From a virus: a DNA stretch of 64,000 nucleotides. The DNA lies in IMG/VR virus record IMGVR_UViG_3300027917_000032, positions 23,929 to 87,928 of that record. One strand, given 5' to 3'. Position numbers and translations under genes: made by a program. Below are positions 1 through 64,000 of this stretch, one piece after another. Position 1 is the first letter of the stretch; every line of letters starts with the position of its first letter. Under the pieces are notes generated by a model. That model ran no database searches and had not been told where the DNA came from. It saw only the letters and a list, made by a program, of their open reading frames with translations.

Positions 1-145
1 TCGTGTTCTTTGATCCACTCCGGGGTGGCGTGAACATAGTCGTCGTCGCCGTGGCCCGCTAGACAAGCAGTACCAGAAAGATGAATCTGACAAGTCTCGC
101 ACGGCCCGCTGCAATCGCTAAACAGTTTCATCGGCTTCCTCGTGC

Positions 146-2677
146 TTAAAGGGACCACTCAGATTCGATAGCTGCAAGATCAGCTTCGTCTTGGGCAGCG
201 AACTCCAATTCGCAATCTGGTTCTGGCACGCCAAAGCTACCAGTTGCGCCTTCGTCAAGCGCTGCAGCCAGTTGACTCTCGATTCCTTGTCCATCGGTTT
301 CCTCCGGGGGTTTGATGTGTACTAAATCCGAACCGCTGCCTTTTTCGCCCCAGTTTTCCAGCTTCTTAAACCACTTCATGCCGATCAGCGGCACCTGGGG
401 GCGGTACTCTTCGACCGCTTTCTCCACAATGGCAGCCACTTCATCCTCGTGACCTGGCCGCGTTACACACATGATTTCGTCGTGGACGTTCATTGGAGCC
501 ACAATCCAGTCACTAACACCCGCAGGCTGCACGTCCCAGATACGCCGCTGCACGCGCTTCGTAATCTGAGCACCGGGGGACTGGATTAAGTGGTTGTTGG
601 CCGCGCGGGTGTTGCCAGCTTGAATCTGAAACGCCGCCCCGTAGATCGCGGACGATGTAGCACCGGCGACGCGCTGCTCGCGGTCGCGTCGCACCACTTT
701 CAGATCGACCTTGTTCCAATGCTTCGGCGGGCGACGGGCCAAATTGAAAAGCTCTTTCGAGACGCGGTTCTCCAGCGTAAAGTAGCGGCGGAAACCAAGG
801 AACGTCTCGGAGTAGTCATCCGGTTCGGTCCAGGTGATTGCAGTGCCGATACCTTCGGGTTGCTTCAACGCTTGGAACCGGGCAAATACATCCTCGCGGG
901 ACCGTTTGATACCGGGGTACTGCCGCTGGAATCGCACGAACGCTTCTTCGGCCACGGCAAGCGGAATAGCCAGCTTGTTGTGAATCGTGTTATGATCGCC
1001 GCCGTACAGCATAGCAAACACCGCTTGCTTGCCACGGGTATACATATCCAACTCTTTGTCCCCGTCCGACGCCAGAATCTCCTCATACGACGTACCGGGG
1101 TAAATAGCCTGCCCCATCAGAGCGTGAATCTTCTTACCCGAAAGCAACGCGGCCCTCAGAGCGGGGTCTTTGAACACAGCGTCGGCCAACGTGACTTCAA
1201 ACGAATCGAAGTCACCGCCGCACAGAACCATCCCGTCCCACGCCAGCGGGAACATGCGTCGCACTTCTTCGGAGTGCTTGATACCTTGAGCGTTCAGCCC
1301 GTCGCCGCCCGACATGCGGGAGGAGAGCGTACCGATAACCTTAAAGCTCGCGTGAAAGCGGCCAGCCTTAATCAGTTTGCTATGTAGCTCGACTTCTTTC
1401 GCGGCTTGTTTAATCTCCAGAATCTCCCGCGCTCGCTCTGAAGCAGGCATGGGGCCAAGATCAAGCTCGCCCTTGCCACGACAGCGGAGACAGCCATCCC
1501 CGAAACACTTGATACAAAGTTCGCCCGGCTCCTCCACAACCATTTCGTCGCGGATTTGCTCCAGGTTACTTTTCTTCGTAGAGTCATCAATCAGCAACGA
1601 CTCCGTATCATCCATGCAATCACGAATGTATCGCCGCACTTGATCGGGTTTATTGATATTCACGGGCGACCGTGCGACAATTGCCTGCGCCTTTGCAAGA
1701 AGCTCTTTCGTTTGATCGGTGTCCACCACGAAACCGTGCCAGCGGACAGCCGCCACCATGCAGGAAAGCACGCTGTCATCGTCGCCCGGCTCGGGATGAC
1801 CGAAGTGTTCGTCCAGCAGACGTGTGTACTTCACGTCGTCGCGGGCGTAACGACGCGCCTCTTCGTTTACGGCCCAGTATTGAATGTGTTTGTCGATTAC
1901 GGCGGGCCATGCGTAGCCTTTAGAATCGCCATGCTTATCAAAGCACTCCCAGCCCTTATCAGGCGACGAAACACCGAGGGCGTAGGGAACGTAGCCAAGC
2001 TCAAAGGGACGATACTCTGGCGGAACCTCCACGTCTTTGAACGAGTGAAATTCTGGGTTGAGCCCCAGCGCATACTCGGCCAGGTATTTGAGGCCGCCAG
2101 CCGGATTGAACATGAGACACACGTCTTTGAAGTCGGGGTCAATCTCGCCCTTCTTGTTCTTCCGGTCGTACACCTGCCACTTCGGGGCGTTAGTGTCACG
2201 CCGCTTGGCAAAGAGGATGCCGTCAAGCTCCACCCGCTCCTCAAGCTCTTTCGCTAATGCACCCGCAAGCACCGTGGGCACTTTGCGAATACGAACCGGG
2301 TCGCGGCTCATCAGGCATTGATACTTGTCCTGCCGAGAAATGAGCATCAGGTCAAGAGCCGACGCCGGTTTGACGCACGGGCCGTCTCTACCCATCGGCT
2401 CCATTTCCGCAACCAGCGGGATGTTCGTCGCCGGGACCAGATCGGGCGGCAGCAGACGGAAGATGGTATAGAGCTTGCACAGATGAAACATATCGAAGCT
2501 GAGGTTGAAGCCAACCATCGCATATTGCATCAACTCTTCGATCAGGTCGCAAGACTCATGGGCCGGGCGGGTCCAGGGTTCAAACAGTTGAATCTCGCCG
2601 TCATCAATCGCGTACTGAATCAACACGGGCAGCCCGTGAAATCCACACGTCTCGCTGTCGAGGTAGAGTTTCTTCAC
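146..2677 (-). CDS. polA: Family A DNA polymerase with N-terminal 3'-5' exonuclease
   Basis: ExoI LYLDSET, ExoII GFNLSFD, ExoIII YARDD; motif A GGDFDSFEV, motif B KQAVFAMLYGG, motif C VHDEI; GTG start at 2677 with GGAGGAG RBS and GTGA overlap with upstream stop. Confidence 0.95.
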   Translation of the reverse strand: MKKLYLDSETCGFHGLPVLIQYAIDDGEIQLFEPWTRPAHESCDLIEELMQYAMVGFNLSFDMFHLCKLYTIFRLLPPDLVPATNIPLVAEMEPMGRDGPCVKPASALDLMLISRQDKYQCLMSRDPVRIRKVPTVLAGALAKELEERVELDGILFAKRRDTNAPKWQVYDRKNKKGEIDPDFKDVCLMFNPAGGLKYLAEYALGLNPEFHSFKDVEVPPEYRPFELGYVPYALGVSSPDKGWECFDKHGDSKGYAWPAVIDKHIQYWAVNEEARRYARDDVKYTRLLDEHFGHPEPGDDDSVLSCMVAAVRWHGFVVDTDQTKELLAKAQAIVARSPVNINKPDQVRRYIRDCMDDTESLLIDDSTKKSNLEQIRDEMVVEEPGELCIKCFGDGCLRCRGKGELDLGPMPASERAREILEIKQAAKEVELHSKLIKAGRFHASFKVIGTLSSRMSGGDGLNAQGIKHSEEVRRMFPLAWDGMVLCGGDFDSFEVTLADAVFKDPALRAALLSGKKIHALMGQAIYPGTSYEEILASDGDKELDMYTRGKQAVFAMLYGGDHNTIHNKLAIPLAVAEEAFVRFQRQYPGIKRSREDVFARFQALKQPEGIGTAITWTEPDDYSETFLGFRRYFTLENRVSKELFNLARRPPKHWNKVDLKVVRRDREQRVAGATSSAIYGAAFQIQAGNTRAANNHLIQSPGAQITKRVQRRIWDVQPAGVSDWIVAPMNVHDEIMCVTRPGHEDEVAAIVEKAVEEYRPQVPLIGMKWFKKLENWGEKGSGSDLVHIKPPEETDGQGIESQLAAALDEGATGSFGVPEPDCELEFAAQDEADLAAIESEWSL

Positions 2678-2874
2678 AGAATCTCCTCCCAAGGAATCTC
2701 GGTCGCTTTATCCGGCTGACCGTCACGAAACCGCAGCACAGTCCAAATGCGTTGGTCGGGCGGCTCGGGCGACTGCTTGAGCCACCGTACCATTTCACGC
2801 TTCACCGTCCACGCCCCAATAACGCGGTAGGTGTTGTAGTTGTAGAACAACCAAATATAGCGGGCTCTTGCCAT
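2674..2874 (-). CDS. hypothetical protein
   Basis: RBS-led ORF whose stop overlaps the polA start. Confidence 0.7.
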   Translation of the reverse strand: MARARYIWLFYNYNTYRVIGAWTVKREMVRWLKQSPEPPDQRIWTVLRFRDGQPDKATEIPWEEIL

Positions 2875-2883
2875 TGGACTCTC

Positions 2884-3123
2884 CTAGAATCTCGGCGCAG
2901 ACACGATTCTGTACTTAAACTTGAAACCTTCATCTGTTTCCGTAACAATAATGGTATCACTATCCAAGTCAACCGAAACCGACAGGGTATCAGGGTGCCC
3001 GCCGATATTTCGCAGATGGTGGTGATACGCTATTTGTCGGCACTGCCGCTTATCGGTTGTATAACCAGCCGACAGGATTATATCGCCCATCGACCCAGCG
3101 ATAAGGAAGATAATATCGCTCAT
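2884..3123 (-). CDS. hypothetical protein
   Basis: AGGAG RBS before ATG 3123, in tight operon. Confidence 0.6.
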   Translation of the reverse strand: MSDIIFLIAGSMGDIILSAGYTTDKRQCRQIAYHHHLRNIGGHPDTLSVSVDLDSDTIIVTETDEGFKFKYRIVSAPRF

Positions 3124-3196
3124 GTTCTCTCCTGGTTTAGTCACCCTAACAGCGATCTTAATGGGTATTTCGGGGTTCCTGGTTTGGTGACGGCTA

Positions 3197-3454
3197 CTAT
3201 GAACCCTTGTTCGCCAACTCCGCGAGTACGTCGCCGTGGCACGGCTTAGGCTTACACCAACAGCCCAGCCGCTTACCTTTGAGGAAGCTCAGTTGGGCCA
3301 TCAAGTGTGGCTGCGTCGGCACCCACGCCCGGTACTTCTCGACACACTCCTCCTGCGTGCCGTCTCGCCCCACGATGAAGGGATTACCCCACTGCCCAGG
3401 GCGGCCAATGTAAACATCATAGTCATCGCGGCGGCAATTAACCACGGTTGTCAT
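3197..3454 (-). CDS. DUF4326 domain protein
   Basis: YDVYIGRPGQWGNPF...LKGKRLGCWCKPKPCHGDVL signature. Confidence 0.9.
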   Translation of the reverse strand: MTTVVNCRRDDYDVYIGRPGQWGNPFIVGRDGTQEECVEKYRAWVPTQPHLMAQLSFLKGKRLGCWCKPKPCHGDVLAELANKGS

Positions 3455-3686
3455 CGTCTACCTCAATGATATAGTCGATCATGTCGCGGAGCATCAGTAG
3501 GTTTTCCTTTGTTTGAGCCATCTGATACTTTTCCAGGTCCAAGCACGTCGCCTTACTTAGCCACTCATCTAGCGACCAAGCCGGGTTAAAATTCATCGCG
3601 GCCCCGCTTAAAACAAACGAGACGCGCGTGCCCGCCGAAGGAACGTCGTACTTAAATTGAATCGTCATCGAACACTCCACGGTCAA
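3438..3686 (-). CDS. hypothetical protein
   Basis: overlapping ORF chain; start uncertain. Confidence 0.6.
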   Translation of the reverse strand: MTVECSMTIQFKYDVPSAGTRVSFVLSGAAMNFNPAWSLDEWLSKATCLDLEKYQMAQTKENLLMLRDMIDYIIEVDDDNRG

Positions 3687-3834
3687 TTGCCTTCTCCAGA
3701 TACTCGGCCAACCTGTTCAGCATCTTCTCGATTTCCACGCGGGTTGCGTCAATGTCGGTATCCTCCATCACTGGCTTAGCCGACGCATCGTAGAGGTAGT
3801 AGTAGACGAGGATTTGCATGTCGTCGCGCGTCAT
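3652..3834 (-). CDS. hypothetical protein
   Basis: ATGA overlap with upstream ORF. Confidence 0.6.
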   Translation of the reverse strand: MTRDDMQILVYYYLYDASAKPVMEDTDIDATRVEIEKMLNRLAEYLEKAIDRGVFDDDSI

Positions 3835-3980
3835 TGGAGTCTCCGAATCTCTTGGTTGACTTCTGCCAACCGCTCTTTCAGTTTCGTCACGTCTTGCCGG
3901 AAGTACGCGCGCTCAATGGCGTGCTCGATTGCCTCTTGCTCAATCAGAAGTTCCTTCAGCCGCAGGAATTTGTCTCGCAT
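3831..3980 (-). CDS. small coiled-coil protein (49 aa, not in ORF track)
   Basis: MRDKFLRLKELLIEQ...RRLQ; start/stop overlaps on both sides. Confidence 0.6.
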   Translation of the reverse strand: MRDKFLRLKELLIEQEAIEHAIERAYFRQDVTKLKERLAEVNQEIRRLQ

Positions 3981-4360
3981 CACTCTTCCCATAGCTCGTA
4001 TTCATAGCTATCATTCGGGCCACGCAACTTAACTCCCAGCACGGGGGCCGTTCTCAGGATGCCTCTTCGGCGTTTCCGAAGCACCATCTTCAAACCGTAC
4101 CCTATAATCTCAGGGAGGAAAATACCTGTCTCTGGGTCCATGCTGCCGAGTACAATGGCTTTGTCACGGGGCCAGAAGATTCGCTCGCTGGCGAAAATAA
4201 CTACCCCTCTTTCGGGGGTGCCCACTTCAAGCTCATAGTGGTCGTCGGACATGGTAATCGCCACCCGCGTTTTTCGGGCCAATTTCCGCACGTTCACGCA
4301 GCCGTGGTCCCGGTGCCATGCTAGAAGCTCGGCTTGCTTTTTCAGGAGTTTGTTTCGCAT
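3980..4360 (-). CDS. hypothetical protein
   Basis: tight operon packing. Confidence 0.7.
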   Translation of the reverse strand: MRNKLLKKQAELLAWHRDHGCVNVRKLARKTRVAITMSDDHYELEVGTPERGVVIFASERIFWPRDKAIVLGSMDPETGIFLPEIIGYGLKMVLRKRRRGILRTAPVLGVKLRGPNDSYEYELWEE

Positions 4361-4362
4361 AG

Positions 4363-5130
4363 TTACTCTTCAGTGCAAGTTTCATGCCAAAGTTGGTCAT
4401 CGGTCAAAAACCCCGCTGCCCATGAAAGAGCATCGTAAGGATGCGGAAAAACACCGGCCATGTTTAATTTTGTCAACATTGTGACGATTTCCCGCCTCGA
4501 CCGCGAGGAGCGCCGCGACGCCAGCAGTGTTCGTCCTTTGACGCCGCGACTACGCGCCGCCTCAATTTCCGTAGCCAATATAGCCTGATCCTTTGGACTT
4601 GTTCGGTAGAACTTCAACAAGTCTCTCATGCCGAACACGCCCGCAGCAACTTTGTCTTGTATCTCTTGAGATAGCTCGCGGATTCGCCACCGCACCATCA
4701 CCCACAGATAAGACTTGCATAACTCTTTAGCAATATGGGTAATTGGCACATCGTCGGAGTAGTTTTTCCACAAAGCCCGCGCTTCTTCAATAAGCGTCAA
4801 GTCTTTGCGCTCTAGGTTCTCCACAAGATTCAGTAACGATGCGGCTTCTGGCGTTAGCCCTGTCAACACTGTTGCCGCGATGGTTGACCACTTTAACAGG
4901 TACTTTGCCGCCGTGTAGCGTCTATGCCCAGCGATAATACGAAACTCGTAGTCGCCCTCCCACGGCTGCACTAGAATGGGCATTTGTAACCCGTGCTGCT
5001 TCATACTAGCGGCAAGCTCAGCACATGATTGCGGAGTGACCACGCTGCGACAGTTGAAGTCGGGATCGAGATAAATAGCCGACAGCGGAAGCTCCAGCGT
5101 CTTATACTCGTCAAGTTCCGTATACTTCAT
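4363..5130 (-). CDS. ParB/Srx-family protein with HTH
   Basis: GLQMPILV, IIAGHRRY, NLVENLERKDL motifs. Confidence 0.9.
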   Translation of the reverse strand: MKYTELDEYKTLELPLSAIYLDPDFNCRSVVTPQSCAELAASMKQHGLQMPILVQPWEGDYEFRIIAGHRRYTAAKYLLKWSTIAATVLTGLTPEAASLLNLVENLERKDLTLIEEARALWKNYSDDVPITHIAKELCKSYLWVMVRWRIRELSQEIQDKVAAGVFGMRDLLKFYRTSPKDQAILATEIEAARSRGVKGRTLLASRRSSRSRREIVTMLTKLNMAGVFPHPYDALSWAAGFLTDDQLWHETCTEE

Positions 5131-5483
5131 GGAAAGAGCCGATTGATCGTCACTTCAGGTGTCCAACTAATCCACGGCTTCTTTGCCGCCTCAAACTTCT
5201 TCGTGGATTCCATGTACCAACGCGCCGTGCGGCGACCGTTTCCATGATCGACAATCTCACGGTCATACTCCTTCATCATAGCGTCATCAATGCAATCCCG
5301 AAACGCGGTGTGGAGAATAGCAATCAAGCCGTGAATAACCAACTCCACGTCGAATGATCTGCGACCATCTTCATAAGAAGTCAGCCGATGGGCGAGCATC
5401 GTCGTCAAGGTGGGGCAGTCGAGCCCCTGCGGATCGTCTGTGCCAACCCGAAACTTGAGGGTCACTTCGTAGTCCTGCATCAT
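5127..5483 (-). CDS. hypothetical protein
   Basis: GGAG RBS, ATGA overlaps. Confidence 0.7.
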   Translation of the reverse strand: MMQDYEVTLKFRVGTDDPQGLDCPTLTTMLAHRLTSYEDGRRSFDVELVIHGLIAILHTAFRDCIDDAMMKEYDREIVDHGNGRRTARWYMESTKKFEAAKKPWISWTPEVTINRLFP

Positions 5484-5833
5484 CGCGCTTTCTCCGGGAG
5501 TATGATTCTCAGTTGGAGGTACATCGTATTCTTCCCGCCTAGCTTCCGCCGAGTCTGACAGACAAGAGTGCCATCCGGGTTCTTGTTCCACTTAGCTCCA
5601 ATCAAACGGAGATTGTTGGTAATCCGCTCACGCAACGATACTTGGTGAGCGGCGTTCTTAGCCGACCACTCCAGTAGCAAATCGTAGGGCTTACGGCTCG
5701 GGCGAATCTTATCGGGCGTGGGAAAGTTGCCCGGCAGGTGATCGTGGAGCGTCTGCACCAGCCGAATCGCCTTCATCAATTTGCCAGCTTCATAAGTGAA
5801 GGCTTCAATGGTTTCAAGATACTTAGCGTTCAT
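5480..5833 (-). CDS. hypothetical protein
   Basis: ATGA overlaps. Confidence 0.7.
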   Translation of the reverse strand: MNAKYLETIEAFTYEAGKLMKAIRLVQTLHDHLPGNFPTPDKIRPSRKPYDLLLEWSAKNAAHQVSLRERITNNLRLIGAKWNKNPDGTLVCQTRRKLGGKNTMYLQLRIILPEKAR

Positions 5834-5885
5834 TCTTCGTAGTACACTCCATAGCCAAGTCGTTCGGATTCGCCATATTTAAGCA

Positions 5886-6155
5886 TCAAACGCCCCCGAT
5901 CTGCGGAGGTTCCGACAGTAGATAACCGCTTAGCGACTCAAACTTTTTCTCTGTGCCGATAGGCAACGCGACACGGTATACTGCGTCGCGGTATTGATCG
6001 GGCATATCGGCTGTTCCGAATACGCAGGAACTTGTCAAGATGCCCCGGCACTTGATAAGAGCTTGAAACACTCGGGCAACCGAAGTCTTACCGAGATTAG
6101 GCGGGCGTGTAGTAAATTCTTCGCCAACATCCCAATACCGATAGAGTTGCCCCAA
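5886..6155 (-). CDS. hypothetical protein (start uncertain, must lie 3' of tRNA-Thr)
   Basis: 3' part of ORF 5886..6296; its 5' part overlaps a tRNA. Confidence 0.45.
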   Translation of the reverse strand: MGQLYRYWDVGEEFTTRPPNLGKTSVARVFQALIKCRGILTSSCVFGTADMPDQYRDAVYRVALPIGTEKKFESLSGYLLSEPPQIGGV

Positions 6156-6163
6156 CCGCTCAA

Positions 6164-6236
6164 AGCTGCGGGTGAGAGTCGAACTCACAACCTGCGGATT
6201 ACAAATCCGCTGCTCTGCCAGTTGAGCTACCGCAGC
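6164..6236 (-). tRNA. tRNA-Thr(TGT)
   Basis: cloverleaf: GCTGCGG/CCGCAGC acceptor, GCGGA-TTTGTAA-TCCGC anticodon arm, TTCGA T-loop; CCA not encoded. Confidence 0.95.
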
Positions 6237-6241
6237 GCCAT

Positions 6242-6403
6242 TCATCTGTTCATCTTTGCTCGGCACCATTGGCATACCTTTTTGTACGGGCCACACGGAG
6301 CCAGGTGGACACAGTACGTTCGCCAGCGGCTAAGGTACTCAACAATGCCGCCCTTGCGCCCGCATAGTTCACACTTCTGTTCACACTTCTGTTCATCTTT
6401 CAT
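6242..6403 (-). CDS. small Cys-rich protein between tRNAs
   Basis: MKDEQKCEQKCELCG...CQWC; 12-bp tandem duplication at 5' end. Confidence 0.45.
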   Translation of the reverse strand: MKDEQKCEQKCELCGRKGGIVEYLSRWRTYCVHLAPCGPYKKVCQWCRAKMNR

Positions 6404-6405
6404 AG

Positions 6406-6478
6406 CTGTGCAGGCAGGGCTCGAACCTGCGACGACCGGATTAACAGTCCGGGGCTCTACCAACTGAGCTACTGCACA
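6406..6478 (-). tRNA. tRNA-Asn(GTT)
   Basis: TGTGCAG/CTGCACA acceptor, G discriminator, CCGGA-CTGTTAA-TCCGG anticodon arm, TTCGA T-loop. Confidence 0.95.
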
Positions 6479-6483
6479 GTAAG

Positions 6484-6557
6484 TCACGCGGGGAGGGATC
6501 GAACCTCCGTCTCTCCCGTACAATCGGAAGGCTTTGCTCTCTTTAAGCTACCGCGTG
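6484..6557 (-). tRNA. tRNA-like RNA, undetermined anticodon (6-nt loop ATTGTA)
   Basis: perfect CACGCGG/CCGCGTG acceptor, GGAGG-TTCGATC-CCTCC T arm, GCTT/AAGC D stem; non-canonical anticodon and D loops. Confidence 0.75.
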
Positions 6558-6558
6558 A

Positions 6559-6690
6559 TAGGCTTGCGTGGCGGGTGGTGTTTCACTTATCGGGCGTCGC
6601 CAGTTTCAGCCAGTCAGCACCTACGCTGGCGGGGACTGTTACCCTCCCACCTACTCTACACGACCACGCTCGGTCACGACCTTCCGCCTA
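6559..6690 (-). ncRNA. candidate structured ncRNA of unknown family
   Basis: begins at the predicted TSS; end-pairing TAGGC/GCCTA and GCGTGG/CCACGC, internal hairpins; no minus-strand ORF in the track. Confidence 0.5.
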
Positions 6691-6695
6691 CCTTA

Positions 6696-6723
6696 ATCAT
6701 ATCACACTAATCCTGCTTGTCAA
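6696..6723 (-). promoter_or_regulatory. sigma70-type promoter for the RNA cluster
   Basis: TTGACA-16 nt-TATGAT with extended -10 TG. Confidence 0.75.
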
Positions 6724-7270
6724 GCAATTTCCGCCGCATCCGGTAGATTATTTGGTCATACCCGCCCACGGGCAACTCTTTGCAGTAGGCGAGAAGTAGA
6801 TTAAGCTCGTCCAGTCCGTAGTATTCCCTCCACGGGCGTTTACCGGGTGTCGCGCCTACTGTGGGTAGCTCTATAAAGGGGATGCCCATACTTCCGAAGA
6901 AGGTGTCCAGATCATGCTGCAAAGCCTCATAATGCAGATGAGTACGAGTGTAATGGTTATGCAGAAAGAGCAGGTTGTAGGGATCGCGGCAGTTCTGTAA
7001 CAACTGCTTCAGATACCCGGCAAGGTCGAGTCCTGGGAGGCTCAGCAACCACTTTGTCACGAGAATGTCGGCAGGATTGCGAACAACGCTAAAGGGATAA
7101 CATTTGCTCAGTCCATGCACGCCACGCCTTTTAAGGTCTTTAAGCGTAGAGTGATGCGAACCAACCTCGTGACTGTCCGTATGTTGAAGCAGCGCATTAC
7201 GCAAGGCACGGGACGCGGTATGCGGCTCAGCCAGAAACAGGTAACGATAACGACGATTGATTACGGCCAT
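6707..7270 (-). CDS. sulfotransferase family 2-like protein
   Basis: PSB-like loop FLAEPHTASR, 3'PB-like VVRNP, LHYEALQHD. Confidence 0.7.
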   Translation of the reverse strand: MAVINRRYRYLFLAEPHTASRALRNALLQHTDSHEVGSHHSTLKDLKRRGVHGLSKCYPFSVVRNPADILVTKWLLSLPGLDLAGYLKQLLQNCRDPYNLLFLHNHYTRTHLHYEALQHDLDTFFGSMGIPFIELPTVGATPGKRPWREYYGLDELNLLLAYCKELPVGGYDQIIYRMRRKLLDKQD

Positions 7271-7277
7271 TGTTTCC

Positions 7278-7814
7278 TCAGAACTTGTAACGACAGTGAT
7301 GAAGTTCGTCCAAGAAGTATTCCTTCACCCACATACGCTCAGGACGCTTGTAGAATATCTGATAAGGTGCGCCGTCACGAGCCGAGTCGGTTACGCGAGG
7401 TAGGTCAAGCGGAGCCATGCCCGCTTTAACCAACGCCTGATCGAAGTCAGCTTGCAACTGCTCGTATCGCATCCATGTGTTGACATGATGCGCACCAATC
7501 CACCAGAGCCGGTGGTCTTGAACGAAGTGTGGACTATTCTCAACAAAACGTGGAAGAAAGTCAATCAGCGGCGTCATCGCCCTGGCTTTCCGCTCCAGCT
7601 TGAACCACCACGAGATGAGGGCGTCGTAATGGTTCCGCACCGTTGAGCACACGGTCCAGTCGGGTCCAATCTCATAGTCAGAGTCATCGGGCGTCGTATG
7701 GTGCGAGCCGATCAGCACCGCGCCACGATGCTCTTTCAACGCTCGGGCAACCGCTTTGCTCCCCGTGCGTGGCGCAGCGATGTAACAGAACTTCCATTCA
7801 GGAATCACATACAT
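7278..7814 (-). CDS. sulfotransferase family 2-like protein (paralog)
   Basis: YIAAPRTGSK, TVRNHYDALISW, MRYEQLQADF; GGAGGAG RBS before ATG 7814. Confidence 0.75.
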   Translation of the reverse strand: MYVIPEWKFCYIAAPRTGSKAVARALKEHRGAVLIGSHHTTPDDSDYEIGPDWTVCSTVRNHYDALISWWFKLERKARAMTPLIDFLPRFVENSPHFVQDHRLWWIGAHHVNTWMRYEQLQADFDQALVKAGMAPLDLPRVTDSARDGAPYQIFYKRPERMWVKEYFLDELHHCRYKF

Positions 7815-8154
7815 CGTAAAGCTCCTCCACAACTTTCTGCATCGCGGCTCTAGCCTTTACCCACAAGCCGCGCAGCTTTCGATCCTTGATGCGTGCCGCT
7901 GGAACCAGTGAGTAAATGCTAAATCCGATGCCTTCATAAGCTACAATCTCCCGAACGTCGCCCACGTCCAGCGGACCTTTGGGCGGGTTGGGCATTTCAA
8001 TCGCAGGCATACCTCTCGGCATATCCGCCACCCACCCGCCAGGCTCAGGGACCAGCGGGTGAGCGCGTTTGTCGGTGAAGTCAAAGCCACAGTCGCACTG
8101 CTTCTTGCGGGTGCCGTGCTTGGCTTGACACTCGGGGCAGATTTTCTTAGGCAT
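7798..8154 (-). CDS. zinc-ribbon protein
   Basis: N-terminal CPEC...CDCG. Confidence 0.65.
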   Translation of the reverse strand: MPKKICPECQAKHGTRKKQCDCGFDFTDKRAHPLVPEPGGWVADMPRGMPAIEMPNPPKGPLDVGDVREIVAYEGIGFSIYSLVPAARIKDRKLRGLWVKARAAMQKVVEELYDVCDS

Positions 8155-8341
8155 CCAGCTTTCCCAACTTGCCCTCGTCTCTCAGCGTGACCAGACACAG
8201 TGCGCACACGGACAGCGACGTGACAATCTCTGTGCCACGCCCGCCATTCTTATAGCGTACCGGGCGTGTCTCAGTGACCGCACGGATTAGCTTAGTGCCG
8301 TGCGGAACTTGCTTGCCGCAGTTTTCACAGCGATAGCTCAT
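8147..8341 (-). CDS. small zinc-finger protein
   Basis: CENC...CALC. Confidence 0.65.
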   Translation of the reverse strand: MSYRCENCGKQVPHGTKLIRAVTETRPVRYKNGGRGTEIVTSLSVCALCLVTLRDEGKLGKLDA

Positions 8342-9645
8342 CCAATCTCCTCCATCATGTCAATCTTGTAACGTCGCGGACCCCGACTCTCGTAGTCGCA
8401 CCGCAACTTAATCGGTAGCCGCCAGGTGATGCCGTACCGCTCGTTGACTCCGTGGAGCAACTGAGTCGGCTCCGTACAGGCAGCGATGGAATTGTAGGCA
8501 TAGGAGTCCGTGGCGACCCACGGGCCGTTGACCAGCAACTCGCCATCCATTTCCGTGATCGACGCCGGTTTATGAAAGTGCCCGCAACAGTAGTAACGAA
8601 TCGGCGGCCCGGCCTGAGCCCTGTTAAGGGCCATGATACGTCGCTGCCGCCGCTCCAGCCCATACCAGGGAATCCCCATCTGCGAACGAACGTCGTCGCC
8701 GTGGAACACGCAGAAGCCGTGCCCTAGAATGTCGATGTTCGCGCTGAAAGCGTTTGGTATAGTGAAGTGGATATTGTCAATATCCCGGCAGTAAAGCTCG
8801 GCGTTCTTCGCCACCATGTAATCCCAGTTGTCATGGGCACCGTGGTAATCCTTCTTAAAGGATCGACGCCCGTGGTTGCCGGGCACATAGAGCACGTTTA
8901 CCGTGTCAAAGTACGGGGCCAAGTCTCGGTACATCAAGGCGTGAAGCTGCCCAATGGCGTAGCAATTCTTGAAAGCGTTTTTGAAGTACGAGCGATTGGT
9001 GTGCCCATGAATCTCACCGCTTGTATGGTCGCCATAAGCGAACACTGTGATGGCCGGAAACTGAAACTGCGGGGCCAGAGTTTGCTGCGTCCACTTTAGC
9101 ACCGTATCGACCAGATTCTCGGCACGACAAATGCTAATAGGAAAATCGTAGCACTCCAGACCGCCACACTCTTCTGGCGTAACGATCTGATCGTGGTGCC
9201 CGTCACTAATATGCAAAGCCAGGTGCTCAATTACCTCGCCCTTCTTCGGCTTCGTGTAAGGCTTCCGCGCCTTCGGCAACGCTTTGAACGGCGTGACAAT
9301 ATCTGTCATTTCCTCAACTACCGCTTGGAACAAGCCTTGCGACTTAACGGCAGTCTTGAGTTGACGACGAGCCAGATTCCGCTCATCCCGCAAGTGGAGC
9401 ACTTCACCCTCAAGCTCAAGGATACGCTCGTTGGTGGGGTCAATCTCCGCTATCTTAGCACGCTGACCCGCAGGCCGCTTGGGCGGGGCCTTTGGACCCT
9501 TTACGTCAGCATGTGCCCGGCCCGTCGCAATATCAGAAACAGTCGAGCGGCTGATCTTAAACTTCTTCGCAATCTGCGGCTGAGTCAGCTTATCTTCAGC
9601 CAGCAGTTGCTTGATCTTCTTCACCTTCGCTTTTGTCAACTTCAT
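8338..9645 (-). CDS. HTH + coiled coil + calcineurin-like metallophosphoesterase
   Basis: HTH TQPQIAKKFKISRSTVSDI; SDGH, GDH, PGNHG, HGD, GHFH motifs; GGAGGT RBS before ATG 9645. Confidence 0.85.
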   Translation of the reverse strand: MKLTKAKVKKIKQLLAEDKLTQPQIAKKFKISRSTVSDIATGRAHADVKGPKAPPKRPAGQRAKIAEIDPTNERILELEGEVLHLRDERNLARRQLKTAVKSQGLFQAVVEEMTDIVTPFKALPKARKPYTKPKKGEVIEHLALHISDGHHDQIVTPEECGGLECYDFPISICRAENLVDTVLKWTQQTLAPQFQFPAITVFAYGDHTSGEIHGHTNRSYFKNAFKNCYAIGQLHALMYRDLAPYFDTVNVLYVPGNHGRRSFKKDYHGAHDNWDYMVAKNAELYCRDIDNIHFTIPNAFSANIDILGHGFCVFHGDDVRSQMGIPWYGLERRQRRIMALNRAQAGPPIRYYCCGHFHKPASITEMDGELLVNGPWVATDSYAYNSIAACTEPTQLLHGVNERYGITWRLPIKLRCDYESRGPRRYKIDMMEEIG

Positions 9646-9658
9646 TGTGAACCTCCGT

Positions 9659-10165
9659 TCAATAGCAATCCTCCAAGCAGTGAACACAAATACCAGCGAG
9701 TTTACGAATCTCATCAAGCGAGTCGTACACCCCGGCAGTATTTGTCCAAGCGTCGATAGCACGTCGCAGATAGGTGTCAAACATAGTCGCGTAGGCAAAT
9801 GGCGTATTCTCAATGCCATCAGTGCGGCTGGACGGCAATACGTCTTGGTATGCACGCTCGCCGTTAATAGCGCAAACAACATCCGGCAGCGTCGCCCGGC
9901 CACGCACAACAATACGCTCACCCACCGGCCCCGCGCCACGCCACACTACGCCATTCTCCATCATGCAGAGACAGCAACAAGTCAGCGTGGCAAACAAATT
10001 TGACAAACTATCGTCAAAGCGACCGCTAGTTAAAGCCGCATCAATCTCTGCCAGCCCACTTTTAAGGCCAACCAGCCAATAGGACACGTTAGGTGCATCA
10101 AGGCCGGAACCGTTATCGTCCTGCGTGATCTTTTCAATGACTTTGTAGATTTCGTTACGGGTCAT
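9659..10165 (-). CDS. putative all-alpha (MazG-like) NTP pyrophosphatase, internally duplicated
   Basis: ERAYQD...DEIRKLAGICVHCLE, with a weaker N-terminal copy ending LTCCCLCMME. Confidence 0.45.
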   Translation of the reverse strand: MTRNEIYKVIEKITQDDNGSGLDAPNVSYWLVGLKSGLAEIDAALTSGRFDDSLSNLFATLTCCCLCMMENGVVWRGAGPVGERIVVRGRATLPDVVCAINGERAYQDVLPSSRTDGIENTPFAYATMFDTYLRRAIDAWTNTAGVYDSLDEIRKLAGICVHCLEDCY

Positions 10166-10491
10166 TCTTGCTCCAAACTGATGAGGTTATTGTCAACGAG
10201 TACATTAGCGACCGCCGTAGCCAGCGTTGTGATAAATGGCTCCTCCATCTTCTCCGACCTGAAAGCCGCGCCAAGCATGGGCGTTCGGTTAAAAATGGCG
10301 TGCAGTACCTCATGGATCGCCGTGTCCAGAACGCCCAATGGTGTTTGCTTTATCGAGACGCGGATAAAGTCGTCTCCGCAAAGTCCGTTCATTTGGCTAT
10401 CCGGGTCGCTCAAATCAACGTCTCTTGGATCAGAGACGAATGTCAAGGCGTAGGGATAACCTTGAACCATTAACTTAGTAGGATACTTCAT
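10162..10491 (-). CDS. HExxH zincin-like protein
   Basis: TAIHEVLHAIF...EE. Confidence 0.7.
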   Translation of the reverse strand: MKYPTKLMVQGYPYALTFVSDPRDVDLSDPDSQMNGLCGDDFIRVSIKQTPLGVLDTAIHEVLHAIFNRTPMLGAAFRSEKMEEPFITTLATAVANVLVDNNLISLEQE

Positions 10492-11549
10492 TTTACCTCC
10501 GCATAGTAGTCAGGGCTAACGGCTTTGAGAATGAGGCGACCACCTAGCACGGGGCTGAACGTCTCCTCCAGCGGCGTAATCACAATCCCCTCGCGGCCCT
10601 TGAAGTCGCAACAAATATTCTCGGGACTGGCGAGCGTGGTTGGGCCACTAATGTACTGGTCAATAAGCTCAGGTCGGAAGGGGCCTTCATAGAGCACCGG
10701 CACAGTCGCAATCTCAAACAGGTCACAGTATGTCTTTATATCCTCCCAGTCAAGGTAATCACCGTCAACTGAAATATCAAAGACCCGGTGCCCCGTAAGA
10801 GGCAGTCCATAATCCATCGACTGAACACGGCTGCCGTAGATTTCACCAAACACAATGACATTCAGCACACCACGACTAATGAACTCCATCATCTGAATCA
10901 TGTTGTCAGTCATCGGGAGCCAATACGGAGAGAAGTCGTGATTTGCGTTCCGCATTTTCACACGGACGTTGTGTGAACCCGCCATACCTACGCCATCAAT
11001 CACACCCACCCGCGAGTTTGAACCGTGAATCTTCTCGGTAATCCGAACCGGCGTGCCCGTTGGCAGCGCAGAGGCGTAGCGATAGTAGTGCTGGATATTG
11101 GTATACTTATGGAACGCCGGATGGTCGGGCTCCGCGTCCGAGCTTCGCATCTTCGGCGGCGGCTGATACTTCTCTGCGCTGAACGCTTCTGATACGTCGT
11201 CACCAACCTTCACGTCGCCCAACGTCACACCCAGCCGCTCGTCAAGAGGCAGGCCGAAACCAAATGACGGCACGCCGCGTAGGCGGATCGCCCCGACTCG
11301 GCACTGAGACTTCTCCGAATCGCCGGGGTAGACCGCGTGCTTCAAGTAATTCTTCACGCCCAACGCATCGGCCACGGACTCTGGGATCATAATGTCAGGC
11401 GGAAAGTACACGCAAGACTGGCCGACATGAAAGCAGTCAAGAGGAGCTACGAGTTGAGTATCAAGCACCTTGACAATCTCCAGACGGTCGGCGTTGGGGT
11501 GCTGCGTCACAGACTTGACAGCAACGATTTCGACAGGGGTTTCACTCAT
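10488..11549 (-). CDS. RNA ligase, DRB0094/Rnl2 family, with N-terminal OB fold
   Basis: HPNADRL N-domain; motif I EKIHGSN, FGEIYG, VFDI, EGIVI, LKAVS. Confidence 0.9.
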   Translation of the reverse strand: MSETPVEIVAVKSVTQHPNADRLEIVKVLDTQLVAPLDCFHVGQSCVYFPPDIMIPESVADALGVKNYLKHAVYPGDSEKSQCRVGAIRLRGVPSFGFGLPLDERLGVTLGDVKVGDDVSEAFSAEKYQPPPKMRSSDAEPDHPAFHKYTNIQHYYRYASALPTGTPVRITEKIHGSNSRVGVIDGVGMAGSHNVRVKMRNANHDFSPYWLPMTDNMIQMMEFISRGVLNVIVFGEIYGSRVQSMDYGLPLTGHRVFDISVDGDYLDWEDIKTYCDLFEIATVPVLYEGPFRPELIDQYISGPTTLASPENICCDFKGREGIVITPLEETFSPVLGGRLILKAVSPDYYAEVK

Positions 11550-11784
11550 TTGCAAACTCCGATGTTTGGTCAAGTAGTCTGAGGGTTATGCCGTTCCGGT
11601 CATGCTTAGCGAGTAGACCCGCAAGCCTCGCGCACTCTTGGAGTGTCTCGGTCAGTTCTTTGACGCGATCCCGCGCATCGTCGCGCTCTATTTCCAGCGT
11701 GTCACGCTCACTCTGAGCATAGAACAACTCGTCATTGAGCAGGCTAACTTCGTTCTGGTATGAGTCGCATTGTTCACAAATCAC
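11542..11784 (-). CDS. coiled-coil protein
   Basis: overlapping ORF with heptad pattern. Confidence 0.65.
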   Translation of the reverse strand: MICEQCDSYQNEVSLLNDELFYAQSERDTLEIERDDARDRVKELTETLQECARLAGLLAKHDRNGITLRLLDQTSEFANE

Positions 11785-13634
11785 ACTAGCTCCCTCGCAA
11801 AGATAGGTTTCGTTCGGTCAATGGTTTCGTGGTTCTCGATGATGTATTCCATCGCCGCCTCAAAGTAATCCGGCTCGTCCGTGTCGAAGATCGCTTTGCG
11901 AATATCGACCGCGAGTAGGCGGGCGGTAACGTCCATCCTGTACGCTGCGTCATTTGTCATGCGGGTGGTAATGTCGAGAAATTCCGACCCGGTGTGAGCA
12001 ATCAACTCTTCCAGCCCTACCCTACGCAGCAAGGCCGATGCCGCCAAGTTGTAAAAGCGGTCGCCCTCCAAGGTGACAACGGGTTTTCCCAGATATAGGG
12101 CTTCTACTACCGTGTTGTACCCGCCGAACGGCCACGAGTTCAATGCAAAATCGGCATATTCCGCTTCTTCCATGTATTCGAGATATTCCTTATCTGCGTG
12201 CAGCGTTGCAAAATCGCCCACCTGATGTGCGATTTCGTTAGCAAATGGTATGAAAGCGTTGTACCGATGAACGCCCCGGCTGGCGAAGATCGCAAAGTGA
12301 ATGTCAGGACAACGACGGTGAAGCTCCTGCAACGTCCGTATCATCGTGTAGTTGTACTTGTCCGGTCCCCAGACGCAGTTTACCACGACCTTATCCGACT
12401 TCTGCTTAGGATACTTCCGCTCAAACGTGGGCCATACTGGCGTGCAGCCGAGCCCTGGCAGAACAATGGGCGTCTCGGAGTAGTTCTTGTCCAGGTCGTC
12501 AATCTTCTCTGTCTCCTCGCCCACAACAAAGTAGTCTATCTCACTGCCGAAGGTACTGACCGGGTGGCCGTAGCTCGTCACCTGAATCGGAGCGAGGCGC
12601 AGGTTGCTGAGCCACACCGATTCGTCTGTCATCCCAATGTCGGGGTAGTAGATCAACTGAAAATCGTTTTCCGTGACCAGACTCAATGGCAACTCGTGTA
12701 CGCCCTTCGCGTCCAGTGTAAACTGCATCTTATGAATCGTATCAAAGTACACCTTCGCGTGTTCGGGGACAGCGTAGGGGCCGGTGTGCAGCAGTGTCAG
12801 CTTGTAGTTTGGTCGAAACCGATCTAGGTACGGGAAGCAACTCTTATAGACTGCCGTGTGCGGCGACCACTTCGACGTGACAATAGCGATGCTGTGCCGA
12901 TCCGGTTTGTTGACAATGTTAATCTCTTGCTTCTGCAAAAACTCACGGCACCCGGCGTTGACTAATTCTTTCACACGCCGGTCAGTCCTATCCTCCCCCG
13001 CAAAGTACGTTGAGTAGAAATAAGGAAGCGTCACCCGCTGATCGAATGGGCGGTAGCGATGATCCATTTCTTGATAGTGTAGCCGCATGTTAGCTTGATA
13101 ATGCGGCAGGACGCAGCCAATGGTGGCAAGCGGATAGGTAAAATGCCAGAGACTAGCCAGGCGAGGATCATGGTCGAAGAGAACCTTCGCATCAATCTTT
13201 GCCATGTTCTTCACGCCGTACAAGAAGAGAATCTTAAAGTAGTTGTCACGCTGGCGTATGACCTGATTGAGAATATCGTCTGTGTCCTGATAACTGGACA
13301 TGGCAACCATATTTGCAAACAAGTGCGCCCGACTAATCATCATCGGAATGTACTCGTTTGGAAACTGAAAGTCAGGGTCACTAAGTACCGCCATAATGGC
13401 CGATACAATCTGGTCGATGCGATGCAGCCCTTCCTGGTTAATTGTCCGAAAGTTGCATTGTTGAAAATAGTACATCACTTCAAGGATGCTTTTGCAAATC
13501 TCCCCATACTGCCCTTTGTAGAGAAGTGTGTAGAGGCGCTTTCGGTCGGTCACTGGTAGATCGGTCTTATTCGGCTGTATCTCAAACGGCGGGCGTTGCT
13601 TCCGTTGCCGCTTCTTCTTACGACGTTTCGGCAT
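11781..13634 (-). CDS. GT41 glycosyltransferase, HMW1C/NGT-like
   Basis: YYPDIGM, RLAPIQVTSYGHPVST, WPFGGYNTVVEALYLGKPVVTL; N-domain AIMAVLSDP...SSYQDTDDIL resembles HMW1C; no TPRs. Confidence 0.85.
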   Translation of the reverse strand: MPKRRKKKRQRKQRPPFEIQPNKTDLPVTDRKRLYTLLYKGQYGEICKSILEVMYYFQQCNFRTINQEGLHRIDQIVSAIMAVLSDPDFQFPNEYIPMMISRAHLFANMVAMSSYQDTDDILNQVIRQRDNYFKILFLYGVKNMAKIDAKVLFDHDPRLASLWHFTYPLATIGCVLPHYQANMRLHYQEMDHRYRPFDQRVTLPYFYSTYFAGEDRTDRRVKELVNAGCREFLQKQEINIVNKPDRHSIAIVTSKWSPHTAVYKSCFPYLDRFRPNYKLTLLHTGPYAVPEHAKVYFDTIHKMQFTLDAKGVHELPLSLVTENDFQLIYYPDIGMTDESVWLSNLRLAPIQVTSYGHPVSTFGSEIDYFVVGEETEKIDDLDKNYSETPIVLPGLGCTPVWPTFERKYPKQKSDKVVVNCVWGPDKYNYTMIRTLQELHRRCPDIHFAIFASRGVHRYNAFIPFANEIAHQVGDFATLHADKEYLEYMEEAEYADFALNSWPFGGYNTVVEALYLGKPVVTLEGDRFYNLAASALLRRVGLEELIAHTGSEFLDITTRMTNDAAYRMDVTARLLAVDIRKAIFDTDEPDYFEAAMEYIIENHETIDRTKPIFARELV

Positions 13635-14799
13635 GGTAATCATCCTCTGTGTATTCTTTGATGCCAAAGGGTTCAACAACATATACCGTTTTCACGCAGG
13701 GGTAGCACTGTTGAATCTCCATCCAAATGTCGGCCGCGCGCCAGCGAGTCGTGATAAGTACCGTCTCGGCTGGGTTCTCGTACAGAGACTCGGCGTGTTC
13801 AATCAATTGCCCCGTGCCGGGAACGTACCGGCCCGCCTTGCGTCGGTCGGAGTCAATAACCCGCCCCTTGGTAATGTGGAACGCATTAAGGAACGCCGCT
13901 CCCTTGCCCGTGCCGCCCCAGAACACCATGTCAGTGTCGATCAACTCCATTAGGAAGTTGACCAAACCACTCGTCCCGTGGTAATCCCAACCCTGGGGGT
14001 AGCCAGGGTAGGCTCGCGGATTTGGCACGCCGGTCCAGATGACTACTTCATCATTGTAGGTGCGGTAGCACTCACGAGTCAACCACCCGCAAGACTCAAA
14101 CATCGTCCGCATACTGCGGAAGGTAAAGTTGCTCACATGCTCGTACAGGAAATCGCCCACGCGGGTTGTCGCCAGAGCCCTGTCAATGCACGGCACTTCC
14201 GCCACGAACACTGGACGAATGTTATTCTGCACGCAGGCCCAGGCCAATTCCGTGATAAACTCCCGTGGTTGCTCCATGTGCTCCAGTACATGACGACACA
14301 CCAGCATGTCAGGCTTGTGCTTGCCCAAGTCCCGCCCAGGGATGAAGTAGTCGGCATACGTCTTTAAGCGTAGCAACTTGCAGTCCCGATGCTCTGGTCC
14401 CGGCTCATAGGCGATAGCTTCAACATCGCACTTCAGCATACAGGTAAGTTTGAGCGTGTGGAGAAACGAACCGTCGCCCGCTCCAATGTCCACCACCGTC
14501 AGATCGTTGTGGATATAGTTGTCCCGCAGCTTCAAAGCAAGCTCGTCAAGGTGACGCTGCCAGCCCCGCCCATTGTTGAACATGAGGTTGGAATCTTCTT
14601 CATACGGGATTTGAGCCACGTCGAAGTCTTTATTGAATACATGCCCGCACTTGACGCAAACGTGGAAGTTCATCGGATACCGCAACGCCCGCTCTGCATC
14701 CTCGCGTGTGCGGGGTAGGTTCAGGGCGGCGAGCGGTTGCGGGCCAGGTTGGTAGAGCGGGTGCGTCAAGTGACACCCGCAGGCAAGACAGTTACTCAT
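13618..14799 (-). CDS. SAM-dependent NDP-sugar C-methyltransferase-like protein
   Basis: Zn site CLAC...CVKCGH, SAM motif VDIGAGDG, RHVLEH, LYEHVSNF, C-terminal FWGGTGKG...GRYVPG. Confidence 0.85.
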   Translation of the reverse strand: MSNCLACGCHLTHPLYQPGPQPLAALNLPRTREDAERALRYPMNFHVCVKCGHVFNKDFDVAQIPYEEDSNLMFNNGRGWQRHLDELALKLRDNYIHNDLTVVDIGAGDGSFLHTLKLTCMLKCDVEAIAYEPGPEHRDCKLLRLKTYADYFIPGRDLGKHKPDMLVCRHVLEHMEQPREFITELAWACVQNNIRPVFVAEVPCIDRALATTRVGDFLYEHVSNFTFRSMRTMFESCGWLTRECYRTYNDEVVIWTGVPNPRAYPGYPQGWDYHGTSGLVNFLMELIDTDMVFWGGTGKGAAFLNAFHITKGRVIDSDRRKAGRYVPGTGQLIEHAESLYENPAETVLITTRWRAADIWMEIQQCYPCVKTVYVVEPFGIKEYTEDDYHAETS

Positions 14800-14907
14800 G
14801 GCCGGAAATCCTTATCTACCACGCACAAACGCGGTATGTAATGAGGGTTAATGTTCAAAGTCTTGCAGACAACATACCACTGCCCTGCATACAGAACATG
14901 GTCGCCT

Positions 14908-15519
14908 TTACGAAGCATTAGCATGTTCGTGTCGTTCCTCCAAAGGTCGGTGCATTAAGCGGGCATAAACCTCATCAATGCTGATAGGTCGCCATCGACC
15001 AATCAACCGATGAATGTTGTCGATACCAACGTCCATCGCTCGCCGGTTGGGCCAGAGGCTATCCAGCTTCTCTTCAAATTTACCGTGACTATGACCGTAC
15101 AGATGGATGCTGCCCTTTTGCATACCACGCCACGACAGCATGGGCTCGTGGCTCATGCGGATACGGATGCGGTCGGTATTACCATGTGCAGTAGCTACGG
15201 TGAAACGCCGGTAAAGCAAGTCGTTCAGGGAGGAGCCGTGCCGACGCAGACTACTCGCATCGTGGTTGCCACGGATAAAGTGTAGTTCGCGCACTTTCAG
15301 CCGCGCCCGGTAGTGACCTGCCCGGCTTGCTTGCCAGCAGAAGTCTCCCAAGTGGTACAAAGTGTCGTTAGGTTGTACCCAATAGTTCACGGCACCGATC
15401 AACATGGCGTCCATGTCGGCCAAGTCGCGGGTTTCTTGGAAACGCGCGTCTTGGTGAACACGGACGCCAGCGTGGCCGAAGTGTAGGTCAGCGGTAAACC
15501 AGATCATGTATTCCTCCAC
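14908..15519 (-). CDS. calcineurin-like metallophosphoesterase
   Basis: ADLHFGH, LGDF, GNHD, SHEP, GHSH. Confidence 0.9.
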   Translation of the reverse strand: MEEYMIWFTADLHFGHAGVRVHQDARFQETRDLADMDAMLIGAVNYWVQPNDTLYHLGDFCWQASRAGHYRARLKVRELHFIRGNHDASSLRRHGSSLNDLLYRRFTVATAHGNTDRIRIRMSHEPMLSWRGMQKGSIHLYGHSHGKFEEKLDSLWPNRRAMDVGIDNIHRLIGRWRPISIDEVYARLMHRPLEERHEHANAS

Positions 15520-15522
15520 CCC

Positions 15523-15551
15523 AGTCTACCATACAAAAGGGCGGTTGTCAA
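15523..15551 (-). promoter_or_regulatory. sigma70-type promoter of the accessory operon
   Basis: TTGACA-17 nt-TAGACT with extended -10 TG. Confidence 0.8.
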
Positions 15552-15582
15552 ATAAATAAGGGAGGGGTGCGACACCCCTCCC
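15550..15582 (-). terminator. intrinsic terminator
   Basis: GGGAGGGGTG-TCG-CACCCCTCCC followed by TTATTTATTT. Confidence 0.8.
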
Positions 15583-15593
15583 AGGTCGCAAGG

Positions 15594-16115
15594 CTATGCT
15601 TCAGGGTCCGTTTCTTCGGGATCAACGAGGGGCTTGATAATAGCCCGCGCCTCGTCCATCAATGTAGCCGTCTTTTCCAAGGAGGGTCGAGCCTGCTCCA
15701 TGAGGCCGACGCCTTCACAGATAAGGGCCGCCCCCTTAAACTGCTGTGAAATACTCCCATCGGCAGTCTCGGCCAACATAGCCCCATAATTCGCCGTTAC
15801 ATGGCCCTGTCCAAACACCTTCCCCGCCACATTGAGGTTTTCGCCCACTTCGTTGACGATTGCACTAAGACGTTCAAGGTCTGCTTCGGAGCAACCAAGT
15901 TCCTCATAAAGAGGCAGATTTTGCGGCAGTGCCATAACGAAGAAAACGGCATCGTTACCAAGCCGCGAAAGCTCACCCCCCACGTCCTGCACGCTCGCCA
16001 TCGCCACATCCACCGCAGTCTCCGCAACTACCTCCACTAGCGGCATGTCCGCATCACACGCGGCGACCGGGCCGCCAATCCCAACACACAAAAGCAGCGT
16101 CAACAGATACTTCAT
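15594..16115 (-). CDS. secreted protein / putative lipoprotein
   Basis: MKYLLTLLLCVGIGGPVAAC signal with lipobox-like VAAC. Confidence 0.6.
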   Translation of the reverse strand: MKYLLTLLLCVGIGGPVAACDADMPLVEVVAETAVDVAMASVQDVGGELSRLGNDAVFFVMALPQNLPLYEELGCSEADLERLSAIVNEVGENLNVAGKVFGQGHVTANYGAMLAETADGSISQQFKGAALICEGVGLMEQARPSLEKTATLMDEARAIIKPLVDPEETDPEA

Positions 16116-16141
16116 CACACTTCTCCCTCGGGTTAAAGAAA

Positions 16142-16369
16142 CTACGTCCACTCGTAATGGTACGTCTTATACACGAAATCGTGAATGTCTCCGACAACGC
16201 TCGGGTTTACACTCTGCCACGGCTGGCCTGCCTGCGACGGCGGCAGTAGTCTAACCCCTTTGTAGAGGGTCTTGCCGCCCTTCAACTGATTTGGACACAC
16301 CTTTGTAATCAAGCCGGTAACACCGTGCTGGCAAACCGCCACGACCCCGACATCTGGTTTAATCGCCAT
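16142..16369 (-). CDS. hypothetical protein
   Basis: AGGAG RBS. Confidence 0.55.
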   Translation of the reverse strand: MAIKPDVGVVAVCQHGVTGLITKVCPNQLKGGKTLYKGVRLLPPSQAGQPWQSVNPSVVGDIHDFVYKTYHYEWT

Positions 16370-16532
16370 CAATGAACTCCTGCGTCTTGTAGTAAACAGA
16401 TGCCACAACACCGGGATCAAGCCCAGCCTCATTAGCACAAGAGAGCAAATTCTGTGCCAACCGCCCGATGAACCGAAGCTCGGCTACGGAGAAATCCACC
16501 AGCGGCGTCTCCGATGGGTAATCGTCAATCAT
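16359..16532 (-). CDS. hypothetical protein
   Basis: GGAGG RBS, ATGA overlap. Confidence 0.55.
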   Translation of the reverse strand: MIDDYPSETPLVDFSVAELRFIGRLAQNLLSCANEAGLDPGVVASVYYKTQEFIDGD

Positions 16533-16936
16533 TCTCCCCTCCACCACTCTAGCCAGGTGCGTCGAACTCTGGGTCCAGGGGTCGGCTCGGGCTCCCGTCG
16601 CCACCGGAACGGGTCGTCGTTCCGCTCGCGGACTTGCCTAATCACGTCATCGAGTTTCCGCAAGACCTTGTAGACAAGGATACGACCCTCTTCAAGCTCG
16701 GAACAAGAAGCAGTCTTGATCGTTGCAGGGTCGTTGCAAATCGTCTCGACGGCGGTGAGTTTCTCCACAATGTCGCCCAAGTACCAACAGGAGAAGTCGT
16801 AGGTGATCTTCAACTTGTCACCCTCACGCACATTCTCGACAGAGGTAAGTGCGGTGACTGCTTCCTTATTACGGAGGTAGGCGTCGTAGTCCAACTCCAT
16901 CTTAATCTTAACGTTCTCAATGCGTGTGGGGTTCAT
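16529..16936 (-). CDS. hypothetical protein
   Basis: ATGA overlaps. Confidence 0.6.
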   Translation of the reverse strand: MNPTRIENVKIKMELDYDAYLRNKEAVTALTSVENVREGDKLKITYDFSCWYLGDIVEKLTAVETICNDPATIKTASCSELEEGRILVYKVLRKLDDVIRQVRERNDDPFRWRREPEPTPGPRVRRTWLEWWRGE

Positions 16937-17172
16937 GCTTCGATCTGCTCCTGCAACGCTCGGCACGTTGGCACAATAGCCTTGTGAAGAATATCCATTT
17001 CGTAAGACGTGCAATCATACTCAATTGCCGCCATAACAAACTCGCCGTCCGTATCCTCCACCTTAACAACGCAGCGATTCTTCGTCGGGTCATCTGGGTT
17101 GCACGCAAAACTCATGGTCCCGTTGTTACGGGCCAAAAAGTTGAAACACTGATACAAGGTCGCACAAGACAT
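16933..17172 (-). CDS. hypothetical protein
   Basis: abuts helicase stop, GGAGGAG RBS. Confidence 0.65.
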   Translation of the reverse strand: MSCATLYQCFNFLARNNGTMSFACNPDDPTKNRCVVKVEDTDGEFVMAAIEYDCTSYEMDILHKAIVPTCRALQEQIEA

Positions 17173-19113
17173 TTACTCCTCCTCCTCGGTTACGCCAACG
17201 CTGGCTTTCATCTCGCCAAGAGTCATAAGCTCCAGTCGTCTGTTATCTCTCAAAATGTCACGCACCCGCTCGTCCGTAGGCAAGTGGATCAGGTCAACGA
17301 TAGTCGCCCCCAGGTTCTCATCGGTGCCGAGACGGTGGATACGATCCTCGGCCTGCGACCGTGATTCGGGATCGAAGTCGTTACTGTAGAACACAGCCAT
17401 ACGCGACTCGGTGAGCGTGAGGCTCATACCGCCCGACTTCGGGTGGGCAACAAACGCGACGCGCGGGTGCCGCTCAGTATCCGCCCAGTAGTCGAGTGGT
17501 TTGTCCACCATGAGCGGCGACCCATCAATGTCCCACACTTTCCAACCTCGACCGTCAACACGAATCACCGACCACTTCTCCTTCGCACAGAGCTTAACGA
17601 TTCGGTCGAGCGTGCCTGTAAATCCGGCAAACACAACGAGTCGCCCTTGCTCCTCGTTTTCCTCAAGCAGTTCCACCAACGCCTTATCCTTCGGGCAAGG
17701 AACTTCTTTTGTGACTCGTATGCGATGCGGTACTTCAGCGTCACCGCCGCAAGTGGGACAGTCTTGAAGCTCTTTCCGCAGTGTGTCAACATACTCTGGG
17801 TCAAGCATGTCTGTCATTTCAAACTTTCGGTCGGGGTCATCTGTGTCCACCCAGATTGCCGACTTGCCCGGTGTCTCACTCTGAGCACAAACGGGACAGG
17901 GCTCGGTGCCATCGACCTTCTCACGGTATTGGAAACCGTCACTAAGCTCCCGCAGCCAAGTGAGGCCGGTGATTGCATTAGGCGCGATCTTGACGAGCGC
18001 CTTTGCCACACGCTCGGTCGTAGGTGACGGCTCACAGTGGACAGTGCGATAAACCTTATCAGGTAGATCGAGACAATCCTTCTTGTGCAGAACCAGTACC
18101 AAGCCTTGCAGCCGTTCGTTTAAGTACGCCACTTCGTTGAAGCTCGGCTCCCACGGGTGATAATCCTCCTCGAACGCCATTTCCAAATGCTGCTCCTCAT
18201 CGGCGTACCCGCCACACACGGCACACTTGTCGGCGTCGTCTTTCCATGTCACGCGCTGGAGAATTTTACCTTGCGGCAATTCCTTCTCCATGAAGATTCC
18301 CAGGCGGCGCTCAAAAGCTTTCATGTCGCCCTCCCGCAAGAAGCCAGGAGCGACAATCTCCGCTTGCGACCACCAATCAACCGGTGACTTCGGAGAAGGT
18401 GTGCCCGACATGGCGATAACATAACCTTGCGAACCATACGCATCCCGAATACCATCGGCCAACGCCTGCGCGGCTTGCGACCGTTGTGAAGTGTGATTCT
18501 TCAATCGGCTGGATTCATCGAAGATTACTCCGTGCGGTGGCAGCGTGCCGGGCACCCAAGACTTCATCTTACTCCGCAACGCCTCATAGGTGAACAGTTG
18601 AAGCTCGACGCCTTCCAAACCCCACTTATCAAATTCACGCTGCACAGCCCGCAGACCGGATTTCGGCCCCACCCACCACCAATCCGGGAATCCTGACCGC
18701 TCCATCACTTCTATTGCAGAGAGAGTTTTTCCCGTGCCCATTTCTGCCGCGAGCACGCAGTAGTGATAGGTAAGCCCCCAGTTTGACATTAGTTTCTGGT
18801 GGGTACGCAGTGGGCGCTCGTAGTCAAACTCCTCAAGCGGCTTCTCCCAACGCTTGTAGGGGTTCTTCCCTTGCATAAAGTTGAGTTGGAAGCGGTTGCG
18901 AGTACAGTCAGCGACGGACCAGATTTTACGCGGATTATTGTCGTCGTAGCCGTGCCACTTGGAGCCTTTCATCGCCTTGATTTCGTCTTTCAACGCATAC
19001 GGACTCTTGAGAAATTCGATACGGCCCTTGTCTACGCTGATCGTCGCGGGCACTTTGATTAGCTTGCCTTTAGTCGTTTGCGTGATGAGTCGGATTTCTT
19101 TTGGGTCACTCAT
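17173..19113 (-). CDS. SNF2-family SF2 helicase
   Basis: AEMGTGKT, IFDESS, MSGTP, GGMSLTL, QAEDRIHRLG. Confidence 0.92.
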   Translation of the reverse strand: MSDPKEIRLITQTTKGKLIKVPATISVDKGRIEFLKSPYALKDEIKAMKGSKWHGYDDNNPRKIWSVADCTRNRFQLNFMQGKNPYKRWEKPLEEFDYERPLRTHQKLMSNWGLTYHYCVLAAEMGTGKTLSAIEVMERSGFPDWWWVGPKSGLRAVQREFDKWGLEGVELQLFTYEALRSKMKSWVPGTLPPHGVIFDESSRLKNHTSQRSQAAQALADGIRDAYGSQGYVIAMSGTPSPKSPVDWWSQAEIVAPGFLREGDMKAFERRLGIFMEKELPQGKILQRVTWKDDADKCAVCGGYADEEQHLEMAFEEDYHPWEPSFNEVAYLNERLQGLVLVLHKKDCLDLPDKVYRTVHCEPSPTTERVAKALVKIAPNAITGLTWLRELSDGFQYREKVDGTEPCPVCAQSETPGKSAIWVDTDDPDRKFEMTDMLDPEYVDTLRKELQDCPTCGGDAEVPHRIRVTKEVPCPKDKALVELLEENEEQGRLVVFAGFTGTLDRIVKLCAKEKWSVIRVDGRGWKVWDIDGSPLMVDKPLDYWADTERHPRVAFVAHPKSGGMSLTLTESRMAVFYSNDFDPESRSQAEDRIHRLGTDENLGATIVDLIHLPTDERVRDILRDNRRLELMTLGEMKASVGVTEEEE

Positions 19114-19301
19114 AGGTCTACTCGGAACGCCTCCATTTTCTGAGGGATGGCGGAAATGATGATAGGATCGCGGTCCTGTAAGAAGGATCGACTATCAACG
19201 AAATTGTGAATTGCTTTTGGTTTCGAGAACGGTCGCGGCGTGCCTCTACGGTCGCAGACGATTTTTCGCACGTCCCTATCCAGCACCATGATATAGTACA
19301 C
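19110..19301 (-). CDS. hypothetical protein
   Basis: overlaps neighbouring genes. Confidence 0.6.
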   Translation of the reverse strand: MYYIMVLDRDVRKIVCDRRGTPRPFSKPKAIHNFVDSRSFLQDRDPIIISAIPQKMEAFRVDL

Positions 19302-19831
19302 TACCGCTTAACCTCCAGCAAAAAGGTTTGATCGTCTTGCGGCACAATCCGCAATCCGTAGAACAGGTCACGCAAGCCTACCGATTCAAAGTGGCGGTAG
19401 ATCATATTTAACGCATACCTAACGCCGGGCGGGCAGGGAGTATTTCGGCACCCTTTTAGCACTGCCTCACGCCACTGAGTTAGTGTGCCCGACACGATGG
19501 TAGCAAAGATGCCACGTTGCGTCGTCTCTGTTACTGCAATTTCCATGCCGGAAACCGCTTCAAGTATGTCCAGTGTGTCTAACTCCGTCGCCACGATGAA
19601 GAAACCCGCAGTAAGCAAGCTCCATTGAGGACGCGCCCAACCAACAGAAATGGGAGCCTTCGCGTCTTTGAACGCCGCGAGGCATGACAAGGCGTGTGGC
19701 AATTCATCCAGTGGCACAGTGGCAGCATCAGCCGCTTTAGCAAGACTATAGCCCAGCACGTTGCGTGCCACCGGAAGCAGACGGTTCAAATCCAGCTTTG
19801 TCTGCATGATCGGAATTACGCCGGGTTTCAT
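19301..19831 (-). CDS. hypothetical protein, possibly degenerate ThyX-like fold
   Basis: IVSGTLTQWREAV...VRYALNMIY...LF resembles the ThyX C-terminus; no RHR motif. Confidence 0.4.
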   Translation of the reverse strand: MKPGVIPIMQTKLDLNRLLPVARNVLGYSLAKAADAATVPLDELPHALSCLAAFKDAKAPISVGWARPQWSLLTAGFFIVATELDTLDILEAVSGMEIAVTETTQRGIFATIVSGTLTQWREAVLKGCRNTPCPPGVRYALNMIYRHFESVGLRDLFYGLRIVPQDDQTFLLEVKR

Positions 19832-19896
19832 CTAGCTCCTCCAACCAAATAAGGGACTCATTTCGCATCGGTGTGAGTATGAGTTGTGGCCGGTAC

Positions 19897-20280
19897 TCAT
19901 AACTCCTCGTCTTGATCCCTCCCGGAATCATCTGGGTCATCAGTCTCTCCCTCGTTGTGTAGCCCAACCCACTGCGTATCAAAATTCACCGTGGCTTCTT
20001 GAGGCGTGTTCCCATAGGCTTCAACCCCCGACTGCCCGAAAGCATTATCTGGTAGGTAGTCAGCGTAATGCGTGTTCGATACACCGTAGCTACAAACCCA
20101 CCGCAAGCCATCGTGGTATAGTAAAACCGGATACATGCGATGCGGTAACAACTGGAACGTGGCAAGACGTTTGGCTGCTTCGGCGGCTTCAGCTTCGGCT
20201 TTGGCTTTTATCACCCAATAACGGCGCACTAAATCAGCGCACATTTCATCCGTCAATGGACCGGTAAGAAAATCAGTCAT
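19897..20280 (-). CDS. hypothetical protein
   Basis: AGGA RBS, acidic tail. Confidence 0.6.
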   Translation of the reverse strand: MTDFLTGPLTDEMCADLVRRYWVIKAKAEAEAAEAAKRLATFQLLPHRMYPVLLYHDGLRWVCSYGVSNTHYADYLPDNAFGQSGVEAYGNTPQEATVNFDTQWVGLHNEGETDDPDDSGRDQDEEL

Positions 20281-20291
20281 TTTGAATCCTG

Positions 20292-20336
20292 AAGAAAGAT
20301 ATGGTGCCCAAGTCGCCCCGTGACTTGGGGCACCAT
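20292..20336 (-). terminator. hairpin / probable terminator
   Basis: 15-bp inverted repeat with one bulge, then TCTTTCTT on the minus strand. Confidence 0.6.
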
Positions 20337-20349
20337 ACAAGTTTGCCGT

Positions 20350-21078
20350 TTAACGCGCCCGACGCTTCGCCGCGGCGGTTTCAGCTTCGGTTACGTTCTG
20401 CACACCGTTATCCTTAACTTCGATGAACTTGCGCATCTCCTCACGCAACACGTCCAGCGACGGGGTTTTGGTGAAAGGTTCCGAGCATTTGTTGACAACC
20501 GGAACATGCCAACCCCAGGAGCCACGCTTAGCGTAGCGAACAGTCAATGTGCAGGGCAGGGGGCCATGAGCGTCAATACCTTGCTTTGCCGCCGTGGCCT
20601 CACTGACAGGCAGGAAGTTGATAAGATCGCCAGAAACGGCGCGAGACGACTTCGTGCCCATGAAGAACTCAAAACAGCGTCCCGTCGAACGCTCCACTAC
20701 CAGGAATGACGGCCCCCACATGCAGCCACTATCCTGTTCACCCGAACGCGCCTTAATATCCTGAAACTCAGGCGTGCTCATGTCATACACCGCGACAACA
20801 GCTTCGCGGTCACTCATGTCCAGAGCTTTTGCCCGAACAGCCAGGGGGAGAATGTCAATTGACGAGCCAAGATCGTCAATCTCTTCGCCGCCAGGGAGGG
20901 GGATGCCATAGTGACCGGGCTTAATCTTCCCGGTATCCACGTACTTCCCTTTGGTAATCAGTTGCAGGCGCTGAAGGTAATCAACACCCTTGGACAACTC
21001 ATCCATCTGCTCCGCTGTAACAAGCTCAGTCGTCGGAAGGGCAGAAGCATCGAACGGGATCAAATCAGTACTCATCAC
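20350..21078 (-). CDS. putative ssDNA-binding protein
   Basis: replication-module position, LQRLQL..KPG N-terminus, beta-rich OB-like pattern. Confidence 0.5.
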   Translation of the reverse strand: MMSTDLIPFDASALPTTELVTAEQMDELSKGVDYLQRLQLITKGKYVDTGKIKPGHYGIPLPGGEEIDDLGSSIDILPLAVRAKALDMSDREAVVAVYDMSTPEFQDIKARSGEQDSGCMWGPSFLVVERSTGRCFEFFMGTKSSRAVSGDLINFLPVSEATAAKQGIDAHGPLPCTLTVRYAKRGSWGWHVPVVNKCSEPFTKTPSLDVLREEMRKFIEVKDNGVQNVTEAETAAAKRRAR

Positions 21079-22013
21079 TCAGTCTCCAGATTAAGGTTTC
21101 CGCCAATTTCTCTTAACTCTCGAAGCTGTTGGCGTTCCAGCTTCCTACGCTCCATTTCATGCTCACGTTGCTGTAGACGTGCCTTGAACATTTCTTCTTG
21201 CCGTACCAGGCTTTTAGGGTCTAGGTGCAAAATCCATTCCAAACACGCCATCCAACCATCAGAAGGCGTCTCGGCTTTTCTCAAACGAAGGATCAAACCT
21301 TGCACCTGCGGGTTTTTGTATTCGCTACAAATCTGGGTGAACTTTCGCAGGTAGGGGATTGGGTCTGGTCTGTTTATGTTGTGTTCATCAATGAACTTTC
21401 TCTGTGCTGCCTCACGGTACTCCCGCATCACCTGATGGAACATTGTCTTAAATTCTGCACACGTCAGCGTGACCGCGCTCTCGATGTAAGCATCTTGCAA
21501 GCAATAAGGTGTCTTGGCTAACAGGCAGGCGGATTGAAGCGGGATTTCGCCCCGCCGCAACATTTCTTTGTAAGCAGGCCGCAGATCATTTAAGTCTAAA
21601 ATCTGCCGCACCCATGAGGGGCTTTTACGAATCAGCCGTGATAACTGCGGAACAGTCATGCCAGGATTGTTGTGCAAAATCCGTTCCAAACGAACAGCAA
21701 ATTCTACCGGTCTTGTTTCAGGTCGGATTCCATTAGCCTGAAGCTGTATGACTAGCATCTCGTCATCGGTCATCTCTTGTATTTGACACGGGATTGTCTC
21801 CATGCGCAACTGCTTACAGCAGTGATAACGCCAATTACCCTCAACAACCTCGTACTCAGCGGGGCCGATAAACCGCACGAGAATGGGCTGCAACACGCCT
21901 TTGTCACGAATCGAGTCTAACAACTCATTGTACTCAACGCTCTCTGTGCGTACCGGACGGAGTAAACACCGGGGGCTGCGTATTCGATCCAAGTGTATCT
22001 CCGCTAGTCGCAT
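21075..22013 (-). CDS. ParB/Spo0J-like protein
   Basis: GVLQPILVR, VVEGNWRY, HTH VPQLSRLIRKSPSWV; GGAGG RBS before ATG 22013. Confidence 0.88.
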   Translation of the reverse strand: MRLAEIHLDRIRSPRCLLRPVRTESVEYNELLDSIRDKGVLQPILVRFIGPAEYEVVEGNWRYHCCKQLRMETIPCQIQEMTDDEMLVIQLQANGIRPETRPVEFAVRLERILHNNPGMTVPQLSRLIRKSPSWVRQILDLNDLRPAYKEMLRRGEIPLQSACLLAKTPYCLQDAYIESAVTLTCAEFKTMFHQVMREYREAAQRKFIDEHNINRPDPIPYLRKFTQICSEYKNPQVQGLILRLRKAETPSDGWMACLEWILHLDPKSLVRQEEMFKARLQQREHEMERRKLERQQLRELREIGGNLNLETE

Positions 22014-22019
22014 CCTCGT

Positions 22020-22047
22020 TCCTCCATAGTATATGGTAGCTACGTTT
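22020..22047 (-). promoter_or_regulatory. conserved 28-bp operon-head motif, copy 1
   Basis: AAACGTAGCTACCATATACTATGGAGGA. Confidence 0.75.
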
Positions 22048-22124
22048 CCGAGTTCTTGGCGCGGTAAAACAGATTTTTCTGGAAAAAGTTTAGCCCCTCC
22101 CTTGAAAGTGGCAATACTGAACAT

Positions 22125-22560
22125 TTGACTATCCACACTATCAGGGGTTTTCGACGCGGCAGATAGGATAAAAACTACCACCTTTGCGGGGTTCATCCAC
22201 TCGCCATCCTACCTAATCTGAGGGGAAGGATAGAAATGACCATCACAGAAATCCCGTATTTTCTAGGCCGAATGCGCGCACGACGCGGCAGATAGGATGA
22301 AAATGAGTGGATGGCGCAGAAAACTCTCCCTACAGATATTTTCTTTCTTCTTGTCTCTACAGACCTTTTTTTATTCTCTATCCACTCAATTCTATCCACT
22401 GGTGTTATCCGACTACTAGGAGAAAACCATCATAGCTAGTGTTTTGACGTTTTGACGCGGCGGCGTTTCGAGTGGATGAACCCCTCAGACTAGGTAGGAT
22501 AAAATGCCGTTTGAGTGGATGAAACCCCTGAAAGTAGTAGTTTCCATCCTACGCGGTGTC
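22125..22560. repeat. iteron-rich non-coding element A (putative origin)
   Basis: many AGTGGAT(A/G) and TAGGAT(A/G) repeats in both orientations around an AT-rich core; inverted homolog at ~63290-63740. Confidence 0.7.
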
Positions 22561-22618
22561 GCGTACTTAAACCTGGGGGGTTTTCACTTTTTTCAAAATC
22601 GCGTGCAACAAATCACGC

Positions 22619-22646
22619 AAACGTAGCTACCATAGACTGTGGAGGA
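22619..22646 (+). promoter_or_regulatory. conserved 28-bp operon-head motif, copy 2
   Basis: AAACGTAGCTACCATAGACTGTGGAGGA (2 mismatches to copy 1). Confidence 0.75.
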
Positions 22647-22675
22647 TGACGATAGCCTCAAGCTGGAGATACTTG

Positions 22676-25423
22676 ATGACGAAGATTCTGGATGCTTTTG
22701 GGAATTTCTTTCGGGCAGTGGTGTTGCCAAAACACAACAACCCCGATTTCTTTTGCCGCTGGTTGGACAACTCACCAGATTTGGAAACCCAACTTCTTGT
22801 TGCTCCGGGTAAAGGCTACCCTGTTGAGGGCTACCGTAATGTGTGGACAGACGGAGAACAGGAATGGTTTAACATACGGTATCCCAAGAACGCTATGGGT
22901 GAGCCCTACTGGCGCGACCGCGAGCTTAACTTCGACCTGGGTGAGCATTGGCTTGGCATTGGTACGACGTGGTGGGATTGGACAAAGCGTGAGTCCGTCG
23001 CGTGCGCCTTCGACTTTGATGAAGTCACGTCACACGCGCCCGGCGTTGGTGTATCTGACGATGAACTAGACAAGGTGAAGACCCGCGCCTGCGAGCTTGA
23101 CTACGTTGAAGTCTTGAAATCAACGGGTGGCGGCGGCCTTCACATTTATATCTGGTTTGATGAAAATGACCGGCCCCGCACGGAGAATCATACAGAGCAC
23201 GCTGCCATCGCCCGCGCCATGCTCGGCAAGCTCAGTACCGACGCAGCGTTCGACTTCGGCAGTCACTTGGACGTGTGCGGCGGGAATATGTGGGTGGCCC
23301 ACCAGAAAATGTTTGGCACAGATGGGTTTGAATGTGTCAAAAAGGCCACACGGCTGTTGACAAATAAAGACATCCCGCCGAATTGGCGGGACCATCTTGA
23401 AGTAATCGGCGGAAAATCCACAAAAGTGCGCGTTGTTGGCGTCACCGATAGCGGCGAAGAGATTGACGAACAAGACCCACTGGCCGAATTGACAACTGCT
23501 CACCCCAAGGTTCCGCTGGATGAAACACATAAGAAAATCATCGCAGACTTGGAAATGACAGGCGCATCCTGCCTCTGGGTGCCCGATCACAATTTGGTAC
23601 AGACACACACTTGCGCTTTGAAAACTGTGGCCGAACAGTGGGCCGATCAAGGCCACGCCATGCGTGGCTTCTTCAACACGCTGTCGCCGGGAACCGATTT
23701 GGGAAAACCCAACTGCTTTATGATCCCGAAACGGGACGGGGCTTTCATGGTTTTTCGGTTCGGTAAAGGTACGTTGGAGCATGGGCTTTGGAAACAGGAT
23801 CGGCAGGGGTGGACGTGGTGTAGTTACAACAAAGCTCCCGACCTCTATGAAGCGGCTATTGCTCTTGGTGGTGCAGAGTTAGAAGGCAACAAGGGGTTCC
23901 ACTTTGGCTCACTTGTAAATGCCGGGCAAGTCGTTAAAGCTATCGGCTCTAAGCTCTCGCTCCCTGCTGGGAATGATTACGACCAGCGAACTGCAATCCT
24001 CCGTAGGAATAATGACGGCAGGCTCGTGGTAGAGATTGACCGTTGGGAAGGTGATACCGGCTTCGACAACTGGAACGGGCAGAAGAAGAACAAATGGATT
24101 AAGGTGTTCAATATCTGTGTGGACACTACGGAAGCCGACGATGACTACAGCCGCTATGATACTCTCGTTCGCTCCTGTCGCTCCCCTTCAGACGCCGACG
24201 CCGGTTGGCGGATTCGTGTCAACGGAGGGAGTTGGATCAAACACCCGCGAGAGAATGTGACCAGCGTTCTCAGTTTGGTCAAACCGCCCGACGTGCAAAC
24301 AAACAACATCCTGGGCACAGCGATTATGAATCAGTGGATCATGGTCTGCAAGCCTTTTCACGAAGAGCACCCTGGCGGTCGTCAATGGAATCTTGGGGCT
24401 CCTCAGTTTATCTACCAACCCGCAGTAATCGAGGATGAGGAGAAACCGCAGCACCCGCACTGGGATCGTGTCATGGCCCACTGCGGGGAGGAACTAACAC
24501 CGATCATTCGGAAATCCTCGTGGTGTCGCCACTGGGGTATTTTCAATGGCTGCGACTATCTTACTGCTTGGATTTCATGCTTGCTGCGGGAGCCATTTGA
24601 GCCGCTCCCATACCTCTTCATGTACGGCCCACAAAACTCGGGTAAGTCAATCTTCCATGAGGCAATCAGTTTACTTATTACTGGTGGCGTGGTTAAAGCC
24701 GACCGTGCTTTGACCAATGCCAGCGACTTTAATGGTGAACTTGCAAATGCAGTCTTGGGGGTAGTTGATGAAGTAGATATTGCGAAGGCTGGCCCCGCCG
24801 TCTACAACAAAATCAAAGAATGGACGACGAGCCAGTATATTAGCATCCACGCTAAGTATCAACAAGTCTACCAACAGCGGAATTGCTTGCACTTTGTTCA
24901 AACCGCAAATTTCCGTAATAGTTGCCCAATCTTTCCAGGGGACACGCGGATAACGGCGATGTATGTTGGGCCTTTGTTGGAGGAGATACCTAAGCCTCGC
25001 CTCACTCAATTGCTAGAGGCAGAAGCCCCGAACTTCATGGCGACCTTGTTGGGCATGTCACTTCCGACTTCGGAGACACGCCTACGCCTGCCTATTCTCG
25101 ACACAGTTGGTAAGGAACAAGCGGCGGAAGGGAACAGGGATTCCTTGGAGGAATTTATCGCGGACTCGTGTTACGAAGTGCCGGGCTGCAAAGTGCCTCT
25201 CAAGACATTCTATGAAACATTCAACGATACGTTGTCTGCTTTCGAGTCGGCACGTTGGACAAAGACACGGGTACGGCGCTCGCTGCCCGATAATTTTCCT
25301 GTTGGTAAGAGCACGGGAGGTCAGTTGTATGTTGGCAACATCAGTTTAATCGAGAAAGAGATTGATCCCAAGGCTCCTCGGTATGTTGCCAGTGGCTCTT
25401 ATTTGAAACTGGAAGAGGAGTGA
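22676..25423 (+). CDS. AEP primase-polymerase fused to D5-like SF3 helicase
   Basis: FDFD and STGGGGLHIY primase motifs; Walker A GPQNSGKS, Walker B VVDE, motif C QTAN. Confidence 0.88.
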   Translation: MTKILDAFGNFFRAVVLPKHNNPDFFCRWLDNSPDLETQLLVAPGKGYPVEGYRNVWTDGEQEWFNIRYPKNAMGEPYWRDRELNFDLGEHWLGIGTTWWDWTKRESVACAFDFDEVTSHAPGVGVSDDELDKVKTRACELDYVEVLKSTGGGGLHIYIWFDENDRPRTENHTEHAAIARAMLGKLSTDAAFDFGSHLDVCGGNMWVAHQKMFGTDGFECVKKATRLLTNKDIPPNWRDHLEVIGGKSTKVRVVGVTDSGEEIDEQDPLAELTTAHPKVPLDETHKKIIADLEMTGASCLWVPDHNLVQTHTCALKTVAEQWADQGHAMRGFFNTLSPGTDLGKPNCFMIPKRDGAFMVFRFGKGTLEHGLWKQDRQGWTWCSYNKAPDLYEAAIALGGAELEGNKGFHFGSLVNAGQVVKAIGSKLSLPAGNDYDQRTAILRRNNDGRLVVEIDRWEGDTGFDNWNGQKKNKWIKVFNICVDTTEADDDYSRYDTLVRSCRSPSDADAGWRIRVNGGSWIKHPRENVTSVLSLVKPPDVQTNNILGTAIMNQWIMVCKPFHEEHPGGRQWNLGAPQFIYQPAVIEDEEKPQHPHWDRVMAHCGEELTPIIRKSSWCRHWGIFNGCDYLTAWISCLLREPFEPLPYLFMYGPQNSGKSIFHEAISLLITGGVVKADRALTNASDFNGELANAVLGVVDEVDIAKAGPAVYNKIKEWTTSQYISIHAKYQQVYQQRNCLHFVQTANFRNSCPIFPGDTRITAMYVGPLLEEIPKPRLTQLLEAEAPNFMATLLGMSLPTSETRLRLPILDTVGKEQAAEGNRDSLEEFIADSCYEVPGCKVPLKTFYETFNDTLSAFESARWTKTRVRRSLPDNFPVGKSTGGQLYVGNISLIEKEIDPKAPRYVASGSYLKLEEE

Positions 25424-25426
25424 CCC

Positions 25427-25603
25427 ATGTACCGGATTATGATTTGCCAAAGCGTATGTGCTAGTGGCTCGGTAATCATCGCTCGAACGCTGGCAACATT
25501 ATACGAAAATGAAGTTCCTGATGATATTGAAACAATCGTTGAGGAACTTGGCGGCGACTACTACGACATTCAAAACGAGGAGGATGACGATGGCGAAAAT
25601 TGA
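25427..25603 (+). CDS. small acidic protein (not in ORF track)
   Basis: GAGGAG RBS; MYRIMICQ...DDGEN. Confidence 0.55.
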   Translation: MYRIMICQSVCASGSVIIARTLATLYENEVPDDIETIVEELGGDYYDIQNEEDDDGEN

Positions 25604-26354
25604 CTACAGCGTGGGGGATATTAACAGCACAAAGAAGGGTTCAGGTGCCCGAGCCAACAGTGGTAAGATTTCCTTTGCCGTGACCCCACTCCCGTTGCTG
25701 GCGGGCTGCGCCCGCGTTTGGATGAGTGGCCTGCTCAAGTACGCACCGTGGAATTGGGCCAAGGGAATGAAGTGGAGTGTACCCTTTGACTGCCTCTGTC
25801 GTCACCTGTTCAAGTGGTGGTATCTGGGAGAAGATATTGACCCCGAATCCGGTGAGCATCACCTTGACCTTGTGTTCTGCAACCTCTTCATGCTCAAGCA
25901 CTACACTAAGACCTTTACAGAGGGCGACGACCGCCCGCCTGAGTACGCCGATTTCGGCCCGTGGTTGGATGACTTCAACACGCCTTTTGATGAGGCGGGG
26001 TTCTTGGAGCGGAACCCGGATATTGCCCGCATGATTGAAGAACGCAAGGCTCAGGAAGAAGTGGAAGCAGCGGAAGCAGCGGAAGCAGCGGAAGCAGCGG
26101 AAGCAGCGGAAGCAGCGGAAGGTGTCACCTGGCACGAAGGAGCAAAAGACTCCGCCGTGCGCAAGCACTACGGGATCATTTACCGTGCGGAGTCAAGAAA
26201 GAAGATAGCCGCTGGGGAGAAAAAGTTCACGCAAGACGAGATTACGGCCATGTGGGCCGCAGCCCGTGAGCGCGCCCTTGCCGAGGCGACGCAAAAGGAT
26301 AGTTGCTCTTGTCCCGACAATGTTGATTGCCGTGGTTGTCGAGGAGGTTTCTAA
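25590..26354 (+). CDS. dATP/dGTP diphosphohydrolase domain (DUF5664) protein
   Basis: GLLKYAPWNWAKGM...RHL...GEDIDPESGEHHL..CNL; GAGGAGG RBS. Confidence 0.85.
   Translation: MAKIDYSVGDINSTKKGSGARANSGKISFAVTPLPLLAGCARVWMSGLLKYAPWNWAKGMKWSVPFDCLCRHLFKWWYLGEDIDPESGEHHLDLVFCNLFMLKHYTKTFTEGDDRPPEYADFGPWLDDFNTPFDEAGFLERNPDIARMIEERKAQEEVEAAEAAEAAEAAEAAEAAEGVTWHEGAKDSAVRKHYGIIYRAESRKKIAAGEKKFTQDEITAMWAAARERALAEATQKDSCSCPDNVDCRGCRGGF
26063..26116 (+). repeat. 9-bp tandem repeat x6 (EAA)
   Basis: (GGAAGCAGC)6. Confidence 0.95.
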
Positions 26355-26974
26355 TGCCAAAAGCACCCAGTAGCCTCATTCCGATGAACGGGCACATGCT
26401 CGTCTCTGTAGACGTAGAAACAACGGGCCGACTCGCAGGCTGGCATGAAATTATCCAGATTGCAGTCGTCCCGCTGACAAGTGATATTGAACCCGTGCCC
26501 GACCGAAACCCGTTCTACATGAACATAGCGCCGCAATATCCAGAGCGGCACGAGAATCTTGCTCAGACAGTTCATGGACTAGACCTTGAAGAGTTACGAA
26601 CCACCTGCCCTGATGCTTGGAAAGTGGCCGATTTGTTTGATGAATGGGTGCAGTCGTTTGACTTACCATTTAACAAGCGGCTTATTCCTTTAGCACATAA
26701 TTGGGGATTTGAACGCGGCTTCTTGCAGCATTGGCTTGGGCTTGATTCCTTTGATGCGCTGTTTATGTCGCTGGCGCGGGACACCATGTTGTTTGCATTA
26801 AGCATTAACGATGCGGCAGCTTATCACGGGCTGGATATTCCATTTCCGTATGTTGGCTTGAAAGCCGTTGCAAAGAAATACGGGATCGTAAATCCCAACC
26901 CTCACGACGCACTTTCCGACGCATTAACGGGAGCCAAGCTATACAAAGCTATGCTGACTTCCTTCGGTCACTAA
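26354..26974 (+). CDS. DEDDh 3'-5' exonuclease (DnaQ-like)
   Basis: VDVETTG, AHNWGFE, HDALSDA. Confidence 0.9.
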   Translation: MPKAPSSLIPMNGHMLVSVDVETTGRLAGWHEIIQIAVVPLTSDIEPVPDRNPFYMNIAPQYPERHENLAQTVHGLDLEELRTTCPDAWKVADLFDEWVQSFDLPFNKRLIPLAHNWGFERGFLQHWLGLDSFDALFMSLARDTMLFALSINDAAAYHGLDIPFPYVGLKAVAKKYGIVNPNPHDALSDALTGAKLYKAMLTSFGH

Positions 26975-27111
26975 CGCGGAAACCCCTCAGCCTTTCGATC
27001 CTTACGCTTCCCTGGTCGCGGCTTGACCGCGATCAGGGTTTTTGTTTCTTCCGGGATCGGCACATTCTTCGTCGTTCGGTTGCCTGAGTTCTTACCGGCG
27101 CAACACCCCAT
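26971..27111 (-). CDS. small basic protein MGCC... (46 aa, not in ORF track)
   Basis: GAGGAG RBS; stop overlaps the convergent exonuclease stop. Confidence 0.55.
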   Translation of the reverse strand: MGCCAGKNSGNRTTKNVPIPEETKTLIAVKPRPGKRKDRKAEGFPR

Positions 27112-27185
27112 GTGAGTCTCCTCTGTATTGTAGCAGGCGCAGCAAGCCTATCGCACAACGTACTCGACACGCCCGCCTGCTTTAA

Positions 27186-27941
27186 TTACCAGAAGTCCCT
27201 CGGACAGTGCTCTGTCTCCATCCGAATCTTGTTCATCAAGGCCGCGCCTTCGGCACGCACCTTACAGCCGCAGCCTTTACATCGCTGACTTTTCTTATCG
27301 TACCAATTACACTGGGAGCAGTAGGTAGCATGTAAATGGTTTACTTCCGTGTCGGTTCGGATTGGCCGCCCCGCCTTGATCCAATTCTTCACAGCTTGCC
27401 AGTAGGAAACCGCGAGCTTTTTCACGGCGGGAAAATCAGGAATATCCTCTGGGTTTGTTGACGCACCAACTTGAGTCAATGCGCCTTTACAATGCTCACA
27501 CTCCTTCGGCAGCACCGCTTTCTTCACTATACTACAGTAGGCGTTTACCTGTAACTGCCCATCTGGCTTGCGGTCATTGTTGAAAGCCCGAAACGGGCAC
27601 GGATACCAAGCCGAGTCAAATGTCCAGGCATCATCTTCACGTCTCGCGTAGCCTCGGGGACAAATGGGAGGGGCGGCGTCAGTAGGCGTGTACCTCACTT
27701 CACCATCCTCACCATACATGGGCTGGGGGTAGATGGCATTAGCGGGAGCTTGTAATTTACATGGTTGATGACTCAGCAGAACTTGTCGAAGCGTGCAGCG
27801 GGAGCATGATTCCTCCTCAACTTCCTTTCCATAGGTTTCGGCCCCGCCGTGGGCGCAACGATATAGCTCCCGCCGCTCGCCCGATTGCTCCTTGCGAATC
27901 ACTCTCCGTCGTTTCTGGCACGGTATGTATTTCATTACCAT
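27186..27941 (-). CDS. Cys-rich protein with DUF6171-like C-terminus
   Basis: CSQC...RCKGCGC...CPRDFW. Confidence 0.65.
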   Translation of the reverse strand: MVMKYIPCQKRRRVIRKEQSGERRELYRCAHGGAETYGKEVEEESCSRCTLRQVLLSHQPCKLQAPANAIYPQPMYGEDGEVRYTPTDAAPPICPRGYARREDDAWTFDSAWYPCPFRAFNNDRKPDGQLQVNAYCSIVKKAVLPKECEHCKGALTQVGASTNPEDIPDFPAVKKLAVSYWQAVKNWIKAGRPIRTDTEVNHLHATYCSQCNWYDKKSQRCKGCGCKVRAEGAALMNKIRMETEHCPRDFW

Positions 27942-28315
27942 AGCTCCAGCGGGCAGGTGAAGGCAGTGTACTTGACGTACTCATCAATTGGTGTGAAGTT
28001 AGAGCACCCGCAGGATACACAGAACTTGCTCACAGCGTCGTAGAACTTGCAACGGTGGCAGTAAGTCTCCAGTATCTCAGCCCGCTCATCTTCAGAGCGT
28101 TGTTCCAACTCTGCACGGTCATACACGTCACCCATGACAGCGACGAATTGCTCATCTTCTGCGTCGGGCTCGGCACGAAGCTGACACTCCATGCAGATTG
28201 CTTTACTCACCGGCTCGCAGTGATGGATACATCGGTAGTCACCGCAAGACGATACATGAACACGCATAGCAGTCTCAAATATCGTCCGCTGGTTTTTGCA
28301 GACTCGTTCTCTCAT
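27935..28315 (-). CDS. Cys-rich protein with DUF6171-like C-terminus
   Basis: CHRC...FCVSCGC...CPLELW. Confidence 0.65.
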   Translation of the reverse strand: MRERVCKNQRTIFETAMRVHVSSCGDYRCIHHCEPVSKAICMECQLRAEPDAEDEQFVAVMGDVYDRAELEQRSEDERAEILETYCHRCKFYDAVSKFCVSCGCSNFTPIDEYVKYTAFTCPLELW

Positions 28316-28332
28316 CTCTCTCCCTCTCTCGG

Positions 28333-31257
28333 TTAATCTGCCGATTTCGGCTCATAGATTTCATTCTGGTTTGGCGCGTTCGGGTCGCCCGGCAGTTCCT
28401 CGCACTCGTCGGGGTACTCAGGGTCGGCAATCGCTTTTGGCGCTCGCACCATCCACGGGGCCGACTGGTTGCAGAAGTATCCGCAGTTCTCGGTCAAGTC
28501 CTTAATCTCCGCGAGCTTTTGCTGATAGAACAGCCACGCTCCGAAGGCCGCGCCAAACGTGTGGCAAAAGGAACTCAGTGTAGACGTACAAGGCGTGCCA
28601 CCGTCGTTACACCAGCAAGGGCCACCGACGCAACCGCCCAGGATGTTCCCAGACGTTACGCCGGGTGGAACGGGTGTCACGTACCAGACCTTCACTTCGT
28701 ACACACAACCGTCGCCGTACTGCGGCTCACCGCACGCCGTTCGCCTCTTCTTCTTGTCCGAGTCGTTGCCTGCGGCGGGCACATCCTTATTCAAGGTATT
28801 GTCCATCGCCATCCGGCGCGCTTGCTTCGCAATTTCCAACGCTTGAAATTCCGGCTCCTCTTCTTCAGTGTCCGCAAAGTCCGAGATTTGACAAAAGACT
28901 GTGGGCGCAGAATCGTCCAAGTCAGACGGGTGGCGGTCGCCACTCGTCAGTACAACAAAGTTCTCGTCTGTTGTGTCGCCACCGCTCAGGATATGGTCAG
29001 CCGGTGGTGTGACATTGAAATCATAGCCAGGGTCAGCCGCCGCCGCTTCACCGGGGAGGGGCCACTGAGCCGTTGCAGATTTATTGGCAGGCCACGCCCA
29101 GTAGTAAGGCTCATTCGTGCCCGCGCGAATTGGTGTCCATGCCTGAAAGTTGATGGTATTGTTCTCGTTATTGAACTCGGCCTTGGTGATAATACACTTT
29201 ACTTGGGACGCCGAAAACTGCGGCAAGTCAAGAGTTATCGCATCAAACAAATCCAGGTCAAGATGCTTGATAGTTGTTGTGAAACTTACTTGCTTCCATG
29301 TGTGCGAATCCCTAATCAGCCAGAAGGTAGCCGACTTCAGAATGGTGTCAAAGGTGTTTTGAGTGAAGTAATCACGCGCAACTTCCTGCACGCCATACTT
29401 GGGTACATTGTTTTTCAGAACAATCGTCCGCTCGACGTCATCATCACTCTCGACCCCCGCCTCACCATTCTGCCATTTTATAACGTGCTTTGTAGCAATA
29501 TCCTCAGTCGTTGTATGGGTGACGTTAAACGTACCCACAAGAATATCGCTACCTGTAAGCGTCCGCACGGACGTAGGCTCCTCAGACAAATACTTAATGT
29601 AGATGACGCCATTACGAACATAGACAGCACACCGCGTCTGGTACGCAATATCCTGGATCAGTTGCAGCACATTCCGCCGCTCCTTTACCCAGAAGTTCGT
29701 CGGGTAGTTTGTCATCTTCGCTTGTACGGCTGTGAACGAGGTTGTGTCCACCGTAAGACTGGTATACTTCTCCACGAGCCATTCGATCACGTCTACGGGA
29801 TTCGGCCCAACGTCCGATGTGAATGAAACGTAGAGTTGATCTTCCCAGTCAGAGTCGTATAGGCTGAGCTTCTTTTCTAACCCAATCTCGACTACGGTAT
29901 ACCCATCGTAATCCGTTTCGTATACTGTGTAATAGGACGACGGCACTTCTAGCAAAAGACTTCGGCCCGTTGGCTGCCGTTTGTATGCCGCCACGTTGTT
30001 GATCGTTCCGGGTATCAAGCTAACGATGTAGAGAATTTCGGCCTTCTCCTCAAGGAATACGTCAGTCCCAGGAGGAATCCAGAAGAAGCCCGCCGCTTCC
30101 ATCTCATCAAAGGCTTTTTGCGACGCCGTAGGGCCACCCTCGTAAACTTGCCGAAATGTAGGACTAGCCGGATCGCAGTCATCTTCATAGTTATTAACGT
30201 CGAAATACCAAGCAGTGCCGGTTCCACTCTCAGTCCACCCAGACGTCCACGACGTCGGCTCTAATCCAATTGATCTGTCCGGGATTTCCTTACACGGCTG
30301 CCGTTCCCAATCTGCGAACTCAGGGTGGACACGTTGCGTTACCTTGAAGGTGTTGCCGCTAAAGGTGCCAGTAAATTTGGCCCCGTTAATGTTCAGCGTG
30401 ACATTCGTATTTTGCGGGAAGTCTTCACCGCCGCGAATATTCAGCGTCTTGTGTTCATACGACTGTTGTTGCTCCAACAGGTACACCAAGTTGCAAATAG
30501 TCTCGTATCTATTTTGCACGCACTCTAAATCAGGGCCATACGATTGCTGCGTCGTTGAGTCATAGTTTCCAGCCCCATCGGTAGATAGTGTAGTTTCTTC
30601 ACCGGTTGAGACACTTGGACACTGAATGTAACGTGCTTGACAGATTCGCTCGGTTAGTGTAAAGTCCGACACACCTTCCCCGTGTGTTAAGATACCACGC
30701 TGCGGAGCCCGCACTTGAACCGCTCCCATATTGCAGACTTCACCAAACACCAGCGGCCAAACCTTACCCCTGGCTTCTTCGGGTATGCTGTCAAAGTCCC
30801 CTTCCTCCATCGAGAACGCTACTTCATTATCTTCCCGCTTTGTGAGCACATCAAAGGTTAAAGTACGCTCACCCTCACTCCACGCAATCGGAGATGTAAT
30901 CTCGCCTTTGAAGAGGAGAAATTTATGTGCTACAGTAAGACCTTGGAATCCTTGGTAAACCCAAACAGGTCGTTTGTGAATGTCGTGCTGATCGAGCAAC
31001 GCCTTCAACTCACCGTCAATATCATCTAGTGTCAGCGAAATAGATTGCGAATCACTAGTACCCGTTACCATTGTTGCCATGTCAAAGTTACCCACCTGAA
31101 TGATAGTGGGATACGGGTAGTCCAAGCCCGAGAGTTTTTGGTCGGAGTAGAGTATCTTTTCACCGCCGTCAACCCATTGAACTTCAACAATCAACAACGG
31201 CTCAGAGCCGTGCTTCTGTTGCAAATTGCTCAAAATGCCTGCCGGTACATCCCGCAT
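28333..31257 (-). CDS. tail tip / baseplate hub-like protein
   Basis: size, position downstream of tape measure, PLVFG and NPVDVIEWL patterns. Confidence 0.7.
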   Translation of the reverse strand: MRDVPAGILSNLQQKHGSEPLLIVEVQWVDGGEKILYSDQKLSGLDYPYPTIIQVGNFDMATMVTGTSDSQSISLTLDDIDGELKALLDQHDIHKRPVWVYQGFQGLTVAHKFLLFKGEITSPIAWSEGERTLTFDVLTKREDNEVAFSMEEGDFDSIPEEARGKVWPLVFGEVCNMGAVQVRAPQRGILTHGEGVSDFTLTERICQARYIQCPSVSTGEETTLSTDGAGNYDSTTQQSYGPDLECVQNRYETICNLVYLLEQQQSYEHKTLNIRGGEDFPQNTNVTLNINGAKFTGTFSGNTFKVTQRVHPEFADWERQPCKEIPDRSIGLEPTSWTSGWTESGTGTAWYFDVNNYEDDCDPASPTFRQVYEGGPTASQKAFDEMEAAGFFWIPPGTDVFLEEKAEILYIVSLIPGTINNVAAYKRQPTGRSLLLEVPSSYYTVYETDYDGYTVVEIGLEKKLSLYDSDWEDQLYVSFTSDVGPNPVDVIEWLVEKYTSLTVDTTSFTAVQAKMTNYPTNFWVKERRNVLQLIQDIAYQTRCAVYVRNGVIYIKYLSEEPTSVRTLTGSDILVGTFNVTHTTTEDIATKHVIKWQNGEAGVESDDDVERTIVLKNNVPKYGVQEVARDYFTQNTFDTILKSATFWLIRDSHTWKQVSFTTTIKHLDLDLFDAITLDLPQFSASQVKCIITKAEFNNENNTINFQAWTPIRAGTNEPYYWAWPANKSATAQWPLPGEAAAADPGYDFNVTPPADHILSGGDTTDENFVVLTSGDRHPSDLDDSAPTVFCQISDFADTEEEEPEFQALEIAKQARRMAMDNTLNKDVPAAGNDSDKKKRRTACGEPQYGDGCVYEVKVWYVTPVPPGVTSGNILGGCVGGPCWCNDGGTPCTSTLSSFCHTFGAAFGAWLFYQQKLAEIKDLTENCGYFCNQSAPWMVRAPKAIADPEYPDECEELPGDPNAPNQNEIYEPKSAD

Positions 31258-31640
31258 TATTCTCTCTCCTCAAACTCCAAGGTTAGGTCCATGACTTCTC
31301 CGCCAGGGAACCTGACTGCTCGACCACTCCCCGTGCTTTCAAATGGATTGTTCACCAAGTAACCAATCCAGATGTTACTATCATGGTCAATGACCTGAAT
31401 TGGCAGGCGGTAGTAGGCGTTGATAAAAACCCGTAATTCCAGAGCTTTATTTCGCGCTACAGTAAAGTCCCATTGAAGCCGTTTTCGCCCGCCCCGCGAT
31501 TTAACATAGGTGTAGGATGTTCCATCCATCGCCCGGCTAATCTGCATAGTCGAAGTCAGACCAACCGAGTCGCTAAACTTCGGGCTGGGCAACACCAATG
31601 TTACTTGGAGACTGGGGTAAGGTGCGCGTAGTGTAAACAT
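31257..31640 (-). CDS. distal-tail (Dit)-like protein
   Basis: SRAMDG...LTLEFEE pattern and position. Confidence 0.6.
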   Translation of the reverse strand: MFTLRAPYPSLQVTLVLPSPKFSDSVGLTSTMQISRAMDGTSYTYVKSRGGRKRLQWDFTVARNKALELRVFINAYYRLPIQVIDHDSNIWIGYLVNNPFESTGSGRAVRFPGGEVMDLTLEFEERE

Positions 31641-33109
31641 TAGGGACTCACCACTGTTTCTTCAACCACGTCGTCAAGTACCATCACATCCGTCAAGGTG
31701 CGATGCCATTCAACAATCAGTGTTTGACTGTCGGACATATTCATGTGATTGCCGGGCGGTAGTTCCTCTACTATTGTGCCCTCAAATTCAAACGTCAGCG
31801 TCCAGCGACAACCACGCCCATCTTGGGCTGCCCGATCATTTGGCGTCGTTATAATGCCCACCCACTGCGTTCCTTCCCAGTCGATGATGCCCACTTCTTT
31901 TCCAATGTGATCGACCATGAATTGCTGCATGTCATCCACTTCAGTCTTAGTAAGACCAGAGAAGCTGAGAATCAAAGTTTGAATCTTGGGCCATGTTGGG
32001 TCGGCAAAAATTGTCAAACGACCGCCGCGTGTTTCTCTGTTGATTCGAGTGAAGGATTGCCGATCCCTGTTGTCAAGGTTCGGAGCCCGAAGCTCGACAA
32101 TATCGGTAGACTCACCCAGAGCGGGATAGAGTAGCAGGAATCGTTCTCCATCCGGTAGTCTAGGAATGTACTCCAAGCTATCGTCAGGCGGCGTGGGATT
32201 GGACGTGGAGGTACTCTCCCCGATAAAAGGCGTGTAGGCTTTCTTGTCGCACGGGTCGGGCAAGTAGTAAGTGAGTGTGTGACCCAGGCCCATCGAATCT
32301 GTCACAGTGCGATCCCACACCCCGTTTGTCTGAACAACTTGCGTCAAATCCAGTTCCGACGCAGGAATATCTTTAGACTTGCCTGCGTTCAGCGTTTGCA
32401 CCAACGAGAGATTTGAAGAAGGCGTCTCGCTCCAGTATGCCTCGTCGGCCATATTCATTGTCGTTGTGACGTTCTCTTGATGCGGGTAGCCTGCCCCATG
32501 CACAAGGTCAATCGCATCCGAGAGTCGTTCAAACTTATCCTCATACGGCATAAAGCCATTGAGAAACATCTTACTCTGGCATGAGATTCGGATAGTTCCA
32601 CGAACGCTGACGGCTTGCGTCATCGACATTGTGGAATCAACAAGATTAGAAAGACCGGTCACTTCGGCCAAGTCGGTAAGATTTAAGTCGTGGCTCAGCC
32701 CAATGAAATCGCCAACACTAACGAACTCAGAAACAATGTCTGAGACCGCCATGTTGGTTGTGAGACTTTCTTCTTTTACACGCCCGGCTTGGTGTACTAG
32801 CGTCAGCGTGCTTGACGCCGACGCCGGAATAGATATTGGCAACGTTTGTGTCATTGACAAGTTTGATGTAAGCGACCGCGTGAGATTAAGTCCAACGGCT
32901 ACGTCGTCGGACAGTGCCATCACGCTGTTTACATCTTCCTCAAATGATGCCGACGCCTCCGCCAACACTTCAACGTGCTGCCGAGTTACACGCAACTTAC
33001 CGTCACTAGCGGGTGCGAGCACTTCAACGTGCTGCCGCGTAACCCGTAGCTCACCATCGCTTGCAGGCGCAAGCACTTCAACGTGTTGTCGCGTGACTCG
33101 TAAAGCCAT
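31640..33109 (-). CDS. tail protein: repeat region + Dit-like domain
   Basis: three N-terminal LRVTRQHVEVLA repeats; C-domain similar to 31257..31640. Confidence 0.6.
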   Translation of the reverse strand: MALRVTRQHVEVLAPASDGELRVTRQHVEVLAPASDGKLRVTRQHVEVLAEASASFEEDVNSVMALSDDVAVGLNLTRSLTSNLSMTQTLPISIPASASSTLTLVHQAGRVKEESLTTNMAVSDIVSEFVSVGDFIGLSHDLNLTDLAEVTGLSNLVDSTMSMTQAVSVRGTIRISCQSKMFLNGFMPYEDKFERLSDAIDLVHGAGYPHQENVTTTMNMADEAYWSETPSSNLSLVQTLNAGKSKDIPASELDLTQVVQTNGVWDRTVTDSMGLGHTLTYYLPDPCDKKAYTPFIGESTSTSNPTPPDDSLEYIPRLPDGERFLLLYPALGESTDIVELRAPNLDNRDRQSFTRINRETRGGRLTIFADPTWPKIQTLILSFSGLTKTEVDDMQQFMVDHIGKEVGIIDWEGTQWVGIITTPNDRAAQDGRGCRWTLTFEFEGTIVEELPPGNHMNMSDSQTLIVEWHRTLTDVMVLDDVVEETVVSP

Positions 33110-34143
33110 TAGGTCTTAACCTTTACGCCAAAGTTTGCCGCGTTGATCGCTGCCATCGTCCAAGCAGAGTTAGTATCGGGGTCTTGCTCCTCCAGACGTG
33201 TAAACTCCGTATAGCTTGAACTCATCGCCTGTCCAGAATCATCATACTCAGTACCATTTGATTCGACAATGGTAATCAACTCAAAATCAGTGGCGTCCGT
33301 CTCCTTCGCCATTGTGCGAACGACGAGTCCAGCAATCGTACCTAAACTCGCAACACTTCCATAAGTCCAAATGTCTTTGTTGGTGTTTGTACTTTCTTCC
33401 ACATAGCTTGTATCATCATCGCAGATTGTTTCATCTACATTCTCATAGTGATTGGCGCTAGGTGTTGAAGTTCCAAACCCCGTTGTGTCATCGCCATCAG
33501 GATTGATTCGCACGACCTTGTGATTTCCAAGGAAGTCATTGTTGACAGAGCCAGTGCTATCGCAGACATACATATCATCCCAAGTTGGATGCACCCCTGA
33601 TGTGTCTGAGGGAGCGAGCCTAACCCTGTCGTGGTAGGCATTAGACCCAGCCTGCGTATCTGTGCCCGTGCCGCTACACACATTCACCCCATTTACACGG
33701 ACTTCATAAGTACCAGCCGTATTATCACACAGCACTTTGAACTCAATGTAGTCCCAGCTATTTGTTCCAATCCCTGCTCCAGTGGATGTGTCGATAAGCG
33801 TCGCATCCCGATACACACTAATCTCACTTGCTGACGCCGCAACCTGCAAATTCATCCCACGTTGCGAACCATCATAGAAAGCGACGATAGCTACTTGATC
33901 CGTAGTCTCACGCTTGAAGGCCGCGCCCCAAATAAGCGTGTCATCAGTCGTAAGTGGTTCTGACTCCAGGTAACAGGTATACCGATTGAAGTCCAGTGCG
34001 TAGCCACCTGTTCGTCCCGAGGCAATTCGCATGTAATTTTCTGCCGACACTGAGTAGCGTCGGCCCACCACGTCGGTAGGTGAAGGCGCACTACCCGCGC
34101 TCGTGCCGAAACCTTCAAATCCTTCAATAAGCAGAAGTGCCAT
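33109..34143 (-). CDS. virion protein, beta-sandwich/lectin-like
   Basis: EGFE N-terminus, WDYIEFKV..EVRVNG, DDMYV; tail module. Confidence 0.55.
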   Translation of the reverse strand: MALLLIEGFEGFGTSAGSAPSPTDVVGRRYSVSAENYMRIASGRTGGYALDFNRYTCYLESEPLTTDDTLIWGAAFKRETTDQVAIVAFYDGSQRGMNLQVAASASEISVYRDATLIDTSTGAGIGTNSWDYIEFKVLCDNTAGTYEVRVNGVNVCSGTGTDTQAGSNAYHDRVRLAPSDTSGVHPTWDDMYVCDSTGSVNNDFLGNHKVVRINPDGDDTTGFGTSTPSANHYENVDETICDDDTSYVEESTNTNKDIWTYGSVASLGTIAGLVVRTMAKETDATDFELITIVESNGTEYDDSGQAMSSSYTEFTRLEEQDPDTNSAWTMAAINAANFGVKVKT

Positions 34144-34162
34144 AGCTTCACCTTTGTCTTGT

Positions 34163-34203
34163 AGAAGGAAGACCCTGGCACAGTCACAAACTGTGCCAAG
34201 GTC
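34163..34203 (-). terminator. hairpin / probable terminator
   Basis: GACCTTGGCACAGT/ACTGTGCCAGGGTC then TTCCTTCT. Confidence 0.6.
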
Positions 34204-34218
34204 AACCGAGGGAGAGAC

Positions 34219-34707
34219 TTAGCCGCTGACCGTGTAGGTAATCTTCAGCGTGTCCCCATTCTGGACCGAAACCGTCGAGCTAAACAGTGCGGTAGACCAG
34301 AGGATGCCAGATGTACCACTAGCCTGATCGGTCACGAAGATACCCTTCAATGTGGCAGACGACGTGATAGAAAAGTCAGCCGTGGTTGAGTTAGAAATGG
34401 ACCGCGAGGATGCAGAGCCAACCGACCAGGCAACGCGGTTGCCCGAGTACGGTGTGGCTTCCGACCAGCCCGTGTGCGATGCCAGCGTGTCGCTGTTGCT
34501 AACGCCAGTGTAGCCCGAGTTGTCAATAAGGCCAATATACCATGCGGTATGCTGCGATGTGGCACCAAAATGAACGTCCAAAAGATCATTCATGCCCACA
34601 TCAACGATGCCATTAGGCACGCGGTACAGGCCAATGAGTTTGCCGTCACTGTTGCGGTGTTCAATGTAGTAAGCACCACGAAGCGGCAGATTGTGTTGGG
34701 ATTTCAT
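34219..34707 (-). CDS. virion structural protein
   Basis: GDTLKITYTVS C-terminus typical of tail-associated proteins. Confidence 0.6.
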   Translation of the reverse strand: MKSQHNLPLRGAYYIEHRNSDGKLIGLYRVPNGIVDVGMNDLLDVHFGATSQHTAWYIGLIDNSGYTGVSNSDTLASHTGWSEATPYSGNRVAWSVGSASSRSISNSTTADFSITSSATLKGIFVTDQASGTSGILWSTALFSSTVSVQNGDTLKITYTVSG

Positions 34708-34719
34708 GTGTTTCTCCCT

Positions 34720-37700
34720 TTAGGTTAGTTTGATTGTGCCCCGGCTGATTTCTCTCCGCAAACCGTGGGCAATTTCCCGGATCGTTTGTTGTGAGTTGTC
34801 GCCTCCCTGGACTGTTACGTTAATGTCTCCGACGTTTGTTACTGAACCGCCCTGCTCACGATAGACGGGTTGTTGTCCCGCGTTAATAGCCTGAAGTTGC
34901 GGGAAGAAGTTACGAGCCGAGCGAGCATTGATGACAAACTCGCCAGGTGACAGCATCGCAGGGATGGTATCCGTACCACGACCACCGATGGCAAAGAATC
35001 GGCCACCCTTGGCCGCCGTGACAGCACCACCAGAACAGTATCCACTTGCCTGCGCACACGCTTCAGCCGCTTGCAGCGCTGACTGAGCCGTAACTTGCAT
35101 CGCTTGGGAAGCCGTCCCAGCCAACTGTACTGAATTTTGCAACTGCGTGTTCCACGTACTTGTAGCCGTTGCAAGCTGATTTGTAGACGACACAGTTGAG
35201 AGAACTTGCTGATTGGTTCCCGCCGCAGCTTGTTCCGTTTGCTTGATCTGTGTCGTAGTTTCCATAAACGGGTTTACCAGCATCCCCGCATTGATAGAAG
35301 TTTGTCGAACCGCCTCAGCCGTGGCTTGGGTACTCGACGTAGCTTCTTTTATGTACGGGTTAATGCCGTTGTAAATTGTCCGCAGCGTGTTTACCTTTTC
35401 GTTCACACGTTCAGCAGCCGCCGCCTGAGCTTCAAACTCAGTCGAAGTTATCGAAGGCGGTTGCGGCGCGACGGGTGGCGCGACGGGCGGTGCTACCGGC
35501 GCTGCCGGTTGCAAAATTGCGTTCTGAGCCGCCGTCGCTGCTTCCAATTCCGTTCTTACAGCCTCAGCTTGCCCCGCCTGAGCGGCAAGAGCCTGGGTAG
35601 CTGTAGCCGTAGCAGCAGGCAGGCTGGCCTGAGCTTGGCGACTAGCTTCCAACTGCTCTGTCGTCCCCTTGGCTGCCTCAGTCATTTCTTGCTGAGCGGC
35701 TGCACCAGCGCCAAACTTCTCGTTAATGTCGTCAAGTTTTCGTCGCGCTTCCTCCGCCTGCGGGCCGAGAATATCCACTTGGGAAATACCCCCAAGAGTG
35801 TCCCCCAAAGTCTGTGCAGCAGTAGCTACACTTCGCCAAGCCTCGGCACCTGCTTTAGCCTCCTCAGTCGTTATTCGGCCAGTCTCTTGCAATTGGCGAC
35901 CGTACTGATAGACTTCATTGAGATAAGTAGCTTCTGCTTCGGTCAGTCCGCGACGCTCCGCAGCAGCAGTTCGGACGATTTCAATGCTTTTTATTAGCGA
36001 CTCGTTGTATTGCTCAGCGTAGCTTAATCTTTCTTTTTCAGGATCAATCGTCGCATCAAACCCCGCGCCAACACCACCGGAGATTCTAAACTCACCGAGT
36101 CGGTCTAAAAATCGGCTAAGTCGCGTAGACGTATCAACCTCCGACAACTCTTTCGCCGTTTTCAACTGGGCGTCGAGTGCCTTCATGTTGCGATCTACGG
36201 CGGAAGCTGCGGCATCGTGTTCCTTTATAATCTTCTCAGCAGTCTGGGCAATTTGCTCAGCCGTTTTGACAGAATCCCCGAGCACATTTATTTCACCAAA
36301 CTGGTCAATGTAGGCTTGGAGGAAACCTTCATTTGTGATGGATAAGGTGATGTTCGCTCGAAAGTCTGTCGCGTTCAGCTTTGCCGCAAATGTGTTAATC
36401 ATTCGGTCATAGTCAAGGTCGGCCTTTGACAGTGCATCGGTGATGCCATCTTTTAGATTAGACACGCCTTCGACAATGCCCATTTGTTCAAACACATCGA
36501 AATCAAACGACCGATCTAACTCGGCGCGCAGGTCTTCCATGAGAGCTTTGGAGCGTTCTGCACGTTCCTCCAGCTCTTTCATGCTCTTCGGTTCAGTCTC
36601 GTTGAGACGTTCGTACTCTTCAATGAGAGCTTTTACAGTCTCTTGGGAGGCGATACCGCTTTCTTTGAGGGCTCGAATCTGCTCTTTACTCGCTGCCGAC
36701 TGCGCCTTTTCGCGGTCGATTTGAAACTGCGTTTCCGCTTTGATTCGGTCCCCGCGAATTTTCGCCAGGTCTTCCTCAGCTTGACGAATTAAACCGACAT
36801 TACTCAGACGCTCCGCTTGAGCCAGAGCTTCTTGCGCTCGTTTCTCTGCGATGTGCGAAAGTTCGCGGGCGGCGGTAGCTCGTTCCTCATTAGCCCCGAC
36901 TTTTGCGTAGGCTTGTCGAGCTTTTGTCGCTTCTTCCTCGGCGCGTTTAAGAGTGACCCAAAACTTATTGCGATCACTCAAGCGACGAGTTTCACTTTTG
37001 AACGATGCTTCGGCAATCGCTTCCTGCGTATCGGCAACTTCCTGCATGGAAGTTTTGATTGCCGAATCGGCCGCCGTACCAGCTTTCTCAATCGCTTTGA
37101 TGGCGTCTTCACGCTTGCTGAAGATGGTGTCAACAATGCCTTCCAGCGTCTCACCGATGACTTTTGACTGAATCTGAAGCCGCTTGAAATCCTTTTGGTA
37201 TTCAAGCGCGACAGCCGAAAAGTAGTCTGCCGTGGCCTTTCGCCGCGCAACAAACTCTTGGTTGGTTTTCTGGATTCTCGCTGATGCTTGTCGGTCATGC
37301 TCATCAGTGAGTCGCTTTTCTTCCGCAATCAAATCGTTGACTAACGCTTCCGCTTCGCCCGAACTTTCCGTGAGCCATTTAGTCAATTCAACAGCCGCCA
37401 ACGCTGCCAACATAGCGATAGCAACGGGCGCAAGAGAAGCCAAGGCCGTTTTCAAAACTCCTGCGGACGCAGTAGCCCCTGCCATCGCAGCAGCCGATTG
37501 AGCCGCCGCAAGTCGCACCCCGACTAGACCAGAAACCGCACCTACAGCCGCAACTTTTAGCAAGTCCATGTTGCGGATCATCCAGTCCAGCGCTTCGATT
37601 ACTGGAGTCAAAACCGAAAGAATCGCTTCCCCCGCACCGATCATAGTTGTCTTTAGACGCTGCCACGCCTCAACTTGACGACGGCCAGACGAAGAACGCA

Positions 37701-39021
37701 TTTCTTCGAGAGCTTTTGACGTAGCATTAGTGCTGTTCTGCATCTGCTCCATCGCTTCCTCAAGAGCAGTCGCGCCGTCGGTTGTCAAGTTCAACGCACC
37801 GACCAACGCCCTTACGCGCCCAAGCAAATCAGCGAACTCTTTGTCATTCCCAGACGTAGCATCCTGCATTTTCAGCAAAACCTCACGCAAACCGCCAAAA
37901 CGACGGATCGCCTCCGGTCCTGTCCGAACACCCCATTCTTCATACAGGTCTTGCAGCCCCATAGTAGGTCGTAAGAGCTTCTGCGATACTTGCGTCAACT
38001 GGGTGATAGCTGTGTGTGCAGGAACACCTTTTTGCGTGATGGCCGCAATTGACGCAGCCATTTCTTCAAAGCTAATACCCAGTGTTGCGGTCAGAGGAGA
38101 AACGCGACCAAGGACACTTCCAAATTCATTCAGTCGCAACCGACCTAACTCAATGGTCTTGAAGAGTACATTAGAAACATGCTCTGTCTCGGCTACGTCG
38201 AGGTTATAGCTATTCATCACCGAAGACAGCGCATTAACCGCGTCTTTCAATTCTGAATTGGTGGCGATAGCTAATTCAGCCGCTTTGGCTTCAAACCGAA
38301 GCGCATCACCAGCTTCAACAACTTGGTTTGATAAGGTTTGGTACAAACCTTCAGCCACTTCCAGCGCGGGCTCACCTAGCGAACGGGCCAAGTCTTTCAC
38401 AGACTGATTCAATTGATCCATGTTGCCCAAATCACCACCAGATATGGTGAACGCTTCCGCCACAGCAATAGAGAAATCCTGGGCGGTCACGGTCGCCTCA
38501 CGGAACGAGGCGACGATTGCGCTCAGCGCACGAACGATTGCTTGAGCCGCGATGATGCGCCCCACAGTTCTCCAGGAGAGTGTGATTCCTTCTCCGGCCC
38601 GCTTACCCTCTTCGCCCACCTTCTTGAAGCCAAGCCCCAGATGAGCGAGCGAGTTCGCCCCTTGTTTAGAGGCAGTCACGGTCTGTTGGACAGCGGCACT
38701 TGTAGACACCGATGCCGTGCCAAGCCGCCCCGCATTTTGGGCCGCTTCCAGAGCTTTGTTCCCATAACCGGTTAACCCACTGATAGCACTGTTAGCTTGC
38801 GTGGATAACGTCGTCATGGTGGCACCAGCCGATTTAGCTGAGCCCGACAACTGCTTCATGGTCCGCGAGACGGGGGCTGCACTGGCGTTAAACCGGTCCA
38901 TAGCGCCAGAAGTGGTCTGCAAGGTTGACTGGAACTTAGCCAGTTCTACTTGCAACCGGGCCAACTCTTGCACCGCTTTTGAAGCGTCAAAGCCTAGTTT
39001 CTGGGTAATTTCGTTAGGCAT
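34720..39021 (-). CDS. tail tape measure protein
   Basis: 1433 aa, Ala-rich helical, TP901-like core, C-terminal GTDTIPAMLSPGEFV. Confidence 0.92.
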   Translation of the reverse strand: MPNEITQKLGFDASKAVQELARLQVELAKFQSTLQTTSGAMDRFNASAAPVSRTMKQLSGSAKSAGATMTTLSTQANSAISGLTGYGNKALEAAQNAGRLGTASVSTSAAVQQTVTASKQGANSLAHLGLGFKKVGEEGKRAGEGITLSWRTVGRIIAAQAIVRALSAIVASFREATVTAQDFSIAVAEAFTISGGDLGNMDQLNQSVKDLARSLGEPALEVAEGLYQTLSNQVVEAGDALRFEAKAAELAIATNSELKDAVNALSSVMNSYNLDVAETEHVSNVLFKTIELGRLRLNEFGSVLGRVSPLTATLGISFEEMAASIAAITQKGVPAHTAITQLTQVSQKLLRPTMGLQDLYEEWGVRTGPEAIRRFGGLREVLLKMQDATSGNDKEFADLLGRVRALVGALNLTTDGATALEEAMEQMQNSTNATSKALEEMRSSSGRRQVEAWQRLKTTMIGAGEAILSVLTPVIEALDWMIRNMDLLKVAAVGAVSGLVGVRLAAAQSAAAMAGATASAGVLKTALASLAPVAIAMLAALAAVELTKWLTESSGEAEALVNDLIAEEKRLTDEHDRQASARIQKTNQEFVARRKATADYFSAVALEYQKDFKRLQIQSKVIGETLEGIVDTIFSKREDAIKAIEKAGTAADSAIKTSMQEVADTQEAIAEASFKSETRRLSDRNKFWVTLKRAEEEATKARQAYAKVGANEERATAARELSHIAEKRAQEALAQAERLSNVGLIRQAEEDLAKIRGDRIKAETQFQIDREKAQSAASKEQIRALKESGIASQETVKALIEEYERLNETEPKSMKELEERAERSKALMEDLRAELDRSFDFDVFEQMGIVEGVSNLKDGITDALSKADLDYDRMINTFAAKLNATDFRANITLSITNEGFLQAYIDQFGEINVLGDSVKTAEQIAQTAEKIIKEHDAAASAVDRNMKALDAQLKTAKELSEVDTSTRLSRFLDRLGEFRISGGVGAGFDATIDPEKERLSYAEQYNESLIKSIEIVRTAAAERRGLTEAEATYLNEVYQYGRQLQETGRITTEEAKAGAEAWRSVATAAQTLGDTLGGISQVDILGPQAEEARRKLDDINEKFGAGAAAQQEMTEAAKGTTEQLEASRQAQASLPAATATATQALAAQAGQAEAVRTELEAATAAQNAILQPAAPVAPPVAPPVAPQPPSITSTEFEAQAAAAERVNEKVNTLRTIYNGINPYIKEATSSTQATAEAVRQTSINAGMLVNPFMETTTQIKQTEQAAAGTNQQVLSTVSSTNQLATATSTWNTQLQNSVQLAGTASQAMQVTAQSALQAAEACAQASGYCSGGAVTAAKGGRFFAIGGRGTDTIPAMLSPGEFVINARSARNFFPQLQAINAGQQPVYREQGGSVTNVGDINVTVQGGDNSQQTIREIAHGLRREISRGTIKLT

Positions 39022-39536
39022 CAGCTAACCTTGACTTTCTTGAGGAACTTGAACGGGTTTGGAAGTTCCGTGAAGCGTGTGAAATCTTCAAACGCTTTCT
39101 GTCCCTTCTCTTGAAAGTGATACGGAGTGGGGTTAGTTAATCCACGCGGCGAGAACACGTTAGGGGCTTGACCGTAGACAACGTGATTATACTCATTGTA
39201 TGCCAGGTAGCGCAGCGTCGTATGGTACTTAAAATACCACCGCGAGTTACCGGGGTCGAGTTCTAATCCGCTGCCTTGACTTGTAGACAATCCCAATCCC
39301 GCACGATCTTTGCGACTTTTTTGCTCGCCATAAGGAATTGCAGTGCCGAGTTCTCGGGCAAGTTTTTGGAACGTGGCCCTTGACGCTTTAGACCATGTTG
39401 GAATAATAGCAAGCACAGTAGCATGGAGCCACTCGACACCGGCCTGCTTTAGCCAGTCTTCCATGTAGGAGTTAAAGAACCGCTTGTATCCGGCTAGGTC
39501 TAACTCCAATGCTACGAATTTGTGCGTAAACTTCAT
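39021..39536 (-). CDS. putative tail completion protein (HK97 gp10-like)
   Basis: IPTWSKASRATF and YLAYNEY resemble the gp10 PVxTGxLR / YAxYxE motifs. Confidence 0.45.
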   Translation of the reverse strand: MKFTHKFVALELDLAGYKRFFNSYMEDWLKQAGVEWLHATVLAIIPTWSKASRATFQKLARELGTAIPYGEQKSRKDRAGLGLSTSQGSGLELDPGNSRWYFKYHTTLRYLAYNEYNHVVYGQAPNVFSPRGLTNPTPYHFQEKGQKAFEDFTRFTELPNPFKFLKKVKVS

Positions 39537-39802
39537 CGGCGTCTCCGTCTCGATACTGGTTTTGGTTTTCCTTTGCCAAAACCAGCGAGTGCCTTCCGTT
39601 CTTCAAGCTCGTCGTATTCACGAACCTGATTAAAAGCGATGATGCGTGCTTGAGTGATTACATCACAATCATCCCACGCTGCTTTCACGCCGGGCGGGCG
39701 CACTCCTAATCGCTCGCAACCTCGCCAGATGGCGTATTCGCCGGTTCGGTTTGGAGGCCAGAGGATTCTTTTGCCGCCTCCGCCTCCCCACGTAGAAAAA
39801 CC
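39533..39802 (-). CDS. tail assembly chaperone frameshift extension (gpT-like)
   Basis: -1 frame open from GGTTTTT to TGA overlapping the next ATG; no good independent start. Confidence 0.7.
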   Translation of the reverse strand, partial: GFSTWGGGGGKRILWPPNRTGEYAIWRGCERLGVRPPGVKAAWDDCDVITQARIIAFNQVREYDELEERKALAGFGKGKPKPVSRRRRR

Positions 39803-40230
39803 TCACGGGCTTCCTTCAGCTTGCTTTCATCCAAAGCATTTGCCGCCATCACACAGCGAACGACACGATTTACTTCGGTGTCAGCTAGGCCCGCTTCCCG
39901 CAACTCTTTTTCCCAATTCTTCCATGTCTTAGGATTGTCCAACGTCACGGTTTCCCACTCAATGTCGCTCGGAACAAGCGACTTAATGCACATATAGGCA
40001 AACCGCTGTTCGTTGTAGTTTGTCAACTTCTGCAAGTACGTTTCATCCTCCAGTTGTGGAATCATACCTTCCTTGGTCAGCACACCAGGAGCCTTGGGCA
40101 CCGGCACAAGAGCTTCAAACTCATCCATGCTTGTAACCGCACGCGCACGGAAAACAATGTTGCCCTCGGGACGCGGAAGAACCAAGATTTCTTCGTTCGG
40201 TCCATTAAGGATAGATCGACCAATTCGCAT
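39706..40230 (-). CDS. tail assembly chaperone (gpG-like)
   Basis: directly after major tail protein; slippery G GTT TTT at 39796-39802. Confidence 0.75.
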   Translation of the reverse strand: MRIGRSILNGPNEEILVLPRPEGNIVFRARAVTSMDEFEALVPVPKAPGVLTKEGMIPQLEDETYLQKLTNYNEQRFAYMCIKSLVPSDIEWETVTLDNPKTWKNWEKELREAGLADTEVNRVVRCVMAANALDESKLKEAREVFLRGEAEAAKESSGLQTEPANTPSGEVASD

Positions 40231-40248
40231 GTTTTATCTCCCTCTAGT

Positions 40249-40280
40249 GAAAAATTGGGGCGGGCGGGTATGCCCGCCCC
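40249..40280 (-). terminator. intrinsic terminator after major tail gene
   Basis: GGGGCGGGC/GCCCGCCCC then AATTTTT. Confidence 0.75.
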
Positions 40281-40294
40281 TTGAAACTCACAGC

Positions 40295-41047
40295 TTACGA
40301 GCAGTCAGTGTTGTTGCTTCGCGTGATTGTAGCCTCGCTAGCATTACACCGGCCAGTCACCGCAATAGTAGCTTCACCCAGGTCGAACTCAAGTGTCTCC
40401 CAACGGAAGTCAGGGAACACAACATCCTCATCCTCCACGTTTCCGCAAGGAACGCAGTGAAGGATTCGCATATCGACCGCATAGGGTTCACACAAGTCGC
40501 TTGAACTAGACACCCATTCAGCCGCCCCGCCTGTGCCTTTGACGGCATCGACAGCGGTAACAGTCTCACCGGTGCCCGTCTTGATTTGCTCATAGACAAA
40601 TTCAAGCGAGACTTCAAGCGGTTGCTCATCGCCTTCACGAACGGTATCAAGGTCGCCCCGATCCAGAAGGTACTCGTATTCCTTGGATTCTGTCCAAGTG
40701 ACGTTACCTTCACCGACTGTCACTTCCATCTGTTGAGACTGGAATGTAATGACGTCGTTTTGCGCAGGGGTGTTAGCGCCCCACGCCGGGGTAAACTCAA
40801 TGTTGTTCGTCGGGCTAGTCGTAGTAGGCGTCCGAGCCGTGACCGTATAAACGGTCGTGTTGTTAACCGTATTGACTGTGAAGCGAGCCCCAACCGGCAC
40901 CAACTGGGTGTCGGACGAGTTCAGGTTGACGGTGTTAATATCCGTATCCGTGTCCGTCGCACCCGGAGACGCTTCGGCAATATTGGCCGTGCCACTCAGT
41001 CCATCCTTCAAAAGAATGGTGGCATTTCGTAGCTCAATTCGGGCCAT
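40295..41047 (-). CDS. major tail (tube) protein
   Basis: position, acidic/Thr-rich composition, followed by terminator and chaperone. Confidence 0.7.
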   Translation of the reverse strand: MARIELRNATILLKDGLSGTANIAEASPGATDTDTDINTVNLNSSDTQLVPVGARFTVNTVNNTTVYTVTARTPTTTSPTNNIEFTPAWGANTPAQNDVITFQSQQMEVTVGEGNVTWTESKEYEYLLDRGDLDTVREGDEQPLEVSLEFVYEQIKTGTGETVTAVDAVKGTGGAAEWVSSSSDLCEPYAVDMRILHCVPCGNVEDEDVVFPDFRWETLEFDLGEATIAVTGRCNASEATITRSNNTDCS

Positions 41048-41070
41048 AATAAGCCTCCTTTATTCTCGGG

Positions 41071-41553
41071 TTACATCGAAAGGTACATCTCAAATCGGCC
41101 GTCCACAACAGCCTGTCGAATCCGATCTTCTCGACTTACTTGACCAAAGTGGATCAAGCGTACTGGTTCGCTAAAACCTTTTCGTTGAGTGAGGCAGCCA
41201 ATAAGACTGTCATCATCTTCAACACCAGCACCAAGTCGATAGACTGGGATAGGTTCCAACATCGCGGCAAGGAAAGCGCCGCCCCAGTCGTGAATGTCAT
41301 ACGCTCCTTCCGTTGACATTTTCATTTGGTCTGTTAGCATGACGTTTACATCAACGTGAATCCGCCAGTAGCCGTTACTTACTTCCCGGATGAAGGGGCC
41401 GCTCAGCCGTAGCTCAGCGTGTTCAGCAAGCATAGTGCCTGAATCCCGTTCATCGACGCCTTCAACAAAATAGGTTAAGCCGATAGTGTCGGCCACCGTT
41501 TTGAAGTAGACGTTGATCGAAGCCGCAGTCCACCGAGCAAGATTCTCGTTCAT
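41071..41553 (-). CDS. putative tail terminator
   Basis: synteny. Confidence 0.5.
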   Translation of the reverse strand: MNENLARWTAASINVYFKTVADTIGLTYFVEGVDERDSGTMLAEHAELRLSGPFIREVSNGYWRIHVDVNVMLTDQMKMSTEGAYDIHDWGGAFLAAMLEPIPVYRLGAGVEDDDSLIGCLTQRKGFSEPVRLIHFGQVSREDRIRQAVVDGRFEMYLSM

Positions 41554-42050
41554 TATGTAACCTCATGCTCAACATCAAGCAAATCTTCCACCTTCATGTG
41601 GATGATCTGTTCTGGGCGTACACCCTTTACTTCCTTACCCACAATGATCCAAGCCGTATGCTGCTCAAATTCACTGATGCTTTTAATATCGTAACGGCGA
41701 CCGTTGTAAGTCAACCAGTCATCCATTACAATCTCATAAGAATCAGGCAGGTCGCGGGTGTCAAGAATGAACGTCCGTGTTCCAGCATCGTATGTCCCGC
41801 CGTAGACAAACATCTTGTTAGCCGAAATTGCGGAAATTCCTTGGACGACTTCCCGCTTTATTTGTACGGGAAGTACAATAGCTTTTCTAACTGTTGTGAC
41901 AGTTCTGGTGTACGTTTTCACGCCCGTTTCATAATCCGTGGCTGCCGCGCCGAGTTTATAAACATCGACACGACCACCATACTGTCTCTTCAGACTGTAT
42001 AGTGTGCGCCGGATAAAACGGTTCATTTGACGATTCACACCGCTAGCCAT
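41553..42050 (-). CDS. putative head closure/stopper protein
   Basis: DYETG...YNGRRYDI pattern, synteny. Confidence 0.55.
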   Translation of the reverse strand: MASGVNRQMNRFIRRTLYSLKRQYGGRVDVYKLGAAATDYETGVKTYTRTVTTVRKAIVLPVQIKREVVQGISAISANKMFVYGGTYDAGTRTFILDTRDLPDSYEIVMDDWLTYNGRRYDIKSISEFEQHTAWIIVGKEVKGVRPEQIIHMKVEDLLDVEHEVT

Positions 42051-42360
42051 CGCTTCTCATCCTCGGGGGTGCTTCCTGATCTTCGACATACGGACAGCGA
42101 TCACATAATCGCTCCGTCGCCCGAGCTACCCAACTCAAACATTCGGCATTTTGAGCTAAGGCCGTTGTTGAACGTTCAACGAGATTTACCAAAGTTTCAC
42201 GTTGGTAGTCTTCGAGTTTTTCAACTCGATTTGACAGGGCATCTTCGCGTTTCCAATCGCGCCAGATAAAAAACAACACGATACCGACCAGCGGGCCAAA
42301 ATTTGCGGCCAACTGCGTCAGAATATCGGCTCCAGTCGTTGTTGCAAAAAGATGCTCCAT
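42043..42360 (-). CDS. single-TM holin-like membrane protein
   Basis: FGPLVGIVLFFIW followed by coiled coil. Confidence 0.45.
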   Translation of the reverse strand: MEHLFATTTGADILTQLAANFGPLVGIVLFFIWRDWKREDALSNRVEKLEDYQRETLVNLVERSTTALAQNAECLSWVARATERLCDRCPYVEDQEAPPRMRSDG

Positions 42361-42380
42361 GATAGACTCCAGGGTTAGAA

Positions 42381-42406
42381 ACCGGGCGGGACGTGCCCCG
42401 CCCGGT
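42381..42406 (-). terminator. intrinsic terminator after capsid gene
   Basis: ACCGGGCGGG/CCCGCCCGGT then TTCT on the minus strand. Confidence 0.7.
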
Positions 42407-42419
42407 AATCACGTCAAAC

Positions 42420-43838
42420 TTACGCAAGCAGCACGCAACCCAGGTCTTCATCGAGCAGCGCGACGCCGCAAAGCAGGTCGAGCGTAACGATAGTACCTTG
42501 GCTGGTAATATCGTACTGCATGGTCACACGCATGGCAACGTCGTTGTACGCACCGACGCTGGACCGGACACCCAGAGCGGTGTTCGGCAGCGACAGCGGA
42601 CGGCTGACGAAAGCCAGCGCATTCCGATGGAACGCGAGGTTCATGGACCCAGACGGGCCAGGGAACGCATCCTGGTTGTCAACCAGAGCGACCTCAAGCG
42701 GCCGATCCAGAAGCACCTTCGTATCATTCCCATCAGCCTCAGTGCTGATGACTGTATAGGTCCGACGATTGGCACCCACGCCAAACGCAAGCAGTTGGCC
42801 CTGCGAGACGTAGGTGGCATTACCACCCGCACCCTGCGACTCAAGTTGAATCTGCTTGGAGTAGCCAGCAGCATACCCCGCAGCATTATCAACCTGGCAA
42901 GCCTTGTAGACTGTGACCGCAGCGTTAGCCGCAACCGCAGACTCCAGACCGCTCACAAGCACGATGCTGTTGGTGTTTGTGCCGTCGTCCGTAGCACTGG
43001 AAATCACATGGGGCTTCCCTTCCGTGGCGACTGTGACGAACTCACCGTCAATCGCTGCGTAGTTAAGCACCACGCAGTTAAGGGTCGTCTCGCCAACGGG
43101 CTCCACTTCCTGCATCTCGCCGTCAACGTAATCCGTCGCGGACTTCAACGTGTAAGGCACGTTTTGATCCATGTAGGTATCAAACCCGAGCACACGACCG
43201 AGACTGGCATCCCGCAGAGCGGTGCCGTCGTCGCCACGCTTCTCAGCGCTGATGAACAACTCAGTCTTGAGGAGTTCGGTTTCCGCTTGAGGCGAAAGCA
43301 CAAGGTTACGGCCAGAGGCGTAAGCCTTGTTGACATTCATCTTCTCGCGGGCTTCGAGCAGGTAATCCTTGGCGTTGCTCTCGTCCATTTCGCCAAGAGC
43401 GCCAACACGGTTAGCAAGAAACTCATGCGCCTGACCGCACAGAATACGGTCAACCGAGCTAGCCATTTCTTGCGCGGCCGGGTCAAGGTAGTAGTCCACC
43501 AAATCTTGGAAAGACTTACTCGCCTCACCATCCTTGATGGTGAACGTCACATAGATGTGCTGATCCAGCGGAACCTGCACGTTTGTAGCCACCGCATCCT
43601 GGCTCACAACATCGTCTGCGTCCGTCTTACGAGCAGCAACAAACTGATTGGGCCGGCGCGTGTTCACAACGTCGCCAAAGTTGGCAACTTCCATGCTGAA
43701 ATCCCGGTGGACCAAGCGGGCCATGACCATGTTCTCTTCGAGAATCGCAAGACCCTCTTGAGCCCAAAGCTCGGGAATCAGCGCATCGTTGTCGTTGGCG
43801 TAGCAAGCCAACGTCGGAGTGCTGTAAAGCAAATTCAT
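42420..43838 (-). CDS. major capsid protein (P22 gp5-like) with insertion domain
   Basis: IPELWAQE, GDVVNTRRP, GRVLGFDTY, NLAFHRNA, LDLLCGV. Confidence 0.88.
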   Translation of the reverse strand: MNLLYSTPTLACYANDNDALIPELWAQEGLAILEENMVMARLVHRDFSMEVANFGDVVNTRRPNQFVAARKTDADDVVSQDAVATNVQVPLDQHIYVTFTIKDGEASKSFQDLVDYYLDPAAQEMASSVDRILCGQAHEFLANRVGALGEMDESNAKDYLLEAREKMNVNKAYASGRNLVLSPQAETELLKTELFISAEKRGDDGTALRDASLGRVLGFDTYMDQNVPYTLKSATDYVDGEMQEVEPVGETTLNCVVLNYAAIDGEFVTVATEGKPHVISSATDDGTNTNSIVLVSGLESAVAANAAVTVYKACQVDNAAGYAAGYSKQIQLESQGAGGNATYVSQGQLLAFGVGANRRTYTVISTEADGNDTKVLLDRPLEVALVDNQDAFPGPSGSMNLAFHRNALAFVSRPLSLPNTALGVRSSVGAYNDVAMRVTMQYDITSQGTIVTLDLLCGVALLDEDLGCVLLA

Positions 43839-43933
43839 AGCGCTTCTCCTTTGTTAAGATTTAGCCCTTTCACTAGGGCGAGGAAAACAGTTTTCGTCGC
43901 CCACTGGGCAACTTGACAACATGGCCCCTTTCT

Positions 43934-44860
43934 TTAACGCCGCTTGCGAAGTCCCAAGGCTTCAGGGTTTTCCTTACGCAACTTCCGAAACTGCTCAGGC
44001 GTGAGCTTGGCAGGATCAACGCGACCACCATCACCCGATGTAACGCCACCGGTAGCGGAGCCCGATCCGACGCCGCTGACAACATTGGACTTAAAGAGAT
44101 TGCCAAACAAATTTGGCAGTTCCTTCATCCGTTGCACAGCCTCTTCGGGCGTTCTCAAAGTCATTACTTGCTCCCCCGTGGCTTCATCAATGTCGGGGAA
44201 ATCAATCACCGGTGTAAAATCACCGAGGCCGTTGCCCGCTTCATCCGTTCGTTCCTGCATCTTGGTCATCGGACGAAGAAGCCCGACGATTTGATTTGGA
44301 TTGAACGCTTCGGCGGCAATAGCCGCATCTTGGAGTGACCGATCAATTTGCGAACCTTTGTAAAGTGTCTCCCATCGGGACGCACTTTCTTTAAGCTGGC
44401 CCAAATCGCTCTTGAACTTTTCGGCTTGTTGCTTCCGCTCATACTCAAGACGCTGCTTTTCGGTCATTTGCGACTTTCGCAGGTCTTCGAGTTCGGCTTC
44501 CAACTTCTGCCGCTGTTCCAAAGCGAGATTTTTGTCGGCTAGAATCTCTTTGTAGCCCGACTCCAACTTCTTCAGTTTATCTTGGTGCTTTCGCCGGTCT
44601 TCAGCAAGAAACCGATTCAAGTCATCTTGCGTAAATTTAAGGGAAACAGCGTCATCAGCCTCTTGCTTCTTCTGGCGTGCTTCGGCTGCCTTACGCTCTG
44701 CTTCCTTAGCAGCCTCCTCGGCCGCCCGCCTCGCTGCCGTGGCAAAATCACCCAAACCTGTCCCGTCACCATCGCCGTCGCCGTTGCCATCACCATCGCC
44801 GTCGCCATCATAACACGCCAGCGTTGCCAACGACCAGTACAGTTCATTCAACTCGTTCAT
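43934..44860 (-). CDS. capsid scaffolding protein
   Basis: GD repeat, FTQDDLN, coiled coil, C-terminal LTPEQFRKLRK; precedes capsid gene. Confidence 0.8.
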   Translation of the reverse strand: MNELNELYWSLATLACYDGDGDGDGNGDGDGDGTGLGDFATAARRAAEEAAKEAERKAAEARQKKQEADDAVSLKFTQDDLNRFLAEDRRKHQDKLKKLESGYKEILADKNLALEQRQKLEAELEDLRKSQMTEKQRLEYERKQQAEKFKSDLGQLKESASRWETLYKGSQIDRSLQDAAIAAEAFNPNQIVGLLRPMTKMQERTDEAGNGLGDFTPVIDFPDIDEATGEQVMTLRTPEEAVQRMKELPNLFGNLFKSNVVSGVGSGSATGGVTSGDGGRVDPAKLTPEQFRKLRKENPEALGLRKRR

Positions 44861-44879
44861 CGTTCACTCCTAACAAAAG

Positions 44880-45389
44880 CTAGTCAGCCCTGCTTACTCG
44901 TACATCCTCGGAAGACCGCAAAAATGGGCGCAGGTATCTCCATGCTGCGGCGCTTGGAACCCCGTTCATCAGATGTTCAATCTGCGTATGGTTCCGATTA
45001 TACGTTGTTCTTACCGAGGCAATCCCCTGGCTGACCACTCCCAGGTTTTCCAATTCAAGGTCAGGATCAACTCCATCCAGCAGATTATACGCAATCTCCC
45101 AGCACGCAACTTTAATTTCGTGCGGAACATCGGTATCTTCATCTCGCGGGAACTCCAATTCCTGCGATACTTGTGCGGCTCTCAAATCTTCTTCATAGCC
45201 TTCGCCATAATTCTCTTCATCATAGACGGTGGCTTTTTGACCTTTGAAGTTTAGGGCGTCAATGATCGCGGTCGCACGAATCAGCGCCTTTTCACGATCC
45301 GCTGTACTCGCATCCGACCACGCTTCCTCATGGAGCCTGTATGAGAAATATTCATTCGCTTCGGTAATCGTGCCATAGTACGAGTACAT
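44880..45389 (-). CDS. head-tail adaptor (DnaT_2-like)
   Basis: YGTITEANEYF, ALIRAT, QELEFPR. Confidence 0.7.
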   Translation of the reverse strand: MYSYYGTITEANEYFSYRLHEEAWSDASTADREKALIRATAIIDALNFKGQKATVYDEENYGEGYEEDLRAAQVSQELEFPRDEDTDVPHEIKVACWEIAYNLLDGVDPDLELENLGVVSQGIASVRTTYNRNHTQIEHLMNGVPSAAAWRYLRPFLRSSEDVRVSRAD

Positions 45390-45401
45390 AGGAGGCGTCC
45401 T

Positions 45402-45695
45402 TTATACTACGAGAAAACTGTAATCAACATCCGCCACATCTCGAATAACATAAATGAGACGTGGATCAGCGATGGGAAATTCGCAATCGCAGCCAGGGTC
45501 CAGTCTAAACCCCGTGCTAGAAGTTACGCCTTCTTTGCCAACATACATTTTGTTGGCGGCGTCGTGATTTCGTATCTTAACCCCGTAAAAGGCTCTCCAC
45601 GGTTGACTTGTCAAGGCCGACGCTGCGACACCTGCGGTGCCGTTGCCCGTGTAAAAATCCTCTTGGACACTTTCTAAAACTTTTACTGGTTTCAT
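45402..45695 (-). CDS. small virion protein
   Basis: MYVG..VTSSTGFRLDPG jelly-roll-like pattern. Confidence 0.55.
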   Translation of the reverse strand: MKPVKVLESVQEDFYTGNGTAGVAASALTSQPWRAFYGVKIRNHDAANKMYVGKEGVTSSTGFRLDPGCDCEFPIADPRLIYVIRDVADVDYSFLVV

Positions 45696-45698
45696 GGT

Positions 45699-47495
45699 TT
45701 ACTCCTTGTCGTGGCCTTCGCCGCGTACTGGTTTTTCGGTGGTGTCGCTTAGTGTAGTGTCCGTTGCCTCTGCTCGTTCTTCCCTCCCCTCAGTCGCCGG
45801 ATCACCTGACAAATCATCCACGCCTCGCGCCGCTGGATTGTCGTCGGCTCCCTGGGCTTCCGCGATGCGTTTAACTCGCTCGACATGATCTATACGAGCT
45901 TGTAAGTATTCATCCTCATCGAAGCCCAGAGCCACAGATGCAGTTTTCTCCCCTACAAGCCCAGCCTCCTTTGCGCGGATGATTACCTCGGGATCGCTGG
46001 TCGTGTAGTCAGCCCGATCAATTTCAGAGAAGATTTTGTCCATTGTATCTGTGCTAACGCGACCGCCCAAAAGAGTAATGACAATGTTTTTTGATAGCTC
46101 TTTCTTGATCGTGTTACCCGGCACAGCGAACATTAACTCCGACAAGTCATCTGCCTCTTTAATTCGATCTTGGTCAGTTTTCAGGCTGTAGCGTTCTGGG
46201 TACTTGATAGTTGCTACCTGCCGACGATTAACGGCTCTTTCTTCGTAAGCTGCCCAGTGTTCCGCAATTCCTCGCTCGCCACCTTCCAAGATTAAGCCGA
46301 TGTAAGACAAACCGGACTCCAAACCTTGATCGCTCATTTTAAGAGCTTCGGCTGACGTGGCACGCTTACCTATCTTGTTTGTCACGGCAAGATTAACGAG
46401 CTTTCTAATATCGTCTTCCAACTTTTCCTGTAGCTTCAGGGACGCCTCCAATGGCTCGGGAGACGGGTGAATAAAGTCGGGTCGGTCTGTATTCAAACCA
46501 TAAATCCGACCGTGAGTTGCGCCAACCCTGATTTCTTTCCCCGCCGCTCGTTGACCCCCGGACATAGCCGAGCCATCGGGGTTGTTCATGTGCTTCAGGT
46601 GGTCGCCCACGGCTCGCGTGTCTTGCTGCTCGGTGTAGAACGGAAAATTTGCTTTCAAAGCATACGACACATCGCTGGATGTAAGATTCACCAACGCTGC
46701 CTGATGTTGCGACACGTCTTTCAGCAGGCTGTCACCAATATCCAACAAGACAAAAGGAATACGAGTCAAGTTCAAGACGATTGGCGTCCCATCAGAAGGC
46801 TCACCAGTTGGAGTGATCGGCTGTGATTCATCGTCGTAAAACTGCACGTTTACCAGCCCAGTCGCCTGGTCGATCCAGATTAGGCGGTATCGTTCAAACT
46901 CGCCGGAAGGTAGTTGAATATTGTAAATATCGTGGGAGGCATAATCAAGCCCAATATCCCGCAGTAAGAGGGCTTGAAAATCACTGGGATGTGTCGGATC
47001 ACTGGCTGACCAAGCCAGAATATCTTCGACTTGGTACATATAAAGGTAGGGACGAGCACCGCCCACGTCAGCCAACGTCGGGCCGCTGAGTTGCGGCATA
47101 TCGACATAGACGCCAACTTTTCCCATCACAAGTAGTTCCGTCAACACGTTAATACCTAGAAAGCCGCTCATAGAGCTTCCCCGCATATCAACGCCACCCA
47201 TCTCACCGGCAACGGCAACCCGATAATTCTTGGACCCACCAGACCTTACAATATCTCGCATACGTTGAAAAATCGCATTACGAATGTCATTGACAGCCGC
47301 TTTGGCGTAGGTTGGGGTGGGTGTGATACTGCGACGCGCATTATACTCGGCGTCTGTCTCTCGTTCGCTGAACTTTTGGAGATACAGATGAGTATAATCC
47401 TCACCACCATTGTATGTCTCGCGCCACGTTGTCCAGTACCCGGCGTCATGGAAGTACGTGGGGTGTCGTGTATCGTAAACTGAAAAGGATGCCAC
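45699..47495 (-). CDS. portal protein
   Basis: follows terminase; YLQKFSERE..YNARR, LTRIPFV, SAEAL. Confidence 0.82.
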   Translation of the reverse strand: MASFSVYDTRHPTYFHDAGYWTTWRETYNGGEDYTHLYLQKFSERETDAEYNARRSITPTPTYAKAAVNDIRNAIFQRMRDIVRSGGSKNYRVAVAGEMGGVDMRGSSMSGFLGINVLTELLVMGKVGVYVDMPQLSGPTLADVGGARPYLYMYQVEDILAWSASDPTHPSDFQALLLRDIGLDYASHDIYNIQLPSGEFERYRLIWIDQATGLVNVQFYDDESQPITPTGEPSDGTPIVLNLTRIPFVLLDIGDSLLKDVSQHQAALVNLTSSDVSYALKANFPFYTEQQDTRAVGDHLKHMNNPDGSAMSGGQRAAGKEIRVGATHGRIYGLNTDRPDFIHPSPEPLEASLKLQEKLEDDIRKLVNLAVTNKIGKRATSAEALKMSDQGLESGLSYIGLILEGGERGIAEHWAAYEERAVNRRQVATIKYPERYSLKTDQDRIKEADDLSELMFAVPGNTIKKELSKNIVITLLGGRVSTDTMDKIFSEIDRADYTTSDPEVIIRAKEAGLVGEKTASVALGFDEDEYLQARIDHVERVKRIAEAQGADDNPAARGVDDLSGDPATEGREERAEATDTTLSDTTEKPVRGEGHDKE

Positions 47496-47507
47496 TTTAT
47501 ACCTCCA

Positions 47508-49175
47508 TCAGAGAAAAGTTCCAATGTCTCTGTTTGTTACTATTCCTGCGGCGAGCGGAAGACCAATCTCGGCATACGTCAGGGCGTGTGTGAAGTGATC
47601 GGCTCCGGTGTTGAGATACACTGCACGGGGGTTGTTTAGTTCATCGCGCTCATAAGTTCGCACTACGTTTTTGATGTGATCTTGAAACTCCATGCTGGTG
47701 TCCGCAGGCGTCCAAATGCGGCCGCTATGAAAACGTCCAAGAGCAGCATCAAGCCAGTTTGTTCTGTCAACAGTGGCGATTGGGGCACCGCCCTCCTCCT
47801 CTGACATTTGCATTTCCTTACCAGTTACACCGCGTCGGTATCGGCACAAAGTAACGTAGCCGGGAAACCGTCGAGCAAATCGCCGCGCATCATTGATTTG
47901 TGGGTCGGCATCAATTACGCAGGCTAAAACTTGCCACTCCCGCATAAGACGATCAAGCTCCTCGAAATTATCGCCTGGAATCTTTCCTTCCCAAAGCAAC
48001 TTGCCAAACGCCGCCGCATTTACGTCGTGACCGAAGGTATCCAAAATGTATTCCATTACAACAATGTAATTCCATTTACCTTGGTCAATTCCGAGTGTGA
48101 TACAACGCTCACCACCAACTTGCGGACGCGGGTCATTCTTTGAGTAACCTGCCCTAGAGTTTTCTAGCTCGGTATCTGTCACCAGGCCGCCAGCCGGGAT
48201 GTATGGTTGACCTAATTTGGAGTTATTGAACTCCACCATCGCCGCTTCATCGCCAAGTCCCCGAAAATGTGCTTGTACTAATTCACCGGGGGATACCGTG
48301 AAGCTGTAAAGCTGGTTAATATAGAAGCTGCGATGGTCATTGGCACTTGGTTCCGTAGGTTCCCATTTGCAGTTCTCTACGTTTAACCAACTTGCTTTGT
48401 CACGATGTTCTAGTTTACTTCCACACTCTTTACACTTCAGATAGGACTCCATGCACCGCCTATCTGATACTGTTTCACCGTAAATCTCAAGGCAATCCGG
48501 CCAAACAAGCTCGGTCCAACGACTACAGTGCGGGCACTTAAACATGAAATGTTCTTGCGTGCCTTGTTCATAAAGTTTATGGACGCCATATTTAGGCACT
48601 GTGGGAGTTGAAATCGCCCAGATTGCTTTCTCCTCGTGTCCTGACAACCGCTCTAAAGCCAACCAGATTTGTTTCTGATCCATTTCATTCACTTCGTCAA
48701 GGATCAGTGTTGACACTGGGATTGATTTCAGGTTGGAGTCCCCGCGTGAACCTCGAATGTAAAGGTTTGTTGTTCCCGCTTGCTTGAGTCCAATGGTATT
48801 GGTACTGGTGAAAAGACCTTTTAAGTAGTCACTGTGCATCAACGCTGTGTTAAAACGTGCTTTCGCAAAGTCGCTTGCATTGTTGAATGTGGGCAGGACG
48901 TAAAGTACATCTTTGCGAAGCACGTCCACGGTGTAGAAAGCTCGATTGATGGCGACTTCCGTCACGCCCATTTGAGCCGCCTTCATGGCCGTGTTATACG
49001 ACGTTTCTGAATCGTGAATTTCTACACACCAAGGATGGCGGTCAAACCCAAAGGGACCAGGAAACGGCTCTCCCATGATGCGGCGATGCGTGGCCCAGCG
49101 TGAACAGGAAGTCATGGTACGACTGGTAATGCCGTCCGCGATAGCTTCCCGAAATGCGTCCACCAGCTTGCTCAT
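47508..49175 (-). CDS. terL: terminase large subunit (lambda GpA-like)
   Basis: KAAQMGVTE, LILDEV, ISTPT, CPHC..CKECG, LGIDQG. Confidence 0.92.
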   Translation of the reverse strand: MSKLVDAFREAIADGITSRTMTSCSRWATHRRIMGEPFPGPFGFDRHPWCVEIHDSETSYNTAMKAAQMGVTEVAINRAFYTVDVLRKDVLYVLPTFNNASDFAKARFNTALMHSDYLKGLFTSTNTIGLKQAGTTNLYIRGSRGDSNLKSIPVSTLILDEVNEMDQKQIWLALERLSGHEEKAIWAISTPTVPKYGVHKLYEQGTQEHFMFKCPHCSRWTELVWPDCLEIYGETVSDRRCMESYLKCKECGSKLEHRDKASWLNVENCKWEPTEPSANDHRSFYINQLYSFTVSPGELVQAHFRGLGDEAAMVEFNNSKLGQPYIPAGGLVTDTELENSRAGYSKNDPRPQVGGERCITLGIDQGKWNYIVVMEYILDTFGHDVNAAAFGKLLWEGKIPGDNFEELDRLMREWQVLACVIDADPQINDARRFARRFPGYVTLCRYRRGVTGKEMQMSEEEGGAPIATVDRTNWLDAALGRFHSGRIWTPADTSMEFQDHIKNVVRTYERDELNNPRAVYLNTGADHFTHALTYAEIGLPLAAGIVTNRDIGTFL

Positions 49176-49179
49176 TCAT

Positions 49180-49584
49180 TTACTCTTCATCTTCCTCTTC
49201 TGCGGCTTCCCAAATACGCTCCCGTGGCTCCCAGAGTCTTTCGGGTGCCTCTTCCGGCTCGGGTTCCGGCTCGGGTTCCGGCTCGGGTTCCGGCTCGGGT
49301 TCCGGCTCGGGTTCCGGCTCGGGTTCCGGCTCGGGTGGCGCTAGCATCGCTTCCAAATCTTCCGGCTTATAACAGACCCATTGATTATCTTTCCACATCC
49401 GAGAGTGACCGCGAACACCGGCGTCATCCCGGCTTTCACAGACGATGGTAAGTATGTCATCTTCGTTCGCGGGAAATTCCACCAGCGGTGTTGAACTGCC
49501 TCGGAGATTGACCACGCCCCCATCTTTCATGTATAGCGTAGCGTAATATCGCGGGTAGTGCAGAAACGGACAAGCAATTTGCAT
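49180..49584 (-). CDS. hypothetical protein with PE repeat
   Basis: GAGGAG RBS; (EPEP)n. Confidence 0.65.
   Translation of the reverse strand: MQIACPFLHYPRYYATLYMKDGGVVNLRGSSTPLVEFPANEDDILTIVCESRDDAGVRGHSRMWKDNQWVCYKPEDLEAMLAPPEPEPEPEPEPEPEPEPEPEPEPEPEPEEAPERLWEPRERIWEAAEEEDEE
49252..49335. repeat. 12-bp tandem repeat x7
   Basis: (TTCCGGCTCGGG)7. Confidence 0.95.
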
Positions 49585-49587
49585 GGT

Positions 49588-49932
49588 TTACTCCTCATCA
49601 AGAATTTCGTCAATGTCACGCCCTTCGCCCCGCCGAGCGGCGTCACGAGCTTCCTCCACTGTTTCAGGGTCCGGCCCTAGCATCAGTGGTGCCAGCATAA
49701 GCAGAATCTTGAGAATAGTCGGCCAGTTTTCCTTGAACCACTCCCAAATCTTCTCCATGTCCAAGCCGTCTTGCCAAGGTGTGCGACATGTTCGCTCCAC
49801 TTCAGCCTGCCAACGAGCAACCAACTCGGGGTTTTGGACAGCTTCCTTAACCTGCATGTATTCTTCCGGCGTTAGGCGACCCCGCCAATAGGCCCATCGC
49901 GCCACTCGTTTTGCTTTTCGACCGAAGTTCAT
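49588..49932 (-). CDS. membrane-associated protein
   Basis: WEWFKENWPTILKILLMLAPLML amphipathic/TM segment. Confidence 0.6.
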   Translation of the reverse strand: MNFGRKAKRVARWAYWRGRLTPEEYMQVKEAVQNPELVARWQAEVERTCRTPWQDGLDMEKIWEWFKENWPTILKILLMLAPLMLGPDPETVEEARDAARRGEGRDIDEILDEE

Positions 49933-49934
49933 GG

Positions 49935-50237
49935 TTATTCTCCTTCCAAGGCGTCAAGAGCTAGGAAAAGGTACGCAATCCCAGCCGACGCAAGTCCAGA
50001 AATGGCGACTACACTCATCGTGTAGACGGCCCACTGGGCGAGATTAGTAACTTGCATCCACAGTGGAGTGAGGGCAAGGGATAACCAATGGCTCACGCAC
50101 CAGGGGCAGTGGATTAGCTTCTCGAACCACGGGCCATTCTTTGACACCCACGCTCGCAGTGGTGCGCCCGCATGAGTAGTCGAGATTGTCATGGACGTTG
50201 CAGCGACCGCTAGCCCAAGTACGATGAGGTTTTCCAT
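49935..50237 (-). CDS. multi-TM membrane protein with CPWC (DUF1360-like)
   Basis: three hydrophobic segments; LIHCPWCVSHW. Confidence 0.7.
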   Translation of the reverse strand: MENLIVLGLAVAATSMTISTTHAGAPLRAWVSKNGPWFEKLIHCPWCVSHWLSLALTPLWMQVTNLAQWAVYTMSVVAISGLASAGIAYLFLALDALEGE

Positions 50238-50677
50238 CAGTATAGCTCATAATTGGATTTGTTCTTCCGCAAGGTTTTAAGGAGTTCCTCTTTAGTTACA
50301 ACACCGACATGGCGTGTTACCTCCTCCTCATCTTGGTAGATTACGGCTGTGGGCAGTGTTCGGACACCCATCTTACGCGCAAGTTTTCGGCTCTTGTCGT
50401 AATCATACACATAGACTGTGTATCCTTCTTTTCGCAACGCTTCAACAATCGGCTCCATCTTTTTGCATGACGCGCACCACTTAGAAGTCCACAGTACCAA
50501 GCAATTTGGTGCCCAATTCTCTGTCACCAGGAGGAAGGGGAGCTGGATGCCTCGCTCTAATCGCTCAGGCGGCACCCATCCTTGTTTACAAATACTTGCG
50601 GGAGCCACTCCCGTCGCCAAAACAAGGGCGAAAATTATGTAGCACACCGCCAGAAAACCAAAAATCTTCCCTTTCAT
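50237..50677 (-). CDS. thioredoxin-like protein with N-terminal signal/TM
   Basis: WCASC, GVRTLPT cis-Pro motif; hydrophobic N-terminus. Confidence 0.85.
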   Translation of the reverse strand: MKGKIFGFLAVCYIIFALVLATGVAPASICKQGWVPPERLERGIQLPFLLVTENWAPNCLVLWTSKWCASCKKMEPIVEALRKEGYTVYVYDYDKSRKLARKMGVRTLPTAVIYQDEEEVTRHVGVVTKEELLKTLRKNKSNYELY

Positions 50678-50684
50678 CACATCC

Positions 50685-51692
50685 TCACCACAGTATATAA
50701 TCGGGAACGTCTCGCTGCGGATAGCCAACGTACCCGCTCAATGCTATACTGTCCCCTTGCTTCATGGCCGCGTCCACTGTCGCTGCGTCACACCAATAGC
50801 TTCCCGCAGGTTGCTCATGGCGTGTTGGTCCGCTGACCCAATTCTCGCCCCAGGAGTTTACTACCAGGGCTCCCGGTCTGCGGTATTCATCATCGACGCC
50901 CAAAATAACCTGGGCGTGATACCAAGGTTTTCGGCGTCGTCTCAAAAACCCATCTTTGTCCCGTTTTGTCCAGAAGCCGATGTTACAACACATCACAACC
51001 GGATAGCCATTCGCCACGGCATCCCGGCACTCTTCCCACGACCGAACCAGGGTACACGTTTGTAGCGGGTGGAGCTTGCACAATGGTTCAAGTGCGTCAG
51101 GCACGCCCGCTCCATACCGGCCCATTTGACGGGCCTTTGCTCCACTGTATGTTGTAAAATCGTACTCGCCATCAAGGTAGGACTGCCGCAAGAGAACGCC
51201 CCAATCTCGACAAAACTCGGCCGCCAGCGTGCCGGTAGTGCCATCGTATGTGAGCTTTCTACGACTCATCCCGCCTGTTTCAATACGCGCGCCGGCGTAA
51301 ATTATCTCCGTGGCCGCTTTAGCAACCCAGCGTTCAGGCATGTTAAACGAGGCGATTCGTACCGCTGTAAGCACGTCAATTCCTAAGCCAAACGCCTGTC
51401 CAACACAGTCACCTACGGTTTGTTTATGAGGCTGAAGGGGCCAACCAGTGACTTGCTCGTAGGCTTTCCACAAGAAAACCTTACGACCTTTCCCGGTGTC
51501 TTTAATTTGGCTATTGTACTGACTTAAAAATGGCCGCCGATGCCGCTGAATAAAGCGATCCCGGATTGTTGCGTCATCGACCCATCCAGCGTACAGTGGC
51601 GAGTCGTCATCTTCCCCCGCCCGCAGGAAGGAACCTGTAGACAGGCTTCCAATGCCGCCCAAAATGAGCTTCAACACATCACGTCGCTTCAT
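50685..51692 (-). CDS. papain-like (C1) cysteine peptidase with Tat signal
   Basis: Q..GDCVG, HAQVILG, VNSWG catalytic motifs; MKRRDVLK twin-arginine leader. Confidence 0.85.
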   Translation of the reverse strand: MKRRDVLKLILGGIGSLSTGSFLRAGEDDDSPLYAGWVDDATIRDRFIQRHRRPFLSQYNSQIKDTGKGRKVFLWKAYEQVTGWPLQPHKQTVGDCVGQAFGLGIDVLTAVRIASFNMPERWVAKAATEIIYAGARIETGGMSRRKLTYDGTTGTLAAEFCRDWGVLLRQSYLDGEYDFTTYSGAKARQMGRYGAGVPDALEPLCKLHPLQTCTLVRSWEECRDAVANGYPVVMCCNIGFWTKRDKDGFLRRRRKPWYHAQVILGVDDEYRRPGALVVNSWGENWVSGPTRHEQPAGSYWCDAATVDAAMKQGDSIALSGYVGYPQRDVPDYILW

Positions 51693-51702
51693 GCTAATCT
51701 CC

Positions 51703-52497
51703 CTAACGTGGGTCGAACATCGTGGCGTAAGCCAACAGCCCTTCTGCGATTTCTCGCCAAATTTTCGCGTGCTGCTCCGGTGTTTTGAGATGCCCGGCGT
51801 CAGCCTGCCGCTTTAGCTCTGTCTGCAACTTACTCAAAACTGGCATCCAGTTAGCTAGAGATTCGCCCAGGGCGACACGATTTGCTTGACCTGTCGCTTG
51901 GCTAATTTCTTCTGGGGTTGTGTAGGCACCGCCCGCGATAGCAGCAGCGATGCTTTCAAAACTCTCGGCCAGAGCTAAGGCTTCTCCCGGCTCTCGCTTA
52001 GCTTCAGCACACCAGTAGGGAATCCATGCCATGAGCCCTGCTTCGGGCGATGGCTTTTCGACAACGGGGTATTCAATCGTGGGGTCAGGATCGCCAGGAT
52101 TAACAATATGTACGACATGCGTCATTACGTCCACGAATCCGTCTTTGGCACAAGCAACGACAAACATATACGAGCCCACTTTTCGGGCGCTGAAAACAGC
52201 CCGGCGACCGCCATCGTATACTTCAAAGTCAACTGAGTCGGGCACCAGCAGCCACTTGAAAGAGTCCGCGATACTTGTCGATACATCCAGGCGGATCAAT
52301 TCGCCAACCAGGCCCTTGTCCGGTGCAACTAAGGCAATCTGAGCCCTTTCGACAGCCTCCGCTGACACCACCACGGGCGGCGAGTGATGCCCGTTCGTAC
52401 CGGCCAATCCCGGCTCAACAGGGCTGGTATTGGCCCCAACGGCCAACACTAGCATCAGAAGGACCGCGCCCGCAAAATTTCTCATGCCGCTTCGCAT
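51703..52497 (-). CDS. secreted protein (Ig-like + helical domain)
   Basis: signal peptide AGAVLLMLVLAVGA; GAGGT RBS. Confidence 0.65.
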   Translation of the reverse strand: MRSGMRNFAGAVLLMLVLAVGANTSPVEPGLAGTNGHHSPPVVVSAEAVERAQIALVAPDKGLVGELIRLDVSTSIADSFKWLLVPDSVDFEVYDGGRRAVFSARKVGSYMFVVACAKDGFVDVMTHVVHIVNPGDPDPTIEYPVVEKPSPEAGLMAWIPYWCAEAKREPGEALALAESFESIAAAIAGGAYTTPEEISQATGQANRVALGESLANWMPVLSKLQTELKRQADAGHLKTPEQHAKIWREIAEGLLAYATMFDPR

Positions 52498-52505
52498 TGT
52501 AAACC

Positions 52506-52703
52506 TCAAAGTTTGATTTTTACGGATTGGTCGTGACCATGCCAACGTAATTGACGAGTGAGCCAACAGTCTTCGCAGTAATTACCGCTATAGCGAAGTA
52601 CATTTCCGCAGGCGCAGCGTCGTGTTTCATCTACTTCACTCGCTTGCACCGGTACGTGCGCTTGTTGTAAAGCTCGTCGCCTACGTTGTCGCCTGGATCG
52701 CAT
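52506..52703 (-). CDS. small zinc-finger protein
   Basis: CACG...CEDC. Confidence 0.55.
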   Translation of the reverse strand: MRSRRQRRRRALQQAHVPVQASEVDETRRCACGNVLRYSGNYCEDCWLTRQLRWHGHDQSVKIKL

Positions 52704-52939
52704 CAGTCATCCCAGCCAAAAAGTGCGGACAACATCGCCCACAGTTCCAGAATCAGGTCAATCAGGGTGTGAATTTCCTCGGGGTCAATGTCCAATTCCT
52801 CTGCCGCCACAAGAACGGCTGCTTGCGCGTCCGCATCCTTCGAGCGGAGTTTACGCATAAACACACCAGAACGAAGACCGAGCATCCTACTAGCCCGTCG
52901 CACGACCTTCAACGCATTACGTCTTTCCCGCAGCTTCAT
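52703..52939 (-). CDS. small membrane-associated protein
   Basis: basic N-terminus, hydrophobic C-terminus LIDLILELWAMLSALFG. Confidence 0.6.
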   Translation of the reverse strand: MKLRERRNALKVVRRASRMLGLRSGVFMRKLRSKDADAQAAVLVAAEELDIDPEEIHTLIDLILELWAMLSALFGWDD

Positions 52940-52949
52940 GTTACTCTCC

Positions 52950-53138
52950 CTACTTGTTGAGTCTACTAAATGTCTGTGCCAAAATGCACCGCTTCTTTGC
53001 CAACGGGCTTAATTTATCGGCTGGCTGCGCACAAAACGCCTGCCACGTTGAGAAGCCCGCTCGCTTTGCCATTTCCGTTAAGGCACCCTCCTTAATGTCC
53101 GCTTGCTGAATCCATTTCTTCTTTTTCTTTTTCGCCAT
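52950..53138 (-). CDS. small basic protein
   Basis: KKWIQQADIKEGAL...LAQTF. Confidence 0.65.
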   Translation of the reverse strand: MAKKKKKKWIQQADIKEGALTEMAKRAGFSTWQAFCAQPADKLSPLAKKRCILAQTFSRLNK

Positions 53139-53147
53139 GATACCACC

Positions 53148-53912
53148 TTAAAGATAACCGACTTCCCCTTCGATTCGATAGTAGTGTCTGCACCGAATGG
53201 AGTAGTCAATCACGAAGTAGTACCCGTGTTCTCGTAATCGGTAGCCCCAAACTGTATCATTGGCTCGCAAGCCATCTTTGTCCATCATAAAGCCAAGCTC
53301 TTTGACTAGGTGTGTCTTTGTCAGCCAACATCCTAGATGCCCAGAGCCGATAATCTCAACACCAAAGGGCTTATCTTCGATGAAAGTTCGCTTGGCGGTT
53401 TTCTCTTTACACACGTCGCCTTCTGGAAAGCGATAGTCAATTTCAAACGTCCAAGCGTTCGGAATTGGTCGAATGTTTTTTGCTTTTGAAAAACGGCGGC
53501 AGTATTGTTGTCCTATGACTGTGCCAATTTTCTCATCCAGCCGGAAAATTGCCAGCATTTTGCTGAGACTATCCGGGGGAACCCACACGTCATCCTCGAC
53601 GTTAAACATGAACTCGTTGTCCGCTGGCACCAGTTCAGCCAAGTTACAATAAACTTCGTGACACCGTTCTGACACTCGGCAATAATCTGGCGTGTTCTCG
53701 ATTACTAGCGGTGGCGTTATGTCAATAACAATCTCATGCGAGGGAAAGACTTTTATCTTCTCTTGCAGCATCGCGTGAAAATCAGCATCGCATGAGTTGT
53801 CATACCAAATCACATGGAAATCGTCTTTTGGGTGATCGAGATTGACAACGCCATCATAGTAGGCATCGAAACAATGACGCTTTCCAGCGAAAGGGGTGGT
53901 GAGCGTTATCAT
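53148..53912 (-). CDS. GT-A fold glycosyltransferase (GT2-like)
   Basis: YDNSCD, FNVEDDVWVP (DxD-like), GHLGCWL, D..WGYRL, CRH. Confidence 0.8.
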   Translation of the reverse strand: MITLTTPFAGKRHCFDAYYDGVVNLDHPKDDFHVIWYDNSCDADFHAMLQEKIKVFPSHEIVIDITPPLVIENTPDYCRVSERCHEVYCNLAELVPADNEFMFNVEDDVWVPPDSLSKMLAIFRLDEKIGTVIGQQYCRRFSKAKNIRPIPNAWTFEIDYRFPEGDVCKEKTAKRTFIEDKPFGVEIIGSGHLGCWLTKTHLVKELGFMMDKDGLRANDTVWGYRLREHGYYFVIDYSIRCRHYYRIEGEVGYL

Positions 53913-54295
53913 TGACTCTCCGATGCGAAGCAATCAATTGTCTGCGGGTAAATGTCCGTGGTGCCGACGTGGAAAGTGAAGCCTGTATTTGATTTATTGG
54001 TGTTCCAGTGCGATGTGGCGTATGGCACATCACAAATTACAACTGGTGTCACACCTGATGCAAAGGCTTTAGGAAACGTGACTGCAACGCTACTTTGACT
54101 TGCGGGTAAGGTGAAGGAAAAGGTGTTGTTTATCCGATTGATAAGTACATCTTCCAACGCCTTCACTTCAACTACCAGTCGCCCAAATAAGCTATCCTCG
54201 GGCGAATCAGGGGATGCGATAGTATGATGAACATTGACCGTACCATCCCACGCACTATCAGGAAAGAACGGCGTGTACGGGATATTAACACTCAT
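53909..54295 (-). CDS. virion fibre/decoration protein, FP..WDG N-domain
   Basis: PFFPDSAWDGT; C-terminal VTFPKAF..TPVV H-lectin/gp53-like pattern. Confidence 0.55.
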   Translation of the reverse strand: MSVNIPYTPFFPDSAWDGTVNVHHTIASPDSPEDSLFGRLVVEVKALEDVLINRINNTFSFTLPASQSSVAVTFPKAFASGVTPVVICDVPYATSHWNTNKSNTGFTFHVGTTDIYPQTIDCFASESQ

Positions 54296-54783
54296 AGTCC
54301 TGCTGCCCCAATCGCAAAAGTATTATCCAACTTCTGATCTACTGAAGCCTTACCTGATGTACTCGTAAGCTCCATTGAGTCCCGAATTTGCTGTTGTGTG
54401 GGTGTAAGTGTAGCAGTTACGACTAGACCGGCCGAGTTCTGGGCAATTACCTGCACTTGATTTTGCACAAGGATGCCATTTTCTACGTCAAAAATGTTGT
54501 TGTTTGACCCAGCGAGGCGAACGGAATATTGACCATCTTCAAACTCGACGGAGTATCCATTGATGATTTCAATTGTGCGGGCGTATGTTGCTCCAGCCAC
54601 CGTTACTTCAGTGTTGTGGCGAAACATACTAGGAAATGGTATCCCTTCTTCATCATCTTGGAGAGCCGCAAGATCGAGTCTAAATTGATCGGTGTCCAAT
54701 TCATACAGCGTACCGCTAATAAGTGTCAAATCAGCTTTGGGTACGCTGATTATCTTCGTGCTGTAGTCAACTGAGAGGGCCAT
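54292..54783 (-). CDS. virion structural protein
   Basis: beta-rich, in fibre cluster. Confidence 0.55.
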   Translation of the reverse strand: MALSVDYSTKIISVPKADLTLISGTLYELDTDQFRLDLAALQDDEEGIPFPSMFRHNTEVTVAGATYARTIEIINGYSVEFEDGQYSVRLAGSNNNIFDVENGILVQNQVQVIAQNSAGLVVTATLTPTQQQIRDSMELTSTSGKASVDQKLDNTFAIGAAGL

Positions 54784-54987
54784 TTACTTCTCCGTCGAGC
54801 CGTGTCCATATTTTTGCTGGAGGCTGTTGACGATTAAACCGCGTTGCTGTGCAAGTTCTTGTCGAAACGTGTTTAGTTGTGCTTGTAATGTCTTGCTTGC
54901 TTCAACCAGGTCACTTATCAACTGCCCTTGATGACTTAGTGTGTCCATTACAGCCACGTAGTTCAGCTTCTCAATCTTGTCGTGCAT
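54784..54987 (-). CDS. small coiled-coil protein
   Basis: operon packing. Confidence 0.55.
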   Translation of the reverse strand: MHDKIEKLNYVAVMDTLSHQGQLISDLVEASKTLQAQLNTFRQELAQQRGLIVNSLQQKYGHGSTEK

Positions 54988-54990
54988 GTG

Positions 54991-56799
54991 TTACTCGTCT
55001 GGAATCATTAGTACCGTTAGAGACAACCCAGTGCTACTGCTAATTGTCTCAGTGATGGGTGAACTCCGATAAAACGGCGTGGCCGACGATTTTCGCGCCT
55101 TGCCAATAACATTTTGGTCAGTGGACAAAGATCGCGTATCGCTAACTTGGCCCGAAACATTTGTAGTTTCATTGAAGATCACGGTCGTTGAGGTAATTGT
55201 ACCTGTCGCTGGACTTGTGGCCGTATCGGTCATTGTATAGGTGTAGCCATTTACACCAGTGACAGTGATTTGGTATGCCCCATTGTAGGCTTCTTGGTCT
55301 GCGCCTTCAATAAGTACCCAGTCATCAGTTGCCAATCCATGCGCCGTGTGCGAAACAGTAGCCGTTGTTCCTGAGCTAGTAATCGAAATCGACTCTTGGT
55401 AGTTCAAATCCCCCGTTGCGTCAGCCGCATATAACAGTACTCGCGCTCCAGAAATCACGCCAAAAGTAGTCGCATCTTTTACTGTGATAAGGGTGGTGAC
55501 AGGATTAGTAACAAATGTGACCGTGCTTCCGCCAGTATTATAGCTGTTCGCATATCCAGATGCGTTATTGACAAGGTAAATCGTGGCCGCTGATCCTGAC
55601 GTGTTATTCACGTCGTAGTTTCCGGCCTCGTCATCGAACACGAAATTGTCAAAGGTCGGGGTGGTGGAGTCACTACTGGCGTCGTATTCTACGCCATTAT
55701 CGCAGTTGTAGAAAAACAAGTCACTGATATTTGAATCATCAGATGGATACAGTAGGGCTCCCGTTGTCCCCACATAATTTCTAAACGTGCATAGCTCAAA
55801 AGTACTCGTGCTTGGATCAACTTGCTGGCAGTCGATGAAACTTGTCGATGTTACTTCACTCGTCGAAGCAAAATCGCAAGTCGAGGCTCTAATAAAAGTG
55901 GAGCCATCAATCGTCACATTACTATTCGTGTCGCTCGCGTCTACCGAAAAGCGCGTAGTGGCGGTCGAGCCCGCCCCTTTACACACCAAACGATTAACGG
56001 TAGCCGTACAGCCAGAGCCAGAGAACGTCAGCGTATAGAAGCCCGAAGCTACCTGACCTTCACCATCTGCATTTCGGTCCTTAAAAATGAGTGTTTCGTC
56101 GGCTGATTGAAAAGTAGTAGTCGTAGCGCCATTACCTATTAGCAACTTACCTTGACAAAAGATAACGCCGTCTTTGGTTTCCAAAATACCATAGCGATAT
56201 GTTGACGACTCATCAATAGCTGCCGCATCAGCCAGATCGAAGGTTGTGCCCGTGAGTGTCAGCCCGGTGCCGTAGCGTACAACGTCGTTCCACTGGTTGT
56301 CGATAATTCGGATATTGCCCGAATTGGAAATATCAACGTACCAAGTGATAACATCAATATCCGACAAACTCAATGTACCACTGCTCGCGTATACGTCCGT
56401 AGTGCTATTCACGTCTAGCACAAAGCACTTCCACTCACCGCCCCAGGTATCACTACCGGCGATGTGCCACTCTTTGTAGTTACCAGAGCCGTCTGTCAAA
56501 CGAATATGGTAGCCCGAGGTATTGGTTGTACCTGTTGTCTTAACCTCCATGAAAGGCGCTACGTCATTTTTAGCCCACCAATACAGGTGTGTGCCAGTCG
56601 CACTCATATCAAGATTAGTCGTCGGCGTGAACGTACACGAGGTACGTGAGTTTTTCGCCGCTTGCCAGGTGTATGAGCCATTCCCTTGAATCTTGACTTC
56701 AGTATCGGCATCGCCCGAATCACCTGACCATGTACCTTGGGACGAGGCGGTATCGGCATCGGATACTAGCGACAAATTTGCCGTCACTGTGACTGCCAT
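54991..56799 (-). CDS. fibre/adhesin-like virion protein with E1-FCCH-like domain
   Basis: Thr/Ser/Gly-rich; TATVSHTAHGLATDD..YNGAYQIT. Confidence 0.65.
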   Translation of the reverse strand: MAVTVTANLSLVSDADTASSQGTWSGDSGDADTEVKIQGNGSYTWQAAKNSRTSCTFTPTTNLDMSATGTHLYWWAKNDVAPFMEVKTTGTTNTSGYHIRLTDGSGNYKEWHIAGSDTWGGEWKCFVLDVNSTTDVYASSGTLSLSDIDVITWYVDISNSGNIRIIDNQWNDVVRYGTGLTLTGTTFDLADAAAIDESSTYRYGILETKDGVIFCQGKLLIGNGATTTTFQSADETLIFKDRNADGEGQVASGFYTLTFSGSGCTATVNRLVCKGAGSTATTRFSVDASDTNSNVTIDGSTFIRASTCDFASTSEVTSTSFIDCQQVDPSTSTFELCTFRNYVGTTGALLYPSDDSNISDLFFYNCDNGVEYDASSDSTTPTFDNFVFDDEAGNYDVNNTSGSAATIYLVNNASGYANSYNTGGSTVTFVTNPVTTLITVKDATTFGVISGARVLLYAADATGDLNYQESISITSSGTTATVSHTAHGLATDDWVLIEGADQEAYNGAYQITVTGVNGYTYTMTDTATSPATGTITSTTVIFNETTNVSGQVSDTRSLSTDQNVIGKARKSSATPFYRSSPITETISSSTGLSLTVLMIPDE

Positions 56800-56810
56800 G
56801 CTTTACTCGC

Positions 56811-58517
56811 TTAAACGTCAGGAGTGCGGATCGCGGTAGCACTACCGCCATTAGAGCCTAGTGTACCAGTCGTCTCAAAGGTCTTGATCGGCGTACCTCC
56901 ACCGTCACGAACGCGAATAAACAGCGTCCTATCCGAGTTATACACAGTTGTAAATGCTTCGTTTGCCGCCGCCGCCAGCTTATCAATGTACGCCAAAAAG
57001 ACATTGTTACCAGCCGTGGCGTCATCTGGGTCTTGCCAGTCGGAGGAGGCGATGGTAAACTCGTCATCGCCATCGTGGGCCGTATAAGCAACTAGTCGGT
57101 ATCGACCATCGTCCAATTGAACTCGCAACTGACCAGTAGAAGGCGTATCCGCAGGAATGTTCCCTGTGCCAACATTAACAGTGTTTTCGGCAGGACCACT
57201 CAGCGTAACGCCTAGCGTCATCTGATCGTAGTCAATATTTGACGAAGCATCATTCGTGACCAAGACGCGATCCTCACCACTCTCCAACCCGAATACTGTG
57301 AATGTCACGTTATTCGGAGGCAGAACTTGAGCATTGTTCAAGTCAAAAACTTTATCCGCCGCCGACAGATCAGCCTTTTCAATACCGACGCCATAAGCGC
57401 CAATGATAGCCGAGCCGGTCGAGACACCGATGAAGGGTGTGGAAATTGTCCGCTCAGTGACAGTCCCCGCCGTTCCTGTCGCGCCACCATTTCCAGTAAT
57501 GGTATTCGCGTTAGGCGGCACGCCTGTCAAGAGTTGCAGCCACAGTTTTGACGTAGAAGTAGCATCGGTATCGTCAACCGCCAAAAGTTGACCAGTACCA
57601 GCCGTTGCTCCCGTGCCCCAGGAAAGTGATTCGGGCTCAACCCAGGTGCCCGTACCTGGAGTGATAGCGACCTGATGCGTGATGCCGCGAAATAGCTCAC
57701 CGTTCAAGCCATACAGCGTCGAGCTAGAACCGTCCCGAGTAAGCCACTTCATTCGTTCGTAGAAGTCGTTGATCGAACGAGTTGGCTGATTAGTGTTCCA
57801 CTCGCTGTAGTAATACTCATCAACGCTATTGTTGTCTACGTCGATATTGGCATAACCTTCCGTTGTATTGGTAATACCAGTCCAACCTGAGACAGTACCT
57901 TCAGCCGTCTCATTGTTCAAGTCATTACTGTCAGTCAACGCAAGCACATTATTACCACGCGATGTGCCATTGATCTTGAACTCGGAGTAGGTGTTTCCAA
58001 ATGTTCTCGATGTACCAATGAGACGCCGACCATCAATATCGGCCCCTGCTGTGCGAGTCTTAATCATAAAACGGTGCGAGATACCCGCTGTTGCGTCCGC
58101 ATTAAGACCGCCCCCACCGAAATTCCACCAGTCGTCGCTCAAGACTGCGCCATCTTGAATAATCTGAATCTGCACGTCAGAATTGCCGAAGTTTACGATA
58201 CCATCGTAATATTCTTCGGTGCCACCCGTGCCCTGAATGATGGACCCATCATAAAGATGCTCGGCAGCCATATCGTCAATATTGTAACTGCCCTTCAACG
58301 TGATAATGTTGTCAGTGGATCGTTCAGATGGCGTAGCGTCCGTAATGTCTAATTGGTCATCGCCAGAACTCACTTCTTGATCTGCAAAGTCTTGCAGCCA
58401 ACGATGGAATTGAATCACAGTAGCGTAGCTAGGTGACGCCCCACCGTGGTCATCGCCAATATACCGAATATTTCCCGTGGACCGTGTGATAGTCCAGTCG
58501 CCGTCTACCATCGCCAT
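56811..58517 (-). CDS. fibre-like virion protein
   Basis: Gly/Thr/Asp-rich beta protein in fibre cluster. Confidence 0.6.
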   Translation of the reverse strand: MAMVDGDWTITRSTGNIRYIGDDHGGASPSYATVIQFHRWLQDFADQEVSSGDDQLDITDATPSERSTDNIITLKGSYNIDDMAAEHLYDGSIIQGTGGTEEYYDGIVNFGNSDVQIQIIQDGAVLSDDWWNFGGGGLNADATAGISHRFMIKTRTAGADIDGRRLIGTSRTFGNTYSEFKINGTSRGNNVLALTDSNDLNNETAEGTVSGWTGITNTTEGYANIDVDNNSVDEYYYSEWNTNQPTRSINDFYERMKWLTRDGSSSTLYGLNGELFRGITHQVAITPGTGTWVEPESLSWGTGATAGTGQLLAVDDTDATSTSKLWLQLLTGVPPNANTITGNGGATGTAGTVTERTISTPFIGVSTGSAIIGAYGVGIEKADLSAADKVFDLNNAQVLPPNNVTFTVFGLESGEDRVLVTNDASSNIDYDQMTLGVTLSGPAENTVNVGTGNIPADTPSTGQLRVQLDDGRYRLVAYTAHDGDDEFTIASSDWQDPDDATAGNNVFLAYIDKLAAAANEAFTTVYNSDRTLFIRVRDGGGTPIKTFETTGTLGSNGGSATAIRTPDV

Positions 58518-58530
58518 AATAGAACTCCGT

Positions 58531-59037
58531 TTATAGTGGGGTTACTGTGATGCTTGTCAACTTTCCGTTCGTGTACCCGAATGTGGAAAGTGTTTGTGTT
58601 TCAGTATCAGAGATGGTTTGAAGTTGTCCGCCACTGTATCCAAATGTCTTCGTGCCACCTGAAGTTGTTACTGTGGTTAGTTGGTCCCCAGTATACCCAA
58701 ATGTTGTATCTTCAGGTCCAACTGACGTGGACGCTATGGTAATTGTTCCGCTGCCGTGAGTAATAAGGATACCATTACCAGCCGACAGGGCTTTGTACTC
58801 TAATGCAGTGCCATCATTCTGAACACCGAGAAGTGTATTACCTGCCCCATAGTTCGCAATAACATCGAGTACACTTGAATAGGCATCAAGTACCTTTTCC
58901 AATGACCTGATTTCCGCACGGTAGCGAGCCGCGAACTCCACGTCTGGAGTCTTATCGGTGGTTATATCGGGATACTTCTCCGTAGTACCATCCCAGATAT
59001 TATCAGGAAAGATTGGGTCGGGCACAGACTTCGCCAT
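58531..59037 (-). CDS. virion protein, FP..WDG N-domain + YD-like repeats
   Basis: PIFPDNIWDGT; TFGYTGDQL, TFGYSGGQL, TFGYTNGKL. Confidence 0.55.
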   Translation of the reverse strand: MAKSVPDPIFPDNIWDGTTEKYPDITTDKTPDVEFAARYRAEIRSLEKVLDAYSSVLDVIANYGAGNTLLGVQNDGTALEYKALSAGNGILITHGSGTITIASTSVGPEDTTFGYTGDQLTTVTTSGGTKTFGYSGGQLQTISDTETQTLSTFGYTNGKLTSITVTPL

Positions 59038-59579
59038 CAGTCAAGCTCCGGGCTCTCCAGTACGTCTTGCAACTCCTTAACCTGCTCTGCTAGATGGTCA
59101 CATCGCGCTTCCATATCTCGACGCAACTTTGTCAAATTGACCCGCATACTGTTGGAAAGCACTTCCAGTGTATGCTCTGTCTCTGTCTTGAGTTTCTTGT
59201 AAGCGTCAATCAAAGATTGTGTTCGGAGAAAAAGTTTCTTTACGCCTCTCTTCAAGCGATCATGCTCACCTTTAACATCCGCTTCCTCGATTGCGGCTCG
59301 CAATTCGTCCACGTCTTTTTGAAGGTTTGCGGGTGGCGATAGCTGCTCCAAGTTCTTCACTAATCCCTTGACCTTATCCTTAGCTTCGTGGATTTCTTTG
59401 GCGACATTAGGCATAGCTTCCGTGCTGTCTGTTAAGTTCAAAATATAGCTTTGCGTCGCCTGCAACTCGTCAAGCATAGCCATCCAATCAGCGTGGTCTG
59501 GTCCTTTCACGTTGTCCAGATCAAGCCTGGACTTACTTCGACCGTCCCAAATTTTTTGCGGAAAGTTAGCCATGTTCAA
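59037..59579 (-). CDS. protein with FP..WDG N-domain + coiled coil
   Basis: NFPQKIWDGRS. Confidence 0.55.
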   Translation of the reverse strand: MNMANFPQKIWDGRSKSRLDLDNVKGPDHADWMAMLDELQATQSYILNLTDSTEAMPNVAKEIHEAKDKVKGLVKNLEQLSPPANLQKDVDELRAAIEEADVKGEHDRLKRGVKKLFLRTQSLIDAYKKLKTETEHTLEVLSNSMRVNLTKLRRDMEARCDHLAEQVKELQDVLESPELD

Positions 59580-59764
59580 ACCTCAATCGGCTTACTCGTG
59601 ATGAAACGGAGGGCCACATTCAAAGCACCTTGCACCGCGATGAGTACCGAAATCACTTCGGGATGCTCAGCAATAACTTCGTGCCCTACGGCATAGCCAA
59701 CCAGCCCAACGCCGAAAGTGAGCGCGTTGATCCAGAAAGTTTTGCTTGCGTACCATTTCTTCAT
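59576..59764 (-). CDS. putative holin (2 TM)
   Basis: KKWYASKTFWINAL...LNVALRFITSKPI. Confidence 0.65.
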   Translation of the reverse strand: MKKWYASKTFWINALTFGVGLVGYAVGHEVIAEHPEVISVLIAVQGALNVALRFITSKPIEV

Positions 59765-59776
59765 GGTTATCTCCTT

Positions 59777-60526
59777 TCAAAAGGATTCATCTTTGTATCG
59801 GTGACACGCACTTGATCGCGCCTTTACATTGAACAAATCTTGTAACTGGCACTCAAGGTGAGGATTATTGTCATCAATGGCGCATTGTTGTGCGAGTAAA
59901 TTCCGCAGTGAAGCAGTCGGCCAGCGAATTGTCTCGTCGGGACGGTAGAGAAGTGTCGCATCCTCGGGTAAGTCGTCACCTAGTCCCGGTGGCGGCGGCC
60001 CATAAAGTCCAAGTTCGTACATCACCGACCATGTATATCTGATTTTGTCCTGGCCGTTTTGCGTTGTCTCTACTGGAAGTGACGCGCCGGTATCATAGTT
60101 GTAGACATACAGGCTCCAATTTTGCCGCTTCACCGAGTCTCCAGTGTATTCAAAATAGATCGGCGGCGTCTTGAACGTCCCTCCTGAAAGTAACACATCA
60201 CCATCCGTGTACCCAGCTACGTTTGCCGTAAACTCTTGGTCTACGATAAGTTGAATACCGTTTAACGGAAACCACTCAGGGAGATATTGGGTGGCAAATG
60301 TCAACCCGTCCGAAACGCGTGTGAATTGCAATACTGCCGATTGGCCGGGAGGTACGTATCCCAGGTAGGTTTGCTTCTCGTCCATCGGCAAGTAAGCAGC
60401 ATTGTGCTCGGGGTCGGTGCGTCTGAGATGCCACTGCATCTCTTGATACGCAACACGTCGTTGCCCGATGTAGGGGTACTCCCCTATGACAACCTGATTC
60501 GCAAACCAGTCGGAAAAGACGCCCAT
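59777..60526 (-). CDS. paralog 1 of tandem triplet
   Basis: MGVFSDWF..RRVAYQE...WPTASLR..AIDDNNP. Confidence 0.75.
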   Translation of the reverse strand: MGVFSDWFANQVVIGEYPYIGQRRVAYQEMQWHLRRTDPEHNAAYLPMDEKQTYLGYVPPGQSAVLQFTRVSDGLTFATQYLPEWFPLNGIQLIVDQEFTANVAGYTDGDVLLSGGTFKTPPIYFEYTGDSVKRQNWSLYVYNYDTGASLPVETTQNGQDKIRYTWSVMYELGLYGPPPPGLGDDLPEDATLLYRPDETIRWPTASLRNLLAQQCAIDDNNPHLECQLQDLFNVKARSSACHRYKDESF

Positions 60527-60528
60527 AA

Positions 60529-61242
60529 CTACTCCACGTTCAAAAGATCGAGAAGTTGGTCTTCCAGTGCTGGGTTATTGTCCTCAATTGCTGCTTGCTT
60601 GGCGAGCATCATTCGCAACGACGCACTCGGCCACCAAGCAAGTTTGTCTGGAGTGTTCAGTAGCTTGAAGCCTTTGGGTAAGAGATGCCCTTGCGGTGGC
60701 AAATCGTACAAGCCAATGAGTCCCAGAGCGTACAACACTGCCCAAGTATAGCGGGTTGATTGCCCATGCCGGTATGTTACTGTGGCGAGCGGGCCGCTGT
60801 TGAAATAGGTAAACTCGCCCTGCAAGTCGCCCCAGTTTCGGAAGTCGCCGCCAACATAAGAAATAAGTAATGGCGACGTCGTGCTAACCGATCCACTAAT
60901 GCGTACAATATCACCATTCTGATAACCGGGAATAACGCCGTTGCAGCCGTTGTTAATGGCTGTGTTAACGACGTTTGGCTGTTGGTCATTACCCGTATCT
61001 ATCTCCGACGATGTAGCCTGAATACCATTAGGGTCCGTGATGGTGAGCGTGTACTTTGAAAACACATGTCCAATCGACGTAACGCCTTGTATCTCGTTTG
61101 AAAATTCAAAGGAGGGGTGCATATCTGCCGTATTACGCTTAATCAATTGCGTAATTTCTTGATACGCCACCCGTCTCGGACCCGAGCGGGGTGGAATACC
61201 TAATACAACCTGATTATCGAACCACTCTGAAATCGCGCTCAT
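60529..61242 (-). CDS. paralog 2 of tandem triplet
   Basis: MSAISEWF..RRVAYQE...WPSASLR..AIEDNNP. Confidence 0.75.
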   Translation of the reverse strand: MSAISEWFDNQVVLGIPPRSGPRRVAYQEITQLIKRNTADMHPSFEFSNEIQGVTSIGHVFSKYTLTITDPNGIQATSSEIDTGNDQQPNVVNTAINNGCNGVIPGYQNGDIVRISGSVSTTSPLLISYVGGDFRNWGDLQGEFTYFNSGPLATVTYRHGQSTRYTWAVLYALGLIGLYDLPPQGHLLPKGFKLLNTPDKLAWWPSASLRMMLAKQAAIEDNNPALEDQLLDLLNVE

Positions 61243-61943
61243 CGTCTTACTCGAAAAAGATCATTTAACCGTGCGCGAAGCTCGACGCTTTCATCCTCGA
61301 TACTAGCTTGTTCGGCTAACACTGCTCGAAGCGAGGCGCTCGGCCACTTAGGATTTTCACCAGGGGAGGTTAAAAGTGTCTCTGGCAACGTTCCCCACGG
61401 CGGCGGCTCTTTAATCATCCCCAAGCTGTGCATCACGGCCCATGCGTGTCGATTCGGTTGACCGTAAGTAGTTGTAAGATCGTAGTAATAGACAGGGCTC
61501 GGAGTGGTTCGCACGATCTTTAATGCGGCCCAGGGTTTACTCTGAACGGAAGTTCCACTGAGCGTGATTGAAAGATAAGGTGAACTCGTCAGCGAACCTG
61601 CGACAACTGCGTGCGCCTTGGCCCACGAGGGCACTTCTTGACTAAACGCTGTATCTACGGCATTTTCAACTTCTCTTTTGTCATCGACCCAGGAGATAGG
61701 GACGGATTCGTACACATTCCCAGACTTAAAGAATGTGAAGACGAATTTGCAAACTTCAAAAGTCTGCAAGCCTTCATTCATCTGGTAGACGGTGTTTCGC
61801 TCTTTGAAGTCGGCATCCGGCTCCGGGTCGAAGCGGCTTTCGAGCCGTTTAAGTTCGCGGTAGGCTTTGCGACGTGCCCCATTTTGCAACGCAGGGCCAT
61901 CAAACAGTGGTGTCACATAGATAAAATCGCTGTATACGCCCAT
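61239..61943 (-). CDS. paralog 3 of tandem triplet
   Basis: MGVYSDF..RRKAYRE...WPSASLR..SIED. Confidence 0.75.
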   Translation of the reverse strand: MGVYSDFIYVTPLFDGPALQNGARRKAYRELKRLESRFDPEPDADFKERNTVYQMNEGLQTFEVCKFVFTFFKSGNVYESVPISWVDDKREVENAVDTAFSQEVPSWAKAHAVVAGSLTSSPYLSITLSGTSVQSKPWAALKIVRTTPSPVYYYDLTTTYGQPNRHAWAVMHSLGMIKEPPPWGTLPETLLTSPGENPKWPSASLRAVLAEQASIEDESVELRARLNDLFRVRR

Positions 61944-61944
61944 G

Positions 61945-62466
61945 CTACTCCTGCTCCTGCGACGCGATGGCGGCTACGATCCGTTCGCTGATGCGGTCCA
62001 CAATCGACTCGTAACCGTCGATATGTTCAAGCTCGGCCATGAGGATGCCCACAATCTCTTGCGCGAGGGTAAGGATGGCCCCTTTAGACAACAGGTTGCC
62101 CAAGTTGACTTCCAACTTGTGACAACTCGTAATGAGGCGCTCAAGAGTGAGCAGATAGGTGTTCACGGTGCCGCAGGCTTGGAGGAAATCGGCGTTACTC
62201 TCCACCAGATTAAGCCGTCGCTCAATCATCGCGCGGGCCAGGGCGATCTCTTCGCGTAGCGATTTGAGTTCTTCAACCTGGCTGTGGCGTCCTGCGGCTC
62301 CCGCTGTGATCGGGTCGGTGAGAAGGTACGTCCGAAGGGACTGCTTGTTTTCGTAGTCAACGTCTCGCATGTGATACTCACAATAAGGTTTCCCATCCAC
62401 GGCGAGGCTGGTGCATTGGCCGTTCCGCCGCGTCGCCGCGCACCTTCTGGGATGGTTTGCTTGCAT
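61945..62466 (-). CDS. putative terminase small subunit
   Basis: N-terminal CAA..G.C..A..G..CEYH Zn finger, SLREEIALARA helix; first gene of the virion arm. Confidence 0.5.
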   Translation of the reverse strand: MQANHPRRCAATRRNGQCTSLAVDGKPYCEYHMRDVDYENKQSLRTYLLTDPITAGAAGRHSQVEELKSLREEIALARAMIERRLNLVESNADFLQACGTVNTYLLTLERLITSCHKLEVNLGNLLSKGAILTLAQEIVGILMAELEHIDGYESIVDRISERIVAAIASQEQE

Positions 62467-62472
62467 AGACGA

Positions 62473-62500
62473 TCCTCCATAGTATATGGTAGCTACGTTT
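62473..62500 (-). promoter_or_regulatory. conserved 28-bp operon-head motif, copy 3
   Basis: identical to copy 1. Confidence 0.75.
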
Positions 62501-62594
62501 GGGCAAAATGTAGCACGAAAAATCGGAAAAATCGGCAAAATCGGCAAATTTTAACACCCTCTCAGACGCCCCAGGAGGCCCGTAGAGGGCCGCA

Positions 62595-62659
62595 ACCCGC
62601 AGGGTGCCCTCGGACTACCCGCAGGGTGCCCAAGAGCACGGGGAACCCGCAGGGTGCCC
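62595..62659. repeat. 15-bp direct repeat x3
   Basis: ACCCGCAGGGTGCCC at 62595, 62617, 62645. Confidence 0.9.
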
Positions 62660-62892
62660 TCGATTTGACCCCGCCCCGGCTCCCGCTCTAGCTCTAGCTC
62701 CTGCGGGTTGCGGGTTCCCTCGGAGTTTTGACGCGTCAATACCTCAAAAGTGGGGTTCACAGCCCGTGGAAAGGGCGGCGGATGGGACCCCTCGCCAGAG
62801 GGGGTTACCCGCAAGAAATTTGACCCCTACCACCGGCACTACCGGTACACCCCTCCCAATCATCACCATCAGAACCCCCGCATCATCGTCAC

Positions 62893-63175
62893 GACCCCGA
62901 CAATCGTTACAATCCACAACACCGTCATACACGATACCATCGTCACCACCGACACAACCCGCAACCCGCGTGACACTTGTATCGGTTATGCCGGTTGTCC
63001 GGTTGTATCGTTTACATGAGTACTGCGGGTTGTGGCAGGAGGATGGATTGTCGGGGTCAGATCGTATAGATCGGTTGAGATGATTGGGATGATTGTGACG
63101 GTTAGGAGGGTTATGATGATTGGGATGGTGGTATCGTATACATGAGTGTTGTGGGTTGTAACGATTGTCGGGGTC
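62893..63175. repeat. imperfect long inverted repeat
   Basis: 30-nt arms 62893-62922 and 63146-63175 with 1 mismatch; partial third copy at 63930-63953. Confidence 0.85.
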
Positions 63176-63289
63176 CGCGATGCGCGGGGTGGGATTATGC
63201 CGGTTATACCTGTTAAAAAGTATTGGTGGGTTGTGCCGGTTGTGTAACTGACGCGCGGCAGACGGCGGTTCGATTGTAGTGGTTGTAAT

Positions 63290-63740
63290 CGACGCGTCGG
63301 ATAGGATGGATCGGCGTGTTATGACGTTTCATCCACTAAAAACGACTTTTATCCTACCACTTTCGGGGGGTTCATCCACTGTCCGCGCGACGCGGCGAAA
63401 TCAGATTATGCCGATATTTCCAGTGTTTCTGTCTTTTACTTTTACTATAGTGGATAGAATTGAGTGGATAGAAAGAAAAAAAAGATATGTAGAGATAGAA
63501 ATAATAAAAATATCTGTAGGGAGAGTTTTGTGCGCCATCCACTATTTCATCCTATCTGACGCGTCTATAACGATTTTTCAGCCTGCAAAAATAGGGGTTT
63601 CCGCACAACCCCCAAGACTCATACCCCCCATATTAGGTAGGATAGATGCCTGAAAATAGTGGATGAACCCCCCGAAAGGGTTAGGATAAATCCGATAATC
63701 GGCACAATCCATCCACTGAGAAACCCCTACTTTCAGGGGG
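63290..63740. repeat. iteron-rich non-coding element B (inverted homolog of A)
   Basis: identical blocks AGTGGATAGAATTGAGTGGATAGA and AAAATATCTGTAGGGAGAGTTTT. Confidence 0.75.
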
Positions 63741-63958
63741 ATACCCCTACTTATGAGGGGTCCGGTCATACTGGTCCTAACGATTATGCCCCTCATAGGT
63801 GGGGGTGTAAATACATAGGGGGGGAGGGTGCGATTGCACTAATAGGGGAGGTTGTAACACCCTAAACGATTACACTAATGCCACCCGAAAGTAGGGTCTT
63901 GCGGGTCGCACCGCACCCCTCATAAGTAGGGGTTGTAACGATTGTCGGGGTCCGCTCC

Positions 63959-64000
63959 CCGCCTGCCGCCTGCCGCCTGCCGCCTGCCGCCTGCCGCCTG
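63959..64000. repeat. 7-bp tandem repeat, at least 6 copies, runs off the window
   Basis: (CCGCCTG)6. Confidence 0.95.

Follow-up and report, generated by a model that had tools for sequence, protein, structure and literature searches.

A phage-borne C-methyltransferase and HMW1C/NGT-fold glycosyltransferase pair related to planctomycete flagellar-locus enzymes: a candidate protein-glycosylation cassette

Organization of the operon

The window analyzed here is a stretch of 64,000 nucleotides, corresponding to bases 23929-87928 of an 87.9-kb IMG/VR virus record. Genes for tape measure, major head, portal and TerL proteins in the window identify the source as a phage. This phage is uncultured and originates from marine sediment. 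Twelve open reading frames (ORFs) on the minus strand run from 15519 to 6707, with overlaps of 4 to 32 nt or short gaps of at most 108 nt, in agreement with the tightly coupled operon described in the initial annotation. The insulating terminator and near-consensus sigma70 promoter placed at its head (15582-15523, minus strand) were likewise found. An intrinsic-terminator-like hairpin (15560-15582, minus strand; 10 bp, 8 GC, with a T-run) ends the upstream gene and insulates the operon, and is directly followed by the sigma-70-like promoter TTGACA-17-TAGACT with a TG extension (15523-15551, minus strand; 10/12 matches). As a class, promoter-like sites show no excess (8 versus 6.4 +/- 2.9 in shuffles). 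A second such site, TTGACA-16-TATGAT (6696-6723, minus strand; 11/12 matches), lies at the operon end and faces a downstream cluster (6164-6557, minus strand) of tRNA-Thr(TGT), tRNA-Asn(GTT) and one odd tRNA-like gene.

All operon genes are given in order of transcription. The first encodes a metallophosphoesterase (14908-15519; 203 aa; PF12850 at 1e-6, phrog_547 at 6e-37), whose probable start is ATG 15507 rather than GTG 15519, because the -10 element lies only 4 nt from the GTG. It is followed by an NDP-hexose 3-C-methyltransferase homologue (13618-14799; 393 aa) with Zn-Cys4, SAM and C-terminal domains, and by a GT41 glycosyltransferase of HMW1C/NGT fold (11781-13634; 617 aa) with a polybasic N-terminus and no TPR. 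Next are a coiled-coil-like ORF of 80 aa without a homologue in relatives (11542-11784), an RNA ligase with OB-fold and RNA_ligase domains (10488-11573; PF09414 at 3e-19, phrog_968 at 5e-39) and two short ORFs (9659-10491; 109 and 168 aa), the first matching phrog_1233 and the second no family. An HTH plus Mre11/SbcD-like exonuclease (8338-9645; 435 aa; phrog_284 at 2e-30) serves as the anchor gene conserved across the phage clade (80 viral loci, identity 56-74%). Two short ORFs rich in Cys and resembling zinc fingers (7798-8341; 64 and 118 aa), the larger kept in close relatives, precede the sulfotransferase-like ST184 (7278-7814; 178 aa from an inner ATG; motifs PRTGS, SHH and RNxxD) and its paralog ST187 (6707-7270; PHTAS, SHH and RNPAD). 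The methyltransferase and glycosyltransferase genes sit in a replication/repair module with an early-type promoter upstream, away from the late structural genes.

The glycosyltransferase

The annotation of this enzyme as a TPR-less GT41 with an HMW1C-like N-domain was borne out: PF13844 was matched at 1e-11 and no TPR match was found, with the HMW1C_N match (3e-4) below the Pfam cut-off. Profile and structure comparisons show it to be HMW1C/NGT-like, not OGT/SPINDLY-like. The family profile spans the whole length of AaNGT and ApNGT (E 6e-57 to 1e-54), whereas the match to OGT and SPY is confined to the C-terminal lobes (1e-13 to 9e-19). In Foldseek, the AF2 model (pLDDT 91.6) reached TM 0.73-0.76 against NGT structures versus about 0.5 against OGT.

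The nucleotide-sugar-binding residues are intact. Equivalents of the NGT residues K441, Y501, N521, D525, G370-H371 and Y222, whose roles have been described (PMC10466321), are invariant or conservatively kept across 30 sequences, the D525 equivalent, a ribose-binding acidic residue, being E or D. The acceptor side differs. D215 of the DVYM motif and R177 make NGTs read N-X-S/T with Ser/Thr at +2, and mutants at these positions lose activity or sequon stringency (PMC10466321, PMC10507012). In 30/30 family members, D215 is replaced by P, S, V, L or C and R177 by A, P, G, T, L or S. Asn modification by the classic N-X-S/T rule, as initially proposed, is therefore not borne out, and acceptor choice would follow some other rule because the sequon-reading residues are absent.

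The C-methyltransferase

The methyltransferase gene (stop at 13618) overlaps the glycosyltransferase gene (start at 13634) by 17 nt. Besides Pfam matches to Methyltransf_13, _23 and _14, its family profile matches 4rv9, a D-mycarose 3-C-methyltransferase (2e-26), and TcaB9 (1e-19), both at full length, confirming the overlapping NDP-sugar C-methyltransferase as a homologue. Four Cys (Zn-Cys4), GxGxG and a Y-E-H motif are invariant, and the E-H motif aligns with E224/H225 of TcaB9. The C-terminal domain (PF08484) binds the nucleotide-sugar in TcaB9-type enzymes. Judged from its sequence, the protein is genuinely homologous to NDP-hexose 3-C-methyltransferases.

This homology bears on the order of reactions. 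A scheme in which the methyltransferase acts on the product (protein-linked sugar or protein), with the glycosyltransferase using an ordinary host UDP-hexose, would suit the absence of keto-sugar pathway genes from the phage and from the surroundings of the pair in annotated cellular flagellar loci, the E/D retained at the D525 equivalent, as in UDP-sugar users, and the frequent fusion of flagellin-island GT41 enzymes to generic SAM methyltransferase domains (PMC4875605). However, TylC3/TcaB9-type homology over all three domains, including the PF08484 C-terminal domain, and alignment of the E-H motif to E224/H225 argue against it, making the scheme quite unlikely.

Sulfotransferases, fibre and sugar supply

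Profile, structure and Atlas matches agree with the earlier view of ST184 and ST187 (184- and 187-aa ORFs; 29% identical, E 2e-16) as sulfotransferase-like paralogs, and no direct Pfam match was found for either. About 40 solved sulfotransferases were matched by the profile (best 1.7e-6), the top 22 matches of a VIA structural search are all sulfotransferases (Z 6.1-7.9), and the nearest ESM Atlas clusters comprise viral members of Sulfotransfer_2, 189-215 aa long (scores 0.96). Both are predicted to be minimal Sulfotransfer_2-type enzymes. They are PAPS-type and a separate, optional module: sulfotransferases occur in 5/37 records bearing the methyltransferase-glycosyltransferase pair, also in pair-less phages, and are missing from six of the ten complete pair-bearing genomes. 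The glycan of the cassette may or may not be their substrate.

The count of 11 N-X-S/T sequons in the fibre ORF (54991-56799) was reproduced, but 9.8 +/- 2.6 are expected from composition (z 0.47), so that enrichment is lacking. Even the closest pair-bearing relatives contain nothing homologous to the fibre cassette (52.6-58.5 kb); the fibre is unique to this phage, and the enzyme pair is kept in relatives with other fibres. The GT2 previously assigned to the virion arm amounts to a PF00535 signal of 12 bits (E 0.008, cut-off 23.3) at 53493-53624, inside an ORF (53148-53933) for which no Pfam or PDB match was found. The reported lack of sugar-nucleotide synthesis genes extends beyond the window: no epimerase/dehydratase, nucleotidyltransferase or APS-kinase family was found across the 87.9-kb record. 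As the phage encodes neither a 4-keto sugar nucleotide pathway nor a ketoreductase, the proposed donor would depend wholly on the host.

These results weigh on the single pathway originally suggested, in which an HMW1C-type N-glycosyltransferase glucosylates N-X-S/T Asn of the tail fibre or host-surface proteins, and the virion-arm GT2 extends the glycan before C-methylation and sulfation to give a shielding N-glycan. Whole-length HMW1C/NGT homology and fold, retention of the Asn-pocket residues Y222 and H371, the 11 fibre sequons and the operon shared by the sulfotransferase genes and the pair would all fit, as would a close relative (G038) that lacks both the pair and ST184 but keeps the genes between. 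Nevertheless, the one-pathway model of a methylated, sulfated N-glycan on the fibre fails as stated because the sequon readers are replaced, sequons are not in excess, the GT2 is sub-threshold and the sulfotransferases are independent of the pair; the absence of the fibre cassette from the closest pair-bearing relatives also stands against it. The whole scheme is highly improbable.

Distribution in phages and cellular relatives

Of the expected co-occurrence, the part concerning the pair was upheld and that concerning the sulfotransferases, which assort independently, was not. In 37/37 viral loci the methyltransferase gene immediately precedes that of the glycosyltransferase, and the pair is never split in 38 phage contigs; it is also intact in 34 exonuclease-anchored loci, with no lone gene of either kind. 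Helicase and exonuclease are present but the pair is absent in 45 related phage loci. In the exonuclease tree, pair-bearers form one starred set (99), and two changes are needed, one being the loss in G038 (trees were built by quick methods). Absence from the 45 loci and loss in a close relative thus mark the pair as an accessory cassette, separate from the surrounding replication machinery.

Of the nine closest cellular glycosyltransferase homologues (36-41% identity), eight come from planctomycete loci that also encode FliD, FliS and giant flagellins of 913-1065 aa and, in several cases, the methyltransferase partner (34-46% identical to the phage protein). In the glycosyltransferase tree, enzymes of viruses and of flagellar loci fall into one starred clade (97), and a polybasic N-terminal tail is common to enzymes of the subclade of this phage and those of flagellar loci. 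Sequence comparison thus points to common ancestry of the cassette and the Planctomycetota pair beside flagellin, FliD and FliS, and the host phylum is likely Planctomycetota. No flagellin or FliD homologue was found in the phage, and no keto-sugar pathway genes were found beside the pair in the annotated cellular flagellar loci.

What does the cassette modify?

The surroundings of the pair could suggest a nucleic acid substrate: tRNA, or phage DNA for anti-restriction hypermodification. The cassette lies between helicase and exonuclease genes, just upstream of tRNA genes, and its operon also encodes an RNA ligase and a phosphoesterase; the glycosyltransferase N-terminus is polybasic, and the phage has unusual nucleotide-metabolism genes (dATP/dGTP diphosphohydrolase N-domain, deaminase, deoxyribosyltransferase-like genes and DeoC). 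However, no thymidylate-synthase/hydroxymethylase family gene was found in 21 records, 10 of them at least 90% complete, leaving DNA glycosylation without its usual hydroxyl acceptor. Moreover, all solved relatives have protein substrates, the nearest cellular relatives lie in flagellar loci and carry the polybasic tail too, and the pair is absent from close relatives that share the replication genes. A nucleic acid substrate is accordingly very unlikely.

Glycosylation of host flagellin, or of another surface or secreted host protein, during infection would mirror the cellular relatives, and could change the receptor (excluding competitors, protecting progeny from debris) or alter host motility. 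It is favored by the flagellin, FliD and FliS genes flanking the closest cellular homologues, their single clade with the viral enzymes, the shared polybasic tail, the early-type promoter and the gain and loss typical of host-interaction genes. On the other hand, a search of 11 pair-bearing records yielded no integrase, which makes lysogenic conversion unlikely; a cytoplasmic enzyme cannot reach filaments already assembled, hosts with their own pair offer no gain, and the phage gives no sign of using flagella. As a full explanation this is unlikely.

The reading that we favor, with modest confidence, is a mobile two-gene cassette of C-methyltransferase and HMW1C/NGT-fold GT41 that modifies protein and has common ancestry with the planctomycete flagellar-locus pair. 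The cassette probably puts a modified sugar onto protein, since its closest cellular relatives adjoin Planctomycetes flagellin genes. In the cytoplasm of the infected cell, a host-made nucleotide-activated keto-sugar would be methylated with SAM by the methyltransferase, and the glycosyltransferase would transfer the methylated sugar (or a related hexose) from the nucleotide to protein. The acceptor may be Asn, or Ser/Thr as in flagellins, without use of the N-X-S/T rule. Given a protein target, a phage structural protein, which would mean virion decoration, is a tentative candidate, and host flagellin or another host protein an only slightly less likely one. Against the favored cassette model, the HMW1C/NGT fold alone is compatible with a non-protein acceptor, the pair is located in the replication/repair module behind an early-type promoter, its donor would come wholly from the host, and the phage has neither flagellin nor FliD. 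Modifying flagellin also brings no obvious gain to a lytic phage, and 11 pair-bearing records contained no integrase.

Comparison with known systems

The HMW1C-like N-glycosyltransferases of CAZy GT41 (H. influenzae HMW1C, ApNGT 3q3e/8j30 and AaNGT 8p0o/8p0q) resemble the phage enzyme in length (about 620 aa) and in having an all-alpha N-domain and two Rossmann-like lobes without TPR, but identity is only 18-20%, and the phage family lacks the DVYM-motif Asp and R177 that read the +2 Ser/Thr. Unlike HMW1C, the phage-borne gene has a C-methyltransferase partner and no two-partner-secretion adhesin nearby, and its cellular relatives belong to flagellar rather than adhesin loci. The methyltransferase homologue shares three domains, a Cys4 zinc site, the SAM motif and the E-H catalytic pair with the NDP-hexose 3-C-methyltransferases 4rv9, TcaB9 (3ndi) and KijD1 (5t64). 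These work in antibiotic deoxysugar pathways with dehydratases, aminotransferases and reductases, whereas none of the latter occur in the phage or beside the flagellar-locus pair. ST184 and ST187 share with the Sulfotransfer_2 family (PF03567; heparan sulfate 2-O-sulfotransferase 3f5f) the PRT[GA]S 5'-phosphosulfate loop, the RNPxD 3'-phosphate motif, the His pair and the fold, at only about 180 aa versus 250-350 aa for characterized members.

Mycobacteriophage-encoded cytoplasmic glycosyltransferases decorate the phages' own capsid and tail proteins, a precedent for virion decoration. They belong to other GT families, are located by structural genes, and involve neither an HMW1C-fold enzyme nor a C-methyltransferase. 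Passages of PMC11256854 and PMC12363180 cite this virion glycosylation by mycobacteriophage enzymes.

The combination of GT41 and methyltransferase as one module is familiar from flagellin glycosylation islands, described in Enterobacteriaceae (PMC4875605). The enterobacterial enzymes are described as SPINDLY-type (COG3914) with fused generic methyltransferase domains (PMC4875605), whereas the phage pair comprises an HMW1C-fold enzyme and a separate TylC3-type partner. The phage differs from both these islands and the planctomycete loci in having no flagellar genes; the planctomycete pair, a putative glycosylation module, forms one clade with the viral enzymes.

Organization of the operon and its source phage

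The family assignments proposed for this operon in the initial annotation hold true for fold and homology; the specific pathway built on them, an N-X-S/T-linked glycan on the fibre extended by a GT2 enzyme, C-methylated and sulfated, is not supported. The window spans bases 23929-87928 of an 87.9-kb IMG/VR record (completeness estimate, 86%), which encodes a tape measure, a major head protein, a portal and a large terminase, together with a family-A-type polymerase, helicase, primase, DNA ligase and nucleotide-metabolism genes, a set indicative of a siphovirus-type phage. Searches of 50,697 GenBank phages with megablast and tblastn revealed no DNA or protein resemblance to it. The stretch was detected only in marine sediment metagenome runs, with no RNA run among them. 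The phage genome contains two distinct genes for proteins with a ParB N-terminal domain (4363-5130 and 21075-22196, -).

The operon contains 12 minus-strand ORFs with small overlaps or gaps, in the order metallophosphoesterase, C-methyltransferase homologue, GT41 glycosyltransferase, 80-aa ORF, RNA ligase, two small ORFs, HTH + Mre11-like exonuclease, two Cys-rich ORFs and two paralogs of ~180 aa. It is headed by a promoter-like site with a TG extension (TTGACA-17-TAGACT, 15551-15523, -), directly preceded by a strong hairpin with a T-run (15582-15560, -). Thus, the terminator, promoter, tight gene packing and listed genes are all present where they had been annotated. A second promoter-like site, with 11 of 12 matches and better than the first, was found at the far end of the operon (6723-6696, -). 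It precedes genes for tRNA-Thr(TGT) and tRNA-Asn(GTT) and a third, tRNA-like gene whose anticodon loop is irregular, all at the very end of the operon (6164-6723 with the promoter-like site, -). Promoter-like sites show no overall excess (eight in the sequence versus 6.4 in shuffles), so that these two are distinguished only by score and position. The metallophosphoesterase (14908-15519, -) and the RNA ligase (10488-11573, -) bracket the methyltransferase-glycosyltransferase pair, and abut each other in G038, a close relative without the pair (helicase 73-76%, exonuclease 70%); they resemble an RNA (tRNA) repair pair between which the cassette was inserted.

A glycosyltransferase of the HMW1C fold with altered acceptor-reading residues

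The start of the glycosyltransferase gene (11781-13634, -), taken from the 617-aa database protein P0001, overlaps the methyltransferase stop by 17 nt. Its assignment as a TPR-less GT41 enzyme, HMW1C-like rather than OGT- or SPINDLY-like, was borne out by HMM and structure comparison. In a single-sequence search, NGT/HMW1C structures were matched with E values of 1e-22 to 3e-24, versus 1e-7 for OGT. A profile of 30 relatives aligned over positions 68-587 to chain 54-612 of AaNGT and ApNGT (E 6e-57 to 1e-54), a match that takes in the all-alpha N-domain, whereas SPY and OGT were matched in the C-terminal lobes only. The AlphaFold (AF2) model (pLDDT 91.6) was compared using Foldseek, giving TM values of 0.73-0.76 over 620-645 columns with NGT structures and ~0.5 with OGT. 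No TPR was matched by Pfam, and the TPR-less three-domain architecture of HMW1C-like NGTs, an all-alpha domain plus GT-B lobes, is present.

In ApNGT, UDP is held by K441, Y501, N521, D525 and G370-H371, and the acceptor Asn is flanked by Y222 and H371 (PMC10466321). Across the 30 sequences, the UDP-site equivalents K426, Y487, N507, G356 and H357 are invariant, with E or D at position 511, as are Y210 and H357 of the acceptor-Asn pocket; H495 aligns to an Asp. The nucleotide-sugar-binding residues on which the GT41 reading depends are thus kept. The residues that read the +2 Ser/Thr were identified by mutagenesis as D215, of the DVYM motif, and R177 (PMC10466321, PMC10507012). In the HMM alignment, near an indel, the D215-equivalent position 203 is occupied by P (14), S (6), V (4), L (3) or C (3) and never by Asp (Leu in the window protein), and the R177-equivalent position 170 by A (12), P (8), G (6), T (2), L (1) or S (1) and never by Arg (Ala in the window protein). 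With both residues replaced in 30 of 30 family members, the proposed N-X-S/T glycosylation by an HMW1C-type enzyme is not supported. D198 and R200 are conserved and are candidate residues of the peptide groove. Since the sequon readers are absent while the fold and donor site of NGT are kept, the enzyme appears, from this alignment next to an indel, not to be classifiable as an N-X-S/T glycosyltransferase, and a new acceptor specificity should follow. The enzyme also carries a polybasic N-terminal tail (MPKRRKKKRQRKQR..., 13550-13634), which the phage's own subclade shares but the other viral subclade lacks; such a tail, in different wording, is found in planctomycete flagellar-locus enzymes as well.

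The partner methyltransferase

The overlapping gene (13618-14799, -) had been annotated as an NDP-sugar C-methyltransferase, and its homology to this family is clear. Pfam scores are 25.1 bits for PF08421 (below its cut-off of 31.3), 29.8 for PF13489 and 23.5 for PF08484 (at cut-off). Pfam and profile matches together give an N-terminal Cys4 zinc domain, a class I SAM domain and a C-terminal PF08484 domain, the layout of NDP-hexose C-methyltransferases. The single sequence matched nothing in the PDB; a profile of 20 phage orthologues matched, over its full length, the D-mycarose 3-C-methyltransferase 4rv9 (2e-26) and TcaB9 (1e-19), and also KijD1. The zinc cysteines C4, C7, C48 and C51 and the SAM glycines G106 and G108 are invariant among the phage orthologues. 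The invariant Y219-E220-H221 was aligned with DEH of TcaB9 and HEH of 4rv9; E224/H225 of TcaB9 is the catalytic Glu-His pair. For the NDP-4-keto-deoxysugar pathway, no PF01370 or PF00483 match was obtained in the 87.9-kb record, and no such gene occurs among the annotated ORFs. The reported absence of sugar-nucleotide synthesis genes from the window holds for the whole record, which contains no PAPS synthesis genes either.

Two small sulfotransferase-like paralogs

The paralogs ST184 (7278-7814, -) and ST187 (6707-7270, -), the latter being the last gene of the operon, had no Pfam match even at an E value of 10. Against the PDB, the single ST184 sequence found nothing and a six-sequence sulfotransferase profile gave noise only. 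A 25-member profile matched ~40 solved sulfotransferases, the best in the PDB being SULT4A1 (1.7e-6), and PF03567 was matched by six of the 25 members (best, 2.2e-7). P21, S25, H44 and H45 of the 5'-PSB loop and catalytic His region are nearly invariant, and R66, N67 and D70 of the 3'-PB motif are invariant; this RNxxD block was aligned to the RNPKD 3'-phosphate motif of SULT. The AF2 model (pLDDT 91.6) gave weak Foldseek scores (E 0.04 or worse). In an exhaustive structural search (VIA), the top 22 matches were all sulfotransferases, with Z scores of 6.1-7.9 over 148-175 aligned residues, middling by the tool's own caveat for Z below 8, and P-loop kinases ranked behind at 5.5 or less. In the ESM Atlas, the paralog falls among viral Sulfotransfer_2 clusters of 189-215 aa, with a structure TM of 0.83-0.84 to PF03567 clusters. 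Profile, motifs, VIA ranking and Atlas clusters therefore agree with the annotation of two such paralogs, and the label sulfotransferase-like is justified, ~180 aa being unusually small for sulfotransferases. No functional study of phage-encoded sulfotransferases came up in our literature searches.

Distribution among related phages

A search with the glycosyltransferase alignment recovered 37 viral loci, in all of which the methyltransferase gene immediately precedes the glycosyltransferase gene, the two being flanked by the helicase and the exonuclease (8338-9645, -) of the clade. A single-protein helicase search gave one distant locus only; the exonuclease alignment was used as the anchor. 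Among the 80 loci so obtained, 34 have both genes, 45 have neither gene, with the helicase (50-57%) and exonuclease (53-60%) at about the same similarity, and none has one gene of the pair without the other. The pair-bearers form one well-supported set on the exonuclease tree, and two changes account for the pattern, namely a gain or a loss at the base, plus a loss in G038. Therefore, the pair is a dispensable cassette, albeit one long retained at a fixed site, and is not part of the replication machinery.

This distribution bears on whether the cassette modifies DNA rather than protein. We assign this a low probability: close relatives have the same replication genes without the cassette, and a gene of the thymidylate-synthase/hydroxymethylase family is absent from 21 records, 10 of them near-complete, although three features would suit DNA as a target: the location within the replication module, a basic tail on the glycosyltransferase and the odd nucleotide-metabolism genes. 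Regarding the last, a protein beside the primase (25509-26354, +) contains the dATP/dGTP diphosphohydrolase N-terminal domain (PF18909, 1e-20), found in the MazZ-type enzyme of 2-aminoadenine phages, and deaminase, DeoC and deoxyribosyltransferase-like genes lie upstream of the window. Together these genes hint at unusual nucleotide handling.

No integrase was found in 11 pair-bearing records, which argues against lysogenic conversion as the purpose of the cassette. The pair-less relatives G040, G041 and G042 (records of loci L173, L190 and L194) include an IMG/VR 'provirus' and have tyrosine integrase matches.

Sulfotransferase genes are present in five of the 37 pair-bearing records (4/10 among those at least 90% complete) and also in pair-less phages, with four changes on the exonuclease tree. 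In G038, the pair and ST184 are both missing through separate deletions with the intervening genes kept, which is one hint of coupling; the correlation of the sulfotransferases with the pair comprises only two independent contrasts. The expectation that these genes travel together in relatives thus holds for the methyltransferase and glycosyltransferase, which occur together in every locus that has either, but not for the sulfotransferases, which vary separately.

The fibre as proposed substrate

The fibre (54991-56799) contains 11 sequons, in line with the 9.8 +/- 2.6 expected from its composition. In 16 tests, a mild excess was seen only in a 250-aa tail-tube-like protein (40295-41047; 7 versus 3.3, p 0.027 uncorrected); this was rejected as evidence because three of its sites are kept in G038, which lacks the pair. 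The GT2 placed in the virion arm (53148-53933) scored 12 bits for PF00535, below the cut-off of 23.3 (E 0.008, 46/168 positions), and this ORF gave no Pfam or PDB match. At 52622-58517 lies a block that encodes a 568-aa protein as well as the 602-aa fibre and the weak GT2-like ORF; none of the three closest relatives has a homologue of it, although its flanks are shared, so that it represents a swapped host-range cassette. The fibre block thus belongs to this phage alone, in contrast to the enzyme pair, which its relatives also carry. The sequon count, unique fibre block, sub-threshold GT2 and separate sulfotransferases all speak against a single pathway for a methylated, sulfated N-glycan on the fibre.

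Cellular relatives in flagellar loci

In bacterial assemblies, 80 loci without the phage genes encode relatives with identities of 28-41%, chiefly in Planctomycetota, Cyanobacteria and Verrucomicrobiota; their neighbours were clustered from non-overlapping longest ORFs. Flagellar loci of Pirellulales, Thermoguttaceae and Planctomycetaceae hold eight of the nine closest cellular relatives. Either a giant flagellin of 913-1065 aa lies just upstream of the glycosyltransferase, or methyltransferase, glycosyltransferase, FliD and FliS stand in a row, and several loci have a methyltransferase partner 34-46% identical to that of the window. Flagellin/FliD/FliS adjacency is present in the cellular loci L043-L050, and no flagellar homologue was found in the window or the 37 viral loci. 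In a 106-sequence tree (FastTree, midpoint root), one starred clade (97) unites 38 viral rows, six flagellar-locus rows and L042 apart from other cellular groups, supporting common descent with the flagellar-locus enzymes. In enterobacterial flagellin glycosylation islands, GT41 joined to methyltransferase domains is a known feature (PMC4875605). The flagellar-locus relatives, the clade, the tail and this precedent point to Planctomycetota as probable hosts and make a flagellin-glycosylation module the likely source or sibling of the phage cassette; transfer may have run in either direction.

Several further features of these loci were observed. The giant flagellins adjoining the glycosyltransferase (L043 4997-8194, L045, L047, L048 5300-8044, L049 and L050) have Flagellin_N/Flagellin_C ends and a huge middle. 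A radical SAM/SPASM gene lies between flagellin and glycosyltransferase in L048. An apparent methyltransferase-glycosyltransferase fusion in L043 was rejected, being an over-long ORF in another frame. L042 (9635-14283) has two tandem glycosyltransferase genes after the methyltransferase, the second very divergent and with a TPR-like start. In cyanobacterial L058, L061, L072 and L118, the homologue is encoded shortly downstream of DNA polymerase I; as Cyanobacteria have no flagella, the wider family must have other targets.

Interpretation and comparison with known systems

On balance, we lean towards an accessory cassette, of flagellar-island descent, for protein glycosylation in the cytoplasm, with a sugar that is probably C-methylated, a non-sequon rule and the sulfotransferases as a separate optional module. 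The glycosyltransferase would attach this sugar to a protein in the cytoplasm, not by sequon. It is improbable that, in this subclade, all three enzyme types work together to place a sulfated branched-chain sugar on virion proteins. For this, a host keto-sugar nucleotide would be C-methylated, the HMW1C-fold enzyme would transfer the sugar to virion proteins at a non-sequon site, and the minimal sulfotransferases would O-sulfate the product. The phage particle would then bear a coat of sulfated, branched-chain monosaccharide, which might imitate the sulfated polysaccharides that surround marine Planctomycetes; we know of no virus on which this type of glycan has been reported.

For the favoured accessory cassette, the constant pairing with a methyltransferase predicts that the protein-bound sugar has a C-methyl branch, an unusual feature if so. 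To our knowledge, HMW1C-type enzymes, which serve as glyco-engineering tools, have been described from no more than a few Proteobacteria, whose adhesins they glucosylate at N-X-S/T. The present enzyme belongs to a large, deep HMW1C-fold family with the donor site kept and the acceptor-reading motif altered, having 434 database relatives in phages, Planctomycetes, Cyanobacteria and others; neither phage HMW1C/GT41 enzymes nor such a phage system turned up in our literature searches. For the cellular enzymes, the planctomycete giant flagellins provide a concrete candidate substrate, and the data suggest that phages took over a module for decorating flagellin; this would open a new way of glycosylating phage or host proteins. 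Unlike TylC3/TcaB9-type enzymes, which are embedded in an NDP-4-keto-deoxysugar pathway, the phage methyltransferase is not. Nor does the phage carry a gene for a secreted adhesin substrate of the HMW1A/EtpA type; the cellular relatives of the glycosyltransferase adjoin flagellin and FliD instead.

Follow-up and report, generated by a model that had tools for sequence, protein, structure and literature searches.

A shared, co-varying N-terminal leader on the scaffold and capsid proteins of Planctomycetota phages and a candidate phage-encoded C39-like peptidase

The head module and the leaders at its two gene starts

The window, that is, the whole stretch of 64,000 nucleotides analysed here from an 88-kb viral record, carries on its reverse strand a head module in which the terminase and portal genes are followed by a small conserved ORF, a head-tail adaptor-like gene, a scaffold gene and the gene for the major capsid protein (Table 1). 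The capsid assignment is firm, with a PF11651 profile score of 116.5 bits against a curated cut-off of 24, and 1839 homologues of this protein were retrieved. The scaffolding protein shows the layout of a leader, an acidic linker, a coiled-coil region and a basic C-terminal tail, and PF06810 is present in one of its homologues. Counterparts of the 97-aa ORF occur in relatives in forms of 97–98 aa, 195–198 aa and 592 aa.

Table 1. Features of the head module and associated genes (window positions unless stated; a slash marks the junction after a leader or first residue)
Feature	Position	Strand	Basis
Candidate leader peptidase, 169 aa	record 22364-22873 (L023:2364-2873), 1,056-1,565 nt before window position 1	-	invariant residues, AF2 fold, co-occurrence
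Probable major tail (tube) protein, leaderless here (M/ARIELRN...)	40295..41047	-	tube assignment by gene order only
Major capsid protein, 472 aa, P22-coat / N4-gp56-like	42420..43838	-	PF11651 1.7e-33; phrog_283 2.7e-58
Capsid leader, codons 1-13 (MNLLYSTPTLACY), preceding conserved ANDNDALIPELW N-arm	43800..43838	-	reading frame, homologues, AF2 model
Scaffolding protein, 308 aa	43934..44860	-	directly upstream of capsid gene, composition; weak phrog_6663 match
Acidic Gly/Asp-rich low-complexity linker right behind scaffold leader	44747..44809	-	sequence and homologues
Scaffold leader, codons 1-17 (MNELNELYWSLATLACY)	44810..44860	-	kept as ..P.LAC[YF]/[ED]G across homologues
Ad1-type head-tail adaptor-like protein, 169 aa, not a protease	44880..45389	-	phrog_477 2.2e-18; PF20557
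Conserved 97-aa ORF behind portal gene, without family	45402..45695	-	family searches, relatives
Portal protein	45699..47495	-	phrog_145 4e-30
Terminase large subunit	47508..49175	-	PF05876, PF20454; phrog_675 2.6e-90

The capsid protein begins with MNLLYSTPTLACY, a leader of 13 residues that is followed by ANDND, and the scaffolding protein begins with MNELNELYWSLATLACY, a leader of 17 residues that is followed by DGDGDG; both leaders end in TLACY. The original prediction had named both reading frames, both N-termini and this shared leader, and the reading frames and starts found here agree with it. Good Shine-Dalgarno sites (AAGGAG and AGGAG) lie 6–7 nt upstream of the two ATGs, so the leaders of capsid and scaffold are translated. 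The TLACY codons (ACG TTG GCT TGC TAC and ACG CTG GCG TGT TAT) differ at 4 of the 5 synonymous positions, which places the likeness at the level of the protein and not in a DNA repeat. It also exceeds chance: the Smith-Waterman score between the first 20 residues of capsid and scaffold is 40, against a maximum of 21 when 119 other gene starts of the 88-kb record are compared, and the motif occurs at no other gene start in the whole record. In the AF2 model of the capsid, residues 1–16 have pLDDT values below 50 and the helix of the N-arm begins at residue 22; a leader that is conserved and yet predicted to be disordered is what would be expected of a linear motif.

Conservation, co-variation and placement of the leader

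The leader was found in all full-length homologues examined, namely 120 capsids and 120 scaffolds from about 120 loci, the exceptions being entries with truncated gene calls, and the expectation in the original prediction that the motif would be kept in homologues was thus borne out. In both protein families, its length varies from 6 to about 17 residues while its end is fixed, with endings of the form [C/L/S/F/V]-[Y/F/H] across relatives; phages that infect the same host families show variants such as LACY, SLY, TFY, LVY, TVH and even SMIAA. A lipoprotein signal peptide, suggested by the lipobox-like ..L-A-C, was considered and rejected, as there is no basic n-region, the shortest leaders have just 6 residues (MNLLCY) and many phages have L, S, F or V in place of the Cys.

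The leader differs between phages but agrees between the scaffold and capsid of one phage. For instance, INTFY is found on both proteins in locus L010, NYYSLICF on both in L195 and SL.P.(.)SM on both in L190, and in five further loci (L054, L083, L094, L102 and L103) both leaders are free of Cys and have xLY as their ending (xLF in one case). In a set of 46 representatives sharing less than 80% identity, scaffold-capsid leader scores averaged 30.5 within the same phage and 18.3 across phages, and the phage's own scaffold ranked first for 19 of the 46 (permutation p <= 1e-4). The leaders of scaffold and coat, therefore, co-vary within each phage. A DNA repeat or gene conversion as the source of this likeness was rejected on the basis of a codon comparison, in which the same codon was used at 94 of 216 identical leader residues against 91.8 expected, that is, with no excess codon identity.

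Among 50,697 phage records, the closest cultivated capsids are 24–33% identical and leaderless and belong to Gordonia, Streptomyces and Vibrio phages; the same records yielded no match to a cultivated scaffold relative and no cultivated phage of the leader-bearing lineage. The leaderless cultivated relatives begin exactly where the leader ends, as in Gordonia phage VanLee (M/ANDFLTP) and Vibrio phage MAR10 (M/ANTLEA), and the leaderless scaffold of VanLee opens directly with an acidic stretch. By sequence comparison, the leader is an add-on ahead of the normal N-terminus.

In one relative, the tag is also found on a tail-tube-like protein. The tail-tube-like protein of the window has no PHROG match, and it is 45% identical (E 1e-47) to the product of L011:2873-3388, from a related locus, which starts with MKIWRSVY followed by AVIDLKD; the capsid of that phage starts with MKRCTKIWFSVY followed by ANDND. 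Judged by these N-termini, the tail-tube homologue carries the capsid leader of its own phage ahead of its normal M/A start. In about 100 related loci, four matches scored at least 30, and this homologue is the one further carrier of the tag established among them. Of the other three, the match in locus L086 at -1565 appears to be the scaffold of that locus, lying just outside the position filter.

A candidate peptidase encoded by the phage

The interval between the portal and capsid genes contains the 97-aa ORF, the Ad1-type adaptor and the scaffold, and the original prediction was correct in stating that no prohead protease lies there. Profile searches extended this to the whole record, in which there was no match to Prp, S78, ClpP, S49 or S77 proteases. 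A Tat-signal papain-like protein encoded at 50685-51692 was considered as leader peptidase and set aside, as it is exported and lies in a lysis-like cassette.

The best candidate for an enzyme that would cut the leader is, from sequence and structural modelling, a phage protein of 169 aa encoded shortly before the window. Its family has invariant W10, C12, GHxG33-36, E54, H126 and D139, and its AF2 model has a pLDDT of 94. The best fold matches of this model are the C39 leader peptidases PCAT1, ComA and LahT (Z 12.3, rmsd 2.7 A over 124 residues), and other fold relatives include peptidase domains of phage lysins and pseudomurein endoisopeptidase; the protein is, as modelled, a C39-like member of the papain fold with a Cys12-His126-Asp139 triad. 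At the level of sequence, none of 13 members of the family matched Pfam (including its C39 models) or PHROG, and a sequence search of the PDB with the peptidase returned nothing. The family has about 1,700 cluster representatives and no Pfam model; as a stand-alone protein, the peptidase measures 150–180 aa.

The peptidase and the leader are found in the same phages. All eight complete relatives reached via the capsid encode the peptidase, and the six complete records reached via the peptidase all carry the leader-bearing capsid family; all 14 complete records thus have both, and none was found with the leader or the peptidase alone. In seven prophages, the distance from capsid to peptidase is 30–45 kb. 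One prophage (G003) is without the peptidase and also without its neighbouring gene and is probably truncated, while G004 retains a degraded remnant. The record G044, at first sight a peptidase phage with a leaderless coat, was discarded, as the protein taken for its coat has a Tat signal, lacks the insertion domain and probably does not serve as the virion coat. The leader and the peptidase are both universal within one clade and both absent outside it, so their co-occurrence counts as one evolutionary event.

The peptidase also co-varies with the leader, if only weakly. In the clade with the shortest leaders (MNLYLCF), the peptidase is by far the most divergent (33–38 against 169–224 bits), although the similarity of the capsid body is close to that seen for other clades. 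Across 36 phages, a partial Mantel test of leader against peptidase, given the capsid body, gave r = 0.26 with p of about 0.001; for data with tree structure, the significance obtained from such tests is too high. The peptidase lies in the early/replication region, always adjoining a sigma-70-like gene, and in one cluster of 11 sequences the two are fused in frame. This linkage and fusion raise the possibility of a role of the peptidase in transcription control or host takeover.

How the leader may act

The closest known parallel is staphylococcal phage 80alpha, in which N-terminal leaders of 13 and 14 residues on the capsid (CP) and scaffold (SP) proteins are removed by the host protease Prp, the scaffold leader being needed for assembly and its cleavage being dispensable; in one staphylococcal phage, a Prp motif has also been noted on the major tail protein (PMC5744158). 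As in that system, scaffold and capsid have a short N-terminal peptide in common (13 and 17 residues here) with an aromatic end followed by Ala or an acidic residue, the head module lacks a prohead protease and the motif is found on a tail protein in some relatives. In contrast, the leader sequence is unrelated and co-evolves phage by phage instead of being fixed, the coat is P22/N4-gp56-like, the candidate enzyme is phage-encoded with a papain (C39-like) fold and the Planctomycetota hosts have neither the L27 N-extension nor Prp. The hosts identified all belong to this one phylum. In five Planctomycetota genomes with prophages of the leader-bearing lineage, L27 begins with M-AHKKGQGSS, without an N-terminal extension, and the best match to Prp (PF04327) reached 13.5 bits against a cut-off of 27, with none above 14 bits; PF04327 has no match in the phage record either. 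Mimicry of host L27 with cleavage by Prp was thus rejected, and this is not the staphylococcal L27-mimicry system. Of the original proposal of a leader analogous to the staphylococcal one and distinct in sequence, the distinct sequence and the similar placement, length and ending stand, and the suggestion that the motif derives from an N-terminal extension of a host ribosomal protein is contradicted.

Our preferred reading, which we hold tentatively and with slightly less than even confidence, is that the leader is a portable peptide needed in assembly and then clipped, most plausibly by the 169-aa C39-like peptidase. In this siphophage lineage, the leaders of 13 and 17 residues would be placed ahead of the normal N-termini of head-assembly proteins, namely scaffold and coat, and also of a tail-tube-like protein in at least one relative. 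They would act as a linear recognition motif consisting of a hydrophobic stretch, often with Pro, then a small or hydrophobic residue and Tyr or Phe, followed by Ala or acidic residues, and the scaffold and coat of one phage would be recognised through their common peptide by a single phage-specific partner. The leader may be required in folding or procapsid assembly, after which it would be clipped at the aromatic residue or one residue beyond it, giving a coat that starts at about ANDND, the natural N-terminus of leaderless relatives. The cutter would not be host Prp, with the phage papain-fold cysteine peptidase as the candidate. That there is cleavage, where it falls and which enzyme is responsible are what we infer from sequence.

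Alternatively, the peptide might stay on both proteins and act in assembly alone, either by docking at one common site, which may lie on the coat, the portal or a chaperone, or through pairing of the scaffold leader with the coat leader, while the peptidase does something else, for example as a partner of the neighbouring sigma-like factor, to which it is linked and sometimes fused. We consider this possible and somewhat doubtful. A binding interface explains the within-phage co-variation as well as a protease site does, the record encodes no classical prohead protease and P22-like coats generally mature without cleavage. The finding that the 80alpha scaffold leader is essential in assembly while its cleavage is dispensable points the same way and means that a leader can work without being cut (PMC5744158). 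However, pairing of scaffold and coat within the procapsid hardly accounts for the tag on the L011 tail-tube homologue, and the leader, for which disorder outside the fold is predicted, is a strict add-on before an N-terminus that leaderless relatives use unchanged; furthermore, the mature shell would have to accommodate a 13-residue hydrophobic tail on about 400 coat subunits.

It is rather improbable that a Planctomycetota protease other than Prp cuts the leader as a mimic of the processing site of some host protein. The restriction of identified hosts to one phylum and the 80alpha precedent for the use of a host enzyme (PMC5744158) fit such a scheme, but the L27 and Prp results above speak against it, and the leader drifts widely within the same host families, in step on both proteins, which is easier to reconcile with a phage partner that co-evolves than with a host enzyme that stays fixed. 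Finally, a functionless leader (due to chance, a wrongly called start codon, a recent event of gene conversion or an mRNA element common to both 5′ ends) is scarcely credible, for even if just five residues are identical in this phage, both starts have Shine-Dalgarno sites, the motif is kept family-wide, its score is about twice the highest of any other gene start and its synonymous codons differ with no excess codon identity.

The peptidases of family C39 (PCAT1, ComA and LahT) remove double-glycine leaders for bacteriocin and peptide exporters, and the candidate phage enzyme resembles them in its putative short N-terminal leader substrates and in having its Cys at a helix N-terminus and its His and Asp on strands. 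It differs in that it matches no Pfam C39 profile and stands alone, without fusion to an ABC transporter. A point against it as the cutter is that C39 enzymes cut after Gly-Gly and not after an aromatic residue, while its putative substrates are virion proteins with leaders ending in Cys/Leu-Tyr/Phe. In T4, internal proteins bear a capsid-targeting sequence that is removed by the prohead protease gp21. The likeness is that several virion-related proteins have a short N-terminal tag in common whose removal is presumed; here, however, neither a gp21-type (S77) protease nor another serine prohead protease is present, and the tag is on scaffold and coat and not on cargo. The coat of P22 is likewise a PF11651 protein with a separate scaffold gene just upstream, but the coat and scaffold of P22 are not known to share a leader or to undergo processing.

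For head maturation, tailed phages are known to depend either on serine prohead proteases or, in the staphylococcal case, on Prp, which processes the ribosome of the host. We found no literature on Planctomycetes phages with such a leader or on a phage-encoded cysteine prohead protease; the co-evolution of the tag, its portability to a tail-tube protein in one relative and the C39-like candidate enzyme are added by the present analysis. It is conceivable, if on balance unlikely, that stand-alone papain-fold (C39-like) phage peptidases form a new class of virion-maturation protease for a co-evolving leader on scaffold, coat and sometimes tail-tube proteins, in effect the phage's private counterpart of the host-dependent Prp system. 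If true, this would be a third solution to head maturation, used in a very large and wholly uncultured lineage of Planctomycetota phages (hundreds of relatives), in which a private leader common to both head-building proteins drifts in step with, probably, a phage cysteine peptidase of the bacteriocin-leader-peptidase fold. About 1,700 unannotated proteins would thereby gain a function, mature N-termini could be predicted from a sequence rule and the co-evolution of a protease with several substrates could be studied in a natural system; the question, posed by 80alpha, of what such leaders serve for would also be raised again.

The shared leader and its head module

The capsid protein of the window phage begins with MNLLYSTPTLACY, followed by ANDND, and the scaffold with MNELNELYWSLATLACY, followed by DGDGDG; these are the starts given in the original prediction, and both ATGs are preceded by good Shine-Dalgarno sites. 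The two N-termini align with a score of 40, while the highest score of the capsid against 119 other predicted gene starts is 21, and a search over the genes of the IMG/VR virus record (87,928 bp; G+C 52.7%; CheckV completeness 86%; the window is positions 23929 to 87928) found the tag in none of the others. Given that the TLACY codons of the two genes differ at 4 of 5 synonymous positions, the likeness is one at the protein level. Chance or artefact as the source of the shared leader is excluded. AF2 predicts the capsid with a mean pLDDT of 77. It leaves residues 1 to 16 without structure (pLDDT under 50) and has the N-arm helix starting at residue 22; as modelled, the leader behaves as a conserved linear motif and not as part of the fold.

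Positions of the head-module genes and other features discussed (window positions unless marked as record)
Feature	Position	Strand	Remarks
335-aa protein	50685-51692	-	Tat-type signal KRRDVLKL
134-aa protein	49180-49584	-	run of about 15 Glu-Pro repeats
Terminase large subunit	47508-49175	-	
Portal	45699-47495	-	
97-aa ORF	45402-45695	-	no family
Ad1-type adaptor-like protein	44880-45389	-	
Scaffold	43934-44860	-	308 aa
Major capsid protein	42420-43838	-	472 aa; PF11651 at 1.7e-33, phrog_283 at 2.7e-58
Small membrane protein	42043-42360	-	105 aa, single-pass; ..FGP..VLFFIWRDWKRED..
Head-tail and tail genes, after the small membrane protein		-	as far as a 1433-aa tape-measure protein
Probable tail-tube protein	40295-41047		leaderless start M|ARIELRN
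Candidate peptidase	record 22364-22873	-	169 aa; about 1 kb outside the window
Peptidase and sigma-70-like/HTH gene pair	record 21650-22873 (L023:1650-2873)	-	

Several neighbours in this minus-strand module deserve mention. The membrane protein directly 3′ of the capsid gene, which is conserved there in the majority of related loci and prophages, is unusual in a head module; one possibility is an anchor for assembly, another a holin. The conserved 97-aa ORF between portal and adaptor corresponds to an N-terminal domain that is extended C-terminally in relatives (195 to 198 aa, and 592 aa in locus L019), which suggests a decoration or fibre protein. The Glu-Pro protein is encoded immediately before the large terminase subunit, at the place where one would look for a small one. 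The 335-aa protein, with a weak Peptidase_C39_2 match (E 0.015), is encoded next to small membrane proteins, a short way ahead of the terminase gene, and is thus probably a member of a lysis cassette. In record G044, a 338-aa P22-coat-like protein (L204:500-2316) lacks the insertion domain and carries a twin-arginine signal (MNNRRDFLKTLGLGAAG), and the protein encoded ahead of it has a Tat signal as well; the coat-like protein may be a domesticated capsid relative that is exported.

Variation of the leader among related phages

The expectation that homologues would keep the leader was borne out: among the best 120 capsid homologues (54 to 94% identical), all full-length gene calls carry one, of the general form MN[LF][LFY]...[LV][AV]C[YF], as short as 6 residues (MNLLCY) and as long as about 17, with a nearly invariant ANDNDA[LM]IPE[LI]W straight after it. 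In the best 120 scaffold homologues, a leader of the form ...P.LAC[YF] likewise opens the protein, and an acidic low-complexity segment rich in Gly comes after it. In the closest cultivated relatives, whose capsids are only 24 to 33% identical, Gordonia phage VanLee (M|ANDFLTP) and Vibrio phage MAR10 (M|ANTLEA) have capsids beginning exactly at the junction, and the VanLee scaffold is acidic right from its start. Thus, the leader is an extension ahead of the normal N-terminus.

We collected about 120 loci with both genes. The leader varies between phages, yet it matches between the two proteins of one phage. For instance, both leaders end in INTFY in L010 and in NYYSLICF in L195, and the capsid and scaffold leaders end in APVQFACY and SPVQLACY in L192 and in SLLPTMSM and SLIPMLSM in L190. 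Among 46 representatives below 80% capsid identity, local alignment of capsid and scaffold leaders gave a mean score of 30.5 within phages versus 18.3 across them; the own scaffold was the best match for 19 capsids, and none of 10,000 permutations reached the observed sum. Gene conversion is ruled out as the cause, since the same codon occurs at 94 of 216 identical aligned residues (30 phages) versus 91.8 expected from codon usage.

The most constant feature of the leader is its aromatic last residue. In L054, L083, L094, L102 and L103, Leu replaces Cys in both proteins (xLY, or xLF in one capsid); as the Cys is dispensable, neither thiol chemistry nor lipidation can be obligatory.

A candidate phage peptidase

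The most likely reading of these sequence patterns is, tentatively, that of a removable assembly leader, which a phage-specific partner would recognise and which would be cut off at the aromatic residue or directly beside it. The best candidate for the cutter, itself doubtful, is the phage's own C39-like peptidase. This 169-aa ORF, beginning NPNYWSCLPTSFAMV, is without a sequence match in Pfam, PHROG or PDB, and W10, C12, GHxG33-36, E54, H126 and D139 are invariant in 13 homologues. Its AF2 model (pLDDT 94) places the Cys at a helix start and the His and Asp on strands, and the structures closest to it are those of PCAT1, ComA and LahT, which are C39 leader-peptide peptidases (Z 12.3, rmsd 2.7 Å, 124 residues), followed by pseudomurein endoisopeptidase (Z 11.9) and staphopain (Z 11.3). 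Cleavage by C39 enzymes falls after Gly-Gly, and viral relatives of the fold include lysin peptidase domains. The family comprises 1,746 cluster representatives (E <= 1e-3), nearly all stand-alone and of 145 to 185 aa.

A profile search found the peptidase in all eight relatives at least 90% complete, and all six complete records reached via the peptidase carry this capsid family, but leader and peptidase alike are universal within a single clade, so that their co-occurrence amounts in effect to one event. The clade with the shortest leader (MNLYLCF) has the most divergent peptidase (33 to 38 bits versus 169 to 224), its capsid body being about as similar as in other clades. Across 36 phages, a partial Mantel test, which is liberal on tree-structured data, gave r(leader, peptidase | capsid body) = 0.26 (p ~0.001).

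In seven prophages, the peptidase gene is 30 to 45 kb away from the capsid gene. It belongs to the early region and always adjoins a sigma-70-like gene, to which it is fused in frame via a read-through linker in one cluster (P0392, 401 aa, 11 members); the role of the peptidase may instead be in transcription control or host takeover. The pairing of its gene with that of the sigma-70-like/HTH protein is conserved throughout the relatives examined.

Hosts and the relation to phage 80alpha

Capsid relatives lie inside large contigs or chromosomes (0.14 to 6.6 Mb) of Thermoguttaceae, Pirellulales and Planctomycetaceae MAGs, and the hosts are therefore Planctomycetota. Other relatives come from short contigs assigned to Patescibacteria, Methanomassiliicoccales, uncultured archaeon, Methanoregula and Anaerolinea MAGs (L010, L011, L013, L019 and L003); these are probably mis-binned phage contigs and not host evidence.

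The original prediction compared the leader with that of staphylococcal phages, which host Prp cleaves, and proposed a search for the motif in host proteomes, for example in ribosomal protein N-extensions. In five Planctomycetota host genomes, L27 starts M-AHKKGQGSS, without an extension, and the best match to Prp, at 13.5 bits, stays below the cut-off of 27; none of the Prp, S78, ClpP, S49 and S77 proteases occurs in the phage record. With these defining features absent, the resemblance to Staphylococcus phage 80alpha stands as functional, and membership of the Prp/L27 system falls away.

That the same tag works in assembly uncut is possible, if less likely than removal; it would then resemble the 80alpha scaffold, in which the leader is essential and its cleavage dispensable (PMC5744158). 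Cutting by a host protease other than Prp is improbable, as the joint drift of the two leaders inside each phage is a poor fit to it.

In L011, whose capsid starts MKRCTKIWFSVY before ANDND, a homologue (45% identity, E 1e-47) of the probable tail-tube protein encoded in the window starts MKIWRSVY|AVIDLKD. The leader is a portable tag, and its presence on a tail protein argues against a role purely in scaffold-coat pairing; in a published parallel, a staphylococcal phage has the Prp motif on its major tail protein (PMC5744158). We found no paper on this leader or on a phage-encoded cysteine head protease; relative to the literature, the leader is a variant of the 80alpha-type shared leader.
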